NCBI GenBank assembly: GCA_963804995.1 | Contig: CAWDSK010000006.1 | Span: 2,108,698 to 2,172,697 of the forward strand | From: an uncultured Acidobacteriota bacterium | GTDB taxonomy: Bacteria > Acidobacteriota > Terriglobia > UBA7540 | DNA: 64,000 nt | Reading direction: 5' to 3' | Shown: one piece after another, positions 1 through 64,000 of the stretch | Layout: each line of letters opens with the position of its first letter | How positions within the stretch are numbered: position 1 is the first letter of the stretch | Position numbers and translations under genes: made by a program | The notes under the pieces: generated by a model | Databases searched by the model: none | What the model saw: the letters and a program-made list of their open reading frames with translations, nothing else | Told to the model about the DNA's origin: nothing

Positions 1-56
1 GGGAGCAGTAAACCACATTTCAGCTTCGACCCGCAGGCGGGTGAGGGGTTACTTCG
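1..56. repeat. Partial REP-like element, CCCTCACCC/GGGTGAGGG family
   Basis: Matches reverse complement of ~22168-22215; gggtgaggggttacttc also at ~17985. Confidence 0.7.
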
Positions 57-82
57 TCACCTGACGAACGGACCCGCCCCCT

Positions 83-1300
83 TCATGGGCAGGCACGGTT
101 TGCCGCAGCCCGGTAGCCTTTCCCCAGCGCTGCCTTTTGCGTCATGTACTCGCCCGCTTGCGTGTTCCCATACCATCTCGTGCCGGCGCAATGGTAAGTT
201 CCAGAGTTCGTGTTCACCCAAACCTTGGCGTCCGGATTGCCGGGGGCGGTGGTTTTCTGCACCTCGGGCGGGGGCTTCTTGGCAGGAGTTTTGGGGGAGA
301 GAACCCCGTGCCACGCCAAGAGTGCGGCCAGCAGCACAACCAGTGCGGACACTCCCCCCGCGGCGGCGAGCCACACGCGGCGGCGCGGTTTGGTGGCTGT
401 GGCCGGCTGACCAGCAACGGTAGATGCAGGCTCGGGTGCACCAGAGCTTGGCGACGGGGTGAGGGACCCTGCCAGGGGTGTGCCGGTTCGAAGCGCGGTC
501 ATCACCTCGCGCACCTGGACGCAGCGCGCCACAGGATCCTTTTCCAGGCAACGCCGCAGAATGGATTGCAGCGGTTCCCCCACCTGCGCAAGCTGGGGCG
601 GGGCGGCCACCATGATCTCCATGCTCAGCTCGAACGGTGTGGCGCCGCGAAAGGGCAACTCGCCGGTCACCATCTGGTAGAGCAGCACGCCCAGCGCCCA
701 CACGTCGCTCTCGACGGTGGTGGGGTCGCCGCGCAGGACTTCCGGGGCGAGATAGGGCAGCGTTCCGGCTGTCGCGCCGGCCTCCGCCAGCGGCAGGCGC
801 GAACTGGTGACGTCCTTCATGCCGCGGCGCGGAATGCGGCGGCCCAGCCCGAAATCCAGTAGCTTGATATTGCCTTCAGAAGTAACGAGGATGTTTAAAC
901 CCTTTAGATCTCCGTGAATGACCCCGCGCTCGTGGGCGTAGGCCAGTGCGTCGGCAATTTGCGCACCGTAGCGCCGCACTTGCTCCACTGGCATTCCACC
1001 TTCAGGGATCAAGTCTGAGAGCGGCAGCCCGGCGATATACTCCATGGCGATGTAGGCACGCTCGTCCTCTTCTCCCAGGTCGTAGATGGCGGCGATGTGG
1101 GGATGATTCAGATTGGAAGCCAGGCGCGCCTCACGGAGCAATCGAGCCCAGGCCAGCTCGTCGTTGCGCAGGTTGTCGGCCAGAACCTTGATCGCTACCG
1201 TCCGCTCCAACCGCAGGTCGCGCCCGCGATAGACCACGCCCGAACCGCCTTCGCCCAGGCGGTCTTCAACCTCGTAATGCGCCAGCGTCTTGCCGATCAT
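83..1300 (-). CDS. Membrane Ser/Thr protein kinase (Hanks type) with small C-terminal Cys/His extracytoplasmic domain
   Basis: GEGGSG, VAIK, HGDLKGLN, DFGLG and APE motifs; TM segment VWLAAAGGVSALVVLLAALLAW; start could also be 1312. Confidence 0.9.
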   Translation of the reverse strand: MIGKTLAHYEVEDRLGEGGSGVVYRGRDLRLERTVAIKVLADNLRNDELAWARLLREARLASNLNHPHIAAIYDLGEEDERAYIAMEYIAGLPLSDLIPEGGMPVEQVRRYGAQIADALAYAHERGVIHGDLKGLNILVTSEGNIKLLDFGLGRRIPRRGMKDVTSSRLPLAEAGATAGTLPYLAPEVLRGDPTTVESDVWALGVLLYQMVTGELPFRGATPFELSMEIMVAAPPQLAQVGEPLQSILRRCLEKDPVARCVQVREVMTALRTGTPLAGSLTPSPSSGAPEPASTVAGQPATATKPRRRVWLAAAGGVSALVVLLAALLAWHGVLSPKTPAKKPPPEVQKTTAPGNPDAKVWVNTNSGTYHCAGTRWYGNTQAGEYMTQKAALGKGYRAAANRACP

Positions 1301-1400
1301 AGGGGAGGGCACTCCTCGACAGGCATGGTAGCCTCAGGAGGGGCGTTTGTCAAAAAGGTAATGGTCACATCGCCATCAGGCGCGACCTCGTATCGAAAAC

Positions 1401-1498
1401 AACTCCCCCGCTCGGGTGAGGTGGGGTGGCGCGCCGAGCCCCGATAGCGCGTTCTTTCCAAATTGATCATCGGGGCCGAGCGCCGGGGTGGTGCTGAC
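1401..1498. repeat. REP-like half element, CACCACCCC..CCCCTCC family
   Basis: ggggtggcgcgccgagc...ccggggtggtgctgac shared with the 15.4 kb and 22.5 kb elements. Confidence 0.7.
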
Positions 1499-1685
1499 TG
1501 GGTATAGGGTTGGTGTTGCCCTGGGGCGTTTCGGACCGAGCCTGTGAGGTGTATACTCGCACCTCCACCGTTCGCCCTGCTGGCCTGACTGGGGACGATA
1601 CGGCATCTGATCCTCAACAGCAACGGCGTGCGACAGTATTGCAGCGGGTGTTCAAGCTCAAAACACTGGAAAGGACTATCATCCT

Positions 1686-3281
1686 ATGCACAGACGCGAC
1701 CTACTCAAATCCCTTGCTTCTGCGGCTGCGGGACTGACCATCCTCAAGAGCGGTATGCTGCGCGGCGCGACCGCTCCCAGCAACAAACTAAATATCGCTC
1801 TCATCGGCGCATGGGGCCGGGGCACGGCCCACTATAAATCGCTGCGGAACGAAAATGTCGTGGCGCTCTGCGACGTCAACGATCTGCGCACCAAGGAGGC
1901 GCTCCGGCTCTTCCCGGGCGCCAAGACCTACTACGACTGGCGGCGGTGCCTGGAGCAGAAGGATATCGAGGCGGTGGTCATTTGCACCGCCGACCATCAT
2001 CATGCCTTCATCGCCAACTGGGCGCTCAACCGCAATATGCACGTATTCTGCGAGAAGCCGCTGGGAATCAGCGTGGAAGAAGTGCGGGTGGTGCGTGCGA
2101 ATTACCTCAAGCGCAAGGCCAAGGTGGCCACTCAGCACGGAACGCAGCGGCACGCCTGTCCGAACTTCCAGCGCGTGCGCGAGTTGATTCTGGATGGAGC
2201 TATCGGAGAGCTGAAGGTGGTGCATAGCTGGGACAGCCGGCAACTGCCGCGGCCGGGATATCCGGAAGGCCAGGGCATGGCGCCGTCGGTGCTGCATTAC
2301 GCGGAGTGGATCGGACCCTCACCGGATCATCCCTACACCCCTCAGTACTTCGGCGGCTCGAGCGGCTTGAATTGCCTGTTCTGGAACATGTACCGGGACT
2401 TCGGAGTGGGGCAGATGGGCGACATGGGCGCGCACACCATGGACCTGGTGTGGAACGTCGTTGACGCCGGCGCGCCGATCGCAATCGAGATCGACCCGGA
2501 GGTTAGCGACAAGTACAATCCCGACATATGCCCGGTGAAGTTGAAGGCGCACTTCACCCATCCGGCGAATGCGTGGAGAGGGCCGGTGGAACTGGTGTGG
2601 TACCAGGGTGGGCTGAAACCGGAGTCTCCCAAGGGCTACATCGATGTGAGCAAGATCGGCAACGGCGCAATCTTCGAAGGCACCAAGGGTACCCTCTTGT
2701 GCGACTTCACATCCCGCCTGATCATTCCAAACGATGACGACGGGGACCTGACGTACTACCGGCGGCGTTCGAGCCAGGAACTGCTTCCGCTGGTGAATGG
2801 CACCGGGATGCCAACACAAAAGCCTGCGAAACGGGCGGCCGGAGCGGCCTCAGGACCACCGCCGCTGCCGCCGGGATTCACGGCGCGCCCGAATGCGCAG
2901 CCGGGGCCGAACGGGTTCCCCACGGTCCAGTTCCTCGAGAACGGCCTCCCCGCGGGGCTGGGAATGCCGAACACCGACGTGGATGCAATCCTGGAAGCGG
3001 AGAAGAACGGTCGCCCGCTCGATCCCGATCCCTTCCAGTTGGAGTGGATTGCAGCCTGCAAAGGTAAGTATGACGGGGCGGTCCACGGAACCAGTAGCAA
3101 GACGCACTGTGATTTTGACTACGCCGGGGTGATGATTGAGCAAATGCTGCTGGGTTTGGTCGCGCATCGCGCCGGGAAGAAGCTGGAGTACGACCCAGTT
3201 ACTGGGACGATAACCAACGCGCCGGAAGCGAATGATTATTTGAAGAGGCAGTACCGCAAAAACTGGTCGTTGGACGGTTAG
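1686..3281 (+). CDS. Tat-exported Gfo/Idh/MocA family oxidoreductase
   Basis: HRRDLL Tat motif, IALIGAWGRG Rossmann fold, CEKP, GDMGAH. Confidence 0.9.
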   Translation: MHRRDLLKSLASAAAGLTILKSGMLRGATAPSNKLNIALIGAWGRGTAHYKSLRNENVVALCDVNDLRTKEALRLFPGAKTYYDWRRCLEQKDIEAVVICTADHHHAFIANWALNRNMHVFCEKPLGISVEEVRVVRANYLKRKAKVATQHGTQRHACPNFQRVRELILDGAIGELKVVHSWDSRQLPRPGYPEGQGMAPSVLHYAEWIGPSPDHPYTPQYFGGSSGLNCLFWNMYRDFGVGQMGDMGAHTMDLVWNVVDAGAPIAIEIDPEVSDKYNPDICPVKLKAHFTHPANAWRGPVELVWYQGGLKPESPKGYIDVSKIGNGAIFEGTKGTLLCDFTSRLIIPNDDDGDLTYYRRRSSQELLPLVNGTGMPTQKPAKRAAGAASGPPPLPPGFTARPNAQPGPNGFPTVQFLENGLPAGLGMPNTDVDAILEAEKNGRPLDPDPFQLEWIAACKGKYDGAVHGTSSKTHCDFDYAGVMIEQMLLGLVAHRAGKKLEYDPVTGTITNAPEANDYLKRQYRKNWSLDG

Positions 3282-3380
3282 CCAGGCCGGTCGCCACCGT
3301 GTCGCCGCGGCGACCCTGTGGTGACCCGCTCTTGATAATGCTTATGCCCTATACCCCACAAGCGTCAACCTAAGGCCAAC

Positions 3381-4415
3381 TCACATTGTCAGAACTACGC
3401 GGAACTGTGCGTCGCCGCTCATCATGCGCGCGTATGCCTCCGCCGCTTTTTCGAGCGGATAGGTTTCAATCATGGGGCGCACGCCGGTGAGTTCGGCAAA
3501 CCGCAATGTATCCTCAGCATCCGTCGGTGTTCCCGAGGCCCAGCCTTGAATGCTTCGACTTCCATTAATGAGCTGTATCGGTGTGACCTCAATGGGATCA
3601 AATGCCGCACCCACCACCATGAACTTGCCGTTCGGTCCCAGGCCGTCGATCAGCGCGGACATCGCTTTCGAGCTTGGGGCTGTCGCTAGAATGACCTGTG
3701 CGCCGCCCAGTTTTTGCAATTCTTCTGCGGCGTTCGTCGCTTTGCTATCGATGTACACGCTGGCTCCGAGTTTCTTTGCGAGTGCTGCGTTTTCGGATCC
3801 GCGCCCGACAGCCGCCACCTTATATCCAAACTTATTGGCGAATTGAATTCCGAGGTGACCCAGACCGCCAATACCCTGCACCGCAACCAGGTCGCCAGGG
3901 AGCGCACCGCTGTGCCGCAGCGCATTGAAGGTGGTAATTCCGGCGCAGAGCAGCGGCGCGGCTTCGGCGTCCCCCAAACTTTCCGGTATCGCCGTCAGTG
4001 CCTCGACGGGAGCCACCATGTATTGCTGGTATCCGCCGTCATAGCTGATGCCCGCGATTTTCAGATTACGGCAATTGCGAAAGTCTCCGCGCCGGCACTC
4101 AAGACACGTTCCGTCGCGGCCGCCGTGCCAGCCGACGCCGGCGCGCTGGCCCTTCTTCCACTCGGAAACACCGGCGCCCACTTCATCAATGATGCCCGCC
4201 ACTTCGTGTCCTGGAACGCGGGGATACTGAATTCCCGGCCAGGCGCCTTCTTTCGTAAGTGCGTCACTATGGCAAACGCCACAGGCCTGTACCTTGATGC
4301 GCACGTGTCCTGCGCCAGGCGTAGGAATCTCGCGCTCGACGATCTGGAAGTCGGCTCCTCCCTTCGGGACCTGCGCCACCTTCATGGGTGCGATTGCGAC
4401 TTTTGTTGTTGCCAT
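3381..4415 (-). CDS. Zinc-dependent alcohol dehydrogenase (MDR family)
   Basis: CHSD, GHE, structural Zn Cys cluster, GIGGLG. Confidence 0.93.
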   Translation of the reverse strand: MATTKVAIAPMKVAQVPKGGADFQIVEREIPTPGAGHVRIKVQACGVCHSDALTKEGAWPGIQYPRVPGHEVAGIIDEVGAGVSEWKKGQRAGVGWHGGRDGTCLECRRGDFRNCRNLKIAGISYDGGYQQYMVAPVEALTAIPESLGDAEAAPLLCAGITTFNALRHSGALPGDLVAVQGIGGLGHLGIQFANKFGYKVAAVGRGSENAALAKKLGASVYIDSKATNAAEELQKLGGAQVILATAPSSKAMSALIDGLGPNGKFMVVGAAFDPIEVTPIQLINGSRSIQGWASGTPTDAEDTLRFAELTGVRPMIETYPLEKAAEAYARMMSGDAQFRVVLTM

Positions 4416-4497
4416 AAATCCTCCTTTGAATGATCAGACTTTGTCGAAAAGGACTTGCTCTTGTGTGCGAGGCGAGCGAACCTTGCTCTTCGCACTT

Positions 4498-4630
4498 CTA
4501 TCCCGCCACCTCGAATATGACTTCCAACTTGACCGAGCTGCCGAGCGGAAGGCTTGCGACGCCATACACCAAACGGCAGGGGCTCTTGTCTTTTCGAAGA
4601 CGTCTTCGAGCAACTCCGAAGCGGCATTGA
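4498..4630 (-). pseudogene. C-terminal remnant of a RidA/YjgF-family gene
   Basis: RLVYGVASLPLGSSVKLEVIFEV tail, with ASELLEDVF upstream in another frame; no N-terminal half. Confidence 0.6.
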
Positions 4631-5053
4631 AAACTTCCCTCAGCCCTCCACATCTGATGCATCAAAAGGCGCCAAACGCCCACTTTTTTTGGGTTCCAAT
4701 TTGCCCCTGCCGCTTTCCGATTCCCTGCTGATTCCACCTTGGTGGCGCACTCGGAGCATCTTTCAAGGGAGTACCCATGCTTGCGTAGTGGTGCAGTTTG
4801 ATGTAGAGGCGGCGGCATTCATCCAGATCCGGTCGGGACGCCGCCATTTGGCAAGGTGAACTCGCCGCTACAACATCAAACTACACCACTACCCGCGCTT
4901 GATATTGTTTGCGTCTTCCAGGGCTTGTGCTTCCAAATTCTGGAGCGCGGTAGCGCCTCTCGCATCTCAGAGAGTCTGCGGCTTTCCGGTCTTCCGCATT
5001 GATAGAAATGTGAACGCGCTTCCAGCTTGAAGCCCCAACGGGGCGACCTACCA

Positions 5054-6318
5054 ATAGGGGTAGGGAGACGCGATTGGATTCGGTCCCCCTCCCTCCGAAC
5101 CGGACAGGCGGATTTCCCGCATCCGGCTCTCCAGTCGGTGGTTTTACCTCCGAGAGGATGGACGGACCGAGTCATGGGCGGCGACCAGAGAGAACAGCCC
5201 CTGCTCGGCAAAGAAGGCATTAGGTCAGCGGTGATGGTCGGTGCCGCGGCCTCGGCCCGGGCGTCCCTGGCGGTAGCGCAAGATGCTACGCAGCCGCATG
5301 CGGACCCAGGAATCCAAGACCTCGAACGCGAAACGACAACTGTGCTGAAAATACTCGAACCAGCCTCGCAGCGTACGGTTCACGTCGGTGAGGATGGCCG
5401 CCCAGCTCTGCCCGGAGCGCCGTCTGTACCACCCGGTCACGCACCGTCGGAATCCCCAAGGGTCGCTTTTCTTTGCTCCCCAATTTGCGGATCCAGTGAC
5501 GCCGTATCGCCTGCGGGCGATAGCTACCGTCCGCGAGCGACCGCGAGAGCTTTTCCAGGTTCGCTTCCAGGTGGCGCTCGAACTCTTCCACCGTCACGTG
5601 GTCTACACCGGCGGCTCCCTCGTTGGCCTTCACGCGAGCGAAGGCTTGCCGCAAAGTCGGCAGAGCGCAGACCTTATCCATCAGGCTGTACCACCTGCTT
5701 CCTTTCACTCCCTGTTCGAGAGCCGTCAACATCCGTTCCGTCCCAACCTCGGCTTCGACCCAGGCCCATCGAGCCTGAATCTCTCCGGCGGGGGTAGCTC
5801 GTTTTCCGAGCACTCCGTCCGGGGGGGCTTGCGGTGGTTTGTCCGTCACGTCTCCACCTTCCTGCGCTCCCTTCGCTCCATGGCCGTTACGCCACTTCTT
5901 CGCTACTATGGGCGCGGTGACTCCGGCGTGCACGCGCTCTTCCCGGCCCTTTCCAGGCGGCGGGGGCGGCTCTTCTACACGCCGGTCTCCCTGATTCACG
6001 CCACCGGCCTTCCGGCCATTCTGTCTCCAATCACCTGCGGGCGCTCCGTCTCACCAAGGCACGTTACCTGTGGGTGGATCGGACCAAGACGGCTTCCCTC
6101 TATGGGTTGTGCTCCCTCCGGGAACTCGGGGCTTCGTCCTCAGCTGGCAGACTCGCCGCTCCCCGCCGGCCGAATCGAGTTTCTTATCGTACGGACTGGC
6201 CGTTCACCTCCTGCTGCTCTCCACCCCGCCTCGCGGCGACGCAGTTGCAGTCGGTTTCAAGTTACGTTGACTTGGAGAGGACTTCCACCTCTCCGGTCGA
6301 TGGCGCTTTCAGGCGCAC
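5054..6318 (-). mobile_element. Degenerate group II intron (IIC-like) with internally deleted RT
   Basis: 5' GTGCGCC at 6318; domain V/VI gagccggatgcgggaaatccgcctgtccggttcggagggaggggg...cctacccctat ending 5054; hairpin directly upstream of the 5' end. Confidence 0.88.
5144..5850 (-). pseudogene. ltrA: Group II intron reverse transcriptase/maturase, broken
   Basis: RT0-RT2 (GAAGVD, RPLGIPTVRDRVVQTAL) joined out of frame to domain X (VNRTLRGWFEYF); no YADD; stop in HHR*PNAFF; ends approximate. Confidence 0.85.
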
Positions 6319-6707
6319 CAGCCCAGGCCGAAGGTCCGCCAATCTTAATGGAGGACCGAAGGCCTGGGTCAGGCAAACGCAACCAGTTTCCATCCGCAAG
6401 CCCTGAAGGTGCGGGCCAACCGTTGCCTCCCCACTTTCCCAACGGCATTTTCATCTCGATCTGTGGGGCGGAATAGAGGGTTCCCTAGATCGCCCTTTCA
6501 GGGCTTGGCGCGGGAAACAATCCGTTGACCCAGGCCGTTGGCCGGGCTGTGTCAGTTCGCCCCGTTGGGGCTTCCTTGCAAATTAGACACTACCCACCTC
6601 TTATCCGCCCCGGACCGCTTGCCCAACCTCGTGTTATGATGTGTTTTCGACCCCCAAGGGGTCAGGGGTTTCATCCCACAAACCTAATCTGAGCAGGAGG
6701 CACTTCG

Positions 6708-7731
6708 ATGAGCTCGACGAAGCAGAACCGTCGCGAGTTTCTGGAGCAGGTGACAATCGGTATGGCGGGCGCGGGCGCTGCCCTATCGGGTGACGCCCTG
6801 GGCGCGCCGGCTGGCGCCCCGGCCCATGGTGAAATGCCATATCGCACGCTGGGGCGCAGCGGTGAAAAAGTTTCCCTGCTGGGCCTCGGTGGATATCACA
6901 TCGGCCTCCAGCACGATGAGCAGGAAAGCCTGCGCATCGTCCGCACCGCCATCGACAACGGCGTCAATTTCCTGGACAACTGCTGGGATTACAACGAGGG
7001 GGCGAGCGAAGTCCGCATGGGCAAAGCGCTCCAGGACGGTTACCGGAAAAAGGTCTTCCTGATGACCAAGACCGACGGGCAGTTAAAGGATGCCTGGAAT
7101 CAGCAGACTTGAAGATTCCCTACGGCGGCTCCAGACGGAGACGATCGATCTCGTGCAATTTCACGAAGTGATCCGCCCCGGCGACCCCGACCGCATCTTC
7201 GGCCCCGGCGGCGCCATCGAGGCGGCGCTGGCCGCGAAGAAAGCCGGCAAGATCCGCTACATCGGCTTTACCGGCCACAAGGACCCCGACATCCATCTCA
7301 AGATGCTGAACGCCGGCTTCCAGCACGGCTTCACATTTGACGCCGTCCAGATGCCGCTCAACGTTATGGATATGCACTTCAAGAGCTTCGCCAAGAAAGT
7401 GGTTCCCGTCCTGGTCGAGCACGGGATCGGGGTGCTGGGGATGAAGCCCATGGGAAATGGCATTATCCTCAAGAGCAATACTGCCACTCCTATTGAGTGC
7501 CTCCACTACGCCATGAACCTACAGACGTCGGTGGTCATCAACGGCTGCGATTCGCTCGAGCGGCTGCACCAGGGTCTCGAAGCCGCGCGCACCTTCCGGC
7601 CCCTCGGCCCGAAGGAGCTTGACGCGCTCTACGCCAAGACCGTCGAGGCCGGCCGCGAGGGCCGGTTCGAACCCTTCAAAACCACCAATGAGTTTGACGG
7701 CACCGTCCACAACCCCGGCTGGCTGGGGTGA
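6708..7731 (+). CDS. Tat-exported aldo/keto reductase, frameshifted near 7107 (extra base, likely error)
   Basis: NRREFL Tat motif, YRTLGRSGEKVS, DNCWDY, then LEDSLRRLQTETIDLVQFH in the next frame. Confidence 0.85.
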
Positions 7732-7757
7732 CGGTGGCAAATCGCCGGAGGCCGCCT

Positions 7758-8369
7758 ATGTCCCAGATCACTGCCTTGTTCTTTGACGTGGGCGGCGTGT
7801 TGCTCACCAACGGCTGGGACCGCGGCGCGCGCAACCGGCTTGTCGAGAAGTTCAGTCTGGATGGGGAGGATTTTGAAGACCGGCACCTATTGGTGAGCGC
7901 CGCACTCGACACCGGGCAACTCGAGCTCGATCATTACCTCAACCGCACTATCTTTTACCGCCCCCGAAACTTTTCGAAGCAAGCGGTGCTCGATTTCATG
8001 TACGCGCAGTCGCAGCCGTTTCCGGAATCGCTGGCGCTGGTGGCGCGGGTGGCGCAATCCCGCAGGTTTCTCCTGGCAACTCTCAACAATGAGTCGCGCG
8101 AGTTGAATCTCTATCGCATTGAGAAATTCGGTCTGCGGAATTACTTCTCGGTGTTCTTCAGCTCCTGCTTCCTGGGCGTACAGAAACCCAACGCGCAAAT
8201 TTATCGCCTGGCGCTCGACCTTTCGCAGCGGCCGGCGGAGGAATGCGTCTTCATTGACAACCGGCCGCTCAACCTGGAATGTGCGCGGCGCCTGGGCCTG
8301 CAGACGATTCAGTTTCGGAACGCGGCGCAGCTAGGGGAAGACCTGCGCAGCCTGGGAGTTGAGGTTTAA
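7758..8369 (+). CDS. HAD-family phosphatase
   Basis: FFDVGGVL, KP, FIDN motifs; GGAGG RBS before ATG 7758. Confidence 0.88.
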   Translation: MSQITALFFDVGGVLLTNGWDRGARNRLVEKFSLDGEDFEDRHLLVSAALDTGQLELDHYLNRTIFYRPRNFSKQAVLDFMYAQSQPFPESLALVARVAQSRRFLLATLNNESRELNLYRIEKFGLRNYFSVFFSSCFLGVQKPNAQIYRLALDLSQRPAEECVFIDNRPLNLECARRLGLQTIQFRNAAQLGEDLRSLGVEV

Positions 8370-8472
8370 CGAGGGAAAACTGTGGTTGGCGCCCTGACGG
8401 CGCCTTGGGGTACGAGGTCTCGATGGGGAAGTTCGAGGGCCTGGCCGATGGCTTTCCCACCCTGCCCCAGGG

Positions 8473-11400
8473 TCATTCCCCCGCCGCTACGTCTGCGGAA
8501 AGTCGCTGGGCGGTTTCCTTAACCTGTTTCAGATCGAGTTTGCCGCTGCCGAGAACCGGCAAGGCGGGCACGGGGAAGAAGTTTTCCTTGCGCGGCACCC
8601 ACAATTTGGGAAGTCCGGAATCACGCATCCGTTTAAGCAATTCGTCAACCGTCAAGCCCAACTCCGTGTGCAATACGACGAAGCGCTCGCCCTTCTGATC
8701 GTCGGAAACCAACGTCACCACGAGCCGCGGCTCCAGGCTGCCGAGCGCACGATGCAGGGCGTCTTCCACCTGGACGTGCGAAACCATCTCACCGCCGATC
8801 TTCGAAAAGCGCGCCAGACGGTCAGTAATCTTGATGAAGCCGTCCTCGTCGAGTTGTCCTACGTCGCCGGTGATGTACCAGCCATCTTCCCAGATGACCT
8901 GGCGGGTTCGGTCAGGTTCGCCGAGGTAGCCGACCATCACACTCGGCCCTTTCACCAGCAACATGCCCTCTTGCCCCGCGTCGAGGGTCGCAAAGGTATC
9001 AGGGCTCACGATGCGCACGGCGACCCCGGGAATCGGGTGGCCGACAGTGCCGCGCTTCGCGCCCACCTGCTTCTGGTCGCTGCCGCTGTAGCCGGAGGTC
9101 TCAACCGCTACCACCGGGGAAAGCTCGGTGCAGCCGTAGCCTTGAAATAGGTCGAGATGGAATTTCTCGCGGAAGACGTCCGCAAGCTCAGGCTTCATTT
9201 TTTCCGCGCCGACGATGGCCACGCGCAACGAGGCGAGATCCTCCGGCTCCGTGCGGCGCACATATTCCCAGGCGAAGGTCGGGGTAGTGACCAGGATCGT
9301 GACGTGATACTTCCGGCAAAGTTCACCAATCTTGCGCGCCTCTAACGGGTTCGAGTGATAGGCCACGCCGAAACCGGAAATCGCGGGCAACCACAAACCT
9401 ATCGTGAAACCGAAGGAGTGGAAGAAGGGAAGGATGCCCAGCAGGCAATCGCGCCGATCAACGTTGATCGCTTGTTGAACGCCTTCCAGATTGGACACGA
9501 TGTTGCGGTGGCTCAGCATCACCCCTTTGGGCGTACCGGTGCTGCCGCTTGAAAAGATCACTGTAGCGAGGGAATCGAGCTTGACGTCGCGTGGGATCAG
9601 CCAGCGCCGCAGCAAGGCGGTGGGAATGAGCCGGGAGACGGCTGCCCAGATCAGCTTATCGCGCTTCCCAAAGCTCTCAGCCACCTCTTCGATCATCACC
9701 ATGCCGGGCCGCCTCTCCATCCCAAATCGGTCCAGGAGTTTCTGGGAGGTGTAAATGGTTTTGATTTCGCAGCGCTCGACGGCCACATCCAGCGCCTGGT
9801 GGGAGGCTGTGTAGTTCAGGTTCACCGGCACGCGGCCCGACAAGCTGATGCCAAAATTCAGCAGCGCTGCCGGCACCGAAGGTGGCAACAAAACGCCGAC
9901 CATCTTGTCGCTCGCGCATTGCTCGATCACCCTGCGCCGGAACAAGAGCGCGCCGATGAGCGCCTGACCGAAGTTGACACGGCGGCCGAAAGAATCCGCC
10001 ATAGCAAAGCGCCCCCAGTTGCGCCGCGCGTTGTCCAGGAACAATTCCGGCAGCGGACGTTGCGCCCCCTCACGGCGCGCGAAGGCATCGGCACTCAGAG
10101 CCATGACCGCCTGCCGCACCTGGAAGGCGCTGGCGTTCCCCGCGAGAGGCGCGCCAAAACTTACCGTGACGCGGTAAGGAATGCGGCGTGGCCACTTGAA
10201 GAAGAAGTGACCGCGTTCGAAACTGAAAATGCTTCCCCACACGCGGTCAAGGTGTATGGGCACAATGGGAACCTCCAGGCCGCGCGTAATGCGCTCAAAG
10301 CCGCGACGGAAGCGCAACAGGTTGCCGGTGCGCGTGATCGCCCCCTCCGCGAAGATGCAGACCAGGTGGCCCTCCCGCAAGCGGTCCTGCGCCACGCGTA
10401 GGGATTCCACCAGCTCGCGCGGCTTGTCGGTTTCGGAAATCGGAATCGCCCCCATCAACTTGGCCAGCCAGTGGATTCCCGTCGTCTCGTAGAAGCGGCG
10501 GTACATGAGGAAGCGGATGAAGCGCTGCGTGCACGCGGCAATCAGAAACGGATCGGCAAAGGAGATGTGGTTGCACACCAGAAGGGCAGGGCCACGCCGC
10601 GGCAGGTTTTCCGCACCCCGCACCTCAATGCGATAGAAAGTGTGGGTGAGGAGGAACAGGCAGAGACGGATTGCGAAGTCGGGCAGGACGGTGAGAATGT
10701 GCGCCGTGGCCCCAAATGAAATCACCGCCATTACCAATAGAACCTGATTGGGTGGCAATTGGCAGGGGCCGGATAGGAACATGAAGATTCCGGCGCCCAG
10801 GAATACGCCGGTGAAGGTCAGGACGTTTGAGGCGGCAATGACCCGTCCCTTGGAGTGCTCGCCGGCGTGCGCCTGCAAATAGGACTGGAGAGGAATGATA
10901 AAGATTCCACCCGAGAAGCCCAACAAGAAATGCCCGAGGAGCGAGTAGGCATAGGAGTGAGGGGTGAAGAAGAGAAGCACTCCGAAGACGCCGAGGCCCA
11001 CGGAGCCGATCGGCACCAGGCCCAGCTCCACCCGGTCGCCGGAGAGCTTGCCGGCCACAAACGCGCCCAATCCAATTCCGATCGATACCGTGGCGGTGAG
11101 GTAACTGATGCCGGTATTACTCAAATGCAGAAGGTCCCGGCCGTAGCCGATAACATTCTGAAGATAGACCGCGCCCAGAAACCAGAAGTAGGCGATAGCC
11201 AGAACGGTTCGGAAGAGCGCTTGTGAGGCTCGGATTTCCGCGAAGTCGTGCCAGAATTCGCTGAAGGCATTCCAACGGAACTTTTCTCCGGCGGCGATGG
11301 CTGGAACGCGGCTGATGCCCGTAGCCATGACGAGGCCCACCAGAGCCGTGCCGATGAGCAATGCGACGGGAATGTAGGGCCTGGAAAGATATGTGTCCAG

Positions 11401-11907
11401 GAGCAGACCAGCGGCCACCGGCCCCGACACAATCATGGTGTAAACGGTAAGCTGCATCAGACCGTTGGCCCGGGAGAGGTGCGAGTCCGGAAAGATCTGG
11501 GGCAGAATGCCTTCCTTGGCGGGGTCGAGGAAGGCCGCGTGGATGCCCAGCAGGAAGAGTACCGTCAGCATCGCGGTGACGTGCCCCACAAACATGGCGA
11601 AGGTGGCGAGCGCCAGCAAAGTCGCCTCAACAATCTTCATGAAGATGATCACCCGGCGCTTGGAGAAGTGATCGGCCACTTGGCCTGCGTAAGAGGAAAA
11701 CACGATGTAAGGCAGAACGTAGAGCGCGGTGCCGAGCGATATGAAAAGGTTCCGCCGGGCCAGGGAAGCCACGGTGGCGGTGACGAACAGGACCAGGAGT
11801 TGCTTGAAGGTGTTGTCGTCAAACACCGCCAGGGCCTGCGCGGCGAGCAGAAAGACGAATCCCCGGTTTTTCAGGACGTCCGAATATCCCCGCGAAGCAG
11901 TTGGCAT
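8473..11907 (-). CDS. aas: MFS + PlsC acyltransferase + acyl-ACP synthetase fusion (Aas/LplT-like)
   Basis: N-terminal multi-TM MFS, NHISFAD, FAEG, SSGSTGTPKG, GYGCTE; GAGG RBS before MPTASR. Confidence 0.9.
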   Translation of the reverse strand: MPTASRGYSDVLKNRGFVFLLAAQALAVFDDNTFKQLLVLFVTATVASLARRNLFISLGTALYVLPYIVFSSYAGQVADHFSKRRVIIFMKIVEATLLALATFAMFVGHVTAMLTVLFLLGIHAAFLDPAKEGILPQIFPDSHLSRANGLMQLTVYTMIVSGPVAAGLLLDTYLSRPYIPVALLIGTALVGLVMATGISRVPAIAAGEKFRWNAFSEFWHDFAEIRASQALFRTVLAIAYFWFLGAVYLQNVIGYGRDLLHLSNTGISYLTATVSIGIGLGAFVAGKLSGDRVELGLVPIGSVGLGVFGVLLFFTPHSYAYSLLGHFLLGFSGGIFIIPLQSYLQAHAGEHSKGRVIAASNVLTFTGVFLGAGIFMFLSGPCQLPPNQVLLVMAVISFGATAHILTVLPDFAIRLCLFLLTHTFYRIEVRGAENLPRRGPALLVCNHISFADPFLIAACTQRFIRFLMYRRFYETTGIHWLAKLMGAIPISETDKPRELVESLRVAQDRLREGHLVCIFAEGAITRTGNLLRFRRGFERITRGLEVPIVPIHLDRVWGSIFSFERGHFFFKWPRRIPYRVTVSFGAPLAGNASAFQVRQAVMALSADAFARREGAQRPLPELFLDNARRNWGRFAMADSFGRRVNFGQALIGALLFRRRVIEQCASDKMVGVLLPPSVPAALLNFGISLSGRVPVNLNYTASHQALDVAVERCEIKTIYTSQKLLDRFGMERRPGMVMIEEVAESFGKRDKLIWAAVSRLIPTALLRRWLIPRDVKLDSLATVIFSSGSTGTPKGVMLSHRNIVSNLEGVQQAINVDRRDCLLGILPFFHSFGFTIGLWLPAISGFGVAYHSNPLEARKIGELCRKYHVTILVTTPTFAWEYVRRTEPEDLASLRVAIVGAEKMKPELADVFREKFHLDLFQGYGCTELSPVVAVETSGYSGSDQKQVGAKRGTVGHPIPGVAVRIVSPDTFATLDAGQEGMLLVKGPSVMVGYLGEPDRTRQVIWEDGWYITGDVGQLDEDGFIKITDRLARFSKIGGEMVSHVQVEDALHRALGSLEPRLVVTLVSDDQKGERFVVLHTELGLTVDELLKRMRDSGLPKLWVPRKENFFPVPALPVLGSGKLDLKQVKETAQRLSADVAAGE

Positions 11908-12080
11908 GTGTTTCCTCCCCGGCACACAATCATTACGGTCGCCGCCCGATGCTGGAATCGCGCACATCGGTTCGGTCCGGACATTGAAATTCTGGGAAGG
12001 CCATGGAGCGTGGGTGTTCGCTCTCGGCCATTCTAGAGCATTCGGCGCTGGAGCAAAAGTGCATTTCGGTGGCGCGGTGT

Positions 12081-12209
12081 TCATAACGGCCTCCCGGGGT
12101 AGCGCGCCCACGCCGCCAAGGCTTCGACCCAAACTCTCCAAGGCCATAACAAAGTTACGACGCCGAGTACCAGCGGTCCCACCACCACGACCATAATCTC
12201 GATTCCCAT
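12081..12209 (-). CDS. Putative 42-aa single-TM small protein
   Basis: MGIEIMVVVVGPLVLGVVTLLWPWRVWVEALAAWARYPGRPL with purine-rich RBS, upstream of aas. Confidence 0.4.
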   Translation of the reverse strand: MGIEIMVVVVGPLVLGVVTLLWPWRVWVEALAAWARYPGRPL

Positions 12210-12387
12210 GTTTTCCACCCTCGCGCTGGAGATTAAGCGAGAGACGCGGGGCGCGGCCACAGGGGGCGTTACAGTTTGCGAAGTGTCACAGGCGTGCGGT
12301 TTTCGCTGCAAGGCCCTATCCGGCTGACGTATATTACATTTCGCATCGAGCCCTGGTGCTGGCGTAAACTCGAGGCGGGCCATCTTT

Positions 12388-13284
12388 ATGGACATTCGCA
12401 TCAGCCGGGAAAGTGAAATCCCTCTCCGGCAGCAATTGGCGGAGCAGATTGTATTCCTCATTGCCACGGACCAGCTCCGGCCGGGCCAGGCGCTGCCCAG
12501 TGTGCGGGAATTGGCGCGCCGTCTGAAGATTCACCACAACACTGTGAGCGAGGCTTACCAGGATCTGGTCAGCCGCACGTGGGTGGTGCGCCGGCGCGGC
12601 AGCCGCGTCATTGTCCGCTCGCGCGAAGCAACGGTCCATCCTCTTGCCGCGGGCAGCCTCAACGATCTGATTAACGAGCTGATTCGCGTGGCGCGTGAAC
12701 AGGGCTATTCTCTCCAGGCATTGCGCGACCGTCTCCGCCAACGCTTGCTGGCTGAGGCGCCCGACCACATCCTGGTGGTGGAAGCGGATGCGGGCCTGCG
12801 CCGCCTGCTGGCGGAAGAAATCCGCGTGGCGCTCAACTGGCCAGTGGAGGTCTGCTCGCGCCAGGAGTTGGCCGCGAATCCCGGTCTCGCCATTGGCGCG
12901 CTCGCTGTAGCCGCGCACTATGCCATTCCCAACGTCGATGCGCTGCTGCCCCATGACCGTCCCGCCATTCCACTGGCTTTCTCAGCCGCAGATGAGCACC
13001 TGGAATCGATCCGCAAGCGGCGTGAGCCTTCGGTCGTCGCGGTGGTGTCAGTGAGCGAGGGCTTTTTGCAGACGGCGCGCAGTTTGCTGCCGCCCGCCAT
13101 CGGCAGCCGCCATGTATTCCAGGAGTTCCTGCTGCCGCTCTCAGACCCCAAAGCCCTCAAAGGCGCCAACGTCGTCTTTGCGGATTCCCTTGCCGTGCGC
13201 GAGGTCAAACATCGCAGCGTCATTACTTATCGGCTGATTGCCCCGGCCTCACTCACCTACCTCGCGAGCGCCGTGAAATCCTAG
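12388..13284 (+). CDS. GntR (YtrA-like) transcriptional regulator
   Basis: LRPGQALPSVRELARRLKIHHNTVSEAY winged helix. Confidence 0.9.
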   Translation: MDIRISRESEIPLRQQLAEQIVFLIATDQLRPGQALPSVRELARRLKIHHNTVSEAYQDLVSRTWVVRRRGSRVIVRSREATVHPLAAGSLNDLINELIRVAREQGYSLQALRDRLRQRLLAEAPDHILVVEADAGLRRLLAEEIRVALNWPVEVCSRQELAANPGLAIGALAVAAHYAIPNVDALLPHDRPAIPLAFSAADEHLESIRKRREPSVVAVVSVSEGFLQTARSLLPPAIGSRHVFQEFLLPLSDPKALKGANVVFADSLAVREVKHRSVITYRLIAPASLTYLASAVKS

Positions 13285-13484
13285 GCCGCGGCGTGGTATG
13301 CTGAATGGGGCCTTTGAAAACAGGCGCCAGGAATCAATCCAACCATAAGTGCGGTCCCGAGTGGATGGGAACTGTCCGCGCCCCCTGCATCATCTAATGT
13401 GCTTGGATCGCAGGACGCCGTTGAGTTGTGAGGTAGCAGTGACGCAGAGATCGCCCCGTCCACCCTTCGAAAGGTCATGACCCC

Positions 13485-14270
13485 GTGAAGAAACCCGGAA
13501 GCGAAAGTTACGTGGAGTTCCCGAACCACCAAGGCAAGACGTTGCGCGGCATGCTGCATCGGCCCATCGGGGTCCTTAACCGGCGGCGCGCCCCGGCCGT
13601 CGTAATGTTCCACGGATTCACCGGTGACCGAATGGAGTCGCATTGGATGTTTGTGAAGTGTGCGCGGGCTCTGGCGCGGGCGGGGATGGCGTCTTTGCGG
13701 TTCGATTTCTCAGGTTCAGGTGAATCCGACGGCGACTTTCGCGACGTGACTCTGCGCGGGGAGATTGCGGAGGGCCGCGCGGCGGTGGAGTTCGTGTGCA
13801 GCCGGAAAGGAATCGACCCGAAACACGTGGGGCTGCTGGGCCTTTCCATGGGTGGAACCGTCGCGGCCACGCTTGCGCACAGCCTCAATGTCAGTTCCGT
13901 GGTGCTCTGGAGCGCGCTGGCGCACACGGCGCGACTTCGCGAACTGATGGCGAAGTCCGTCAAGCCCATTCCCGGCAAACATGGGGCGGTCGAATACGAA
14001 GGGCGCGAAATTTCCCCGCGCTTCCAGGACAACGCTCTGAAGGTTGAGCCCATCCGGCACATCAAACAATACAAAGGTCCCACGCTCGTTATCCATCCCG
14101 AAAAGGACGAGACGGTGCCGCCTTCCCATGCGCGAGACTTTTACCAGGCGGTGGGGACGAAAATCAAAGAGCTCGTCACGATCCCCGGCGCCGACCACGT
14201 GTTCACGTCCATTCCCTGGGAACGCGAAGTCATTGACCGCACCGTGCAGTGGTTCGGACGTTATCTTTAG
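13485..14270 (+). CDS. Alpha/beta hydrolase
   Basis: HGFTG, GLSMGG nucleophile, D and GADH triad. Confidence 0.88.
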   Translation: MKKPGSESYVEFPNHQGKTLRGMLHRPIGVLNRRRAPAVVMFHGFTGDRMESHWMFVKCARALARAGMASLRFDFSGSGESDGDFRDVTLRGEIAEGRAAVEFVCSRKGIDPKHVGLLGLSMGGTVAATLAHSLNVSSVVLWSALAHTARLRELMAKSVKPIPGKHGAVEYEGREISPRFQDNALKVEPIRHIKQYKGPTLVIHPEKDETVPPSHARDFYQAVGTKIKELVTIPGADHVFTSIPWEREVIDRTVQWFGRYL

Positions 14271-14556
14271 GCACGGCGGGGGCTGGATCGCTTGCCCCCG
14301 AGCCCTTTTTGGTGCTGTTCTAAGTTAGTGAGGACAGGCATTTGACTTTCGTTTCGCACCGCATGGGTCCGCGATCGGGCTCACCCGGATTAGTCCCCAA
14401 AAGTTGGAACAACAGTACCCAATTTGTTTCAAGAGGATAAGCGTGGTAACCTTTTTACCGCTTGGCGCGTCACATGAATGACGCCTCAAATTCTCACCCC
14501 TTGATAAAGATCAAGTGTAATAATGCCGATAAGGGAATAGGGGATTGGCCGCAACT

Positions 14557-15330
14557 ATGGTGTATCGACTCCAGTGGACGCTGCACTTGGTTCTTGCCGC
14601 ATATGTAATCCTTGCCGCCGCCCTTTCATCGGCTGTTGCGCAAGAAGCGCCGCAGGCGCCCACGGGAGCAACTCCGCAAGTCCAATCTGAGACTAAGACC
14701 AAGAAAGCAGATACTCCGCCAGACCCCGCAAAACCCCAGAATGACCGGATTTTCTTTGCCTTGCCCAACTACCTGACCGTAGAAAACGCTTCCTCACTCC
14801 CCCCGCTTACTGCCAAGCAAAAATTCAAGATACAAGCCCTCGGCACTTTCGACCCCGTGGAATTGACCTACATTGGCATTGCCGCAGGCATCAACCAGTT
14901 CAGCAACAGTGAGCCTGCCTATGGGCAAGGATTTGTCGGCTATGTGAAGCGCTATGGGACATCGTTTGGCGACACCATGATCGGAAACTTTATGACCGGC
15001 GCTGTGTTCCCTACACTGTTGCGGCAGGATCCTCGCTACTATCAAATGGGAAAGGGAAGGTTCATCCACCGCGCTGCCTACGCCGCTTGCCGGGTTTTCG
15101 TCACCCGCTCGGATTCCGGTCACAAAGAGTTCAACTTTTCCGAACTCCTCGGCAATGGCGTGGCAGCCGGGATTTCCAACGCCTACCATCCTCGGCCCCG
15201 GACATTCATGAATAGCGTGAGTATCTGGGGGACACAGATCGCCTGGGACGCAACTTCTTATGAACTGAAAGAATTCTGGCCCGACCTTCACCGCAAGTTC
15301 CGCAGGCACGCCTCAGCGCCATCACAATAG
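14557..15330 (+). CDS. Conserved hypothetical exported/membrane protein
   Basis: Signal peptide; RIF..LPNY, YGQG, QDPRYY, EFWPD motifs; start uncertain. Confidence 0.7.
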   Translation: MVYRLQWTLHLVLAAYVILAAALSSAVAQEAPQAPTGATPQVQSETKTKKADTPPDPAKPQNDRIFFALPNYLTVENASSLPPLTAKQKFKIQALGTFDPVELTYIGIAAGINQFSNSEPAYGQGFVGYVKRYGTSFGDTMIGNFMTGAVFPTLLRQDPRYYQMGKGRFIHRAAYAACRVFVTRSDSGHKEFNFSELLGNGVAAGISNAYHPRPRTFMNSVSIWGTQIAWDATSYELKEFWPDLHRKFRRHASAPSQ

Positions 15331-15392
15331 GTTCAGCCCGGAAATCTCACCACGGTTCTGGAAGGGCGGCTTGCCGCCACAATCAGCACCAC

Positions 15393-15517
15393 CCCTTTAT
15401 CTTGTCAGCACCACCCCGGCGCTCTGAGCGCCACCCCTCCTCATCTGAGGCGGGGAGTTCCTTAACCACTCCCCTCCTGATTTAGGAGGGGTGGCGCGCC
15501 GAGCGACGGGGTGGTTA
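15393..15517. repeat. REP-like palindromic element
   Basis: caccacccc..ccacccctcctcatctgagg...ggaggggtgg..ggggtggt; near copy at 22482-22637. Confidence 0.8.
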
Positions 15518-15573
15518 CACGAGCCCCTCAGGCAACGGGGTGTTTACCGGCAGCGCCTACCTCGCCCACCGCG

Positions 15574-17568
15574 CTATTTCCCGGTTATCTGGGAATAGCG
15601 CAGCTCCTGTTTCACGATGTCACGCGGATAGGCAATCTCCACGTCGTCGATTCTGCCGCCCGCCCCGAAGACCGGGTTGAGGATAGGATTGACGCCGCAC
15701 CAGAAGGTGGGCAGATCGAGCCGCTTGAAGCGCGCGAGGACCTGGTCACGCCAGGCGGTATTGAAGTGAATGCCATACTGGTTAATGAGCGCCTTCGCCC
15801 CGTCGTAATCGCCTTCGGCCTTGATGCGCATCAGCTCCGCCAGCAGCATGCCCACGCCCTTACGCATCTGGTCATAGTCTTTCACCGCCAGGTAAACCTT
15901 GCCATCGCGCTCGATGATCTGGATAGCGCCGGTCTTCTCGCGAATGTAGTGGACGATAAGCTGGGTGCCGCGCCGGTGGTCTTCCTCGATGGTGTCGCCC
16001 GTGGGGAACTCACGCAACTGGGTGAGCGCCGCGCGCGCTTCGCCGTCGTAAGCGGCCTTGGCGACTTCGAGATCAGGGATGGCGTGGATTTCCACGAGCT
16101 TGGGGTCGAAGAAATTCCACAATGCAACGAGGTCAGCGCGGGCTTCCTCGAGCGTCGAGTAATACTCCTTGAGGTAGACGGCCGGTTCCTGGGTGAGTTT
16201 CGGATTCATCTTGCCGGAGCCGTGGCCCAGCACTTCGTGCATGGCGGTGTAGAGATCGTTCGCCAGGGCCTGGTATTTCTCCGCCCGCGCGCGCTCCTCG
16301 TCGGAAGAGGCGAACTCGCTGGTGGCCTTCATGCCCCGCGCTGCTGTCAGGGCGCGCGTGGTTCCGGTAAAGATGAAACTCTTGCTGCCATACTTGTCGT
16401 GGATTTCCGCTTCGTTGGGCAGATTTTCGCCGATGGTGGTAACGTCGAAATCCGCGGTCTCAATCAGCGCCTCCACGGTGTTCACGATGGGCGGATGCGG
16501 CGCCTCCATCTTGTACTTGTTGTCCCAGGGTGCGCGTTGCTCAAAGTACTTGGCGTTGGCGGCAAATTCCTTCATCAACTTGTTCATCTTCTCGTCGACG
16601 ACGGTTACGTAAGCCTGCGCCGCCCCCTTCAATCCACGCGCGTCCTTGTAAACCTCAATGAAGCCGTTGGTGAAGTCCACCGGGGAGTCATCGTGCACCC
16701 AGTCGATATTGAACTGCCGCCAGTCCGCCGGGTCGCCGGTCTGGTAGTACTGGATCAGATCCCGCAGGACTTTTTTCTTGGCCGTGTCGGCATAGGGCAA
16801 GGCCAGCGTCAGATAGCGAATGGCGCGGTTCAGTTCCGCGGCATAGAGGCCCTGCGGAATCTTCCCGTTCATATTTCCGGTGCGATAGACCTGCTCGATG
16901 AGTTTGCCGTCTTTTTTCACCAGGCGCGAGTTGAGCGGATACTTATCGTGAAAGTCCGTCAGGTCGCTCGTCGCCACGCCCTCGTAAAGATTATTGCCGC
17001 TGGCCACAAGCGGGTCCTCGCCGTTCTTGGGATTCTTCAGCGTGAGGTAGGGCTGAAAGTCAGCGTCGAAGATCGGCTTGCGCAGGTCTTCAAGCTGCTT
17101 GTGGAGCTTGGCCAGCGGGCCCAGCGCGGCGCGATTCCTGAGAGCTTGCTCAGCCGCCGCTTGCAGTTCCTCGTAAGTGAACTCCGGCAGAAACTTCTGC
17201 GAGGTGAAGGAGTTGTGGTTCCCGTGATTCCCCCAATAGAGCTTGGTGTAGTCGGTCAGCTTCTTGAGGACGACCGGGTCAATGCCCCGCGAATGCGTCA
17301 CGATCTCTTCGAGCAGGCGCTTCAGTTCCAGGCCGTATGCGGAGTTCTGGTCGTAAACAATGGGGTCGATGGCGATAGCGGCCAGAGAAAGGAAGTGCGC
17401 CAACACCTTCTGCTCGCGCGGCAGATCCTTGAAACTCTCCGCCTCAAGCTGCACGAAGCCCGTCTGGCCAACCCGGTCTACCAGAGGGGAAGGCGGGGAT
17501 GACTCCTGGGCGAAGACCACTTGTCCTACCAGAAGTGTAAGCATACAGAGCACGATTTCGTTGCGCAC
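15574..17568 (-). CDS. Peptidase M49 (dipeptidyl peptidase III), exported
   Basis: HEVLGH and EEARAD motifs, IGENLPN; signal peptide. Confidence 0.92.
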   Translation of the reverse strand: MRNEIVLCMLTLLVGQVVFAQESSPPSPLVDRVGQTGFVQLEAESFKDLPREQKVLAHFLSLAAIAIDPIVYDQNSAYGLELKRLLEEIVTHSRGIDPVVLKKLTDYTKLYWGNHGNHNSFTSQKFLPEFTYEELQAAAEQALRNRAALGPLAKLHKQLEDLRKPIFDADFQPYLTLKNPKNGEDPLVASGNNLYEGVATSDLTDFHDKYPLNSRLVKKDGKLIEQVYRTGNMNGKIPQGLYAAELNRAIRYLTLALPYADTAKKKVLRDLIQYYQTGDPADWRQFNIDWVHDDSPVDFTNGFIEVYKDARGLKGAAQAYVTVVDEKMNKLMKEFAANAKYFEQRAPWDNKYKMEAPHPPIVNTVEALIETADFDVTTIGENLPNEAEIHDKYGSKSFIFTGTTRALTAARGMKATSEFASSDEERARAEKYQALANDLYTAMHEVLGHGSGKMNPKLTQEPAVYLKEYYSTLEEARADLVALWNFFDPKLVEIHAIPDLEVAKAAYDGEARAALTQLREFPTGDTIEEDHRRGTQLIVHYIREKTGAIQIIERDGKVYLAVKDYDQMRKGVGMLLAELMRIKAEGDYDGAKALINQYGIHFNTAWRDQVLARFKRLDLPTFWCGVNPILNPVFGAGGRIDDVEIAYPRDIVKQELRYSQITGK

Positions 17569-17716
17569 GATTGCCCCCCTAGTGTTCGGAATGTTGTTTT
17601 ATACCAGACTCCCAGCGCCTGAGGCCAGCAGAGAATCCCTGTCCTTATACGAACGTCGTGCCGGCCTTATGGTTTTTGAGTTCCTGGAATTCTCAAACGC
17701 CCCGAACCCCCAAGTG

Positions 17717-17997
17717 ACCCCTCACCCGTCCCGCTCCGGCTGGTAAATGCGCCGGCAGCGGTCCACCCTCTCCCCCCGGAGAGGGCTAGACATCGTAAAT
17801 CCCAGCGTTCTCCCTGGGGAAAAGGCCATTATCCGGTTCCGGTCAGGAGAGGGTTATCTCGAAGCCCCCCGAATTGGAGAACCATTCTCTGTGTATGCCG
17901 AACGAGCACCCCACCTTGAATAACAGCCCTCTCCGAGGGGGAGAGGGTGGACCGCAACCGGCGTTTTCATCAGCCGGGGCGGGACGGGTGAGGGGTT
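17717..17997. repeat. REP doublet (CCCTCACCC..CCCTCTCCC/GGAGAGGG family)
   Basis: Inverted arms 17717-17787 and 17926-17997. Confidence 0.8.
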
Positions 17998-18059
17998 ACT
18001 TCATCATCCGATGAACCGACCCGTACCCAACTAGTTTGTTTGCGGCTCCGCCGCCAGCC

Positions 18060-19505
18060 CTACCCCTGCTCTTTTTCCGCCAAAGCAACGATGCGAGCCA
18101 ACCCCGCCAGCACCTGCGGTTCCAGGCGAGGTTCCGGCGGGCTCTTCAGAATCGTCTTCACACGTTCTGCCGCCAGTTCCGCGGAGCTCTTCGCTCCGGC
18201 CTCCATCCAGGCCTCAGGATTCAGCCGCGTCGCGAGCCGCGAAAAGCGAAACTCCCGGCGCATGTATTTCAGGGTGTGGGGTTCCGCCAGGTAATGGTGA
18301 TTGGGGCCTACCGCCGCGATCACCTCCAGCCCCAGCGTATCGGCGTTAACGTCAATCCCTTCGCACATGCGGAAGATCCGCTCATAGATGTCGTCGTCGA
18401 TGACCAGTTGTTCCAGGCTGGCGGTCCCCACGGTCGCGAGACTTCCTGCTCCTCCATTCAAGACCGCGCCACTGAGCACGGCGGAATACCCCGTAATCAA
18501 TTTCTCCACGGCGGACTGTGCGTCACAAATATGCGAGTCCGTCGTCAAGCCGTTGCTGGCAGTGGGAATTCCATAGCTCCGGCCCAAGTCAACCAATGCA
18601 GCCGCCAGCAGGCCAATCTCCGTATAGCCCATGGAGGCGATGCTGGTGGTCATGTCGAGCACGACGGGGTGGCCGGCGTAGATGATTTTCGTCCCGGGCC
18701 GGGCGAGTTGCGCCACCACGATACCTGCCAGGATTTCCGCATTCATGATGACCAGAGTCCCCGCCAGCGTGATGGGGGCGGTGGCGCCGGTGACCGCGGA
18801 AGAATTAACGATGATGGGCCAACCGTAATCCGCCGCCGCCAGCACCACATCCATCTGGCCCTGGGAGTAAATGAGCGGGCTGTTGCAGGAGGACATGACG
18901 ATGGCTTTGGGGGCTCGCTGGTCCGGAAGCGCTTCGAGCATGCGGACCACCCACTGGATGGTGCGGCCGGAAAAAGGCGCCATCAGGATGGGCTTGGTCG
19001 CAAGGCGCAGCATCGCTTCCGCCGCCCACACGTCGCGAACCTCAAGCGGCACATCCCAGGGGTAGAGTCCGGTGACGAGAGAAAGATTCGGAAGAGCCTC
19101 GACAACCCGGACCCATGCCTCCAGGTCCTTCCTCAACACCTCGCGGCGCCGCTTCACGTCGTGGTCCGCGATCCAATCGAGCGACATGACCGGTCGCCCC
19201 CGCGGCGGGCTGGTGGGGCTGAGAACCATGTCCCTGGACGGGTGTTGGCCTGTCACCAGAAATTCCGAGGGGACGGTGCGCAAGGTTTTCTCCACCAGCG
19301 ACGCCGGGATTTTAGCGTGGTGAGTTCCGGAGGCGACGGTTGCGCCCGCTTCTGCCAGCAGGGTGAGCGCCCTCGGGTGCTCGATCAGAATTCCCACTTC
19401 TTCCAGGACCCGCAACGAACCCTGGCGGATGGAATCAACGTCTTCCTCCGTCAGAACTTGTCGGCGCAAGAGTCTGTTGTGACGTGTAGCGTTTTGTGTC
19501 CCCAT
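18060..19505 (-). CDS. Non-pyrrolysine MttB (trimethylamine methyltransferase superfamily)
   Basis: SPL, GATAPITLAGTL, NAEILAG, EQLVIDD; no in-frame amber codon. Confidence 0.88.
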   Translation of the reverse strand: MGTQNATRHNRLLRRQVLTEEDVDSIRQGSLRVLEEVGILIEHPRALTLLAEAGATVASGTHHAKIPASLVEKTLRTVPSEFLVTGQHPSRDMVLSPTSPPRGRPVMSLDWIADHDVKRRREVLRKDLEAWVRVVEALPNLSLVTGLYPWDVPLEVRDVWAAEAMLRLATKPILMAPFSGRTIQWVVRMLEALPDQRAPKAIVMSSCNSPLIYSQGQMDVVLAAADYGWPIIVNSSAVTGATAPITLAGTLVIMNAEILAGIVVAQLARPGTKIIYAGHPVVLDMTTSIASMGYTEIGLLAAALVDLGRSYGIPTASNGLTTDSHICDAQSAVEKLITGYSAVLSGAVLNGGAGSLATVGTASLEQLVIDDDIYERIFRMCEGIDVNADTLGLEVIAAVGPNHHYLAEPHTLKYMRREFRFSRLATRLNPEAWMEAGAKSSAELAAERVKTILKSPPEPRLEPQVLAGLARIVALAEKEQG

Positions 19506-19540
19506 GATTGTCTCCCTGTCTACCCCTCGATTGATTGGCC

Positions 19541-19733
19541 GGGTAGCCACGGTGTCGCCACGGCGACCCGTTCTGACCGTGGGCTTTTCTCATGCCCGAG
19601 ATCCCAGCGGCAACCGCACATCGTCAATCTGAATGGGCACGCCGCTTGGGTCACCCTATGCAACACAAAATTGTTGTAGCTCAACCACCGCCAGAAGAAC
19701 CCACGGTCAGAACGGCACTGACCGTGGCTACCC
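19541..19733. repeat. GTAG-type REP doublet
   Basis: gggtagccacggt ... accgtggctaccc with internal ccgttctgaccgtggg/cccacggtcagaacgg. Confidence 0.75.
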
Positions 19734-19789
19734 CGCTTTTTAGCAAACATTTTGGGGCGCAGGTTGAAAGTCGCCGCTACGATCCAAGA

Positions 19790-19945
19790 GACCCCTCATC
19801 CGCTTCGTACCTCAGCACCTTCTCCCGCCTCGGCGGATCTGCGACCCCTGGGAGAACGTTAGAAATCAAACCGCCCTCTCCGAGGGGAGAGGGTGGACCG
19901 CCGCCGGCGTTCTCACCAGCCGGGGCGGGACGGGTGAGGGGTCAC
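19790..19945. repeat. REP doublet (GGAGAGGG..GGGTGAGGGG family)
   Basis: Right arm nearly identical to 17926-17997. Confidence 0.75.
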
Positions 19946-19982
19946 TTTGCCAGTCCATAACCACTTGGTTGCGGCCGCCGCG

Positions 19983-21975
19983 CTACCTCGTCTGCGCTAC
20001 CGGCTTGGGAACGAATTTCTCAATACTCACTTCAGCCGGAGCCGCTAACGTCGCCAATACATCCAAATCGAAATACTTGTACAAATCCAGGCAGAAAAGG
20101 TCGGGGGCCTGGTTGTAAGTCACGGGGGCTTCCAGCAAAAACCCCAGGCTCGCCATCCCTTCGTGAACTTTGATCTGGGCGAACAAATCGGGTTCAAGCG
20201 CCGCAGCCACGAGCGCGATCACCTGACTGCGGATTCCCGTGCATTCCACTCGCACTTCCGTGACCCCGGCTTGCTGCCCGACCCAATGCGCGATTTCAAT
20301 GAGCTGCGCAGCTTCCATTCCCAGGGGACGAGTCCCGACCGTCGCGAAGATCTGGGAGTAGTCAGCCAGCTCTATACCCTTCCAGGCATCACCCGTGAAC
20401 ATCAGGTCAAGCGCCAAAACTTTCTCATCGCGATTCACGCGGTCCGACACTTCAGCGCCCGCCGCGCCCTTGCCCTGGTCATTAAGCACGATGGTCACCG
20501 GGGTTTTGGCGGGAGTGACGATTCCCTTCAGGTAAACCCCGTTGGCGCTCAAGCCATTGCTCATTTCAAATAGATAGGATTTTGTTTCGAGGCCCTTGTT
20601 CTTGCTATTGGCGAGTGTCCAGACGCGGGCCAGATGAGCCGGCTGGTAACGGATCACCGAGCTGAGCTGCTTCCGTTGAGCGGCGATCCATGCTGATTTT
20701 TGGGGGTCCTCAACGGGCACAGGCGGACGGCTGATTTCACGGCCCAGTTTCCGTGCCAGGTCAAGGATCGTCAGGTTGTCAGGGGGAAGCCCTACGACCA
20801 ACTCATCGTAACTTTTGATCTCAGAGCCTGAGGGAATCTCCTTCTCATCCACCGGCAATTTGAATTGCTGGCTGAAAAACCGGTAAGCCTGCTCGCGGTT
20901 ATAGAGTTGGTAATTGTGCGTTGATGGGTCACGATTCTCGTAATACTGGAAGACGTCTTCCTTGCCGTAAAGTTTGAAGAAGGGCCGGATGTTATCAAAA
21001 ACCAGACCCTTCACCATGGGACCGCGAAAGCAACAATCGTCTTCGGCGTTATAAACCAGCAAGGTGGGGCGCGGGCTCATCATCGCCGTCAGGTGCGTAT
21101 AATCCACGCCATCGAGCAGGTCCGTACCATTCTGCTCGATGTCCCCCAGGTCGCCGAATTTCCTTGCCTCGATTTTGGTGCCGAGGGAGGCGTAGCCCGC
21201 CACCGGAACCGAGACCTTCACCCTTTCATCCAGAGCGCTCAACACAATCGTCTGCCAACCGCCGCCGGAGAGGCCGGTAACGCCTAACCGGTCGCGGTCC
21301 ACGTTGGGGTGGTTGTAAAGGTAATCGAGTCCGCGCCGCATCTCGAGGTAGAACAATCCCAGTCCGTTTTGACCCACCAGGTCAAGGTGCGCCCCGAACC
21401 AATGCTGGTTCCCCTCCTTGTGCAATTCGCCAAAATAAAACCATTCGAGGTTCAGGGCCAGGATGCCTCGCTTGGCAAAGTTGATGCAGCGCTTCTGCTT
21501 GTATTCCACCGATTTTCCCGGCGGCCCCACATGCCCGTTCACATTGAGGATGGCCGGCGCCTTGCCCTGTAGGTGTTCGGGCTCGTAAAGAATGGCTACG
21601 GACTGGAACCCCGGGACAATCTCATAACGCAATTTGCGCAGCCTGTACCCCTGGCCGGTTTCGATGACGCCCAGGTCTTCGAACTTGGGCGCCGAGTTCA
21701 CCACTTCCTCCGGCCAGCCATGGAACACCACATCCTTCAACAAATGCTGGCGCAAGCGTTGGGCTTCGCCCGTCCACTCAGCGGGCGTGGTGGCAACGGG
21801 CGGCGCGGCGACTCGGCTCAAGAGATACTTCTTCACCTGATATAAGGCCACATTGGGAGCAAGAATCTCTTCCTTCAGGATCGGCTCGAACTTGCTCGGG
21901 ATCGGTTTGGGCGAAGAGGAGACCACTGGGTAAGAATAGAAGTGCGAGTAGGAAGAACGTTGCCCGGACTGCCAT
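19983..21975 (-). CDS. Exported acetylxylan esterase-like alpha/beta hydrolase, frameshifted near 21890
   Basis: Signal peptide MAVRATFFLLALL..FAQ in one frame joins EPILKEE if one T is removed; GLSGGG nucleophile. Confidence 0.8.
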
Positions 21976-22118
21976 CCTCGTCCCCAAGTGAACCCCTTGC
22001 TTGTGGCGGACAGGACTGGTGGCAGGATGATCTTGGTTTCCTGCCTCGCGGTTGACGCCTTTCGAAAATTGCTTGCTGGTTTTCTTCATTGCCATGGGAT
22101 CCTCTCTCGATAATTGGT

Positions 22119-22398
22119 GTCCTAAGTCAGATGCTCCCTGACAAAGTCTCACTGGGTTCAAAGGCGACCCCCTCACCCGCCTGCGGGCCGAAGCCGAGGT
22201 CGTTCACAGTTCCCAAGTGCCCCTTCGGTGGGCGTAGGCCCGTCCCGCCCCGGCTGATGAAAACGCCGGCGGCGGTCCACCCTCTCCCCCAAGGGGGCGA
22301 GGGCAGTAAATTCAAATGAACTCCCCCCTCGCCCCCTTGGGGGAGAGGGGCCGGGGGGAGGGCGTTCTCCAATAATCGGCGAACTTCTGACTCAGGAC
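22119..22398. repeat. MITE-like element with 13-bp TIRs enclosing REP hairpins
   Basis: gtcctaagtcaga / tctgactcaggac (12/13), internal ccctctccccc..ggggcgaggg arms. Confidence 0.7.
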
Positions 22399-22481
22399 TC
22401 TAGCCCGGCTTTCTTGATTGCAAGGGCGGGCTTTGGCCTTTGTGGAAAAATTCGCTGGCGGTGTCCTTGCTCAGCACCATG

Positions 22482-22637
22482 CCTTTTATCTTGTCAGCAC
22501 CACCCCGTCGCTCAGCGCGCCACCCCTCCTCATCTGAGGAGGGGAGTGTTTTTAGGAACTCCCCGCCTAATTTAGGAGGGGTGGCGGTCCGACCGCCGGG
22601 GTGGTTACAACTGCGCGCCGAGCGCCGGGGTGGTTAC
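22482..22637. repeat. REP-like palindromic element with duplicated end
   Basis: Copy of 15393-15517; ccggggtggttacaa repeated in tandem. Confidence 0.8.
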
Positions 22638-22690
22638 AATTGCGCGCCGACCATTCCAACAATACCGTTCAGCCGCGACCTATCCTGCTC

Positions 22691-23797
22691 TTACCGGAGC
22701 GGTATGCGCAAGGGCAATGAGCAACCCCAGTTGGCTGAGACGAACTGTCTGAACTCCTGGTCGGAGCGAATCTGTCGGCTGGAGATGGTGAGGAACAGCC
22801 CTTCCCGAGGCAATTTCCGCAACACTTCCGGGAGATGCTCCACACAATCGCCCACTTGCAAGATGAGGCGGGACCTTTCCAGAATCTCCCGGAACACGGG
22901 CAGCATATCGAGCAGAGTGGGCCCGCCCGTCTCCATCACGATTTGTAATCCGGCGAGGCCCGGGACATTCAGCACATCCTTGTAATGCTTGTAGCCGGTG
23001 GCATGCAGGTGAAAGAGGACGTAGGCGCCCAGGCGCCGGACCACCTCGGCGTTAAGCTCCATAAAGATGTCGCGGTACGTGGCCGGCGACGCCATGCCCA
23101 TGGTGTCTTCCTGAATGGCAATGGTTTTTCCCGGCGCCCAGTAACCGAAAATGTGGCTGTAGCCTCCCAGCTTGGGCTTCACCGTCGCGAAGTGCATTTC
23201 GAGCGCGTCGAGAAACATCTGGTTTACGCGTCGTGCCGCTGCCTTCACCGCCTGGGGATTGTCGTGCAGGTCCATCAGGAAATTCGTGATTCCCCGCATG
23301 GCGGCGAGGACGTCCGAGGGTCCGCGCAAAATCGAGGGGCTGATCCAGCAATCCTGTGGGGCGTGATTCACAAGCCAGGCAGTCTTGCGCTGCATGCAAT
23401 CAAACCAGCCATGGGGAGCGGGGATGGGAACGTTCGCCAACTCGTCGACAGATTCCACAAAGTGCGCGGGCGCGAGTGAGCCCTCGGAGTAACGTACGGG
23501 GCAGCCGGCACAAGCCTCGAGCCACGGGACGGCGCGCCAGGGAGCGGAGAACGCCAGCAGATCGTCACAGGAAACCTGGCGGTCCTTGAACCAATACTCG
23601 TACTCCGTCATCGCCAAGCCTTCCGTCAAATCCTGCGGAGACACGCTGGGGCTGGGGAAGGGACGCCGCAGGAAACCAATCGGCAGAAAGATGCGGTCGT
23701 CGTAGACTCCCACGGGCGGACGGGCAGACGATTTCCTGTCCCAAAAGGAATCCCGGAAACGCTGGATGGTTTCGGTCAACTGCGCCTGCCCTCTCAT
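22691..23797 (-). CDS. Uroporphyrinogen decarboxylase/cobalamin methyltransferase-like TIM-barrel protein
   Basis: RGPSDVLAAMRG, QEDTMGMASP, FHLH pattern typical of URO-D-like family. Confidence 0.7.
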   Translation of the reverse strand: MRGQAQLTETIQRFRDSFWDRKSSARPPVGVYDDRIFLPIGFLRRPFPSPSVSPQDLTEGLAMTEYEYWFKDRQVSCDDLLAFSAPWRAVPWLEACAGCPVRYSEGSLAPAHFVESVDELANVPIPAPHGWFDCMQRKTAWLVNHAPQDCWISPSILRGPSDVLAAMRGITNFLMDLHDNPQAVKAAARRVNQMFLDALEMHFATVKPKLGGYSHIFGYWAPGKTIAIQEDTMGMASPATYRDIFMELNAEVVRRLGAYVLFHLHATGYKHYKDVLNVPGLAGLQIVMETGGPTLLDMLPVFREILERSRLILQVGDCVEHLPEVLRKLPREGLFLTISSRQIRSDQEFRQFVSANWGCSLPLRIPLR

Positions 23798-23960
23798 GCT
23801 GAATCACCTTGGCATTTCATGAACATCTTAAAAAGAGAGTTTTGAAACATGCGCAACCCGCGGCGCACCGCCGGGCTTTGCCAGGACGCCAGGAATTGCA
23901 CTCGTAAGGGTAACCGTCGGCTGAGCGAAGTCAATCCCCCCAGGCAGTGCATGACCGCAG

Positions 23961-24066
23961 CATTTCGTCATGTGGGACAAGTCCCACTTGTTGCTCTCCG
24001 CGGGGCATAGCGAGCGAGGTCCCACCAAATTCCCAGTCTTCATGCGTTTTTCACTAGACCTTTTCA
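23961..24066 (-). repeat. ~105-bp dispersed element, copy 1
   Basis: Reverse complement aligns with 57787-57893. Confidence 0.85.
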
Positions 24067-24216
24067 GCCCCCTGATTTTTCATTTTCGGCTCCACGGCGC
24101 AAAGCTACACTTCCCGGCGCCGCCGGAGTTCGAATTTGTTATTCGCACTCCTAGTAGCTAGAATAGTTCGCGTCATATTCCGTAGTTGCCGCGTGTGGCT
24201 TTAAAGTTTACCTCCT

Positions 24217-24924
24217 ATGAATCCTGACCTGATTGCAGTAGGCGCGCTTTGGTACATCGTCTTCCTTTTCTCCCTGACCTGCCACGAAGCTTCGCACGCG
24301 TTGGCTGCGCAGTGGGGTGGTGATCCCACGGCCGCGCTGGGCGGGCAAGTGACGCTCAATCCGCTGCCACACATCCGCCGCGAAATCTTCGGCACGGTTA
24401 TCGTTCCCATACTCTCCTTCATCATGGGTGGATGGATGATTGGATGGGGCAGCGCGCCTTATGACCCGCGCTGGCGAAATCGTCACCCCCACCGCGCGGC
24501 GTGGATGGCGCTCGCGGGACCAGCGGCGAACGCCGTCCTCATGCTGGTAGCGGCGCTGGGGATTCGCATTGGACTTCTCACTGGCGTGCTGGTGCCGCCG
24601 GAATCGGTACGCTTTACGCGAGTGGCGGCCGCAGCGGGGCACGGCAGGTTTCTCGAAGGAGTCGCGATTCTTCTCAGCATCATGTTCTCGCTCAATCTCC
24701 TGCTCGCGCTATTCAACTTGCTGCCCATTCCTCCACTCAACGGCAACGGCGCCATCTGTCTGTTGTTCACGGAGGACTTCGCTCGCCGCTTCATGGCCGC
24801 CACCAACAATCCCTCCCTGGGCATCATCGGCCTGCTGGTCTGCTGGAAAGTCTTTGGATATCTTTACGACCCGCTGTTTTCAGTTGCCCTGAACGTCTTG
24901 TATCCCGGGGCAGGATATCGGTAG
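24217..24924 (+). CDS. Site-2 protease family (M50) membrane protein
   Basis: HEASH, LAGP, FNLLPIPPLNG. Confidence 0.88.
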   Translation: MNPDLIAVGALWYIVFLFSLTCHEASHALAAQWGGDPTAALGGQVTLNPLPHIRREIFGTVIVPILSFIMGGWMIGWGSAPYDPRWRNRHPHRAAWMALAGPAANAVLMLVAALGIRIGLLTGVLVPPESVRFTRVAAAAGHGRFLEGVAILLSIMFSLNLLLALFNLLPIPPLNGNGAICLLFTEDFARRFMAATNNPSLGIIGLLVCWKVFGYLYDPLFSVALNVLYPGAGYR

Positions 24925-24939
24925 CAGCGCCCCGACCGG

Positions 24940-25032
24940 TCGTGGCACGGCCGACCTGCCCCGATCCATCGGGGTCTTGGCCGTGCGCACGGGCAGGACC
25001 CCGACCCGTCGGGGCAAGTCGCCCGTGCCACG
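24940..25032. repeat. REP-like palindrome between convergent genes
   Basis: cgtggcacgg..cctgccccga / tcggggcaag..ccgtgccacg. Confidence 0.7.
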
Positions 25033-25046
25033 ATTAGAAGTCCAAG

Positions 25047-27095
25047 TCACGGATGCGGGCGAAGTTCTTCCAGGCTGGGCAAAGTATCACCCTTCTTGAA
25101 AGTTCTAAACAGGCTCTCCAAGCGCATCTGAAAACGGGTCCAGTATTCGTACTCCATTTGCCACCGGCCGAGTTCGACGCCCAGTCGGTAATTCGTATAC
25201 TCGTCTTGCCAGGCGGAATGGTATTTCTCCCGCGTCGTGGTGATCGCATCCAGCAAATCGGCGATACGCCCGTGATCCACCACGCTGGTTTGCCGCAACA
25301 GGAAGCTGATATCGGGGCGGGTGGGATTCTTGCCGGCGGTGCGGAAAAAGCCGGACATCTCCCCGGCGTATTGATACTTCATGCCCGCGTAATCCAACAT
25401 GCGCGCGGCCACCAGCAGGCTGGGAAGCGAATAGGTATCCTGGGTAGAGGCAAGGGCCCGCTGCAAGCGCTCCTGGGCATCCTCAGCCAGCAAGCGCTCC
25501 TGGTGCAGACCATCCAGATTGGCCTCGGCGCGCTGGAGTCGAGTGGGATCAAAGGGATCTTCCCACAATCGATAGATCGTTCCTCCTCCCAGAATTTTTG
25601 TGAGCGACCCTTGCGCCGCGCTCAGCTTGTCGAGTGCAGCGGCAACGTCAGCGGCCACACTGGCCGGATACATCTGGGCAGCGTAGTCAGAAAGGAATTG
25701 GCTGCGGTTGACGGGCGCCGTTTGCCACCCCGCCACCGCTCCGTAGGCCATGCCGGGCAGGGCTGTCCGGTAGAGCACCTGGCCCGCGTCGGTCCAACCG
25801 GTGTTCATGATTCCCAGCGCGCCGAACTTGCGGCCGTCCGCGACGAAGCCATCAATGTTGGCGAAGGTGATGGAGTAGTCCGGAGCAATTTCATTCCAGC
25901 ACCAGACGGCAGGCGCCACGACCTGCGGAACGTGCTCGCGTGCGAATGGCGCAACGAAGTCGGAGTAATCCGGCAGGGGGTCATAGTGCCAGGGCACCGC
26001 GATCACACTCTTGGGCAACTGCGAAAACAGGGCGGGATATTTCACGAAGATCTGCGCACCGCTTTTGACATCCGCCCAGAACATGGGGCGCTTGCCCGCC
26101 TTCTGGACCAACTCAAAGGTCTGCTTCATCCGTTCGATGTACAGACTCGAAGGGTCGACCCCGCCAAGGATGTTCCCGGCGCGTTCCAATTCCCAGGGCT
26201 CATCGAACCCGATATGAAACCACGGGCTGGGGAACAAGGCCGCGAGTTGCTGAATCCAATCTGCCACCAGCGCCTGCGTGCGCTCATTGCGGGGATTGAT
26301 TTCACCACCGTGGGGAATGAGGGCAAGGTCGGCGTAACGTTCCACCCGAAAGAGGTCGTGCAAATGGCCGTAGAGCTCGGCGCAGGGAACTACGTCAACA
26401 TGCCGTGCGCGCGCGTAGTCAATGATTCGCCGGACCTGTTCCTCGGTGTACCGTCCGTCGGGGTTGAGCAATTCATAGCCGCGCAGCGCAATGCTCGCTT
26501 CGGAGTAGAAATAGTATTGGTTGGCTTTCCAGCGCGCGAGAAAGTCGATCTGGCGCTTGATCTCGGCTTCCGTCGGCAGCGGCCCATGGCTCATGTCCAT
26601 CATGAAGCCCCGATACGCGAGTGCCGGCCAGTCGTGGATTGACACTTCCGGCAGGTAGGCGTCTCCACCAGTCGCCTCCGCCAACTGGCGCATCGTCTGA
26701 ACCCCGTAAAAGAGACCCGCCGAGGATCGCGCCCGAATCTCAGCGCCCCGCGGGTCAATTCGGATTTCGTAAGCTTCGCGGGAATCGGGGCCGGCATGGT
26801 CATCCGGACCAGGAAGGGCCTCGACGGCGCCGGTGCGAACCAGTGTGACGGCACGATTGCCCGTCGCAACTGGAATCGTTGTCCCCGCCAAGCCCGACAA
26901 GGCGGACGACAACTCTTGCGCAGCGAATTGGTCCTCGGGGCTGGGGTTGGTTCCGACGCTGACGGACAACCCGCGCAGCGGAAGCTGTCCTGATCCGTAT
27001 TGAATTTGCTGCGGCTGGGGCAGGAGGGGCCTGTGTTCGGCCGCGAGACCTATGGCATTACAGCCAATGAGCAATACCAGAAGAACGTGACGCAT
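25047..27095 (-). CDS. GH20 beta-N-acetylhexosaminidase-like, exported
   Basis: LLPQPQ, DWP..YRGFMMD, HIGFDE catalytic motif; signal peptide. Confidence 0.9.
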   Translation of the reverse strand: MRHVLLVLLIGCNAIGLAAEHRPLLPQPQQIQYGSGQLPLRGLSVSVGTNPSPEDQFAAQELSSALSGLAGTTIPVATGNRAVTLVRTGAVEALPGPDDHAGPDSREAYEIRIDPRGAEIRARSSAGLFYGVQTMRQLAEATGGDAYLPEVSIHDWPALAYRGFMMDMSHGPLPTEAEIKRQIDFLARWKANQYYFYSEASIALRGYELLNPDGRYTEEQVRRIIDYARARHVDVVPCAELYGHLHDLFRVERYADLALIPHGGEINPRNERTQALVADWIQQLAALFPSPWFHIGFDEPWELERAGNILGGVDPSSLYIERMKQTFELVQKAGKRPMFWADVKSGAQIFVKYPALFSQLPKSVIAVPWHYDPLPDYSDFVAPFAREHVPQVVAPAVWCWNEIAPDYSITFANIDGFVADGRKFGALGIMNTGWTDAGQVLYRTALPGMAYGAVAGWQTAPVNRSQFLSDYAAQMYPASVAADVAAALDKLSAAQGSLTKILGGGTIYRLWEDPFDPTRLQRAEANLDGLHQERLLAEDAQERLQRALASTQDTYSLPSLLVAARMLDYAGMKYQYAGEMSGFFRTAGKNPTRPDISFLLRQTSVVDHGRIADLLDAITTTREKYHSAWQDEYTNYRLGVELGRWQMEYEYWTRFQMRLESLFRTFKKGDTLPSLEELRPHP

Positions 27096-27337
27096 GGACT
27101 TTCTCCTCGCGATGAAATCTGTGGCCATCGAGGCCAGTCTTGGGAATAAGCACTCATCCAACAGGGGGCATAGTTTTTGTGGACGCGACAAGGCCGCGCG
27201 CACCTTGGAATCGTGCGTGATACTAACACGGCATAACTCGGATGGGCGGTGATTTTAGAGCGAGCTTGTCCAAATTACGCTCCTAGGGGCGGGAAGCGAT
27301 CTGCGGCTCCGCCGCATGCTGCCCTGAAAATGCGCGC

Positions 27338-27452
27338 AGCGCCTTGGACTGCGGTAGCAGCAGCTACCGCCTTCCGCCTTCGGTCCAGACGGCAAATGTG
27401 CAAGGCGAGGGGGATGCAAGGCGGTAGCTGCTGCTACCGCAGTCCAAGGCGC
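27338..27452. repeat. REP doublet (TTGGA(C/G)TGCGG family)
   Basis: gcgccttggactgcggtagcagcagctaccgcctt ... aaggcggtagctgctgctaccgcagtccaaggcgc. Confidence 0.85.
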
Positions 27453-27512
27453 CATCGGCACAACTATTTCCATGAGAAGGCGGCGGGGCGGGGAGCCGGC
27501 AAGATTGAGGCG

Positions 27513-28705
27513 TTACGCGTGTCGCCTGCGCCGCCATTCGTCGAGAAACACTTCCAGGTTCCGCCACGTTTGCGGGGCGTCCACGGTAATGTTATCGACT
27601 GGCGAGAGGATGAAACCTGCTGGCCCCAGGGTCTCGATGGCTTCCCGAACGGCGACGCGGATTTCCTCCTCATTGCCCATTTCCACCGTCACCGCTCCTG
27701 AGACGCCGCCCCACAAGCAGATGCGCTCGGCGGTTTGCTTTTTGAAGGCCGCGAGGTTGGTATACGTGCCCTGAACAGGATCGACACCGATCAGAACATC
27801 GATTCCCGCTTCCAGGTAGTCGTCGAGCAGAGGCAGAATGCCGTCTCGAGCAGATGTAACCGAACCGCGCGCCGTGCTCATGCGCCAGGGCCGCGTCGCT
27901 TTTGAGGTGCGGCAAAATCACCTGACGATAGAATTTGGGCGTCACGAAATCGCAGCCTTCATACCAAGCCCGGTAGATATACAAGTCCACCTTTCCCGAC
28001 AGCACCACGGCCATGCGTTGCTGGTTCCACAAATGGATCATTTCGAGGAGCTCGACAACAAAGGCGGGCCGGTCGTGGGCGAGCAGCATCAAATTCTCAA
28101 ACCCGCAAAGCCAGTTCGCCATATCCCAACCCACGCCCCAACCGCCTGCCAGCAGCACTCCCTGGTCGCGCGCGAAGGCCTGGGCACGCGCGGCTTCGAG
28201 CTCGAACTGCCGGAACGTCTTCGGCATGGGGCGGAGTCAGGAAGTATTGCAGGGCTTCGAGCTCCGCCGAGTCTCCGGTAAGCAGCGGCTTCGTGGCGCG
28301 CGGCACCTGGTAATCGTCTACGAAGGGAATGTGATTGCCATGCGGCCAGTCGTCAGAGAGACGCACACTGGTTTGCAGCTTGCCCGCGGGAGTCGAGTAT
28401 TCCTTGTTCAAAACGGAGGTCTGGCCGGGCGCATCCTCCCGCCATTCTCGCAAGCTCACCGCGGGATGAAACCGCACCGGCAGACCTCGTAATTCAGGGT
28501 GATCGGGCCGCTGGGGGCGTGGCAGGGTGGGAATAAAGAGGAACGAATCCAGTCCCATGGCCCGCTCCGCCTTGACCAGCTCATAAAAATCCTCCCGGCA
28601 GCGGCGGCGCAACGCTGTGAAGCTCATGAACGAACACGGAATGTAATCCGCTTGCTGACATTTGAGGGTCAGCAACATTCGTTCGCGTAACGTGAGTTCC
28701 TGCAT
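27513..28705 (-). CDS. Uroporphyrinogen decarboxylase-family protein with two frameshifts (~28220, ~27850)
   Basis: MQELTLRERML N-terminus, GFENLM, CLWGGVS, GFILSP C-terminus in three frames. Confidence 0.8.
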
Positions 28706-28710
28706 ATCTT

Positions 28711-28810
28711 CTCTCTGACCTCTGTGGTGAAAAACTTTTGGGGTTGCAGCATACTCTTCATTCCGAAATAAAAGAAGATTCACCACAGAGGAAACCGAAG
28801 TCACAGAGAA
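28711..28810. repeat. CACCACAGAG-type short inverted repeat
   Basis: ctctgtggtgaa ... ttcaccacagag. Confidence 0.55.
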
Positions 28811-28906
28811 AAGTACCTCTGCAGAGCGCTTGCCCCGTGGCCGTTCGGGTGTATATTAGCCCCGCCCGAAGTCCGAGGTCGAATTTATGAATGAGGTAAA
28901 ACTCAA

Positions 28907-29473
28907 ATGGCCAAGCTATCAGTGCGGTACACGGATTACTTTGCGCAGACAATCCAGCGCATGCGTGAGGACGGATTACTGTTAGTCACGCTGGGCGCGG
29001 ACGGAAAACCCAATGTCATGACCATAGGCTGGGGAACCATTGGCTCGATATGGTCACGGCCCATCTTCATCGTGCTCGTCCGGCCCTCGCGACACACCTA
29101 TAGCCGGCTGGAACAGGTCAACGATTTCACCGTCAACGTGCCTCCCCGGGAACTGGCAGCGGCAGTGAGTCACTGCGGCACCGTATCGGGAAGAGAGCAC
29201 GACAAGTTTCAAGAGATGCGCTTGACTGCTGTTCCCAGCCGAGAGGTGCGATCCCCTATCATTCAGGAATGTCTTGTGCACTATGAATGCCGGACGGTGC
29301 ACCGCAATGACATCGTGCCGGAGGCCTTGGCGCAAGCGGTGCGCGATGAATCCTACCCCCACGGGGATTTCCACCGCGTCTATTTTGGTGAGATTGTCGC
29401 CGCCTACGCCGAGGAGGATGCCGCCCAGCGCCTGCGCGTCCAGCCTATAGGGATTGGCAAGGTTCTTCCCTAA
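28907..29473 (+). CDS. Flavin reductase (flavoredoxin-like) family protein
   Basis: NVMTIGWG, RPSRHTY, CGTVSGR..DK, HRVYFGEI. Confidence 0.88.
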   Translation: MAKLSVRYTDYFAQTIQRMREDGLLLVTLGADGKPNVMTIGWGTIGSIWSRPIFIVLVRPSRHTYSRLEQVNDFTVNVPPRELAAAVSHCGTVSGREHDKFQEMRLTAVPSREVRSPIIQECLVHYECRTVHRNDIVPEALAQAVRDESYPHGDFHRVYFGEIVAAYAEEDAAQRLRVQPIGIGKVLP

Positions 29474-29666
29474 GACGGACGAATCATTCCGATAATAAAA
29501 TCGGAAGCAGGGACAGGGAGCAGGGAATAGGGAACAGAATGACGGGCATGATCAGAGACGTGAATCGCAGAGCTGGGCTCGCTCTGCCAGCCAGCCCACT
29601 TATTTGGGCGGCTTTTTCTGGCGGACTTTGCCAGCGAGTTCCCGTGTCGGATAGAATGGACAAGTC

Positions 29667-31851
29667 ATGCCGAGACCGCACCCGCGACGATCCGAGCAAA
29701 ATGGCCCCGCGCAGGACATAGCTGCGAAACCATCGGGCTCCGTGGACCCGCCACGCACCTCGAAGTCCTCACCCTTCGACAATCCAGAGCTCTACATCAA
29801 CCGTGAGCTGAGCCTGCTCGAATTTCAGCGCCGCGTGTTGGAGGAGGCAGAGGACCCGGGCAATCCTCTTCTCGAAAGGATCAAGTTCCTGGCCATTCTC
29901 AGCTCCAATCTGGATGAGTTCTTCATGGTGCGCGTGGCGGGCCTGCTGAAGCAGGTGGCGATGGGCTCGCAGGAAGTTGGAATCGACGGCCGCTCGGCAA
30001 GCGCGCAGCTTCAACTCATTCGCCGGGAGGTTGCAGAGATTGCGAAGGAAGCTCACCGATTATGGCGTGAGGATTTGCGGCCCGCGCTGGCGTGCGCCGG
30101 AATTCGCATTGTGGAATTCGCCGATCTGTCCGCGGAGCAACAGGCCGCAGCAAACGCTTATTTCCTGCACAACGTTTTCCCGGTTCTGACGCCGCTGGCC
30201 TTCGATGAAAGCCGCCCGTTCCCGCACATCTCCAACCGCAGCGTGAATCTGGCGGTGGTGGTGCGGGACCAGGAAGGTGAAAACCAATTTGCGCGGGTCA
30301 AGGTTCCCGACACGCTGCCCCAACTGGTCCGGGTCAAGGCATCGGTACCCGCTGAGTCCTCGGGGCCGGAGGACTCCTCTGAATTGGTGTTCGTATGGTT
30401 AGAGCAGGTCATCGCGGCCAACCTGCACCTGTTGTTTCCGGGCCTGACGATTGTGGACGCACACCCCTTCCGCGTGACCCGGGATGCCGACGTGGCCATC
30501 CAGGAGCTCGAAAGTGACGACCTGCTCGAAACTATCGAAGAAGCCATGCGCCAGCGCAGGTTCCTGGCGGCGGTGCGCGTGCAAGTGAGCACCAGCATGC
30601 CGCAGAAGATCGTCGACATTCTGACGAACAACATTGAAATCGATCCGCAACAGATCAGCCAAATCGAGAATCCGATCGGGTTCAGCCGCTTGTTCGAGCT
30701 GTACGCGCTCGAACCGTCCGGACTTGAAAGACAAGCCCTTCGTACCCTTCACCCCTCCCATCTTCGGGCTCGAGTGCCAGGAGGACTTCTTCACTATCCT
30801 TCGCCGTGAGGACATCCTGCTGCATCATCCCTACGATTCGTTTCAGCCCGTGGTCGAGTTTTTGCACCAAGCCGCGCGCGATCCGCAGGTGCTGGCCATC
30901 AAGATGACCCTCTATCGCGTGGGCCGGAATTCACCCATCGTGGCGGCGCTGCTCGAGGCCAGCGAGAATGGCAAGCAGGTGGCGGCGCTGGTGGAGCTGA
31001 AGGCGCGGTTCGATGAGGAGAGCAATATCGAGTGGGCGCGAACCCTGGAAGATGCGGGCGTGCATGTCGTCTACGGGCTGGTGGGCCTGAAGGTGCACTC
31101 CAAAATCGCGTTGGTCGTCCGGCAGGAGGGCGACGCGATTCGCCGTTATCTGCACCTGGGCACTGGAAATTATAACCCCTCGACTGCACGGCTTTACACG
31201 GACCTGGGCCTGCTGACTAGCGACGAGGAGCTGGCCGAGGACGCCACGTACTTTTTCAACGCCCTCACCGGCTATTCGGCTAATCATGTTCCCCGCCGGC
31301 TGCTGGCGGCTCCCGTCAATCTAACTGAACGGCTGGAGGAGCTCATCCTGCGCGAAATCAAGCTTCAGGAGAACGGCGAGCAGGGACACCTGATCTTCAA
31401 GATGAATGCGCTCGAGGACGCGAAAATGATCCGGCTGCTTTACCAGGCGTCGCAGGCGGGAGTGAAGGTCGATCTGCTGGTGCGCGGATTCTGCTGCCTG
31501 CGGCCGGGCCTTCCGGGAGTGAGCGAAAATATCCGCGTCACCAGCATCGTGGGGCGGTTCCTCGAACATAGCCGTATTTACTACTTTAGAAACGGCGGGG
31601 CTGAGGAGGTCTACGTGGGCAGCGCCGATTTGATGCGCCGCAGCCTGCGCCACCGGGTGGAAATCATCTTTCCGGTCCGAAGCCCCAAGCTGGTCGGCCG
31701 CCTCAAGGAAATGCTCTCCATCTATATGGCGGATGAGGCCAAGGCGCGCCACCTCGCAAGCGATGGGACCTACACACGCAATCCCAAAAAGCAGGAGCCC
31801 GGCGCCCTGAGCAGCCAAGCCTGGTTCCTGACCCATCCGGTAATGGAGTAG
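29667..31851 (+). CDS. ppk1: Polyphosphate kinase 1, frameshifted near 30710
   Basis: [44 protein letters not shown]; extra G in ctcgaaccgt. Confidence 0.92.
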
Positions 31852-31875
31852 CTGCGATGCCGCTTACTTAATCTA

Positions 31876-32107
31876 GTGTGGTGTCCCGGTTAATATTTGA
31901 CAAGGCTGTCCGACCCCCTCACCCCCCAGCCCCTCTCCCCCAAAGGGGCGAGGGGAGAGTTAATTCTCCTGCCCTCGCCCCTTTGGGGGAGAGGGTGGCT
32001 GGCCGAGGCGTTCTCATCAGCCGAGGCCAGAAGGGGGCCCCACGTTCTGCTTGTCGTGGGGGTGAGGGGGTTCTACCCATTGTCAACTCTAGCACGCGAC
32101 ACCACAC
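31876..32107. repeat. MITE-like element with 10-bp TIRs enclosing REP hairpins
   Basis: gtgtggtgtc / gacaccacac; internal ccctctccccc..ggggcgaggg arms. Confidence 0.72.
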
Positions 32108-32131
32108 CACGAGGGAGGAGTGATCCCCCGG

Positions 32132-34153
32132 CTATGGCTGGGGGGCGCTGCCGTGCTTCCGCTCGACCTCTTCCTTGATCGTGCACAGGGCATGGTTCCA
32201 CACGACGTCGTGCACGAATCCTGGAAACAATAATCTGGCGCCCTTCCACATCATCCGACTCGCGAGGCCCTTACCTCTCTTATAGTCGAAGGCCGTGTAG
32301 ATGGAGAGCCTGCGGTTTCCGTCCTTGGTCGGCCCGACGTTGAAGATGAGTTCTCCGTGATCCACCAGTCGCTCATCGGCATGATATAGCAAGGTTTCGA
32401 GGCCGACTCTTTTGGTGAGGCTCAGTTTCGCGCCCAACCCCATTAATCTGTATTGAATCACCGATCCGACCTGGTTGGGCGCCCCCTGGATCTGTTGAAT
32501 GTCTAGGAATCGCAGGGTTGCGAACCTCGCCTGGGGTTGGCCGAATTTGGCCAGTTCCTCCAGGATTTCTTCCTCCGAACCCCGTATCTTGATCACGTAC
32601 ATCCGTTCGAAGTCAGGCGACCTACCGAGCTCCATTCCCAGGCCTGAGGCAAACTGCTCCTTCAGCCACTCGCGCTTCTCCTTCAGCACCACGGTCGGGT
32701 AACGTCCGTACTCCCCCCATTTCAGGCCGAATAAAGCCTCGAACGCCACATTCCTCAGCGTGACTACAGCACCGGTGAGAATGGAGCGCAGGGCTTTGTA
32801 GCCGCACATCTCCTGGAACACTTCCCGATAGTCGGCCGTGCCGCTCGCGATTTTCCAGAGCACAACGCTCAAAGGCCGGTTCCGCTCGTCTCGCACCTTG
32901 GACTCCGTGGCAAACGCCTGGTACATAACCCGGCTCACCACTGGCACGGTGAACGCCACCCGGCTTGCGGCGTAGACCATCCGTCCAAAGCGATTGTCGG
33001 CCGCGAGCCACTTGACGGTCTTCCCGTACCCTCTGGCCAGAGACTGCTTGTCGACCCCCTCCTGGAGCACAGTCTCGGCAAGGCGAATAGCCGTGGCGTG
33101 GGCGGAGTAGAGACCGTCTTTGTTCAGCCGCGACCCCACCGCGTCGCCGATGATGGCAAACCGGTTGCCGAAAGGAACTTCCGCAGTGGTCACGGTCATT
33201 CTGGGAGCGCATGCGCAGGCCAGGGGAGCTGAGGCGATGCCGGGCAGGATGCGGTCGATCTGAGGCAGCGTCAGAAAATCGCGGACGATCTGGTGACTGT
33301 CGCGGGGGAGAACCGCCTCGTCAATACACTTGCCGATCATGGCGACGGTCAGGAATCTGCCCTTGGGAATGAGGGCCGTATGCTCAAGGGCGAGGCGTTT
33401 CGAGCCGTACTCCAGAAAGTAGATCTCCTGATGTATATTGCGTTCGAGATAGTCCTGGCCCACGTCGAGCTCGAAGATGAAGGCCTTTCGAGTCTTGCCG
33501 GGAAGGAACGCCGGATTCAAGCGCTGGACCGAGGCGATCAGACCATCGTCACGATAATCGAGGCCACAGTGAGCGTTGATGCCGGCAGCGATTGTCACAA
33601 AGGCGGCATCGAGTGAAACCGTCCCTCCGGAGGGCGTCCGCACCGCCAGGCAAGGCATTCCCGACGCGCCGTAGTCAATCGCCTGGACTTCGCCATACAC
33701 AACGCGCGCACCTTCTCTCACCGCCTCACCGAGCAGAAACCCATCGAACCCCGCAGGCCGGCCCATTCTTCTGCCCGGTAACGAGCCCCTGAAAACTGAG
33801 TACATCTGCAGGTCTTTGGGAACCCGCAGCCGGAAGTTCTTCCAATGACCCTGGATCCAGACATAATCGATGCGCCCCTGGATGATCTCTTCGGGAACGA
33901 CGAGACCTTGCTCGTGGAGAATTCTATTCAACCTTGGTGAGATAAGGCCCGCGCAGAAGTTGCACCCCTTGCATTGAAAGTCATCAAAACCCAGGGCGGT
34001 CGGACCACGCTTCTCGACGATGACAACGTCCAGAGTTCGATTCAGGCGCCGGGCTTCCCGAAGCAGATGGATGGCAAAGAACGAACCTGCAGGGCCGCCC
34101 CCGACGATGGCAACGCGGTCGTTGTTCTGGAGGCGCCAGGATGGAGATGACAT
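32132..34153 (-). CDS. FAD-dependent oxidoreductase (GGR-like N-terminus) with unknown C-terminal domain
   Basis: AIVGGGPAG, CNFCAG, IGDA motifs. Confidence 0.75.
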   Translation of the reverse strand: MSSPSWRLQNNDRVAIVGGGPAGSFFAIHLLREARRLNRTLDVVIVEKRGPTALGFDDFQCKGCNFCAGLISPRLNRILHEQGLVVPEEIIQGRIDYVWIQGHWKNFRLRVPKDLQMYSVFRGSLPGRRMGRPAGFDGFLLGEAVREGARVVYGEVQAIDYGASGMPCLAVRTPSGGTVSLDAAFVTIAAGINAHCGLDYRDDGLIASVQRLNPAFLPGKTRKAFIFELDVGQDYLERNIHQEIYFLEYGSKRLALEHTALIPKGRFLTVAMIGKCIDEAVLPRDSHQIVRDFLTLPQIDRILPGIASAPLACACAPRMTVTTAEVPFGNRFAIIGDAVGSRLNKDGLYSAHATAIRLAETVLQEGVDKQSLARGYGKTVKWLAADNRFGRMVYAASRVAFTVPVVSRVMYQAFATESKVRDERNRPLSVVLWKIASGTADYREVFQEMCGYKALRSILTGAVVTLRNVAFEALFGLKWGEYGRYPTVVLKEKREWLKEQFASGLGMELGRSPDFERMYVIKIRGSEEEILEELAKFGQPQARFATLRFLDIQQIQGAPNQVGSVIQYRLMGLGAKLSLTKRVGLETLLYHADERLVDHGELIFNVGPTKDGNRRLSIYTAFDYKRGKGLASRMMWKGARLLFPGFVHDVVWNHALCTIKEEVERKHGSAPQP

Positions 34154-34201
34154 TGCAGATCTCGCGCCGTTCGATTCAGGAGATGAAAGGCATCGTGCCA
34201 A

Positions 34202-34308
34202 AGGCACCTTGGAGTGCGGCGGCTCGACGCCGCCTTGAATTTACGCCGAGGACGATGCCGAAGGCGGCGTCGAGCCGCCGCACTCCAAGGTGCTTCGCAC
34301 ATTTTCAT
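34202..34308. repeat. REP doublet (TTGGAGTGCGG family)
   Basis: caccttggagtgcggcggctcgacgccgcctt ... aaggcggcgtcgagccgccgcactccaaggtg; copy at 36398-36507. Confidence 0.88.
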
Positions 34309-34481
34309 GTACAGTGGCGAGCCGAAGGCTCATGGGAATCTACGGTGAAAATTGCATTCTTTTACACCTTCGGACGCCCCTGGCACGAAATCTTCGCGCG
34401 GCAACAACGTCCTCGCGGCTAGCCCCACAGGACATGTAAGCACTTAAATCAAAACCGCTCTAATGAGTTCTTAATCCTCCG

Positions 34482-35906
34482 CTATTCGACCTGTTGAAGG
34501 CTCAGAGCGATCCTCACGCCATTCACCAGGACGACGCTTTGATTGATCAAATCCTGGTTAGTGATTTCGGCGTCCGTAAACTGGCGCAGGGGAGTGAGTG
34601 GGCAGATGAATTCCAACGCTTCGGAAGTGGTGGGGACCGTCCGGGAAAACTCATCGAGGACAGTAACATCGACGCCGCTGATCTCCTGGCCGGAGGGCAT
34701 TTTTGCCAGCAGGCCTTTCAGTTGCGGGGCCAGGAAGAGATCAAAACTCTGCGCGGCCCGCTTGTAGATCGAAGTTCCATTGCGGTCGAAAACCGCGGGG
34801 TTGCGGAGGGTGATCTGGAGATAGACCTGCTTGTGAAAGAGGCCAAGGGAGGCGGGCGCGTAGTTCACAAAATGATTATGCGCCAGGCCGTCACTGGTAA
34901 GGGCATCAAGCTGTGGCTGAAATTTCTTTTGCAGTTCGTCGAGCTCAACCGCCGTGGGCGCAGGCGTGACACTGGGCGCGGCTGGAGGAGCGCCGGCGGC
35001 GGGCATGGCGGGAGGCTCCACAGGACGCGGCAGGCGAAAGGTCGGCAGGGTGTCCCGGTAGAGTCCTGCCAGGCGGATATCTGAATCATGTATTGCCGGG
35101 GCCGGGTCAGGCTGTTTACTATCCACGCGCTCGGCGACAACCTTAGGCTCCACCGTGGGAGTCGGGTCTTGCGCCTTGACCTCCGGGTGATCGGTGACCA
35201 CTTTAGCCTGGACAGGATGGCCTGGCTCGGGTTTGTCGAGCTTCTCCACGTCAAAGGCTTTCTTCTCACCCAGAGCCAGTCCAAATTCCTTGCCGTCCAG
35301 GTAAACCTGCGAGCGGTCGATGATCTCCTGCTTCTTGGATTGCCTCTGAGCTTTGAGGAACGCCGGCACGTCGGCCTTATCGAAAACCAATGCCAGGATT
35401 TCTTTCCCTTCATAGCCGAACTGCTTGTTCTGGGTCCGCACATGGAAGGAGATTTCGAACCCGAACGCGTCGAAGGAAGGATTATCGGGAAAATATTTCA
35501 GCAGCAGGGGAAGGATGGGGGCGACCACGTCGCTCATAACCCGGTCCGCCCGCTCGTTTTGAGTGAGCAAGTCAGAACTGAAAGCGGCGTTGTAATTCCC
35601 AGAGATTTTCAGAACCGTGCGGTCGTGAAATTTCACGAACTCGATGCCGCGGCTGTCCGCGCCACGCCGGTCCTCGGAATCGTGACCGACAAACCGGGTC
35701 AGCACGAATTTGAAGGGGAGCTTCATGGCTGAAATCTCGTGATTCAACTCCATCAGCTTGTCCAGGTTGGCGGTTTCCAAGGCTTTCAAGCGGGGATTGA
35801 TGATTTCCGCCGGGCTCACCTGGCATGAGGCGGGGGAAGGATGCAGGAGCAGGGAAGCACCCAGGATCGACAGCGCTATCGGAATCAATCTTCGTGAAAT
35901 AGCCAT
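34482..35906 (-). CDS. Hypothetical exported two-domain protein with Pro-rich linker
   Basis: Signal peptide; 474-aa ORF starting 6 bp after the cytochrome c gene. Confidence 0.75.
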   Translation of the reverse strand: MAISRRLIPIALSILGASLLLHPSPASCQVSPAEIINPRLKALETANLDKLMELNHEISAMKLPFKFVLTRFVGHDSEDRRGADSRGIEFVKFHDRTVLKISGNYNAAFSSDLLTQNERADRVMSDVVAPILPLLLKYFPDNPSFDAFGFEISFHVRTQNKQFGYEGKEILALVFDKADVPAFLKAQRQSKKQEIIDRSQVYLDGKEFGLALGEKKAFDVEKLDKPEPGHPVQAKVVTDHPEVKAQDPTPTVEPKVVAERVDSKQPDPAPAIHDSDIRLAGLYRDTLPTFRLPRPVEPPAMPAAGAPPAAPSVTPAPTAVELDELQKKFQPQLDALTSDGLAHNHFVNYAPASLGLFHKQVYLQITLRNPAVFDRNGTSIYKRAAQSFDLFLAPQLKGLLAKMPSGQEISGVDVTVLDEFSRTVPTTSEALEFICPLTPLRQFTDAEITNQDLINQSVVLVNGVRIALSLQQVE

Positions 35907-35912
35907 GGTCTT

Positions 35913-36531
35913 CTACCTCACCGAATATTTAGGCCCAGGCCGCGCCGGGGGCTGATAGGACGGTTGGGCGATGGCGCGGTAAAATGCGATGACCGCGTCA
36001 ATGTCATCCGGGCTGAGCGTCTTTCCCCAGGGCGGCATGGCGATGGACTTCCCTGCCACGCCTCCGCCCGAGGTGATGACCGTCCGCACGAATTCGTCGC
36101 TGAGTGGGTTCAAGATGGCGCCGTCATTGGCCAGCGGCGGATTGGGATTCAGATTGGAGCGGTTCGAGGGGCCGGCGGGTGTCGCATCCGCATGGCACCA
36201 CACGCAATACTGATAGAACACGCGCTTACCTTGCGCTTGCTGATAGTTGAGCGGAATGACGCGCTGCGGATCGTTCCAATCCGTCTCGCTGTCATAAGCC
36301 TGCGTGAGAGGATCGGGTTTGGCCGCGGCCAGCTTTCCGCGACAGGAAACGGCCAAACCCGTAAACAGGATGAGGGCGAGGGCTATATAGATGTGCCGAA
36401 GGCACCTTGGAGTGCGGCGGCTCGAACGCCGCCTTGGAATAACGCCGGGGGGGAGGACCAAAGCGGCGTCGAGCCGCCGCACTCCAAGGTGCTTCGCACA
36501 TTTTCATCAATTTGGACAGCCGTGTTTTCAT
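35913..36531 (-). CDS. Monoheme cytochrome c lipoprotein; 5' end interrupted by REP
   Basis: CVWCH, MPPW Met ligand, lipobox LAVSC; ATG 36531 overlaps upstream stop but is out of frame across the REP. Confidence 0.75.
36398..36507. repeat. REP doublet inside cytochrome c 5' region
   Basis: Near-identical arms to 34202-34308. Confidence 0.88.
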
Positions 36532-38642
36532 TGGCCCCTCCCGGGTGTCGCGGCGGCGCGAGCGGGGCCGCTCTGCTTGAGCGTCATAAGATAAGCGGTC
36601 AAAGCCGTGCGCTCCGCGTCGGTGAAATCCCGATGTGGCTCAATCGTCCCGGGCATCAACGACTGCGGGTCCTTAAGCCATTCCTCAATCCACGCTGCGT
36701 TCATCCAGTTGCCGACGTTCGTCAAGTTGGGGCCGACGTAGCCACCCCCGGAGCCGATGGTGTGGCACGACTGGCATTGGTACTTCACTTCATAGAGTTG
36801 TTTGCCCAGGTTCGCCATCTGCGGAGTGAATCCCTTGGAATCGCCACCGGCCGGATCGACCGCCGGCGTCTGCATCACCATGCCGAGGTAATCGGCAAGG
36901 ACGGAGGCTTCTTCCCGGGTCATGTTGAATTGCGGCATGCGGAAAGTAAGCGTGGGCCGCAGGGTTTGAGGGTTCACCAGGAAATCGGCTATCCATTTCT
37001 TCTGGGCGCGGCTTCCTTCATACGTCAGGTCGGGCGCGAGTGTGCCTCCATAACCATTGAACCGGTGGCAGACGTAACACTTGTAACGTTCGTAGAGTTC
37101 GCCGAAGGTCCCGGCGGTGCGGAACTGCGGGTGAGCGGCGGGCTGGATCAATCCCTCCAGGCCGGTTGTCGCGGAAGGTCCCGTCATGCTGAGCAGCGCC
37201 GTAGTGATGGCATCCAGGTCCTCACGCGTGAGCGAATACTGCGGCATGCGCGCGGCGGCATTGACGGAGAGTGGATTCGTGATCTTGGCCTCGATGTAGG
37301 CCACGGGCGAGCGGGGAATCTTGGAAACACCAAACTCCAGTTGAGAAACCGTCTTGCTTCCCAGGCCGGCAAGGCTGGGCCCAAAGTCAGCCTGCGGAGC
37401 CACGCCTTTGACGGCATGGCAACTGGCGCAACCCTTCTCCGAGAACAACCGCCGCCCCAGTTGGACCTCTTCCGTCGTAGCCGCCTCAAGCTTTGGGGCA
37501 TCGCTTAACAGGCTGGGATCCGTCAGCTTCGATTGGATATATCGCGTTACGACATAGAGGTCCTGGTCCGACCATTGATAGCGCGGCATCTCGGCGCGGG
37601 GCAGATAGGACTGGGGATTGCGCAGCCAGGCCGCCAGCCAATCGGGGTTCACCTTGCTGCCCACCTTGGTGAGTTCCGGCCCGATGTCGCCACCGATGAG
37701 CTTGGTTTCTCCCGCGCGTGTGACCGCGAGCGAGTGGCAGGTGGTGCAGAACATTTGCCGGAATCGTGTCTCGCCCTGTTCGATAAGGTCGGGCCGCTTT
37801 TCCCACGCGGCCACGACGCCGGGATCAAACTTGTAGGGGGAGGTGGGCTGGCTCCCCAGCGTGCTGAGGTACGCTGAAAGCCCGCGCAGTTCCTTTTCAC
37901 TCAGCCGGAATTTCGGCATGCGCGGCTCGTCTTCGTTTTCGTAACCATTGGTCAGGACGCTGCCGTCGCTCGCGGTAAGGGTGCGAGGATCCTTGAGCCA
38001 CTTGTAAATCCAGGCTCGGCTTACTTTGGAACCGACGCTCGTGAGGTCAGGGCCAAGCATCGCGGGCTTTTCCATTCCCTGCAAGCGATGGCAGCCGACG
38101 CAATTCAGCGTGACCAGCAGTTCACGGCCGCGGTCGAGGCGCGGTGTCTGCGGCAGGTCTGCGCGGTGGCAGACTCCGCAGGAGGCTTGGATGTAACGGA
38201 CGGGCAGGACCGGCTGTTCCCAGGCGAGAGTGGTCTCATGCGCGTCGCGGACTTCCGTCGAAAGACCCTGGCCACGATGACAGACCACGCAACCCCAGTC
38301 CCGCACGCGATGGGGAATGGGTGAGTGCGCCCGGAAGGGTTGCGGTACGGAAGCATCCGCCAGGCTGGGCTGGGTAATGCCCTGGTGGCATGTCGTGCAG
38401 CGATCGACCACCTGCATTTGGGGAATCCAGATCTGATCAATGTCGGGATGAAAGTCTGCAAGCAGGCGCTTGGTGTCGGGCCGCGACTGCGCGAAGCGGA
38501 CGTAATCCCGCTCGTAGCGTTTCCAGGCGCGCAAGTAGTCCCGGATGGGCGAAACCGCAAGAACCGCCAGGAACACGACGCAGGAAACGGCGAAGATCAG
38601 GCGCAAGCGTCTTGAGACTTTTCCCATTTCTTCAGCAGGCAT
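36528..38642 (-). CDS. Membrane-anchored octaheme cytochrome c
   Basis: 8 CxxCH (CTTCH, CVVCH, CGVCH, CVGCH, CTTCH, CASCH, CYVCH, CQSCH); N-terminal TM; repeated GP-L/MP class-I-like domains. Confidence 0.92.
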   Translation of the reverse strand: MPAEEMGKVSRRLRLIFAVSCVVFLAVLAVSPIRDYLRAWKRYERDYVRFAQSRPDTKRLLADFHPDIDQIWIPQMQVVDRCTTCHQGITQPSLADASVPQPFRAHSPIPHRVRDWGCVVCHRGQGLSTEVRDAHETTLAWEQPVLPVRYIQASCGVCHRADLPQTPRLDRGRELLVTLNCVGCHRLQGMEKPAMLGPDLTSVGSKVSRAWIYKWLKDPRTLTASDGSVLTNGYENEDEPRMPKFRLSEKELRGLSAYLSTLGSQPTSPYKFDPGVVAAWEKRPDLIEQGETRFRQMFCTTCHSLAVTRAGETKLIGGDIGPELTKVGSKVNPDWLAAWLRNPQSYLPRAEMPRYQWSDQDLYVVTRYIQSKLTDPSLLSDAPKLEAATTEEVQLGRRLFSEKGCASCHAVKGVAPQADFGPSLAGLGSKTVSQLEFGVSKIPRSPVAYIEAKITNPLSVNAAARMPQYSLTREDLDAITTALLSMTGPSATTGLEGLIQPAAHPQFRTAGTFGELYERYKCYVCHRFNGYGGTLAPDLTYEGSRAQKKWIADFLVNPQTLRPTLTFRMPQFNMTREEASVLADYLGMVMQTPAVDPAGGDSKGFTPQMANLGKQLYEVKYQCQSCHTIGSGGGYVGPNLTNVGNWMNAAWIEEWLKDPQSLMPGTIEPHRDFTDAERTALTAYLMTLKQSGPARAAATPGRGQ

Positions 38643-38643
38643 G

Positions 38644-39342
38644 TCAGCTCCAGGGCCAGACCCAGGACCAGCCGGGACCCCTGAAAAAAGTTCCCACCGT
38701 GGTGAGCGTCAACGCGACGGCGATGAACCAAGTCATCACCCACCAGGGCAGCGACCGAGACCCCAGGAATTTGAGAAAACGCGTGCCTCCCGCCGGCCGA
38801 AAGTAAGGAGTCACGGCCAGCGCTCCCACCAGCACGGTTGGAACCAACACCGTCCAGGCCTCATAGAGGGCGAGGAAGGCGAAGAGTACCGCGAAGACCC
38901 CAATGAAAATCTGAAAACGCCGGCGCGGCTCGTGTGCCCAGAGCGGCTGGCCTTCAATATTCAAGTCAAAGTAGGGAATGACCACGAGCGCCAGAACCAC
39001 CAGGGTGGGGATCAGGACGCCGGCGACAATCGGCGGAAAGTAATGGAGCAGTTCCTGAAGCCCCAGGAAGTACCACGGCGCCTTGGCGGGATTCGGCGTA
39101 AGTAAAGGATTGGCAAGTTGCTCGAGCGGCGCGTCCCAGAAAAGCGCGATTGCCACCAGGACGATGGTGAGGACCTGGAACACCATCGCTTCCCGCAGGA
39201 TGACGTGCGGGTATGACATGAGCTGCGGCCCCACCTCACCTTTCACCTTGGCGGAGGTCTGGCGCGTTATGAAGACAATGCGCCGGGGATCCTGGATGGC
39301 GTCGGAGCTGAAACCGACTTGATAACTGTTCTTATCGCTCAT
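38644..39342 (-). CDS. Cytochrome b subunit IV-like (C-terminal half of split cytochrome b)
   Basis: [23 protein letters not shown] (PEWY-equivalent), TM helices. Confidence 0.85.
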
Positions 39343-40081
39343 GATCGTCTCGCACCGTAAGTCCGCCGTCCTTCTGAATCCGCCAGAAGTGCACCCCGAT
39401 CAGGCCGACGGCGGCCAGCGGCAGAATCACGCAGTGCAGCACATAAAAACGCAGGAGCGCGTTCTGCCCAATGATGTGCCCCCCGAGCAACAGGAAACGA
39501 ATGGGGCGCCCCATCAGAGGAACGTAGCTGATGATGTTCGTTCCCACCGTGATCGCCCAAAAAGCCAGTTGATCCCAGGGAAGCAGGTAACCGGTGTAAC
39601 TCAAGAAAAGCGTGACCAGCAGCAGGCCCACACCCACCACCCAATTGAACTCGTGGGGGGGCTTGTAGCCGCCGCGATAGAAAACGTGAAACATGTGCCA
39701 GAACACCGCCAATACCATCGCCTGGGCCGCAAGGCGGTGGAGATTGCGGAGAAAGACCCCGTTCGAAACCACGTAGCCCAGATCCTTCATGTCGCGGTAA
39801 GCATCGGGCACGGCGGGGTGATAGTAGAGCATCAACAGAATTCCGGTGATGGTGAGCAGTACAAAGAGGAAAAAGGAAATTGATCCCAGGTAATAAGTGG
39901 CGCGGACGCTCAGAGATTTCTCGCGGACCTTTACGGGCAGGATGTGCAGAGAAAGATTGCCAAAGACCGCCAGGCTGCGGGTGCGATTGGTGCGCGCTGG
40001 GCCGCGGCGAAAGATGGAGCGCCACACGCGCGTTTGCCGGAGCAGATCGAGCCATTGCGGGGTCCAGGGTGTTGTCGCCAT
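39332..40081 (-). CDS. Cytochrome b6-like (N-terminal half) of Rieske/cytb complex
   Basis: [33 protein letters not shown] heme ligands. Confidence 0.93.
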
Positions 40082-40087
40082 GCGTCC

Positions 40088-40582
40088 TCAGACTCTCAGA
40101 ATCTCTGTTTCGTTCACGGTTTCGAGTTTGTCCACTACCAACGCACCATCGGCGGCGATTCGCACGGCGAAGTGCGGAAGCGGCCGGGGCGCTGGCCCTG
40201 CTCCCACCTTCCCGTTTCTTTCGAATTTGCTGCCATGGCACGGGCAGGCGATCTGGTCAGACTCAGGTTTCCATTGCGTAATGCAGCCCAGATGCGTGCA
40301 GACGGCCGACATCGCCCACAAACCTTTGTCGGTCCGGACAATGTAAACCTGCTGGTCCTGAAGGTAAGTGACCGAATTCACCGCGTAGTCGTCAGGCGAG
40401 CCGGCGCGGAAGGTGGTGGGTGGCTCAAATAAAACGTTCGGTGAAGAATACTTCACGGTGACAACCGCAGCGCCGAGACCGGCGATCGCCAGTGCCCCGC
40501 CTGCGATTTCATTGAGAAAATCACGCCGGCTGACCCCGGGTTGTTCTTCCGCTTTTGCGGGCACGCTCGGTTCACCGGGCAT
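40088..40582 (-). CDS. Rieske 2Fe-2S subunit, Tat-anchored
   Basis: SRRDFL, CTHLGC, CPCHGSKF, GPAPRPL. Confidence 0.93.
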   Translation of the reverse strand: MPGEPSVPAKAEEQPGVSRRDFLNEIAGGALAIAGLGAAVVTVKYSSPNVLFEPPTTFRAGSPDDYAVNSVTYLQDQQVYIVRTDKGLWAMSAVCTHLGCITQWKPESDQIACPCHGSKFERNGKVGAGPAPRPLPHFAVRIAADGALVVDKLETVNETEILRV

Positions 40583-42531
40583 ATGAACTCTCCCTCGTTC
40601 CTTCTGGCACGCTGTCAGGGTCGTGATCAAAAACCTCAAAAGCTTCCATGGTGATGGTGTGCGCAGGGCAGCGCTCCGCGCAAAGGCCGCAGCGAATGCA
40701 GATGGTTTCGTCTTTCACCATCACGGAACCCTGGGCGGACAAAATGTCGTCAGGCGTCAAGTGCTGGAAAGTAATCGGGTCTGAGCCCACATCTTCGGGG
40801 ATTAGCCCTTTATCCACTTTGGAAATGCTCAATTGACCGAGCGGCACAAGTTGCAGGCAATCTTCCGGGCAGACATCCACACAACCGCCACAGAGGATGC
40901 ACTCGGTTCCTCGGGTTTCGTTCCCATCGAAAATGGTATTGATCCAGCACTTAAGGCAGCGCGATGCTTCCAGGCGAGCCTGTTCTTCCGTGTAGCCGGT
41001 TTCCACCTCTGCCACGCCGGTGCGGCGGTCAAGGGAAATCGTGGGCACGGACTGGCGCGTGTATTCGTCGTAGTTCGTGGCCATCTCGTGGTGGTCGAGC
41101 ACCGTAATCTGTACATACCGAGGCTTGGGCTTCCAGTTGGGACCTTGCAGATAGCGATCGATTTCCTCTGCGGCTTTCTTGCCATCCGCAACGGCGCTGA
41201 TGATAAGGCGCGGACCAAAGGCGATGTCGCCCGCCGCGAAGATTCCGGGAGCCGTGGTGCGGAGCGTATCGGGATCAATCTTGACGGTCCCCTGACGGGT
41301 CGTCTCAACTCCGTCCTGCGGTTTCAGGAAAGACAGGTCGGAGGTCTGCCCGATGGCCAGGATCGCGGTGTCACAATCCAGAATGCTCTCCGTCCCCGCT
41401 TCAAAAACAGGATTAAAGCGATGCTGGGCGTCGAAAACAGAGGTGCAGTGAATGGTTTCGAGCCCCGCCAAGCTTTCCGTTCTTGTCGACGAACCTGCGA
41501 GGGCCGCGCGAAGGGTGAATGTTCAGACCTTCGACCAGGGCCTCCTCAATCTCTTCCTCGAAGGCTGGCATCTCGGCTCGCGACTCAAGGCACACCATGT
41601 GGACTTCCCGCGCGCCCAACCGCAGCGCCGTGCGGGTGACATCCATTAACTCCTTCATGGCCACGTCGCGTTCGGCGTCGCTCAGCCGGTCAGGAAGAAG
41701 GGAACTGGTCAGCACATCGAGCGTCTGGCGTTGCTGCTGGCGAAGCGCCGTGCGCGCCACGTCAATCGCCACGTTGCCTCCGCCAATTACGACCACGCGG
41801 CTGCCAATAGAAAAGCGGTAGCCGAGGTTCGCGTTCAGCAGGAAATCCGTCCCCGTGATGACGCCATCGAGATCTCGTCCGGGAAGCATCAGGTCGCGGC
41901 TGCGGTGTAGACCAATTGCCAGCAGGATGGCCTTGAAGCCTTCCCTGCGCAGGTCTTCCAGGGAAAAGTCACCCAGGCGGCTGTTGAGCCGCAAGTCAGG
42001 CCCGAGCGCGAGAATCTCCCGGACCTGAGCCTGTACCACGTCGCGCGGCAACCGGTATTCGGGAATCCCCAGGTGCAGCATCCCGCCGGGGACTGGGGCG
42101 GCTTCAAAGATCGTTACGGGATAACCCAACAGGGCGAGGTCATGAGCGGCCGCCAAACCTGCTGGCCCGGAACCGATCACCGCCACGCGGTCGGCATGAG
42201 TCACGCGTGGCCTTTCCGGGTAAAGCTCCAGGGGATTGCGCGATTCGGGCCCGTGGCGCTCCGTGACAAAGCGCTTAAGCGCCCGGATCGAGATGGGCGC
42301 GTCGAACTGCCCGCGACGGCAGGCGGTTTCGCACGGGTGACCGCACACACGGCCGCAGATCGAGGCCAGAGGGTTTGGAGCGCGGGCGTACCGGTAGGCT
42401 TCCTCATATCGGCCTTCCGCAATCAACGCCACGTAGCGGCCCGCTTGCGTGTGGACAGGACAGGCCTGCATGCAGGGAAAGTTCGACTCCAGCCAATCCA
42501 GGTCAACCAATTTGGTCCGCTGCTCGGTCAC
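40572..42531 (-). CDS. GltD/NfnB-like FAD/NAD(P) oxidoreductase with C-terminal 2x[4Fe-4S] domain; frameshift near 41470
   Basis: CMQACP, CGRVCGHPCETAC, GSGPAG, GGGNVAID, AAGD, EASRCLKC, CILCGGCVDVCP, CIRCGLCAERCP; start 42531 or 42555. Confidence 0.88.
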
Positions 42532-42603
42532 GTTACCGCTCCACTCGGTTCGCACTCAAAAGACTCCGCACCTTCTGCCGCCTCGCCAATCCACGGTACC
42601 TGC

Positions 42604-43215
42604 TTAGCGCGTCACTGTTACGTTGACGGTGGCCGATCCACCGGAAACCGAAACGGATTGCGTGGCAGGCTTGCCTTCCTCACTCCAGGTCTTCAGCGTG
42701 TAGCTGCCGTCGGGAACATCCTTGATTTCAAAATTGCCTTCCTTATCCGTCACGGCAAAATAAGGCGTAGGTACAACCACCACGTAGCCCGACATCTCCG
42801 GGTGCACGTTGCAGAGTAGCGAGGCGACCCCGAGATCGTTAAAGACGAACGATTTCTCCTGACCCTGTGGCCAGGTGCCCATATTGTGAGCAAGCTTTTT
42901 GTTGCCACTTATGGAGGGCCAGTAAACGTTGTGCCCCACCGGATCGCTGTTCAGGAATTGCACCGTCGTGCCCTTCAAGACGACCAGCACGTGGGGGATG
43001 AAGGTCATGTGCTTTTGGTCCGCCACCGCGGGCTTGTCGGGCGGAGTGAAGGTCTTGCCAGGAATGGCGTCAACATAGACGGCGATGTTCTCCGAAGACC
43101 GCATGCCTTGAGCCGTGACTTTGCCCTTGATTTCACCGGCGAAGCTGCTGCTCGCGAAACTGAGCGCGAGCGCCAACAAGGTAACTGCCAGAACTGTCTG
43201 TTTCGTGTTTCTCAT
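42604..43215 (-). CDS. Exported cupredoxin-like protein with carboxypeptidase-regulatory-like beta domain
   Basis: Signal peptide; HNV and CNVHPEM type-1 copper ligand pattern. Confidence 0.8.
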   Translation of the reverse strand: MRNTKQTVLAVTLLALALSFASSSFAGEIKGKVTAQGMRSSENIAVYVDAIPGKTFTPPDKPAVADQKHMTFIPHVLVVLKGTTVQFLNSDPVGHNVYWPSISGNKKLAHNMGTWPQGQEKSFVFNDLGVASLLCNVHPEMSGYVVVVPTPYFAVTDKEGNFEIKDVPDGSYTLKTWSEEGKPATQSVSVSGGSATVNVTVTR

Positions 43216-43260
43216 TTCTCTCCCTCTCTTACAGAATTTACGGCCCGCTGGGCAGGGCCC

Positions 43261-44715
43261 TTAAAACACATAGTCGAATCCAGTCTCAAAGCCATTTAAT
43301 CTGAAAAACTGGTTGCTGTTAGGAATCGGCTGCTGCCAGCGATAGTCATATTCAAAGTCCCATTTGATATTGGTCCGGATCAGGAACTGTAGCCCGGGGC
43401 TCAAACGGTTACGCGTGTTGAACCGAGACGCCGCATTCAGGAAATCGGTGGGCGAATTCACCATGTCGTACCTCATCTGAGCGATCAACCAGGGATACAC
43501 CCAGTAGTTCGATTGCACGAAGCCGCCGCTGAAAGTGACCGGGGCCGCCGGCGAGACGCCTGTGATCGTGCTGTTTTGCGTCAACAGCACATGGTTTTCG
43601 TCGTGACCGTACATCCCCAGCCCGTAGAGCTCAAACTGGCGGTATCTAAACCGAAAGTCGGCCCCGACCCGGTAGAATGGCTCGTGGATGTCGGGAATGG
43701 GAGATGATCCGGAGCTTAAGGTGATCGTACCGTCCGGAAAGAGGGCATTACGGCCGTAATAGTAGTAGGCGCCCAAACGAAACGAGGTGTGGTCGCGCGG
43801 ACCTGTGGGACCCGAGGCTTGCACCTCTTTGCGAACTCCCGGATCACGCTTGAGGTTAAAGACCTGCGAGACGCGCGCGTAAATGTCCTTCGAGTTGCGC
43901 ATTGCCGGGCCGTTGTTCGCGCCGTCTACCACCGCGACCGACCAGTTGAAGTTGCTGTCGTTCGGGTATCCCCCGATTTCAATCCCGCGTTGGGGGATGC
44001 CGAACATGAAGGGGTTGGTCGCGGTTCCCTGGGCACCGGCGATGCTGGCCTGGCTGTAGATGTCGTAGCCAGTCAGGTCAATGCTGCGCGCTTGGGTGAA
44101 GGGCAGGTCAAGTTCGAACTGGCCCATGCGGAAATTCAGCGCGTCTTTGGGCAGGCCAATGTAGTGTCCCAGATCGTTCACTTTGAGGTAGCCGTCACCC
44201 AGGCCCGCTGCAGCATTGGCGCCGCCGGCAGAGATATCGTTGTCAACCCAGAAGGACAGCCGCTCCCCGAGGCTGCCGGCCGCGATGATGGTGAACGTGT
44301 TGGGAACAAAGAGATCGGTGCGGGGGAGATACCCAATTGCCAACGGTTGCTTGCTGTTATACGTCGCCACTCCTGAATAACGGAAGCCGAGGGGAAGGCT
44401 CCCTGGAATCTCGCCAGGATAAATCGCTTTCGGGAAGGCCTCTTTTTGAGCCTTCGCGCCCAGCATCACAGGCGGTTCTTTCACGAAGAGCTCATCATCC
44501 TTCGGAAATTTGAATCCGTTCTTCTTGAAGGCCACCCCGAAATCGTTGAGCTCGGGGAAATCGTTGTGGCAGGTGGCGCATGAAGTTTGGTATTTGCGGG
44601 AGAAGGCGGGGATCCCATAAGACCGGCTTGCCCAAATCAGGGAAGAACAGACCAAAGCCGCAAATATGAAACTCATGACTATCGAAATCCAATGTGGTTT
44701 GTTCCAGGGGCGCAT
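43261..44715 (-). CDS. Cyc2-like cytochrome c/outer-membrane beta-barrel fusion
   Basis: Signal peptide then IPAFSRKYQTSCATCH..FPELNDFG..FKKNG; amphipathic beta strands; C-terminal FDYVF. Confidence 0.78.
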   Translation of the reverse strand: MRPWNKPHWISIVMSFIFAALVCSSLIWASRSYGIPAFSRKYQTSCATCHNDFPELNDFGVAFKKNGFKFPKDDELFVKEPPVMLGAKAQKEAFPKAIYPGEIPGSLPLGFRYSGVATYNSKQPLAIGYLPRTDLFVPNTFTIIAAGSLGERLSFWVDNDISAGGANAAAGLGDGYLKVNDLGHYIGLPKDALNFRMGQFELDLPFTQARSIDLTGYDIYSQASIAGAQGTATNPFMFGIPQRGIEIGGYPNDSNFNWSVAVVDGANNGPAMRNSKDIYARVSQVFNLKRDPGVRKEVQASGPTGPRDHTSFRLGAYYYYGRNALFPDGTITLSSGSSPIPDIHEPFYRVGADFRFRYRQFELYGLGMYGHDENHVLLTQNSTITGVSPAAPVTFSGGFVQSNYWVYPWLIAQMRYDMVNSPTDFLNAASRFNTRNRLSPGLQFLIRTNIKWDFEYDYRWQQPIPNSNQFFRLNGFETGFDYVF

Positions 44716-44987
44716 TGTGAGCGGCCTCCTCTCATCGTGCAGGGTCGAACTTTGGTTTAACGGTGAACTCTCCGAGTGCGATTCTCGGGGCGGTGGTGCT
44801 TCGGGGGGCGCGTGTCGTTCCGCATGTAATGGAACGTTTGCGGCGAATCGTTCGATTGATGGACCGTGTGCCATTTTGTTTTTGCTGAGAGGGGGAATTG
44901 CTAACCTCCCCCGAAAAAAATACCCGCAGCACCAATGAGGCTAAGTGATTGCGTGAGGTGGGATCAGTGATTGGCAAACATAGACAT

Positions 44988-45003
44988 TGTGACAGGCGTC
45001 ACA
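44988..45003. promoter_or_regulatory. CRP-type operator TGTGA-N6-TCACA
   Basis: tgtgacaggcgtcaca, perfect consensus, between redox operon and Crp/Fnr gene. Confidence 0.8.
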
Positions 45004-45141
45004 AGCAACGGTACAAAATGGACACAAAGTCCTACAACGCTCACATTTTTGCTTAATTAAGACTTAAAGTCCGCTCATGTGGAATTTTTCCTTTGGATAA
45101 TGTTGTGCCTTGCAACATAATAGCCCTAGCAAGGTGACCAG

Positions 45142-45888
45142 ATGCCCGTAGATACGCCACGCGGCCCCTACAATTTGAATGTCATTGAAAGCTGCTTCGG
45201 CTGCGTCACTAAAGAGGACGGCCTATTCTGTCAACTTCCTCAGGCGGCGTTGGCCACACTTAATAGTCTTCGCCAGAATGCCTTTTACCCCAAGGGTGCG
45301 TTGTTGTTTGTGGAAGGGCAACCGACTCGCGGGCTCTTCCTCATTTGTTCAGGCCAGGCGAAGCTCTACGTGAATTCGGCGGAGGGCCAGAGCCTCACGC
45401 TGCGCATCGTGGAACAAGGGGAAGTCCTCTGCCTAAGTTCTCTGATTGCGGACGAGCCCTACCCCGCCACTGCTGAAACCTTGTGTCCGAGCCAAGTGGG
45501 TTTCCTTCCCCGGCTCGCCTTCCTGCAGTTGATGCGCGCTCATCCCGATGTTTCCCTGCGCGTGGCCAAGCATCTGAGCATGGAAATCAGCAAAGCCTGG
45601 CAGCAGACGCGCATGCTGGCGCTGGCTCCGGATACGCACGCCAAACTCACTCAGTTCCTCCTCGGATGGGCAGACAAGCACAGCCAAGTTACTGATGACG
45701 GTTTGCGGATCACCCTGCATATGACGCATGAGGAAATCGCGCGCAACATTGGCGCCTCGCGCGAGAGCGTGAGCCGCATTCTCAGCGACTGGAAACACCG
45801 GGGAGTGATTCGTGTGAGCGGCGGGACGATTACCATCCTCCGACCTTTAGAACTCCAGAGCGCAACGGCGCCTTTGGCCACACCCTAA
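45142..45888 (+). CDS. Crp/Fnr family regulator with N-terminal Cys cluster
   Basis: CFGC-x8-C, cNMP-like domain, HTH THEEIA..IGASRESVSR. Confidence 0.92.
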   Translation: MPVDTPRGPYNLNVIESCFGCVTKEDGLFCQLPQAALATLNSLRQNAFYPKGALLFVEGQPTRGLFLICSGQAKLYVNSAEGQSLTLRIVEQGEVLCLSSLIADEPYPATAETLCPSQVGFLPRLAFLQLMRAHPDVSLRVAKHLSMEISKAWQQTRMLALAPDTHAKLTQFLLGWADKHSQVTDDGLRITLHMTHEEIARNIGASRESVSRILSDWKHRGVIRVSGGTITILRPLELQSATAPLATP

Positions 45889-46009
45889 ATATCTCCTCAT
45901 TCCTCAAAGGACCTGCTCAATTGTCTCCCTGGATTGCATCCGGACGCCTTTGTCTTCACGCCCTAAGGCAACACTCGTCTGGCCGGCCTACCCCGCCATG
46001 ATTGTGGAA

Positions 46010-48166
46010 TCAGCGCAAGACCGGGTAAGCTGCCGCAATGCTTTCGCCCTCGCGACGCAAGCCCAGCGTCAACTGGCCTGCCCTTCCGAGCGCCGCGTAG
46101 CCAGCCTGCGCGTAGCTATACTCGCGCTGCATTTCGCGTAGAAATACTTTGTTCCCAAGCGGCGACCGCATGTTTACCAACTGAACGGGACGTGGCGCCA
46201 AGGATGCTACTAAGTCCGGAAGATCGTATATTCCCAATACGCCTGGTATTATCGTGTCGAAGACCTGCCGGTGAATCGGGGTGCGTGCGATCGAAGCATA
46301 CGAGAGGAGGCCTTCTTCGATCACGATGCCCGCAATCCGCTGGTCCATCGCCGCGGCATGCAATAGGTCCACAGCAGCGAAGCCTTTTCCGAAACCCAGG
46401 CATTCACCATCGTAGAGTAGGCCTTTTTCGGCTAATAGATCGACACCGCGCAGAATGTCGTCCATGCGCAAGCCCACCAGCGGCCTGCCGACCATCAGCG
46501 CCAGCCACGTCACCTTCTCATGCCCGAACCAGGAGTTGGAGTCATCGGACCACTGTGAAGCTGTCTCACCTATACCGGAAGGATCCAACGCCAGTACCGC
46601 GTGACCGAGTTGCGCTAGTTGCTCGACATCCCCACCGGGCGCTGTTGCCGCGTCTTTGCCGCGTTCGTCCACATATATGATTGCTTTCTGGTGCGCCTTG
46701 CGCGGCTTTGGTTCCGCGAGCAGTGCCATGACCATGCGGTGTGGCCCTGCCTGGTACGTAAGATGCGTAAGGCAGTACCCCTTCCGCTCCGTTTCGTCCA
46801 GCACCTTCGCCTGCAGCGGCCCCTGCGACGCTTCATAACGTGTCAGTCGCACGATTTCCTCACGCAACCTAGCCTGAAGCCGGATCAACTCGCGTTTCCC
46901 AATAAGGGCGGGGCGGGGAGGAGCGAGCCTCGAAAACCGGCCCATGTTCAGCGTACTTACGGTTTCCCCTCCCAATGACGTGGAGACCTGACCGGTCGGT
47001 GTGCAAAGCATGTCTTCTTCATATTCCGTTTGGAACGCCGGCTCTGGCGAAATCTCTCCGTTCTGCCCCTTCAACCATCGGCTCATCCATGCATAGATCG
47101 CCTCGCGTTGTTTTTGGGTCGTGCCATGGGGGCCGGAATCGTAAGACGTTCAGATCTTCTCTTCCGCGCCCAGAAGAGAGTAAATGCGATGACTCTCCTG
47201 AAACGTGTTGCGCGACCCCGCGATCGGGAAGAAATCTTCAGTCGTGGAACATATGAGATACGGTTTGGGCGCAAACGCCTGCACCAAGTCGGCGTGGTTC
47301 AGCCCGTTCTTAAACTGATCCGGAAACTGCTGCTCGGCATCCTGCGGCCCGGTGCCCAAAAGCTGATCCTCCCAATCGGTGATATAGCATGAGGGGGCGG
47401 CAGCCTGGACCCGGTCGTCCAGCGCCGCCAAATATGCTGTAAGGGTGCCGCCACCTGAGCAACCCGAAATACCCACTCGCTTCGGATTGACATATGAGAG
47501 AGACTGCAGCAGGTCGATGCCGCGGACGCCATCCCAGATCATGTACCTGGCAATGCTCTCCCCGGCTAACAGGCATTGAATGCCTGCCATGTCGTGCTCC
47601 GTCGTCGTGCCACCCACCTTGGAATCGCCCAGCCCTGTATCGTAATAGATCCGGCGCTCTCCCTGCCCTAGGGGATCGTAGGTGAGCACGACGAAGCCAT
47701 TCTTCACCAGCCCCAAGCTGAGGGTCTGATAGAAGGCCCTCGCCTTGGCGGCCAAGCTGTGACCCGTAGGCTGAAGCACTGCGGGATACGGTGGCTCTCC
47801 CGTCTGCGGCACGTATAGGTTCGCAGTGACATAGAAGTTCGGCAGGCTCTGAAAGATGATTCTCTCAATGCGGTAATCTCCCCGATCGATCGTACCCATT
47901 TTCTGCACGTTCAGCGCAGACCGCTCCTCGGGCAGTCCACCCATCATCGCTAGGAGTAGGCGGCGTACCTCCGCCTTGCGCTTCTCAAACTGCTCAGGAG
48001 TCTGGATTTGGGATACCAGTTCCTTTCTCGATGCGAGTTGCTGCAATGCGATTCCCTGCAGATAGGACCGCAGCATCTCGGAGGGTGCGGGTTCTTGCGC
48101 CAGGGCCGGTGCGCTGAGGAGAAGTACCGCCACACCCAGCCGCGCGAGAAGTTTCGATTTTGACAT
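46010..48166 (-). CDS. Exported acetylxylan esterase-like hydrolase with in-frame TGA at 47150-47152
   Basis: GCSGGG nucleophile; both ORF halves are in the same frame (KI*TSYDSGPHG). Confidence 0.82.
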
Positions 48167-48329
48167 TCGTTTTCACCTCCTCAACAAGCCGAGCTTCATA
48201 TCAGATTGCGGGGTCCGCGGGTCCGTCGCACTCGTGATCCTCCCGAAGTTGGGGCTGGTGACGGTCACCAAATTGATAACCAAATTGGGATGACTCAAAA
48301 TGGTGCTGGCGGTACGTTACGGAATTGAT

Positions 48330-48405
48330 TGGTGGACCTGGGGAGGATCGAACTCCCGACCCCATGGTTGCAAACCATGTGCTCTCCCAGCTGAGCTACA
48401 GGCCC
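48330..48405 (-). tRNA. tRNA-Ala(TGC)
   Basis: Cloverleaf, anticodon TGC, G3:U70, encoded CCA. Confidence 0.97.
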
Positions 48406-48474
48406 ACGCAACACTCACTATCAGTGTGAAGGCGAATTCGTCAATCGTCAAGGGAGTTGGGTGCGATGGATATC

Positions 48475-48519
48475 TGGTGGGCCTGGGTAGAGTTGAACTA
48501 CCGACCTCACCCTTATCAG
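48475..48519 (-). repeat. att core: duplicated 3' 45 bp of tRNA-Ile
   Basis: Identical to 55670-55714. Confidence 0.95.
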
Positions 48520-48963
48520 TTGTCACCAGTGAATCTGTGAGGCGTGGTGAGAAGTGAATATCAGCCGCTATTTATGCGGGTGCGCTCGTAATGGGCCGTT
48601 GTGAGGCGAAGTGAGCGATTACCACGCGAATTTAACGAGGTGTGCACCAAAATGTGCACCAAATTTCTCTGCCCTGGAATGGTGCAACTGCGATGCGCTC
48701 TCGCGTGAGGGCTTAGTGTTTACCTTGCCTGATTCCTTCCGGCGCGTCCTAGGTCCAATGGTGGGCCACGGCGGGGCATTCTGGGCGATGACGTGGGGCG
48801 CATCCCGACTGAAAGCGGCGGGCCGGGGCACTCACAATCATTGTCCAAGGGCGGCTGGGTAGACCCCCTGATTCGCACGGACGGGGTTGAACCAAATTTT
48901 TTTTGTTGGCGTCTGCTCTCGCGCTGTCAGCCGCAGACCCGGCCCGTGTTAGTATTTGACTGT

Positions 48964-49380
48964 ATGCGAATCGAGGCTCTCAGGCAGTACCAGCGGCGGG
49001 GCGGGGATGGTTTCTACTTCCGAGAGTTGTCGCCATCGGCTCGGGAAGCGGCGCGGCAGTGGCTGAGGCGATTCGTTGATCGGTACCGGCGCCGAAATAA
49101 CGGCAGACCCGTACCTGGGTGGGTGTTTGCCATTTACGTGGGCCAAGCGAAGCGGCTCGCCTTGCATCCGCCTACTTCCGCCTGGGGCCGGTCGATGCTG
49201 GCGAAGCGAGGGGGGCACGCCGTGCAATGGCGATACCGACTTGAGGGCCGCCATCCCACGGAGAAAGCGACCCGCGTTCGAGAACTGCGACGGAAAGCGT
49301 TGTCACGCCAGCAAACGCCACGGCGGGCGGAGCAGGAATCCGACTATTACCGGAGCGTTTGGCCGAAGCTCGAATCATAG
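48964..49380 (+). CDS. Hypothetical Arg-rich protein
   Basis: 138-aa basic ORF within the element. Confidence 0.5.
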   Translation: MRIEALRQYQRRGGDGFYFRELSPSAREAARQWLRRFVDRYRRRNNGRPVPGWVFAIYVGQAKRLALHPPTSAWGRSMLAKRGGHAVQWRYRLEGRHPTEKATRVRELRRKALSRQQTPRRAEQESDYYRSVWPKLES

Positions 49381-49645
49381 ATTGCATGTAAACATTTTGC
49401 CGTAACCCGCTGCAACCGTGGAGTCCCGCTGTTGACAAAGCTATCCTCCATACCATCAGCCAATTATGCGGCTACAGAGCCCTTCAAGCCTCTCGGCTCC
49501 GGGTGCTCGCATACCACGAGCCCAAGCGGAACATGAGCACGCTCACGGGGCGCGGTTTAACAAGGGCACTACCAGCGATGGAGGTTCGAAACCCATCGTT
49601 ATCGAAAATGGACATCCTCATTTCGTTGAGTTCCTCAGCGCCCTA

Positions 49646-49921
49646 TTAGTTGGCTACCACCCAAAATTTGTGGTCAGTGAACCTCATGCACTGATAGAGC
49701 TTGAGGAGCTTTCCGCTGACATCGGTTTTGGTGGTTCCTGTGAAGTAGGCGCTGGAGCCGCAAACCGGGCACTTGACTTCCGCAGGAACCGGAGCTGCTA
49801 CTTCAACTCCGTGGGTCAATGGGAATCCGTAAGTGCCAGCAGTTGGCGTATGCGCAAAGACGACCCCGACGATTAGTCCCAATAGAAGCGTAACACTAGC
49901 AGTCTGAATTCGACGTTTCAT
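49646..49921 (-). CDS. Small exported protein with CPVC..C..H zinc-ribbon-like motif
   Basis: GGAG RBS, signal peptide MKRRIQ..VFA. Confidence 0.6.
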   Translation of the reverse strand: MKRRIQTASVTLLLGLIVGVVFAHTPTAGTYGFPLTHGVEVAAPVPAEVKCPVCGSSAYFTGTTKTDVSGKLLKLYQCMRFTDHKFWVVAN

Positions 49922-50076
49922 GGAATCTCCATTCGTAACGGACACTTTCCGCTTGCGGCCAAAGTTTACATTGATTCTTAATCACCTGCGTTCGCCTTCC
50001 TCTAGACCTCGGCATTGTATCTCTGGCGGAGGGGCGTTACCATCGGTCTGGTTTGGCGGTTCGGGGGGGGGTAGCC

Positions 50077-50901
50077 ATGGGCACATCGAACGGCGAGCAA
50101 GCCAAGGGCCTCGAAAGCAAGTGGTGGTACCGGCTTCTGAGGGTAATTCTCCTCCCGCTCTACGGGCTGGTTCTCCTTGTGGCCTTGTGGCTCATCTATA
50201 ACGGGGACCACCCTCGTAATCTTGTCGATGCTCAAAGAAGCCTGATCGTGTGCGATGATGGCAAGACCTATCCCGTCGCGGCGGTTTGGGCACCAGACAC
50301 TTTGGTTCCTGACGACCCATGGCGGAACCCACTGACACATATTGGGGACCAGCTTCGCTCTTGGAGAAATAGGGCGTTCAGAGAGGATGACATCCTCTCA
50401 ACCGGGGCTGTCCCCATACCTGGTGGGGCGATTATAGGCGGCGATGACAGCGCGGCCCGTAACTGGTGTAGCTACGGACAAGCTTCGATTCCAAGCGAGG
50501 GCCTCGTAACAGTACACATATCTGACGAGGGGGAAATCACGGGTGTGCCGATCGCTAGCACCAAAGGGGGCAGGCTTGACCCCGACCTGATGGCACGCTA
50601 CCAGCGGTGGCTGATTTCCCACTTAGTCCAAGTTCCTGCGCCACCGAAAGGTTACGTTCGGATTGATCCAAGAACCGGAGAACGGATTGCAGACGAAACG
50701 CTTCAATTTCAAGCGCTCCACAGTTACACGCTCAAGGCGGCGTTCAACACGGAGGGAAGCTGGGGCACGATGCTCTGGTACATGGCAATCGCTTGGCTGG
50801 TTATTCATCTCGCCTTCGTAGCAGTGCGCGGGGCAGTGCTATACGTGGCTGTGGGCACGTTTCTTCCCGTGCGAGGGCTTCGCGGTTGGTTGCTGCTGTG
50901 A
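50077..50901 (+). CDS. Hypothetical membrane protein, TM at both ends with extracytoplasmic loop
   Basis: LESKWWYRLLRV-TM ... TM-RGAVLYVAVG. Confidence 0.65.
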   Translation: MGTSNGEQAKGLESKWWYRLLRVILLPLYGLVLLVALWLIYNGDHPRNLVDAQRSLIVCDDGKTYPVAAVWAPDTLVPDDPWRNPLTHIGDQLRSWRNRAFREDDILSTGAVPIPGGAIIGGDDSAARNWCSYGQASIPSEGLVTVHISDEGEITGVPIASTKGGRLDPDLMARYQRWLISHLVQVPAPPKGYVRIDPRTGERIADETLQFQALHSYTLKAAFNTEGSWGTMLWYMAIAWLVIHLAFVAVRGAVLYVAVGTFLPVRGLRGWLLL

Positions 50902-50974
50902 GAGTCCCTAGTGCAGTGGGGCATACGCTGCGTCAAGGTTGCACTCGTGGAAGTGTGGTAAGGTAGCGGGAAGC

Positions 50975-51008
50975 AAAAAGCCCCGATGCCAGTCGGGGCC
51001 TTCGGTTT
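50975..51008. terminator. Putative intrinsic terminator
   Basis: aaaaagccccga-tgccag-tcggggc hairpin; U-tract on minus strand. Confidence 0.5.
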
Positions 51009-51182
51009 CGGGCTGACACTCGAACGCTAGCATAGGAGTGTGCCCGATGCAAACCAAAGTCAAGAATCAACTCACGGACGCAGAGGTACGCGAAGTGGCT
51101 GCCGAAGTTGTTCCGCTCGTCCTCAGCCGCACTAGGAGTTATCGTGCATTTAACGGCGTGTTGCGTGTCGCACGCGCCTCCG

Positions 51183-51314
51183 TCAGCGGCGGTTCTCTAG
51201 TTCCTTCGGGAGACGGTTTATTGCTGTCTCAATCTTCTTCAGTCGTTCCAAAATCTCGCTCAGCAGCCTGACAATGTTATCGAGATAGCCCTCATACTCG
51301 CCCTCTTCGGACAT
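51183..51314 (-). CDS. Small coiled-coil hypothetical protein
   Basis: MSEEGEYEGYLDNIVRLLSEILERLKKIE.., AGGGG RBS. Confidence 0.45.
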   Translation of the reverse strand: MSEEGEYEGYLDNIVRLLSEILERLKKIETAINRLPKELENRR

Positions 51315-51443
51315 AGTGTGTTCCCCTTTCAGGCAGATGTGCGTAACCTTGCCCGTGATGAATGGGTCGGCATAAGGTATGCGAAGCGGCGTGCAAAGGC
51401 AAGGTGGCGCTGAGATTTGCGGGAACAAGAATGCACTCAGTGT

Positions 51444-53201
51444 TTATGCGGCTGGCGGCCCCTTTTCGGATTCTTGTTCCCTTGTTCCCACTATATGGTT
51501 GGAACAAGGAAACGAGTATTTATAAGGGTCGCCCTTTTTGCCGCTTCCCTCTCGCGTCACCCTGCCATTCGCAACTAGCACCCGAAGAGCTTTTCGCTTG
51601 AGGATGGTTTTGCCGTCCACTTGCTCATCAATCTCCGGCTCAGTCTTTCCCTCTCCCGCGGCTTTCAGAAATTCGACGATGGCCTCTTCGCACTCTTGCC
51701 GCTCAGCCTCAAACCGGGTGCCCCCGACTGATAGACGCCGGGATTCCGAGTCAAATTGCAGTACCGTTTCCGGCATCCATTCGCCCAGCCGTTGGACTGT
51801 CTGAATAGTTCGGTAGGCTTCGGTACGTTTCAAAACGAGGAGACTGTTGACCGCCCCGCCGATGGCCGTTGTGCCGAGCGGCGAATCTATGGCATCCGCC
51901 TTCAGCGCTTTGCCGGAATGGTGCGTCACTAATAGGAGAGTTTCAGTAACTCGGGCGATGTCGATTAACGGCCCCAGCGCCTTGTACCCTTCGGCATAGG
52001 CTTTTTCATCTTTGACGTGAATCATTCGGAATAGTGGGTCGATAACCACCAAGACTGGCTTGTGCTTCCGCACAAGAGCAATCAGGGCGAGTACACCACC
52101 TTCCGGGGTAGTGTCGGCGTGGATCGAGATTGGTTCCTCGCCCGTTGCGCCCATTGCCCGAAAGTCTGCCGTGACATCCTCAACCCGTTCTTCCAGCGCC
52201 AGGTAGATGCAAGGGCCACCCTTGGTGTGCAATCCGAGGAATTCCTCACCACGCGATACGGCTAGGCAGAGATTTCTTGCAAATGTTGACTTGCCGACTT
52301 TGGGCTTTGAGACGACAGCAGAGACAGTGCCCGCCGCCAACCGGCCTTGCCAAACCCAATCAACCGGCTTATCAGGCCGGGAGAGCAATTCACCCAGCCT
52401 CACAAGTCGGAAACCAGACTCCGGCTTCAGCGTCGCCCACTTCGCCACATCTGCCGCCGTCAATTCGGCTGTGCCGTTGACGATTTCAAGCAATTGCTCT
52501 CGCGCCCCTTCCAGGTCGCCGCCCCCAAGTTCAACCCACTCGGTCAGGTCTTTCGCTTGCGGCAACGCTTCGATCACCTTGACGGATTCAGCTAACCCGA
52601 CCATTGACCGAGCCACATCGCGCGCATGAGCTACGCCGGGGGCGTCGGCGTCGGCGATAATCACAACTCGCTTTCCCTTGAGAAGCTTGGAGTATTCGGG
52701 CCGCCACTTTCCAGCGCCGTGGGGGTTGCAGGTGGCGACAAGCCCTAGGTTTCGCGCTGTTTCAGAGTCCTTTTCTCCCTCGCAGACATAAACGGCCTCG
52801 GCTTTGATGACCTCGGGCAAGTTGTAGGGGACACGGCGCACACCCTCCAGGTTCCATATCCAACCGCCTCGGCCATCGGGCCGCCGCTGCTTGAACGCCT
52901 TGGGCTCGTAACGTACAACCTCGAAAAGCAGTTTCCCATTCTCGTCAACGTAGCGGTAGGTTAAGGCAATTCTCTGATTCGGTGTCTCCGGGCCGTGGAA
53001 TAAATCAGCCATCGTAAGCCCCATGGCACTCAAGATGTCTTGGATTCGACAGCCCGCGTGACAATGAAGCAAGATTTTGCCGCCTTCCTCGCGGACGCTG
53101 AGCGAAGGGTTGCGGTCTTCGTGGGCAGGGCACAGGGCGGTCACGGCGGGGCCGTTGCGGCTCACACCTTTGAGCTTGCCAAGCAATTCCGTCAGGGTCA
53201 T
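51444..53201 (-). CDS. Primase-helicase (Zn finger + TOPRIM + RepA/AAA_25)
   Basis: CPAH..CHAGC, CEGEKD, DAD, Walker A SKPKVGKS, LVVIDP, HHSGK. Confidence 0.9.
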   Translation of the reverse strand: MTLTELLGKLKGVSRNGPAVTALCPAHEDRNPSLSVREEGGKILLHCHAGCRIQDILSAMGLTMADLFHGPETPNQRIALTYRYVDENGKLLFEVVRYEPKAFKQRRPDGRGGWIWNLEGVRRVPYNLPEVIKAEAVYVCEGEKDSETARNLGLVATCNPHGAGKWRPEYSKLLKGKRVVIIADADAPGVAHARDVARSMVGLAESVKVIEALPQAKDLTEWVELGGGDLEGAREQLLEIVNGTAELTAADVAKWATLKPESGFRLVRLGELLSRPDKPVDWVWQGRLAAGTVSAVVSKPKVGKSTFARNLCLAVSRGEEFLGLHTKGGPCIYLALEERVEDVTADFRAMGATGEEPISIHADTTPEGGVLALIALVRKHKPVLVVIDPLFRMIHVKDEKAYAEGYKALGPLIDIARVTETLLLVTHHSGKALKADAIDSPLGTTAIGGAVNSLLVLKRTEAYRTIQTVQRLGEWMPETVLQFDSESRRLSVGGTRFEAERQECEEAIVEFLKAAGEGKTEPEIDEQVDGKTILKRKALRVLVANGRVTREGSGKKGDPYKYSFPCSNHIVGTREQESEKGPPAA

Positions 53202-53402
53202 CTAGGCCCCCCGAGCTTTGGCGGGGCGCAAGCCCTCTGCGATAAGTCGGCCCACTTCTTCACTCGGGATGCGCACCAGACGGCCCAGCTTGACGTGCGC
53301 AATCTTCCGTTCCAAGAGCCATCTGCGACAGCACGCGACTGTGACTCCGAGGGCCTCAGCAAATTGTGCGACCGATAGTAATCTCGTTTGGTCATTCGCC
53401 AT
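53202..53402 (-). CDS. Excisionase-like HTH protein
   Basis: LLSVAQFAEALGV..RRW..KLGRLVRI; GGAGG RBS. Confidence 0.85.
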   Translation of the reverse strand: MANDQTRLLSVAQFAEALGVTVACCRRWLLERKIAHVKLGRLVRIPSEEVGRLIAEGLRPAKARGA

Positions 53403-53680
53403 GATTGTGTCCTCCTTCCGAGGCTGAGCATGTCACCGGTTTTGGGCCGATTCAATTTTGGGAATTTGGTCATGGTGCCAATCTAAAGAAACGACGGCGC
53501 TTGCCCACGCGAGAACCAAACAGGCCATGTCTTGCGAAAGGGATTTTTGGAATTTTGGAATAAGGCGAGTGGCCGTCTGGTTGGTGAGTCCCATTGCCCT
53601 TATGAGTAGGGCCGAGAGTAAGCTATGGAATGATACGTCTTGATAGGAAAGATCGAGTTGGGATTTTTGGAATGATTTTC

Positions 53681-54178
53681 TTAGAGAAGGCCATGTTTGC
53701 GGCCCCACATGAGGGCTTTTGAAACTGCGTTGGCTGGATTCGTGAATGTGTTGAGGGTCGGTTTTAGGGCAGGGAGTTCCGCTAGTTGTTTAGGTTTCAT
53801 CTGCATCTTGTGTTTCTGATATTCCTCGCAGATCCGCCGATATATTTTCTCGTTTTCAGGGGGGCGGCCCCGATTCTTCTTGGCTCGCAACGGGTCGGTG
53901 TCTCTCTCAGGGCGTTCGCCCGACGGTTGGTCAAGGTCCGCATCGCGCCTTATGAGTTCCACTTTCAATGAGCGGATGCGGCGAGTCAGGTCGTAAAGAA
54001 GCACTCTCTCGGGCCTGCCTTTCCCTTCAGCATACTGTGAGATAACCGAAGGGGTTTCCGGCAACTGCGCTAGGTGGGGGAATTCCTTCACGAGTCTGTC
54101 TCTCTGCTTCTCCTGGCGCTGCAACTCACGGCGCAGATCGGACGGGGCTAAACCGGTCAATTCCGTTTCAGAGGTCAC
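53681..54178 (-). CDS. Hypothetical protein, possible DNA-binding regulator
   Basis: GTG start after GGAGG; RGRPP AT-hook-like motif. Confidence 0.6.
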   Translation of the reverse strand: MTSETELTGLAPSDLRRELQRQEKQRDRLVKEFPHLAQLPETPSVISQYAEGKGRPERVLLYDLTRRIRSLKVELIRRDADLDQPSGERPERDTDPLRAKKNRGRPPENEKIYRRICEEYQKHKMQMKPKQLAELPALKPTLNTFTNPANAVSKALMWGRKHGLL

Positions 54179-54215
54179 AGGCCACCTCCCGCGTGGCAAT
54201 CCCGGAGTGAGGGTA

Positions 54216-54269
54216 GGTCGGCAGGCGGGCCGGGATGCGTCCGCTCTTCGGGAGCTACCCTAGCCGACC
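54216..54269 (-). ncRNA. Putative CI/C4-like antisense leader RNA
   Basis: Closing stem ggtcggc/gccgacc; three internal segments complementary to downstream sites. Confidence 0.6.
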
Positions 54270-54282
54270 GTTTACAGGCTGG

Positions 54283-54333
54283 ATTCTACACCTTCAGTTT
54301 TTGCTTGACAAGGGAAAACCTACCGGCTAAGAT
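54283..54333. promoter_or_regulatory. Overlapping back-to-back sigma70 promoters
   Basis: Plus TTGACA(54305)-17-TAAGAT; minus TTGTCA(54311)-17-TAGAAT. Confidence 0.7.
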
Positions 54334-54353
54334 AAATCTTGGCGGCTACGTTT

Positions 54354-54515
54354 ATGGAAAAAGACACGGACGCGGCAATCCGAGAGTACCTCACGAAGAT
54401 TGGGCGCAAGGGCGGCAAGGCTCGGGCGGCGAAGCACAGCAAGGCCGAACTGAGCAAGTGGGCCAAGCGCGGCGGCAGGCCGCGAAAGGACAAAACTGAG
54501 AAGGGGGGGAAGTGA
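54354..54515 (+). CDS. 53-aa basic KGG/GRPRK protein upstream of integrase
   Basis: MEKDTDAAIREYLTKIGRKGGKARAAKHSKAELSKWAKRGGRPRKDKTEKGGK; stop 1 bp before int ATG; not in ORF track. Confidence 0.7.
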   Translation: MEKDTDAAIREYLTKIGRKGGKARAAKHSKAELSKWAKRGGRPRKDKTEKGGK

Positions 54516-54516
54516 C

Positions 54517-55668
54517 ATGCTTTATCAACGAGGGCAGCAAAAGATTTGGTGGTATCGCTTTCGCTTCGCGGGGCGGATTGTACACGAGTCGGCCAAGACC
54601 ATGAGTAAGACCGTAGCGCGGGAAGCCGAGCGCGCCCGAAGGCGACAGTTTGAGGAAACATGGAATCGCATTGAGAAGCGCACCCTTCCCCCACGTTTCG
54701 ATCAAGCTGCAAGTGCGTGGCTCGCGGAAGTGAGGCCACACCTGGCTGAGCGCACGCAAGACATATATGGAGTAGCACTCGACTGTCACCTAGTACCTGA
54801 GCTTGGCTCTCTGTTGCTGTGCGACCTCTCGGCAGAGGTAATCGCCCGCTATCAAGCAAAACGGAAAGCCGAGAATGCCTCGGCTCGCACGCTTAACAAA
54901 GAGCTTCAGGTATTGCGCCAGATTCTCAGGCGGCACAAGCTGTGGGCCAACCTGCAAGGGGATGTGAAGTTTGAGCGGGAGTCGGAAGGCATCGGTAAGG
55001 CGCTCGCACGTGAGGAAGAGAAGAAACTTTTGAGTGCCTGCGAGTCCAATCAACTGCTGCACACGGCTGTAACTCTTGCCCTAAACACGGGCCTGCGAAA
55101 GAACGAAATCCGCACCCTGCAATGGAATCAGATTGACCTTTTCAAGAAGGAACTAACGGTAGGCAAGGCAAAGACCGAAGGCGGGAGCGGCAGGCTGATT
55201 CCGCTTAACCCGCTGGCCTTCGCTGCCCTTGTGAAGTGGGCAGGCCGCTTCCCTGACGCCAAGCCAGAGGATTATGTTTTCCCGGCTTGCGAGGCGGCAG
55301 GAATCGAACGCGAGCACCCTGACAACGAGAGAATTGACCCTTCCAAGCCTATCAAGTCTTGGCGGTCGGCATGGCGCGCCGCTCTGAAGCGGGCGGGGCT
55401 GACAATTCGCTTCCATGACCTTCGCCACACCTGCATCACCAAGCTCGCCGAAAGCCTGACATCAGACCAGACCATCATGGCAATCGCAGGACACGTCAGC
55501 CGCAAGATGGTTGAGCACTATTCCCACATTCGGACTGACGCCAAGCGAGTGGCTCTAGACCTTATCGCCCAGGCCCCAAATCCGGCCATAATTCAGGCAG
55601 GTGTGCACCAAAATGGTAACCAAGTGCCGGAAGGTGAAAAGCGGGGTCTTGCTAACTCCATGAATTGA
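54517..55668 (+). CDS. int: Tyrosine recombinase/integrase
   Basis: TGLR..E, K, HDLRH, GH, Y catalytic residues; ends adjacent to att. Confidence 0.95.
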   Translation: MLYQRGQQKIWWYRFRFAGRIVHESAKTMSKTVAREAERARRRQFEETWNRIEKRTLPPRFDQAASAWLAEVRPHLAERTQDIYGVALDCHLVPELGSLLLCDLSAEVIARYQAKRKAENASARTLNKELQVLRQILRRHKLWANLQGDVKFERESEGIGKALAREEEKKLLSACESNQLLHTAVTLALNTGLRKNEIRTLQWNQIDLFKKELTVGKAKTEGGSGRLIPLNPLAFAALVKWAGRFPDAKPEDYVFPACEAAGIEREHPDNERIDPSKPIKSWRSAWRAALKRAGLTIRFHDLRHTCITKLAESLTSDQTIMAIAGHVSRKMVEHYSHIRTDAKRVALDLIAQAPNPAIIQAGVHQNGNQVPEGEKRGLANSMN

Positions 55669-55669
55669 T

Positions 55670-55746
55670 TGGTGGGCCTGGGTAGAGTTGAACTACCGAC
55701 CTCACCCTTATCAGGGGTGCGCTCTAGCCACCTGAGCTACAGGCCC
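55670..55746 (-). tRNA. tRNA-Ile(GAT)
   Basis: Cloverleaf, anticodon GAT, encoded CCA. Confidence 0.97.
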
Positions 55747-55806
55747 GTTCTCCCTAACACGGGGAACGCTTACGGAAGGTTCCAGCGTCTTCCGGTGAGA
55801 CTTATC

Positions 55807-55835
55807 AGTATAGGCAGGGCCTACTTTTGGCGCAA
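55807..55835 (-). promoter_or_regulatory. Putative tRNA promoter
   Basis: TTGCGC-17-TATACT upstream of tRNA-Ile. Confidence 0.6.
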
Positions 55836-56053
55836 GGGGAAAGGTGATAGAGTACGAGGGTCAGGATGTTTGAGCGGCGAGTTTACCTCACCGAATCGAG
55901 GCGTCCCGATTGAGTTGCGCCATGTTTCGCCCCGTTTAGAGGAAACGAACCCGCCTCCGAAAGTGCGAGTGGGTTCTGCTTTTCCCAGGCTCGCGCTATA
56001 ATGAGCGCTGGCAATTCATCTGATCAAGACGAGCATCGTTTGAGGCCCCGAGC

Positions 56054-56410
56054 ATGACCGCCCTGTCGTTACGATTGGGTGATGTAACCGACAACTATTG
56101 CCCCCGCTGTAAGCTGCTGCTGAACCATGCAGTGGCGAGCCTGGTCGAGGGCAAGGTCGTGAAGGTGGTTTGCCAAACCTGCCACACCGAGCACCCCTAC
56201 CGGAACGCCGAGGTCCCGCCTAAGAAAAAGTCCGGTCCTCGCGCCGTACTCTTTGACGCCGTACTTTCCAAGGCCGCGCCCGCGAATTCGGAGGAAGCAC
56301 CGGAAGAAAAGCCGGAGGAACCCGTGCCACCCCCCAAGAAGAAACGTGCCGTAACCCCCGCGCGGTATATTACTCGGCACGCCACGCGGCCTCCGCGCGG
56401 CACTCGTTAA
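56054..56410 (+). CDS. Hypothetical Zn-ribbon protein
   Basis: CPRC...H...CQTC..EH. Confidence 0.75.
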   Translation: MTALSLRLGDVTDNYCPRCKLLLNHAVASLVEGKVVKVVCQTCHTEHPYRNAEVPPKKKSGPRAVLFDAVLSKAAPANSEEAPEEKPEEPVPPPKKKRAVTPARYITRHATRPPRGTR

Positions 56411-56425
56411 CTGGCAAACCCTCCC

Positions 56426-57655
56426 CTACTGATCTCGCCCCAGAACTCGAACTTTGTCCGGAGAAACCAGCTCGTAGTGCGTTCCGCGCCACTCGATCCT
56501 CCGCGTGCAGCCGGCCACGAGAAAATTCCACAACATGATCCAGGGGACTACGGGCGTTAGTTGCCAGTAACGGGCGGCGAGGCGTTCGATGCTCTCATCC
56601 TTCCTTGAAAAACATTCCCGGGCTACCACAGACCGAATGCGTCCTTTGTCAGCGCCGAGCCCCAGGATGATGGCCATGATCACGGCAACCGCAAACCGTT
56701 GCGCTGCCGTTGAGCCCGGCACGGCCAGCGCTACGATTCCGAGAGCCAAAGTTCCACAATAGAAGGTGTACGCTGCCAGGCCCAAACGCCACAAATGCTC
56801 CGCGTAAACACGTGTGATGATGATCTGGCGATTCGCCCAGCGAAGGAAATCCCGGAAACTCGAATCTGCCCGCGAGGCTACCAGGCAACGCGGTTCAAAT
56901 TCGATTCGCCCGCCGGCATCGCGCACGGCACGCGTCAGCGCGTAGTCATCACTGACCGTATTTACCCAGTAGTGTTCGGCTATCCTCAACCGGCGAAAGT
57001 CAGCCGTGCGAATCGCCATCGACCCGCCCCACGCGAAGTTGTGATCATGGTCTCCCATCATGGTGGCGATCGAAGTATCCCACGCGGCGCACAGTTGCGA
57101 CACAAGCCCCGGGCCTGGCAGATACCATCGAAACCCCGTACTGACGGTCGTGCGCGGGTCGGCGAGCGGCGCCACGAGAGACCGTAACCATTCTGGCGAG
57201 GGTGTTGCATCAATGTCGGCAAAGACCAGTACTTCAACGGACGCGTTCAGCGTTTCGAGCCCGCGCAGCAGGTTATTGACCTTTTCCCCTCGCGTCTCCG
57301 ATATCCCCGCCACGACCAAAGAGGCTTTCGGCGCGCGGCCCGCGGAGTCTTGCGGCACCTTCCCCAACCGCTCTTGCAGGCGAGGGTAGACGGGATCATC
57401 GGCCATAGCAACGACGAACACAATTTGATAGCTTGGATAATCCTGATTCAGAAATTGTTCGAGATTGGTTTCAAAATCCGCGTCAACTCCCTTGCAGGGA
57501 ATCACAACGCCTGCCATCGGAGTGTAGCCATCCGCTGGTTTGCTCCGCCTCTTGCGCACGAAACGCAAGAAGCGATAGCCATCAACAAGAGCCCAGGCGC
57601 TCTGCACTATCAGCAGAATCCCGAGAAAGAAGAAGATCTTCACCGGCCAGAGCAT
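56426..57655 (-). CDS. GT2/GT21 glycosyltransferase (ceramide glucosyltransferase/HpnI-like)
   Basis: PCKG, EKVNNL, DID, SDD, RWANRQ; TM helices. Confidence 0.85.
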   Translation of the reverse strand: MLWPVKIFFFLGILLIVQSAWALVDGYRFLRFVRKRRSKPADGYTPMAGVVIPCKGVDADFETNLEQFLNQDYPSYQIVFVVAMADDPVYPRLQERLGKVPQDSAGRAPKASLVVAGISETRGEKVNNLLRGLETLNASVEVLVFADIDATPSPEWLRSLVAPLADPRTTVSTGFRWYLPGPGLVSQLCAAWDTSIATMMGDHDHNFAWGGSMAIRTADFRRLRIAEHYWVNTVSDDYALTRAVRDAGGRIEFEPRCLVASRADSSFRDFLRWANRQIIITRVYAEHLWRLGLAAYTFYCGTLALGIVALAVPGSTAAQRFAVAVIMAIILGLGADKGRIRSVVARECFSRKDESIERLAARYWQLTPVVPWIMLWNFLVAGCTRRIEWRGTHYELVSPDKVRVLGRDQ

Positions 57656-57786
57656 CTCGAAATATCCTGTCTCAAAAATGGAAAAGGGAAAAGCCTCAGA
57701 GAGCGCGAGTGTACCATAACGCTCCAAGCGATTTTGGAGAGGCCGCGTGCCGTGCGTCACGTAGCGTAGCGCGGCCAAGCTCTTGA

Positions 57787-57893
57787 TGAAAAGTCCTAGG
57801 GCAAAACGCCAGAAGGTGGGGAATTATGTGGGACCTCGCTCGCTACGCCCCGCGGAGAGCAACATATGGGACATGTCCCACTTTGACGAAACG
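57787..57893 (+). repeat. ~105-bp dispersed element, copy 2
   Basis: Aligns with reverse complement of 23961-24066. Confidence 0.85.
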
Positions 57894-58137
57894 TCATGAG
57901 CCTGCAAGGTTAGATTAGTCGCGCAGGGGAGCCTGACTTCCCCGCCCCGGGTCGCGCCGGATGTGCAGACTTCTTGCCTCCGGATTTCGCTCCGAGTCGC
58001 GTGGAATTAAAAACTGCAGCGCCTCAAAGCAGGCAGCACGGTGCGGCGGAGCGGCAACCCGTCGCGCGCGTCCCCCTCGAACCCGCCAGAGTTTCTGTTA
58101 AGATAAGTCTCGCCCCCGGGGGGCAAGGTGCTGCCAC

Positions 58138-59550
58138 ATGTTTGCGCGCCACAACCGGCTGATGGGTGTCATTTACCTTTGCGCCGATCTCCTTCTGGCG
58201 CTCGCAAGTTTTGCCGTGGCGACCGAGTTTCGCACCCATCTCGCGGTGCGCCCCCTTTACTTACCTGCGCATTATCCCTGGCTCATTCTGCTGACTGTCG
58301 CCCTGTGGGTGGGCGTGGGGGTGGCATCAGGAATTTACCGTGACGTGGACGAGCAGGATCTGCGCCGCACGCTCGGCGACCCTTTTAGAGTAGGTTTCGC
58401 CTCCACGCTTTTTCTGTTCGCGGTTACCTTCGCCTTCAAGCTGGAATACATCAGCCGCTTGCTGCTGGGATTGTACGCGCTGACCGATCTTTTCCTGATG
58501 ATCACGTTCCGCCTGGTGGCACGGCGCTTTGGGACCGCCTTGCGCGGCAGCGTGGCGGGTTTTCGTAATTTTCTCCTGGTGGGTGAAGGCCCCGAAGTCA
58601 TGGAGATTGCCCGCACTCTCGAAGCCCACGAAACCAGCGGCATGCGATTGTTCGGTTTTGTTCGGGTGGGGACGGGACCGGAGTCCCCCGCTCCAGGACT
58701 CGCCAAATCCTACCCGACCTTCCAACTCCCCGAACTTCCCGCGATGCTGCGCCGGCAGGTAATCGATGAAGTGATCTTTGCCGTGGGCAAGGAGGAACTG
58801 GAGAAGCTCGAGGAGACATTTCTGGTTTGTGAGGAAGAGGGTGTCAAGACCCGCGTCCTCCTCAGCTTTTTTCCGCACGTCATTTCCAAAGTCTATCTCG
58901 AACGGTTGGGAGACAAGCCCCTCCTGACCTTTTCCGCTACGCCCGATGACGAATTGTTGCTGCTGAAGCGCGTTCTCGATTTCGTCATGGCCCTCGCGGC
59001 GCTGCTGATACTCTCGCCGATTCTTTTGGTCCTGGCGATTCTGGTCAAACTCACCTCGCGCGGCCCCATCTTCTTCCGCCAGACGCGCTGCGGCCTGGGG
59101 GGCCGGAAGTTCACGCTCTACAAATTCCGCTCCATGCTAGCGGACGCTGACCTGCGTCGCGAGGAGGTGGAGGCCCTGAACGAGGTGGATGGGCCGGTAT
59201 TCAAAATCAAGAATGACCCGCGCTGCACTCCCATGGGACGCTTCATGCGCAAGTTCAGTCTGGATGAACTCCCCCAACTGGTCAATATCCTTAGAGGTGA
59301 TATGTCGTTTGTGGGGCCACGCCCGCCCCTTCCGGAGGAAGTGGAAAAATACGAGCCCTGGCAGCGGCGGCGCCTGCGCATGCAGCCCGGGTTGACTTGT
59401 TTATGGGCGCTCGAAGGGCGCAGCCAGCTCAATTTTCGCCGCTGGATGGAGTTGGATTTCGAGTACATCGACCACTGGTCGATGACACTCGATTGGAAGA
59501 TTCTGCTGAGAACGATTCCCGTGGTTCTGCTGGGCCGCGGGGCGAGTTAG
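58138..59550 (+). CDS. Polyprenyl-phosphate glycosylphosphotransferase (WcaJ/WbaP family)
   Basis: KRVLD, KFRSM, DPR, LDELPQL, GPRP. Confidence 0.92.
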   Translation: MFARHNRLMGVIYLCADLLLALASFAVATEFRTHLAVRPLYLPAHYPWLILLTVALWVGVGVASGIYRDVDEQDLRRTLGDPFRVGFASTLFLFAVTFAFKLEYISRLLLGLYALTDLFLMITFRLVARRFGTALRGSVAGFRNFLLVGEGPEVMEIARTLEAHETSGMRLFGFVRVGTGPESPAPGLAKSYPTFQLPELPAMLRRQVIDEVIFAVGKEELEKLEETFLVCEEEGVKTRVLLSFFPHVISKVYLERLGDKPLLTFSATPDDELLLLKRVLDFVMALAALLILSPILLVLAILVKLTSRGPIFFRQTRCGLGGRKFTLYKFRSMLADADLRREEVEALNEVDGPVFKIKNDPRCTPMGRFMRKFSLDELPQLVNILRGDMSFVGPRPPLPEEVEKYEPWQRRRLRMQPGLTCLWALEGRSQLNFRRWMELDFEYIDHWSMTLDWKILLRTIPVVLLGRGAS

Positions 59551-59876
59551 GAAGGCGTCTTACGTTGTTTCCGCCCCCCGCCACCCTGCTACCCCACCCA
59601 ATCTGGCTCATCCTGGGCGTCGATCCCGCCGATAACCGATACGGGAAAGTGTGGTACGGCCGGGCAGGTTGGCGCAGAGCGAGCCCGCACGGTAGCACAG
59701 GCACTCCTGCCTGTGAATGTGGCTCGAGGTTCGAGCTTAGCGACACAGCCAGGAGTGGCTGTGCTACGCCGTCCCGGGTTGGAGATTTGGGGTTTTCCAA
59801 TACGAAGGGCCGCGGACCCCAAAAACGGGGGACCGCGCTACGAAACAGGCCCGTCCGGGCCACCAGCGGCGTAGCG

Positions 59877-61789
59877 GTTGCGGTAGGGATACCGGTTACC
59901 CGGTACCCCCCGCACGGATCCGTACGTGCGCTGGTTAGCGCATACGGCTCTTATCTCGGATGTGTGGCGGCGAACCGTTGGGATGGCCAAGGATGCACAA
60001 CGTGCGGAGCAGGCAACCAGCAGGCCGCAAGCTTCCCCAGTCGGTCCCAGTTGAGGCGGTGGCGTTGACTGCGTTGACGCAGTTGTGTTCGCCACAGTCG
60101 GGTCAACCGTTCCCGAAAGATTCGCAGGCGGTCGAGGTTTCCCGGTACCGCGTGATAGTTGAAGTAGCCTTGCACGACCGACCGGAGCCATTTACCCGTA
60201 TCCGCGATGGGATCGTGCCGACGCTGCCGGAGTTGTTGCTTGAGTTCCTGCAACTTCCCCCGCAGGCGCTTGCTGATCGTCTTCCGCTTCACGGTAAATT
60301 GCCCCCTCCGGTTCTTCCCGCTGATATGCGTGAAGCCCAGAAAGTCGAACGTCTCCGGCTTACCTTCTCCTCTCCGTTTCCGGTAAAGTTCGGCAAACGG
60401 CCCGAACTCGATCCGGCGCGTTTTGTCAGGATGCAGTTCCAATCCAAACTTCCCCACCCGCTCCCGGAAATCCTCCAGAAAGCGGTCGGCTTCCGTCTGC
60501 GATTGGAATCCAAGGACCGTATCGTCGGCATACCGCACCACGACCACGTCTCCCCGGGCGTGCTTCTTGCGCCACGCCTGCACCCACAGGTCAAAGACGT
60601 AGTGCAGATAGATATTCGCCAGCAGGGGCGAGACCACCGCCCCTTGTGGCGTACCCATCTCCGTCTCCGACCATTCGCCTTCCTCCATCACCCCGGCTTT
60701 CAGCCATTTCTGGATGAGCCGGAGAATCCGGGGGTCGGCGACGCGATGCTGCACGAACTTGAGCATCCATTCGTGGGATATCGAATCGAAAAATCCACGA
60801 ATGTCCGCGTCAAGAACGTAGTTCACGTGCTTCACCGTGAGCGCGTACGAGAGCGCGTCCAGCGCTTGATGCTGGCTGCGTCCCGGTCGAAAGCCATACG
60901 AGAAGCCCAGAAAGTCTTCCTCGTAAATCGCCTTGAGGATGGTGACCACGGCCTGTTGGACGATCTTGTCCTCCAGTGCCGCAACCCCCAACGGACGTTG
61001 CCGCCCGTCGCCTTTCGGGATATACGCCCTTCGCGAGGGCTTCGCTCGGAATGCTCCGCGGTGGACCCGGCTGTGCAGATCGACGAGTCGACCTTCCAGC
61101 CCGCTTTCATACTCCTGCCACGTCATGCCGTCTACTCCCGGTGCAGCTTTTCGCTTCAAGGCGTAAAAGCTTTCCCGCAGCAGATCGACCGTTAAGTGGT
61201 GGAGCAAGGCCGTGAACTTCATCTCCCTGTGTTCCTTCGCGGCTTTCCGCACACCCGCGAGTCCCTGGGACACGCGTGCCCCGCTCTGTGTCGGGTGCGT
61301 GTTAGGCCAACGGGTGTTCTCCTTGATCAGCGGCCTTCCCTCCTCATTCTCCGCCAACGGCTTCCCGTCTTTGTTCAAATGATTCATCGGTACTGTTCCG
61401 CTGTCCGACTCCTCGAAAGCGTGCAGGCGGGCTGTACGGCCATCGCCTTTTCCCGCCGTCCGGCCACGATCTACGGCGGCCGGCGCCTCCGAGGTCTCCC
61501 GGTTCTCGTGCAGAAAGTGTCTAGGCGTGTCTGGGGTCTACGACTACGCAGGACTGTGCCGGAACTCGCGTTGGCGTCCCGGCCTCATGTTGCCTTCCGT
61601 TTAGTCTGAAAACGTCGGCGTCCTGATTGGACATTTTCGAAGCTCAATACCCAGCCCACCTATTCCCCTGTTTACGCTTCACCGTGCGCCTCACGACGCC
61701 CAGCGCAAAACTCGGGGCCGAGTGGATCGCTACTTCTTCCTCGTGAGAAATTTTCATTCTCTGCTTTCTGCCGGTTTATCCCGGCGCAC
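59877..61789 (-). mobile_element. Group II intron, copy 1
   Basis: 5' GTGCG at 61789, domain V gagccgtatgcg..cgcacgtacggatc, 3' ..ccgcaAC at 59877. Confidence 0.93.
59951..61387 (-). CDS. ltrA: Group II intron RT/maturase, no endonuclease domain
   Basis: APGVDG, GFRPG, GTPQG, RYADD, FDFLG; start uncertain. Confidence 0.95.
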   Translation of the reverse strand: MNHLNKDGKPLAENEEGRPLIKENTRWPNTHPTQSGARVSQGLAGVRKAAKEHREMKFTALLHHLTVDLLRESFYALKRKAAPGVDGMTWQEYESGLEGRLVDLHSRVHRGAFRAKPSRRAYIPKGDGRQRPLGVAALEDKIVQQAVVTILKAIYEEDFLGFSYGFRPGRSQHQALDALSYALTVKHVNYVLDADIRGFFDSISHEWMLKFVQHRVADPRILRLIQKWLKAGVMEEGEWSETEMGTPQGAVVSPLLANIYLHYVFDLWVQAWRKKHARGDVVVVRYADDTVLGFQSQTEADRFLEDFRERVGKFGLELHPDKTRRIEFGPFAELYRKRRGEGKPETFDFLGFTHISGKNRRGQFTVKRKTISKRLRGKLQELKQQLRQRRHDPIADTGKWLRSVVQGYFNYHAVPGNLDRLRIFRERLTRLWRTQLRQRSQRHRLNWDRLGKLAACWLPAPHVVHPWPSQRFAATHPR

Positions 61790-62053
61790 CAGACCTCCGC
61801 TGTTGAGGTCTGCGGTTCTTCGTGAACCACTGGAGCGAATGTATCGTGGAGGGATGCAGCCGCCGGTGGTAGCACAGGCACTCCTGCCTGTGAATGTGGC
61901 TCGAGGTTCGAGCTTAGCGACACAGCCAGGAGTGGCTGTGCTACGCCGTCCCGGGTTGGAGATTTGGGGTTTTCCAATACGAAGAGCCGCGGACCCCAAG
62001 AACGGGGGACCGCGCTACGAAACAGGCCCGTCCGGGCCACCAGCGGCGTAGCG

Positions 62054-63966
62054 GTTGCGGTAGGGATACCGGTTACCCGGTACCCCCCGCACGGATCCGT
62101 ACGTGCGCTGGTTAGCGCATACGGCTCTTATCTCGGATGTGTGGCGGCGAACCGTTGGGATGGCCAAGGATGCACAACGTGCGGAGCAGGCAACCAGCAG
62201 GCCGCAAGCTTCCCCAGTCGGTCCCAGTTGAGGCGGTGGCGTTGACTGCGTTGACGCAGTTGTGTTCGCCACAGTCGGGTCAACCGTTCCCGAAAGATTC
62301 GCAGGCGGTCGAGGTTTCCCGGTACCGCGTGATAGTTGAAGTAGCCTTGCACGACCGACCGGAGCCATTTACCCGTATCCGCGATGGGATCGTGCCGACG
62401 CTGCCGGAGTTGTTGCTTGAGTTCCTGCAACTTCCCCCGCAGGCGCTTGCTGATCGTCTTCCGCTTCACGGTAAATTGCCCCCTCCGGTTCTTCCCGCTG
62501 ATATGCGTGAAGCCCAGAAAGTCGAACGTCTCCGGCTTACCTTCTCCTCTCCGTTTCCGGTAAAGTTCGGCAAACGGCCCGAACTCAATCCGGCGCGTTT
62601 TGTCAGGATGCAGTTCCAATCCAAACTTCCCCACCCGCTCCCGGAAATCCTCCAGAAAGCGGTCGGCTTCCGTCTGCGATTGGAATCCAAGGACCGTATC
62701 GTCGGCATACCGCACCACGACCACGTCTCCCCGGGCGTGCTTCTTGCGCCACGCCTGCACCCACAGGTCAAAGACGTAGTGCAGATAGATATTCGCCAGC
62801 AGGGGCGAGACCACCGCCCCTTGTGGCGTACCCATCTCCGTCTCCGACCATTCGCCTTCCTCCCTCACCCCGGCTTTCAGCCATTTCTGGATGAGCCGGA
62901 GAATCCGGGGGTCGGCGACGCGATGCTGCACGAACTTGAGCATCCATTCGTGGGATATCGAATCGAAAAATCCACGAATGTCCGCGTCAAGAACGTAGTT
63001 CACGTGCTTCACCGTGAGCGCGTACGAGAGCGCGTCCAGCGCTTGATGCTGGCTGCATCCCGGTCGAAAGCCATACGAGAAGCCCAGAAAGTCTTCCTCG
63101 TAAATCGCATTGAGGATGGTGACCACGGCCTGTTGGACGATCTTGTCCTCCAGTGCCGCAACCCCCAACGGACGTTGCCGCCCGTCGCCTTTCGGGATAT
63201 ACGCCCTTCGCGAGGGCTTCGCTCGGAATGCTCCGCGGTGGACCCGGCTGTGCAGATCGACGAGTCGACCTTCCAGCCCGCTTTCATACTCCTGCCACGT
63301 CATGCCGTCTACTCCCGGTGCAGCTTTTCGCTTCAAGGCGTAAAAGCTTTCCCGCAGCAGATCGACCGTTAAGTGGTGGAGCAAGGCCGTGAACTTCATC
63401 TCCCTGTGTTCCTTCGCGGCTTTCCGCACACCCGCGAGTCCCTGGGACACGCGTGCCCCGCTCTGTGTCGGGTGCGTGTTAGGCCAACGGGTGTTCTCCT
63501 TGATCAGCGGCCTTCCCTCCTCATTCTCCGCCAACGGCTTCCCGTCTTTGTTCAAATGATTCATCGGTACTGTTCCGCTGTCCGACTCCTCGAAAGCGTG
63601 CAGGCGGGCTGTACGGCCATCGCCTTTTCCCGCCGTCCGGCCACGATCTACGGCGGCCGGCGCCTCCGAGGTCTCCCGGTTCTCGTGCAGAAAGTGTCTA
63701 GGCGTGTCTGGGGTCTACGACTACGCAGGACTGTGCCGGAACTCGCGTTGGCGTCCCGGCCTCATGTTGCCTTCCGTTTAGTCTGAAAACGTCGGCGTCC
63801 TGATTGGACATTTTCGAAGCTCAATACCCAGCCCACCTATTCCCCTGTTTACGCTTCACCGTGCGCCTCACGACGCCCAGCGCAAAACTCGGGGCCGAGT
63901 GGATCGCTGCTCCTTCCTCGTGAGAAATTTTCATTCTCTGCTTTCTGCCGGTTTATCCCGGCGCAC
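62054..63966 (-). mobile_element. Group II intron, copy 2
   Basis: Same boundaries offset by 2177 bp. Confidence 0.93.
62128..63564 (-). CDS. ltrA: Group II intron RT/maturase, copy 2
   Basis: Three amino-acid differences from copy 1 (K/N, R/C, M/R). Confidence 0.95.
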   Translation of the reverse strand: MNHLNKDGKPLAENEEGRPLIKENTRWPNTHPTQSGARVSQGLAGVRKAAKEHREMKFTALLHHLTVDLLRESFYALKRKAAPGVDGMTWQEYESGLEGRLVDLHSRVHRGAFRAKPSRRAYIPKGDGRQRPLGVAALEDKIVQQAVVTILNAIYEEDFLGFSYGFRPGCSQHQALDALSYALTVKHVNYVLDADIRGFFDSISHEWMLKFVQHRVADPRILRLIQKWLKAGVREEGEWSETEMGTPQGAVVSPLLANIYLHYVFDLWVQAWRKKHARGDVVVVRYADDTVLGFQSQTEADRFLEDFRERVGKFGLELHPDKTRRIEFGPFAELYRKRRGEGKPETFDFLGFTHISGKNRRGQFTVKRKTISKRLRGKLQELKQQLRQRRHDPIADTGKWLRSVVQGYFNYHAVPGNLDRLRIFRERLTRLWRTQLRQRSQRHRLNWDRLGKLAACWLPAPHVVHPWPSQRFAATHPR

Positions 63967-64000
63967 CAGACCTCCGCCGTTGAGGTCTGCGGTTCTTCGT

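Follow-up and report, generated by a model that had tools for sequence, protein, structure and literature searches.

A conserved acidobacterial operon combining a Cyc2-like haem-porin, a blue copper protein, a Rieske/cytochrome b complex and a flavoprotein likely encodes an electron path across the cell envelope

Results

The window analyzed here is a stretch of 64,000 nucleotides of DNA from an uncultured Acidobacteriota bacterium. Nine closely spaced, co-directional genes occupy positions 34482–44715 of its minus strand, and open reading frames (ORFs), profile matches, and motifs bore out the identities that the sequence-only reading had assigned to them. The span that this reading had proposed, 34482–45888, holds the nine-gene operon, and also includes a tenth gene on the plus strand, encoding a Crp/Fnr-family regulator. 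The features of the locus are as follows.

45142–45888, plus strand: divergent Crp/Fnr-family regulator (Pfam cNMP_binding and HTH_Crp_2)
44987–45004, no strand: perfect palindrome TTGTGACGCCTGTCACAA, candidate operator in the regulator–porin intergenic sequence
43261–44715, minus strand: fused cytochrome-porin of 484 aa, Cyc2-like (CXXCH, signal peptide, modelled barrel)
42604–43215, minus strand: exported type-1 (blue) copper protein of 203 aa (PF00127)
40572–42555, minus strand: GltD/NfnB-like NAD(P)-binding Fe-S flavoprotein (Fer4_20, Pyr_redox_2, Fer4)
40088–40639, minus strand: Rieske [2Fe-2S] subunit (PF00355)
39332–40081, minus strand: cytochrome b6-like subunit with four helices and an N-terminal extension (PF00033, 5.5e-41)
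38644–39342, minus strand: subunit-IV-like C-terminal half of cytochrome b, 232 aa (PF00032)
36528–38642, minus strand: membrane-anchored octahaem cytochrome c of 704 aa (eight CXXCH; five Pfam Cytochrom_C matches and one Cytochrome_C7 match)
35913–36482, minus strand: monohaem class-I cytochrome c, probably a lipoprotein (PF13442)
34482–35906, minus strand: exported protein of no known family, 474 aa, without a Pfam or NCBIfam match

The intergenic gaps in the operon are 45, 48, 6, −11, 1, 45, and 6 bases, with −68 before the Rieske gene. The last value arises because the Rieske ORF is probably over-long, the true start probably being the ATG 18 codons inside it.

Among 57 named relatives whose sequence continues for 9.5 kb or more downstream, 53 have all nine genes in the same order. 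The porin and cupredoxin genes are thus conserved beside the Rieske/cytochrome b genes, contrary to the refuting outcome that the sequence-only reading had named, and in 53 of these 57 complete loci, the flavoprotein gene is flanked by those for the cupredoxin and the Rieske protein. In a second set of 20 loci, the order was kept to the contig end in 18, with porin identity down to 28%. This arrangement is far beyond chance. The relatives carrying the operon are almost all Acidobacteriota and metagenome-assembled; within the genus of the host, occurrence is patchy (4 of 28 other genomes). Literature searches found neither a paper describing the locus nor a description of the combined operon.

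The porin–cupredoxin pair is a module joined to differing inner-membrane complexes. In L048, L132, and L139, it accompanies a Rieske/cytochrome b complex without the flavoprotein. In L061, it lies beside an ActB-like molybdopterin Fe-S protein, which by its domains may be part of a quinone-interacting alternative complex III, and in L072, L079, L110, and L121, the porin and cupredoxin genes are followed by the exported-protein gene, with no Rieske/cytochrome b genes. Conversely, a paralogous cluster in the host genome (L059) encodes a flavoprotein adjoining Rieske/cytochrome b genes and a 7-haem cytochrome, without porin or cupredoxin.

The porin ORF extends to 44874, and an AGGAGG precedes the ATG at 44715. 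The N-terminus is a signal peptide (hydrophobic residues 8–31), followed by a single CXXCH at residue 46 in the haem motif IPAFSRKYQTSCATCH. Profile searches assigned the porin to no Pfam or NCBIfam family, and more than 3,107 homologues were found at E ≤ 0.001. The structural model (pLDDT 65, pTM 0.66) contains 16 strand elements, and the best Foldseek matches were 16-strand porins, including OprP (2o4v, TMq 0.53) and OprO (4rjw). The architecture is thus of the Cyc2 type, as had been read from the gene: a signal peptide, one CXXCH, and a predicted 16-strand barrel.

The cupredoxin matched PF00127 with 29.8 bits (cut-off 21.2), and its C-terminal Ig-like domain matched CarboxypepD_reg with 33.2 (cut-off 32.3). 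The copper ligands His95, Cys135, His138, and Met141 were invariant in 16 of 16 sequences. The exported protein encoded at 34482–35906, which accompanies the porin–cupredoxin pair across loci, was modelled (pLDDT 67) as two alpha/beta domains joined by a disordered proline-rich linker (residues 222–314); the model had no Foldseek match at E ≤ 0.001, and the best Z in a structural (VIA) alignment against the full PDB was 6.1.

The Rieske subunit carries a twin-arginine signal (SRRDFL), one membrane helix, and the box II sequence CPCHGSKF. Its best solved match was 9rk4_A (1e-24), which is Kuste4569 of Kuenenia, followed by 8hn2 and 9rk3 (2e-19; the latter is Kustd1480); this upholds the proposed kinship with NAD(P)-linked anammox complexes. 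In cytochrome b6, the four b-haem histidines (His115, His129, His216, and His231) and His46 of the N-terminal extension were invariant in 23 of 23 aligned sequences, among which no cysteine was conserved. The Qo-loop motif NPAKAPWYF of subunit IV was invariant in 22 sequences, and the hydropathy segments at 45–76, 98–131, 141–181 (room for two helices), and 202–220 indicate about five helices.

The octahaem cytochrome has an N-terminal helix (residues 9–37) and CXXCH motifs at 82, 118, 155, 181, 299, 405, 522, and 623. The first four are clustered at 82–181, where the Cytochrome_C7 profile covers residues 115–186, and the last four (299–623) lie within class-I cytochrome c domains. Eight CXXCH were present in all five operon relatives inspected (L033–L037), and seven in the L059 paralogue. 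The monohaem cytochrome has a single CXXCH at residue 93 and a probable lipoprotein signal (…GLAVSC); its relatives start with M…(A/S)(T/G)(S)C signal sequences. A repeat element overlaps the start of the monohaem ORF.

The flavoprotein contains two ferredoxin motifs in a C-terminal ferredoxin domain and 11 invariant cysteines in its C-terminal part. It has no membrane segment and is therefore predicted to be cytoplasmic. Its proposed identity was correct, but the gene is deposited as two overlapping ORFs (41413–42555 and 40572–41471) because of one extra base at 41467. Positions 34–302 and 342–533 of the NCBIfam profile PRK12771 map to the two pieces, and the best solved matches of the N-terminal piece (41413–42555) were NfnA 9n5u (4e-66), 8oh5_C, and NfnI 5jca_L. 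In relatives, the flavoprotein is a single ORF of 648–653 aa.

Complex prediction was performed with cytochrome b6, subunit IV, and the C-terminal 299 aa of the flavoprotein. In this non-standard three-chain, monomeric set-up, the score was 0.51 (runs 0.49–0.54), compared with 0.00–0.02 for three controls; the partner pLDDT was 77, and at least 83% of contacts were common to the runs. Of 157 solved complexes, 116 attained the prediction mark, as did 2 of 215 mismatches, and the range at or below 0.60 held 18 of the 157 solved complexes and both mismatches. The result hints that the flavoprotein may contact cytochrome b6 and subunit IV, weakly favoring the complex that the sequence-only reading had suggested modelling.

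In the regulator, C18, C21, C30, and C69 were invariant in 11 of 11 aligned homologues adjoining the porin gene, which suggests an Fe-S cluster that senses redox state or O2. Several relatives have a crp homologue upstream of the porin. The palindrome has the form TGTGA-N6-TCACA, a CRP-type box. Ten of 14 loci examined carry a similar one ahead of the porin gene, also in relatives whose porin identity is 44%. No FNR-type TTGAT-N4-ATCAA box was found in the regulator–porin spacer, with up to two mismatches allowed. The regulator and palindrome would turn the operon on according to redox state or O2.

Discussion

Judging from their sequences, the operon products would together likely conduct electrons through the entire envelope of the cell. 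We infer its physical assembly, flow direction, substrates, and regulation as follows. The haem-porin, blue copper protein, nine c-type haems, b6-type Rieske/cytochrome b complex, and flavoprotein would make up one envelope-spanning path with outward, bifurcating flow, a tentative reading to which we give a probability of about 40%. The usual direction of Rieske/cytochrome b complexes is quinol oxidation, and the complex would oxidize menaquinol. The high-potential electron would leave the Rieske center by way of the octahaem and monohaem cytochromes, then the cupredoxin, and reach the porin haem, which would hand it to a soluble high-potential oxidant beyond the cell, for which Fe(III) complexes at acid pH and Mn(III) are candidates. 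The low-potential electron would move from the b haems to the cytoplasmic flavoprotein and, via its Fe-S clusters and FAD, reduce NAD(P)+ there; alternatively, the flavoprotein would draw electrons from NAD(P)H and deliver them to the complex on its n-side.

The literal proposal of a conduit from the extracellular space to NAD(P) is disfavored, as a high-potential chain (Rieske CPCHGSKF, blue copper) cannot directly reduce NAD(P)+. For menaquinol (−70 mV) to be able to reduce NAD(P)+, its other electron must drop to an acceptor of high potential, according to the passages on energetics in PMC12954380. Reduction of NAD(P)+ is plausible only with quinol as donor and the outside as sink. Neither RuBisCO nor the acetyl-CoA synthase CdhC was found in the 92%-complete host genome, these two families being the autotrophy markers used and the ATP-citrate-lyase control being silent and hence uninformative. 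We favor outward flow because of the thermodynamics and the lack of detected RuBisCO or acetyl-CoA synthase. The branched respiratory chain of the host, with three haem-copper oxidase genes and four cytochrome b genes, also speaks for it. A precedent has been proposed for Acidithiobacillus ferrooxidans, where passages of PMC8790237 describe outward flow from the quinone pool through bc1, CycA1, and rusticyanin, with Cyc2 as terminal Fe(III) reductase.

Several points weigh against outward, bifurcating flow. The pairing of a single-haem porin and a blue copper protein is the hallmark of iron oxidation, and metal-reducing conduits are known to use low-potential multihaems. Some relatives (L048, L132, and L139) do without the flavoprotein, and its frame is broken in the deposited assembly. 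No cysteine that could bind an n-side haem covalently is conserved in cytochrome b6, so the low-potential path may differ from the anammox models. The Cyc2-family members described as tested in sections of PMC8406198 oxidize Fe(II), which points to inward flow: these sections report verified activity for A. ferrooxidans Cyc2 and Leptospirillum Cyt572, and Fe(II) oxidation by a Cluster 1 Cyc2 tested by Keffer et al.

The main rival is uptake from Fe(II) or another extracellular donor, with electrons entering via the porin haem and passing to the cupredoxin and c haems; we consider it possible, if rather doubtful. Most electrons would pass to one of the cell's haem-copper oxidases, and the operon's Rieske/cytochrome b complex, driven by the proton motive force, would run backward and refill the quinone pool, a branch that would resemble the “uphill” rus/petI branch of A. 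ferrooxidans. The Cyc2 architecture accords with this, as does the FxRKY…CxxCH pattern that the porin N-terminus has in common with Cyt572, whose mature N-terminus is given as YPGFARKYNF in an excerpt of PMC13741234, and in the A. ferrooxidans scheme of the PMC8790237 passages, a bc complex is likewise fed by Cyc2 paired with a blue copper protein. The three haem-copper oxidase (COX1) genes of the host could serve the downhill branch. Relatives are recorded as peat, fen, and palsa isolates, habitats in which Fe(II) is common, and the four-cysteine regulator would fit micro-oxic control. On the other hand, the operon encodes no oxidase, and an n-side flavoprotein would be energetically senseless in reverse mode, since NAD(P)H would be spent lifting a +300 mV electron to quinone (reckoned with potentials given in passages of PMC12954380). 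As neither RuBisCO nor CdhC was found, the cell has no obvious use for reverse electron flow. Furthermore, the function of Cluster 3 homologues is called the most uncertain by Keffer et al. in the corresponding section of PMC8406198, and surveys found such genes mostly in putative heterotrophs (PMC9769843).

Two further explanations concern the flavoprotein. The insertion at 41467 might be real and the flavoprotein a pseudogene in an operon decaying in the host genome, which we regard as unlikely. The frame is broken in the deposited sequence, whereas the extra base at 41467 is absent from a 94%-alike environmental contig and from all close relatives; in addition, the start of the monohaem gene has been hit by a repeat element, and occurrence in the genus is patchy. 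However, the polyphosphate kinase (~30.7 kb) and aldo-keto reductase (~7.1 kb) genes of the window, unrelated and conserved, are split likewise, and the insertion is therefore probably an assembly error. The extra base falls within a G run, an assembly of 9 contigs suggests long reads, fragmented gene matches in other named loci from metagenome-assembled genomes (L085, L106, L111, L128, L136, and L143) may reflect similar frameshifts, and the remaining eight genes are intact. It is less probable still that the genes are co-regulated without a single wire to NAD(P), the complex being an ordinary quinol:cytochrome c/cupredoxin reductase that would serve periplasmic or oxidase sinks and the flavoprotein a separate, soluble NAD(P)H:ferredoxin- or GltD-type enzyme. 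The otherwise similar operons without a flavoprotein, the trio of porin, cupredoxin, and exported protein standing alone in four loci, the L059 cluster, and the weakness of the predicted docking all fit such a separation. Against it stand the strong and specific linkage of the flavoprotein gene in the complete loci and L059, the distance of the docking score from its controls, and the co-migration of homologous Kuenenia subunits as one complex, which passages of PMC12954380 report citing de Almeida 2016.

The closest likeness to the inner-membrane part is found in the Kuenenia stuttgartiensis complexes Kuste4569–4574 and Kustd1480–1485, proposed by Kartal 2013 and suggested to bifurcate, as described in passages of PMC12954380. 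In those descriptions, as in our operon, a b6-type four-helix split cytochrome b is combined with an enlarged subunit IV of about five helices, the place of cytochrome f is taken by a multihaem cytochrome c with six or eight haems, and the cluster includes a gene for an NAD(P) oxidoreductase containing additional Fe-S clusters. The Ser/Phe of Rieske box II is as in Kustd1480 (measured at +335 mV), and His46 of our cytochrome b is a candidate equivalent of the proposed extra haem b ligand. In contrast, our operon has no HAO-like octahaem and no conserved cytochrome b cysteine for a covalent n-side haem, its flavoprotein gene precedes the Rieske gene, and it adds an outer-membrane haem-porin, a cupredoxin, a monohaem lipoprotein, and an exported protein. 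A soil acidobacterium with RuBisCO and CdhC undetected takes the place of an anammox autotroph as host, and the sink would be extracellular rather than nitrite.

The porin, known here from its gene and assigned by architecture and motif, resembles A. ferrooxidans Cyc2, Leptospirillum Cyt572, and Mariprofundus Cyc2PV-1 as portrayed in excerpts of PMC8406198 and PMC13741234: a signal peptide, one CXXCH a few residues past the cleavage site, a predicted 16-strand porin resembling OprO/OprP, a length of ~450–570 aa, and the N-terminal FxRKY motif of mature Cyt572. Acidobacterial homologues lie near Cyt572 in a published similarity network (PMC10654088). The partners differ, being an Ig-like-domain cupredoxin and an NAD(P)-linked Rieske/cytochrome b complex instead of cyc1/cox/rus genes. 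The rus and petI/petII systems of A. ferrooxidans likewise combine an outer-membrane Cyc2, a periplasmic blue copper protein, c-type cytochromes, and a Rieske/cytochrome b link to the quinone and NAD pools, and passages of PMC8790237 propose that they operate either way, oxidizing Fe(II) or anaerobically reducing Fe(III). As those passages present it, the A. ferrooxidans genes are spread over separate operons, the proteobacterial bc1 complex contains cytochrome c1, complex I rather than a flavoprotein on the bc complex gives access to NAD+, rusticyanin is another cupredoxin, and the host is an extreme acidophile and autotroph.

Finally, the Ext cluster of Geobacter sulfurreducens encodes an outer-membrane conduit, ExtHIJKL, beside a b-type cytochrome membrane complex. 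The NCBIfam models ExtJ, ExtP, ExtQ, and ExtS (“selenite/tellurite reduction operon”) matched in our operon, all below their cut-offs (ExtP, the cytochrome b, 253 of 290 bits; ExtQ 48 of 150; ExtS 74 of 100). In place of the multihaem porin–cytochrome pair and rhodanese lipoprotein of the Ext cluster, our operon has a Cyc2-type fused porin and a copper protein.

Results

Layout of the operon

Our analysis revealed nine minus-strand ORFs in succession, running from 44715 down to 34482 with gaps of 45, 48, 6, −11, 1, 45, and 6 bases, next to a divergently transcribed regulator gene.

Features of the operon and its neighboring regulator (window positions)
45142–45888, plus strand: Crp/Fnr-family regulator, transcribed divergently from the porin gene
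43261–44715, minus strand: porin, 484 aa, signal sequence, one CXXCH (residue 46), outside all Pfam and NCBIfam families
42604–43215, minus strand: cupredoxin, 203 aa, exported, CarboxypepD_reg-like domain at the C-terminus
40572–42555, minus strand: flavoprotein, GltD/NfnB-like
40088–40639, minus strand: Rieske protein, twin-arginine signal
39332–40081, minus strand: cytochrome b, b6-type (PF00033)
38644–39342, minus strand: subunit-IV-like protein (PF00032)
36528–38642, minus strand: membrane-anchored cytochrome c, eight CXXCH
35913–36482, minus strand: monohaem class-I cytochrome c, lipoprotein-like by sequence
34482–35906, minus strand: exported protein, 474 aa, without any family

ORF calls, Pfam and NCBIfam profiles, and gene spacing confirmed the nine genes noticed in the sequence-only reading. 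The span assigned to them there, 34482..45888, does hold all nine, but its upper bound also takes in the plus-strand Crp/Fnr-family regulator. A scan of 34000–45200 gave one promoter-like and ten terminator-like sites, which is not above the 3.3 and 11.9 of shuffled sequences and carries no information on how the operon is transcribed. Sequencing-run searches found no RNA run with this sequence and a single matching DNA run (5% of words), in which 2 of 275 pieces matched at 99% or better; this run is silent on the reading frame and transcription of the strain, because only relatives appeared in it.

Porin, copper protein, and exported protein

The porin ORF could be extended to 44874, but this extension is probably not used. 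We prefer the start at 44715, because AGGAGG lies just upstream of its ATG and the relatives begin there. A hydrophobic segment at residues 8–31, followed by …SYG/IPAF, forms the signal peptide, and the same layout was found in 20 of 20 relatives, each of which carries one CXXCH; C46, C49, and H50 are invariant in 32 sequences. The N-terminus follows a near-invariant motif, (I/V)PxF(A/S)RKYxTxCxTCH…LNxFGxAF. The AlphaFold2 model, of moderate confidence (pLDDT 65, pTM 0.66) and with a low-confidence haem domain, contains 16 strand elements. Foldseek with this model led to 16-strand porins; OprP (2o4v) had the top query TM-score, 0.53, and OprO (4rjw) was also among the matches, with E near 1e-9. 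In the Atlas, Porin_O_P is found on 12% of the members of the nearest cluster to which a Pfam family is assigned.

The cupredoxin matches PF00127 at 29.8 bits (cut-off 21.2), and all 16 sequences compared, of 33–85% identity, have H95, C135, H138, and M141. The C-x2-H-x2-M spacing identifies a predicted type-1 copper site of amicyanin-like spacing. The protein is not amicyanin proper, since the amicyanin equivalog model scored 25.9, far under its cut-off of 110.

For the exported protein, no Pfam or NCBIfam family and no Foldseek match at E ≤ 0.001 was found; its best structural (VIA) alignment against the full PDB, with Z of 6.1, is within the usual background, and its Atlas clusters are all named "hypothetical protein".

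Rieske/cytochrome b complex and its cytochromes

Among 23 sequences of the cytochrome b6, H115, H129, H216, and H231 are invariant, and helix D has b6-type spacing. A fifth invariant histidine, His46, lies in an N-terminal extension. No cysteine occurs in invariant or near-invariant columns of these 23 sequences. Subunit IV has approximately five hydrophobic segments in a crude hydropathy scan, and an invariant NPAKAPWYF replaces the PEWY loop. The best solved relative of the Rieske domain is 9rk4 (1e-24), followed by 8hn2 and 9rk3; Box II reads CPCHGSKF. In the octahaem cytochrome, which has an N-terminal anchor, the first four CXXCH motifs are packed at residues 82–181, with a Cytochrome_C7 profile covering 115–186, and the remaining four lie within class-I cytochrome c domains. 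The Geobacter Ext NCBIfam equivalogs all stayed below their cut-offs (in brackets): ExtP 253.1 (290), ExtQ 48.2 (150), ExtS 74.1 (100), and ExtJ 17.4 (52.5).

The N-terminal piece of the flavoprotein is closest to NfnA/NfnB-type and GltD-type enzymes. A ferredoxin domain is added, and the C-terminal part has 11 invariant cysteines, which would be enough for three further Fe-S clusters. When cytochrome b6 and subunit IV were modelled together with the C-terminal flavoprotein ORF (299 aa), each chain having a separate alignment, the predicted complex scored 0.51 (0.49, 0.51, and 0.54) and the best control 0.02; partner pLDDT was 77, and the runs shared at least 83% of contacts. The calibration, which a three-chain job does not resemble, comprised 157 solved complexes, of which 116 reached the mark, and 215 mismatches, of which 2 did; only 18 of the 157 scored 0.60 or less, as did both of these mismatches. 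We take the score as weak support for predicted docking of the flavoprotein on cytochrome b, a small increment beyond synteny.

Frameshift in the flavoprotein gene

The flavoprotein gene consists of two overlapping ORFs, the first carrying positions 34–302 of PRK12771 (NCBIfam) and the second 342–533, and the frame breaks at a G run within AAGCTTGGCGGGGCTC. Close relatives have one ORF of 648–653 aa. In a sediment metagenome run, a contig that is 94% alike is one base shorter, exactly at 41467. Programmed frameshifting at this position is ruled out by the continuous frame of the relatives.

Two other genes of the window, unrelated to the operon, are broken in like manner. The polyphosphate kinase gene ppk1 is split into ORFs 29667–30809 and 30634–31851 by a frameshift near 30690, with the N-terminal and middle domains on one ORF and the C1 and C2 domains on the other. 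An aldo-keto reductase gene is split into ORFs 6708–7112 and 7090–7731, which match profile positions 2–75 and 90–203. Three frameshifted genes in one window suggest indel errors in the assembly, and several other named metagenome-assembled loci likewise gave fragmented matches for operon genes. On these grounds, the flavoprotein break is roughly three times as likely to be an assembly indel as a real pseudogene.

Regulation and mobile elements nearby

A perfect palindrome, TTGTGACGCCTGTCACAA, lies at 44987–45004 between the regulator and porin genes, and 10 of 14 loci, distant ones among them, have a similar TGTGA-N6-TCACA box ahead of the porin gene. Four cysteines (C-x2-C-x8-C plus C69) are invariant across the regulator and its operon-adjacent homologues, 11 of 11, an arrangement that may resemble Fe-S-based O2 or redox sensors. 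The FNR box TTGAT-N4-ATCAA was absent from the regulator–porin spacer at up to 2 mismatches, and its 12 matches across the window, against 15.8 expected, are not above chance.

A GC-rich palindromic repeat with the core GGAGTGCGGCGGCTCGACGCCGC looks like a REP- or MITE-type element; it has 63 copies in the genome versus 0 for a reversed control pattern. One copy, at 36463–36482 in the octahaem–monohaem spacer, overlaps the monohaem ORF at its sole in-frame start, and an inverted pair lies just downstream of the exported-protein gene (34214–34283). Farther away, 59951–63931, near the end of the window, holds two near-identical tandem group II introns; both contain a reverse transcriptase ORF of 478 aa and match RF02005 D1-D4. 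Another group II intron domain is matched at 5054–5131. A phage-type integrase (54517–55668) adjoins a tRNA gene (55673–55746), with an int-alpA sRNA match at 54201–54270 and an AAA_25 protein near. The stretch 51444–55746 is probably an integrated mobile element, approximately 6 kb from the regulator of the operon.

Conservation and distribution

The porin family is large: of 8,000 candidates scored, more than 3,107 matched at E ≤ 0.001; the protein names seen were all "hypothetical", and the named homologues belong to Acidobacteriota (Terriglobia, "Candidatus Acidiferrales"). Of 401 genomes sampled evenly across the phylum, 102 matched at 1e-5, many by the haem motif alone. At 1e-20, the porin is patchy among kin of the host: within the genus, 4 of 28 other genomes have it, and within the family, 7 of 36. 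Many carrier genomes bear soil or peat isolate names in their record titles.

We compared 20 porin loci. The order from porin to monohaem cytochrome is kept in 18, with porin identity down to 28%, as far as each contig extends, and the exported-protein gene was detected in 11 of those 18. One locus (L048) lacks the flavoprotein and another (L049) has only the porin and cupredoxin of the operon genes. L044–L046 have a second cupredoxin gene (~40% identity) upstream of the porin, besides the downstream copy.

A scan of named genomes, whose loci partly lie on the same contigs as these 20, covered the best 80 of 568 confirmed matches (55–77% identity), more distant named iron oxidisers lying beyond those 80. 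Among the best 80, 57 loci have at least 9.5 kb downstream of the porin. All nine genes stand in order in 53 of the 57, which thus conserve the flavoprotein position, and the other four have only porin, cupredoxin, and exported protein, arranged differently in one (L144). Of the 23 shorter loci among the best 80, four more have all nine genes, two lack the flavoprotein (L132, L139), one (L121) has the porin–cupredoxin–exported trio, three end at the porin, and the others are consistent prefixes. Four full clusters with porins of 56–61% identity (L112, L120, L133, L141) lie on contigs titled Eisenbacteria, Cybelea, Dormiibacterota, and Eremiobacteraceae, and represent either lateral transfer or mis-binned Acidobacteriota contigs.

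Modularity

The octahaem cytochrome matched in 76 of the 401 genomes, with G024, a genome on which no other result draws, included as a weak partial match. It is near full length at E ≤ 1e-100 in 28 genomes besides the host, and 20 of these have a strong porin match. At the loci of the other eight, the cupredoxin precedes the complex wherever there was room upstream (6 loci). More divergent porin candidates stand upstream of the cupredoxin in three loci: the one in L051 is an ORF with a single CXXCH, and those in L055 and L058 are weak matches to the porin N-terminus. L052 has an integrase in place of such a candidate.

The porin–cupredoxin pair also occurs with a 1,027-aa ActB-like molybdopterin Fe-S protein (L061), which may represent alternative complex III, and with a COX2–cytochrome c fusion and Sco1 (L049). 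In L062, the porin neighbors a dihaem cytochrome c, and the locus gave no cupredoxin match. Because the pair is found with such varied inner-membrane partners, the outer module, consisting of porin, cupredoxin, and, in close relatives, the exported protein, attaches to different inner-membrane redox complexes.

A second cluster of the host genome (G000:C5:350000-369000), to which one of its other cytochrome b genes belongs, encodes an intact 707-aa flavoprotein, a Rieske protein, cytochrome b6, subunit IV, and a 7-haem cytochrome, with no porin, cupredoxin, or monohaem gene. The NAD(P)-linked complex is therefore also a stand-alone unit in this genome. The neighbors of the cluster are GrpB, TPR, CofD, and proteins without assignment, and give no hint of an electron sink.

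Discussion

In the operon, two known kinds of system are combined in a new way, and the combination is widespread in Acidobacteriota genomes. A full-text literature search on Cyc2 in Acidobacteriota and on Rieske/octahaem anammox complexes returned, in the excerpts it gave, no paper on the combined operon. The sequence-only reading had proposed an extracellular-to-NAD(P) conduit that joins a Cyc2/cupredoxin and a Rieske/cytb module, possibly by bifurcation. That interpretation is partly supported: the union of the two modules stands, and the direction and coupling of electron flow are putative.

We tentatively favor outward electron flow, with a probability of about 40%. Menaquinol would be oxidised and its electrons split at the Rieske/cytochrome b complex. 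One electron would leave through the c haems, the blue-copper protein, and the Cyc2-type haem-porin, with Fe(III) or Mn(III) as the high-potential oxidant outside the cell, and the energy of its export would drive the second uphill into the bound flavoprotein and on to NAD(P)H. In full, this would be a trans-envelope electron-bifurcating respiratory chain making NAD(P)H, which we regard as quite improbable. By analogy, the periplasmic chain is probably high-potential (Rieske about +300 mV, blue copper, class-I haems). From the potentials in excerpts of PMC12954380 (menaquinone −70 mV, NAD(P) −320 mV), NAD(P)+ could be reduced only with a quinol donor and with the second electron passing to a strong oxidant. 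Alternatively, the flavoprotein may oxidise NAD(P)H, and the electrons would again exit toward the periplasm. A precedent is the anaerobic Fe(III) reduction proposed for A. ferrooxidans, in which electrons would leave the quinone pool for Cyc2 by way of bc1, CycA1, and rusticyanin (excerpts of PMC8790237).

Uptake of electrons, with inward flow through the porin, has in its favor that tested members of the Cyc2 family oxidise Fe(II) (excerpts of PMC8406198) and that a porin plus a copper protein is the classic uptake design. A complex running in reverse with an n-side flavoprotein would, however, spend NAD(P)H on lifting a high-potential electron, which seems pointless. Neither the RuBisCO large subunit nor the acetyl-CoA synthase CdhC was found in the 92%-complete host genome (7.55 Mb, 9 contigs), which has three haem-copper oxidase subunit I genes and four cytochrome b genes. 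The host was also unmatched by the ATP-citrate lyase marker PF16114, a result of no evidential weight, because control genomes were silent as well. The energetics, together with the absence of detected carbon-fixation markers, favor outward flow to a soluble oxidant that reaches the porin haem, and we consider uptake somewhat less likely. A looser association, in which the parts of the operon are not wired to one another, seems to us improbable.

Cyc2 homologues are a widely used marker of iron oxidation in metagenomes. The fixed partnership with a quinol-oxidising NAD(P)-linked complex provides a testable context for Cluster 3 Cyc2 genes, and the reading of the marker may be reversed, with electron export instead of uptake. 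Complexes of the NAD(P)-linked Rieske/cytochrome b kind have been described in anammox bacteria, which grow slowly, and how they work is unproven. The module is present, together with a defined chain of periplasmic and outer-membrane partners, in dozens of Acidobacteriota genomes, and it occurs twice in the host, which offers more organisms for testing bc-type bifurcation. If the bifurcating chain is real, the Cluster 3 "iron-oxidase marker" genes of heterotrophs gain an outward function, and the anammox-type complexes gain a tractable non-anammox model. Peat, fen, and palsa isolates appear in the record titles of relatives, so the pathway may have a part in how iron and carbon are cycled in such places.

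The porin shares with the Cyc2 family a signal peptide, a single CXXCH near the mature N-terminus, and a predicted 16-strand barrel resembling OprO and OprP, which are the templates given for Cyc2 by Keffer et al. (excerpts of PMC8406198). Its IPAFSRKYQT agrees at 5 of 10 positions with YPGFARKYNF, the sequenced mature end of Cyt572 of Leptospirillum (excerpts of PMC13741234), around which a published similarity network groups the acidobacterial homologues (excerpts of PMC10654088). Cluster 3 cyc2 genes have been surveyed in Acidobacteriota and other putative heterotrophs (excerpts of PMC8446621, PMC9671151, PMC10367259, and PMC9769843), and Keffer et al. describe the function of this cluster as the most uncertain (excerpts of PMC8406198).

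The inner-membrane part differs from the anammox-type complex in that its cytochrome b6 lacks the conserved cysteine required for the covalent n-side haem c, going by the position of the haem-binding cysteine in b6f. The closest solved Rieske relatives, 9rk4 and 9rk3, are Kuste4569 and Kustd1480 of the anammox bacterium Kuenenia stuttgartiensis (Table 1 in excerpts of PMC12954380), and the Ser/Phe pair of Box II is common to Kustd1480, whose measured potential is +335 mV (same source). As described in excerpts of that paper, the anammox complexes combine a cytochrome b resembling b6 with a subunit IV of five helices, a cytochrome of six or eight haems, and a cytoplasmic NAD(P) oxidoreductase that co-migrates with the other subunits, and bifurcation of menaquinol electrons to a high-potential acceptor and NAD(P)+ is proposed; the predicted extra Fe-S clusters of the flavoprotein agree with those modelled there between cytochrome b and FAD. 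The operon likewise encodes an Fe-S NAD(P) oxidoreductase inside the cluster, though with a broken frame in this assembly, a cytochrome b that is split, of b6 type, and equipped with four histidine ligands for haem, an enlarged subunit IV of about five predicted helices, and, standing in for cytochrome f/c1, a cytochrome c with eight haems, where six to eight are expected.

Follow-up and report, generated by a model that had tools for sequence, protein, structure and literature searches.

An int-alpA leader RNA with one variable loop and two downstream complements at the head of an operon in an integrated element of an Acidobacteriota bacterium

Introduction

The CI RNA of P4 pairs with seqA upstream and with seqC downstream (accessible parts of PMC4825925 and PMC3632133). 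In P1 and P7, the a′ and b′ loops of C4 RNA bind targets at the ribosome-binding site (RBS) after processing by RNase P (accessible parts of PMC5320573 and PMC12197685). IsrK of Gifsy-1 activates translation, and the short form of this leader acts in trans on the long form (PMC4825925, same portion). For the Gram-negative PICIs, the control of alpA is described as open in the accessible portions of two papers (PMC6092414, PMC11773190).

Here we analyse a leader RNA in a 64,000-nucleotide stretch of contig CAWDSK010000006.1 from an uncultured Acidobacteriota bacterium; this whole stretch is called the window, and all coordinates refer to it. An initial annotation, made from the letters alone, had read the leader as a CI/C4-like antisense RNA with three downstream targets. 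Judged by its Rfam match and by comparison with relatives, the RNA at 54201-54270 is a further member of the catalogued int-alpA family (RF02996) and not of C4/CI. The int-alpA motif reportedly originates from Weinberg et al. 2017. RF02996 is typed as “Gene; sRNA” in Rfam, and the motif is not named in the main text of PMC5737381. In the accessible parts of two further papers (PMC12370729, PMC13612085), int-alpA stands for a gene order in one and for an untested entry of a genome table in the other. Our literature search, which covered the main text of the motif paper, found no paper describing the function of int-alpA RNA; a pseudoknot between loop L3 and site T1, both described below, may be annotated in the supplement of that paper.

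Results

The host element is 7.2 kb long, integrated at tRNA-Ile and flanked by identical 45-bp repeats (Table 1). It lies between tRNA-Ile(GAT) and tRNA-Ala(TGC) (48330-48405), a pair that is usual in rRNA spacers; no rRNA was found in the window by Rfam. Near both ends of the element there is a 34-nt repeat (48629-48662 and 55590-55623, 79% identical), which possibly provides arm-type sites for the integrase. Thirteen ORFs of the element were scanned against Pfam and PHROGs. Most of them have no family, and neither packaging/interference genes nor a CI/Stl-type repressor was found among them, so that the element can be called only a putative satellite. The claim of the initial annotation that no CI-type repressor is visible thus stands for these 13 ORFs, but the repressor position is occupied by a small basic ORF. 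This ORF has no Pfam or PHROG match; it has 85 matches including itself, and it also stands before int in two related loci (L391 and L393). Its protein carries conserved GGKARA and WAKxGGRP motifs and is encoded without a clear Shine-Dalgarno (SD) sequence, and a second copy was noticed at G000 C6:815972. The cargo at 49646-50901 encodes two proteins without a family: one of 99 aa, which has a hydrophobic N-terminus and an end resembling a zinc ribbon, and one of 282 aa, which is hydrophobic at its ends. Elsewhere in the window, two near-identical group II introns, each with an RT-like ORF of 478 aa, lie in tandem about 2.18 kb apart on the minus strand (~59400-64000).

Table 1. Features of the element and of its leader RNA, in window coordinates
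Feature	Position	Strand	Remarks
att copy 1, 45 bp	48475..48519	plus	Other end of element; family D1, 100% identical
Primase-helicase	51444..53201	minus	CHC2 zinc finger, AAA_25; Pfam, PHROGs
xis (HTH_17 excisionase / AlpA-like regulator)	53202..53402	minus	PF12728, E 1.9e-7; phrog_66
orf165	53681..54178	minus	First gene below leader; GTG start 54178
P4 hairpin	54181..54197	minus	T2 in loop; overlaps Shine-Dalgarno
T2, CGGGA	54191-54187	minus	Overlaps GGAGG 54189-54185
T1, CCGGGAT	54199..54205	minus	Proximal L3 complement (7 bp); predicted parking/decoy site
CTACCCT	54216-54210	minus	First target of the initial annotation; present, not conserved
Three-way junction (P1, P2, P3) of int-alpA RNA	54216..54269	minus	RF02996 and two-sided changes
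P1 arms	54269-54263 with 54222-54216	minus	GGTCGGC with GCCGACC
P2 hairpin	54250..54260	minus	Loop palindrome AGCT; possible contact for RNA-RNA dimers
P3 hairpin	54225..54244	minus	Loop L3 with guide ATCCCGG at 54236-54230
Sigma70-like promoter	54283..54311	minus	TTGTCA (54311-54306)-17-TAGAAT (54288-54283)
Divergent promoter	54305..54333	plus	TTGACA-17-TAAGAT; -35 region common with minus-strand promoter
Small basic ORF	54339..54515	plus	Repressor position; 58 aa, 53 aa from ATG 54354
Tyrosine integrase (int)	54517..55668	plus	PF00589, E 3.4e-26
tRNA-Ile(GAT), intact	55670..55746	minus	Holds 45-bp att copy 55670-55714

The initial annotation proposed a search against Rfam and a test for covariation, and both were carried out. 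The search returned a known family, int-alpA, on the minus strand (36.4 bits against a cut-off of 35.8, E 8.3e-6); the match spans the full model (positions 1-71) and lies only 0.6 bit over the cut-off. Over 53900-54600, nothing matched the C4, c4-2 or isrK models at E up to 10. The location, with a divergent int upstream and HTH_17 about 0.8 kb downstream, fits the int/AlpA placement that the family name implies. On inspection, the motifs quoted in the initial annotation all lie on the minus strand where it had put them; AGGGTAG (54261-54255) and CTCCCG (54254-54249) are the two arms of hairpin P2, not loops. In the Rfam model the junction letters are conserved and the loops variable.

The three-way-junction fold is supported by the comparison of related sequences. 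The core alignment holds 33 hand-picked sequences of the 48 listed, and the invariance of the junction in it is partly forced by the search pattern. In the core helices, 96.1% of the cells are paired, compared with 32-56% in slid controls, and there are 77 two-sided changes, compared with 24 in shuffled alignments (0/500 shuffles). Covariation is strong for P1 and P3, and P2 is mostly invariant. Because MAFFT failed to register T1 and T2, these pair counts are limited to the core, and a permutation test was used for the targets; with it, the L3-target pairing was found to covary across homologs. In the window copy, minimum-energy folding does not favour the Rfam fold (z = -0.6 and -1.64), which for the whole leader has -30.0 kcal/mol against -39.2 kcal/mol for the minimum-energy fold, both being pseudoknot-free energies.

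A 4-nt palindrome is found in the P2 loop of 40 of 72 distinct listed sequences, compared with 16.9 in shuffled loops (maximum 29), and the same test shows no enrichment in the L3 loops. A common class of P2 has a GACG loop and no palindrome. A U-rich tail follows the 3′ side of P1 in 29 of 106 listed loops, compared with 9 of 99 controls. In the window copy P1 is not followed by a U-tract, so that a short form of this copy would need processing.

Relatives were collected with a junction pattern, which gave at least 120 viral loci and at least 120 genome loci; 17 of 20 chosen homolog loci exceed the Rfam cut-off. A second pattern returned mostly chance matches, 13 of its 120 listed loci passing the parser. 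The parser, which took no account of what lies downstream, accepted 177 of 390 listed loci; it removed chance matches together with some real-looking copies and retained a few doubtful ones. Among the 177 listed loci, 172 have full flanks, 160 are distinct and 106 have distinct loops.

In these 106 distinct listed loops, the best complementary run between L3 and its own 60 downstream nucleotides is 5.80, compared with 4.13 for non-cognate downstream sequences, and the second run is 4.86 compared with 3.43. The sum of the two runs (10.66) was reached in none of 10,000 permutations (7.76 permuted, maximum 8.29), and the signal persists in 35 loops without a common 5-mer (10.51 compared with 7.49). 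The upstream 60 nucleotides give only background (mean 3.97), and there is no signal 200 nt downstream. Two copies of one and the same 5-mer complement are present for 58 of the 106 listed loops, in 34 codes, compared with 100 of 9968 non-cognate pairs (1.0%); the exact double 5-mer is absent from the remaining 48. A run of at least 5 is found at the proximal site T1 in 88 of 106 listed loops (6.7% in non-cognate pairs) and in the range of the distal site T2 in 71 of 106 (21.2% in non-cognate pairs). These comparisons show that L3-T1 and L3-T2 complementarity change in step across relatives. Since kin are not independent, these counts overstate certainty, which the de-replicated set limits and does not remove. 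The covariation is equally compatible with action in cis or in trans, and with repression or activation.

T1 and T2 are matched by the same L3 bases in 77 of 97 listed loops, so that one loop cannot hold both sites at once. T1 is the longer of the two sites in 58 of the 97, T2 is longer in 8, and in 31 their lengths are the same; T1 is stronger than T2 by just 0.8 kcal/mol on average (70/106 listed loops). Downstream of P1, T1 follows at a distance of about 9 nt and T2 at about 24 nt. In 61 of 97 listed loops T2 falls within the loop of a hairpin, compared with 34.5 with shuffled flanks. An SD-like word lies on T2 or directly beside it in 68 of 106; the distance from T2 to the start codon has a median of 5 nt (93 ORFs, with a crude choice of start). 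In the window copy, the hairpin P4 pairs bases that lie after the SD and before the start codon, and T1 does not overlap P4. At the remaining starts of the element (xis, primase, int and the rest), runs with L3 do not exceed 4 bp. In the three related genomes with two parsed or inspected full-length copies, the two loop sequences differ within each genome, a number too small for a statistical test.

The three downstream complements of the initial annotation are all present, among them CGGGAG (54191-54186), which indeed overlaps the GGAGG RBS of the GTG at 54178; across homologs only the pairing of L3 holds, as one guide for two targets. The fit of the L3 core to T2 had been overlooked, as had the P4 hairpin and the int-alpA score. 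In the window alone, such complements are modestly above chance: when the downstream 37 nt are shuffled by dinucleotides, 1.9% of the shuffles give three runs of at least 6 and 13% give two. The arms of P2 failed as guides. Their mean run against their own downstream sequence is 4.34, the same as against the downstream sequences of others (4.34). Among the 39 listed records with exactly the same P2, one, that of the window, has CTACCC within 45 nt, and three, all with the TCCCG loop, have CGGGAG there. In the closest relative (L391/L013), whose int is 74% identical and whose first gene is the same, P2 is different and lacks these complements, and L3, T1 and T2 are kept. The extra P2 complements of the window arise from the resemblance of its loop code TCCCG to the 3′ arm of P2. 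In the window copy, a duplex of the P2 3′ arm with T2 (-12.1 kcal/mol, compared with -9.0 for L3-T2) would be possible if P2 were opened.

The promoter that had been placed ahead of the RNA is present, with 10 of 12 consensus matches; promoter-grade sites of this score number 2, compared with 0.7 expected. Its predicted transcription start is at about 54276, some 7 nt ahead of P1. In 38 of 106 listed loops there is a -10-like box whose end lies 2-16 nt ahead of P1, compared with 5 and 7 in control windows, and such a box stands just before P1 in 19 of 20 parsed relatives. As the promoter box directly precedes P1, the message probably begins with this RNA and has no room for an upstream target. 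On the other strand, an inverted repeat overlaps the -10 box of the divergent promoter. Back-to-back promoters with overlapping -35 hexamers are seen at 54305-54345 and in three related loci (L391, L392 and L393), and in all four an element-specific inverted repeat lies over the plus-strand promoter as a candidate operator. The small basic protein, together with this candidate operator, is a candidate second route of control. A terminator-like site at 54382-54367 was discarded, being at chance level (2 found, 2.2 expected).

The leader heads a minus-strand operon of orf165, xis and primase. The GTG at 54178, which the initial annotation took as the start of orf165, is supported by three homologs that begin at the same residue. 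The protein has a helical hairpin N-domain, a linker with an RGRP motif and a small helical C-domain. It has no Pfam or PHROG match, and its Atlas matches are all under 0.9; no Foldseek match was found at E 0.001 or better, comparison with VIA gave generic helical hairpin matches only (Z at most 8.4), and no relatives were found in a metagenome scan. One homolog (P0004) carries PF00196/PF04545, which we take to be HTH-type families, in a C-terminal part that aligns poorly with orf165.

int-alpA is found in 21 of 101 near-group genomes and in 7 of 151 genomes sampled across the phylum; the present genome is one of those counted in each case. Among 65 scanned ORFs downstream of the RNA, a few of which look like wrongly picked ORFs, 20 have a Pfam match; the families include Rha, AntA, P22_AR_N, KilA-N, HNH, GIY-YIG, NUMOD3, DUF1376, Dam and integrases. 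PHROGs named 3 further ORFs among 41 rescanned. Thus, the genes below int-alpA include dose-sensitive ones, such as antirepressors, HNH and GIY-YIG nucleases and integrases. In one locus (L088), two int-alpA-like copies with different loop codes (near 1501 and 2100) are separated by about 600 nt; a KilA-N gene follows the second copy. A subfamily before Rha/AntA antirepressor genes (L037, L058, L079 and L289) has matches of 8-9 bp, and its T2 spans the start codon, not the SD. Five further loci (L028, L068, L070, L107 and L315) have an intact junction without matching downstream sites; they are perhaps decayed or rearranged copies, or possible trans-only donors.

Discussion

One loop with two mutually exclusive sites, of which the near one is harmless and the far one lies on the RBS, makes a decoy-and-effector layout. 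In P4, seqA acts as a decoy. We give an even chance to the reading that the int-alpA leader, with L3 against T1 and T2, is a self-limiting translational switch that closes as copies of the RNA accumulate. On a lone transcript, L3 would meet T1 first and remain bound to it in a pseudoknot. The RBS of orf165 would then stay accessible, and orf165, xis and primase would thus be made after entry or induction. A second loop, coming from another transcript and perhaps brought in by P2-P2 kissing, would then bind T2; it might also come from a short terminated or processed form without T1, or it might take T1 and so free the cis loop for T2. With T2 occupied, ribosome loading would be blocked. The sequence of L3 would serve as an address by which co-resident elements are kept distinct. 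Repression and its direction, action in trans, dimer formation and any short RNA are what we infer from these patterns. An RNA-seq search for a short form with a single homolog (L075) gave a best RNA share of at most 0.29; of the 24 runs, 4 were compared with the motif, and among these the contigs cannot show ends and the one raw-read run missed the motif.

The same covariation results would fit equally well if the RNA worked purely in cis as a timer or damper, with L3 on T1 during transcription and later on T2, or in equilibrium between the two, giving each mRNA a brief period or a low fixed rate of translation without a second RNA. The fixed short spacing of both sites after P1 suits pairing in cis, and many unrelated genes, lone nucleases among them, follow the motif. 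However, the palindromic P2 loops have no role in a monomer, and T1 is usually the stronger site, so that a spontaneous move of L3 to T2 would be uphill; we think such a device unlikely, while taking it seriously. Conservation of the junction letters beside variable loops could also mean that a protein or a small ligand (orf165, a factor of a helper phage or of the host) binds the junction and shifts L3 between T1 and T2, and alpA in Gram-negative PICIs depends on an unidentified helper-phage signal according to the accessible part of PMC6092414. This is rather improbable in our judgement: the downstream genes are unrelated to each other, the invariance of the junction in the alignment owes something to the search pattern, and the model PICI EcCICFT073 has no int-alpA match.

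Pairing of L3 beside or within P4 might instead open a hairpin that hides the RBS and so activate translation. The repZ pseudoknot of IncI plasmids activates translation, and the P4 of the window does pair bases between SD and start codon. Against such activation, T1 is clear of P4 in the window, and L3 paired with T2 would itself occupy the SD, given the SD-like word on or next to T2 in most listed loops; it therefore seems quite improbable. The lowest probability falls to the model of the initial annotation, in which a C4/CI-like antisense RNA with three guides and three targets replaces a protein repressor. All three complements exist, the shuffles seldom give three, and the duplex of the P2 3′ arm with T2 is strong, but P2 carries no cognate signal, the closest relative has changed P2 while keeping L3, T1 and T2, and no C4 or IsrK match appears in Rfam even at E up to 10. 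We regard this model as very improbable.

For the preferred reading, a switch that closes with the number of RNA copies, a wider version may be put forward tentatively, and we would sooner expect it to fail than to hold. int-alpA would be a widespread, protein-free RNA copy counter built from a programmable loop, a parking site in cis, an RBS site and palindromic P2 dimers, by which each element silences its own lead gene, and the loop codes, at least 34 and orthogonal, would act as incompatibility or immunity addresses. If this were true, int-alpA would represent a CI/C4-like system that evolved a second time, independently, and would offer a ready scaffold for controlling translation orthogonally. 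Action in trans, if true, would explain how some elements without a repressor stay quiet and apart. An orphan Rfam family gains a precise and cheaply testable mechanism, with the relevant pairing corrected to L3. int-alpA fronts excision and replication operons of small integrated elements as well as antirepressor, nuclease and integrase genes of phages.

The structure described here agrees with the RF02996 model in its P1/P2/P3 junction. The model ends inside T1, without P4, T2 or the RBS part, and its printed structure line has no loop-target pairing; pseudoknots are not printed in that line, and the source alignment may annotate L3-T1. With the Gram-negative PICIs, as described in the accessible part of PMC6092414, the element shares int, an AlpA/xis-like HTH gene and primase at a specific att site, and it likewise has no evident master repressor; it differs in having no packaging genes among its 13 scanned ORFs and a divergent int. 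In EcCICFT073, no int-alpA was found in 12800-17300 of L401, and a scan of the chromosome was also empty, as were its controls; int-alpA is thus not a general answer for Gram-negative PICIs. IsrK, in the accessible account of it, resembles the inferred int-alpA step in having short and long forms of one leader, but it is an activator of a different family, whose Rfam model does not match the window RNA.

The likeness to CI and C4 that the initial annotation drew is fair as a working logic, but the Rfam family is int-alpA, with no C4/isrK match. By analogy, the window RNA likely works like P4 CI or P1 C4 without belonging to either family. So far as the accessible accounts of C4 go, both are three-stem RNAs with specificity in a variable loop and a target at the RBS, and some int-alpA homologs precede antirepressor genes; C4 uses two loops on two different targets, whereas int-alpA uses one loop on two copies of one target. 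Unlike P4 CI, the window RNA has both its targets downstream, its promoter leaving only about 7 nt before P1, and it is followed by no icd/kil-like peptide and has no Rfam match to C4 or IsrK. With P4 CI, as far as it is described in the accessible sources, it shares an antisense loop that is encoded in the leader, two targets on its own transcript and a place in a satellite-like element before replication genes.
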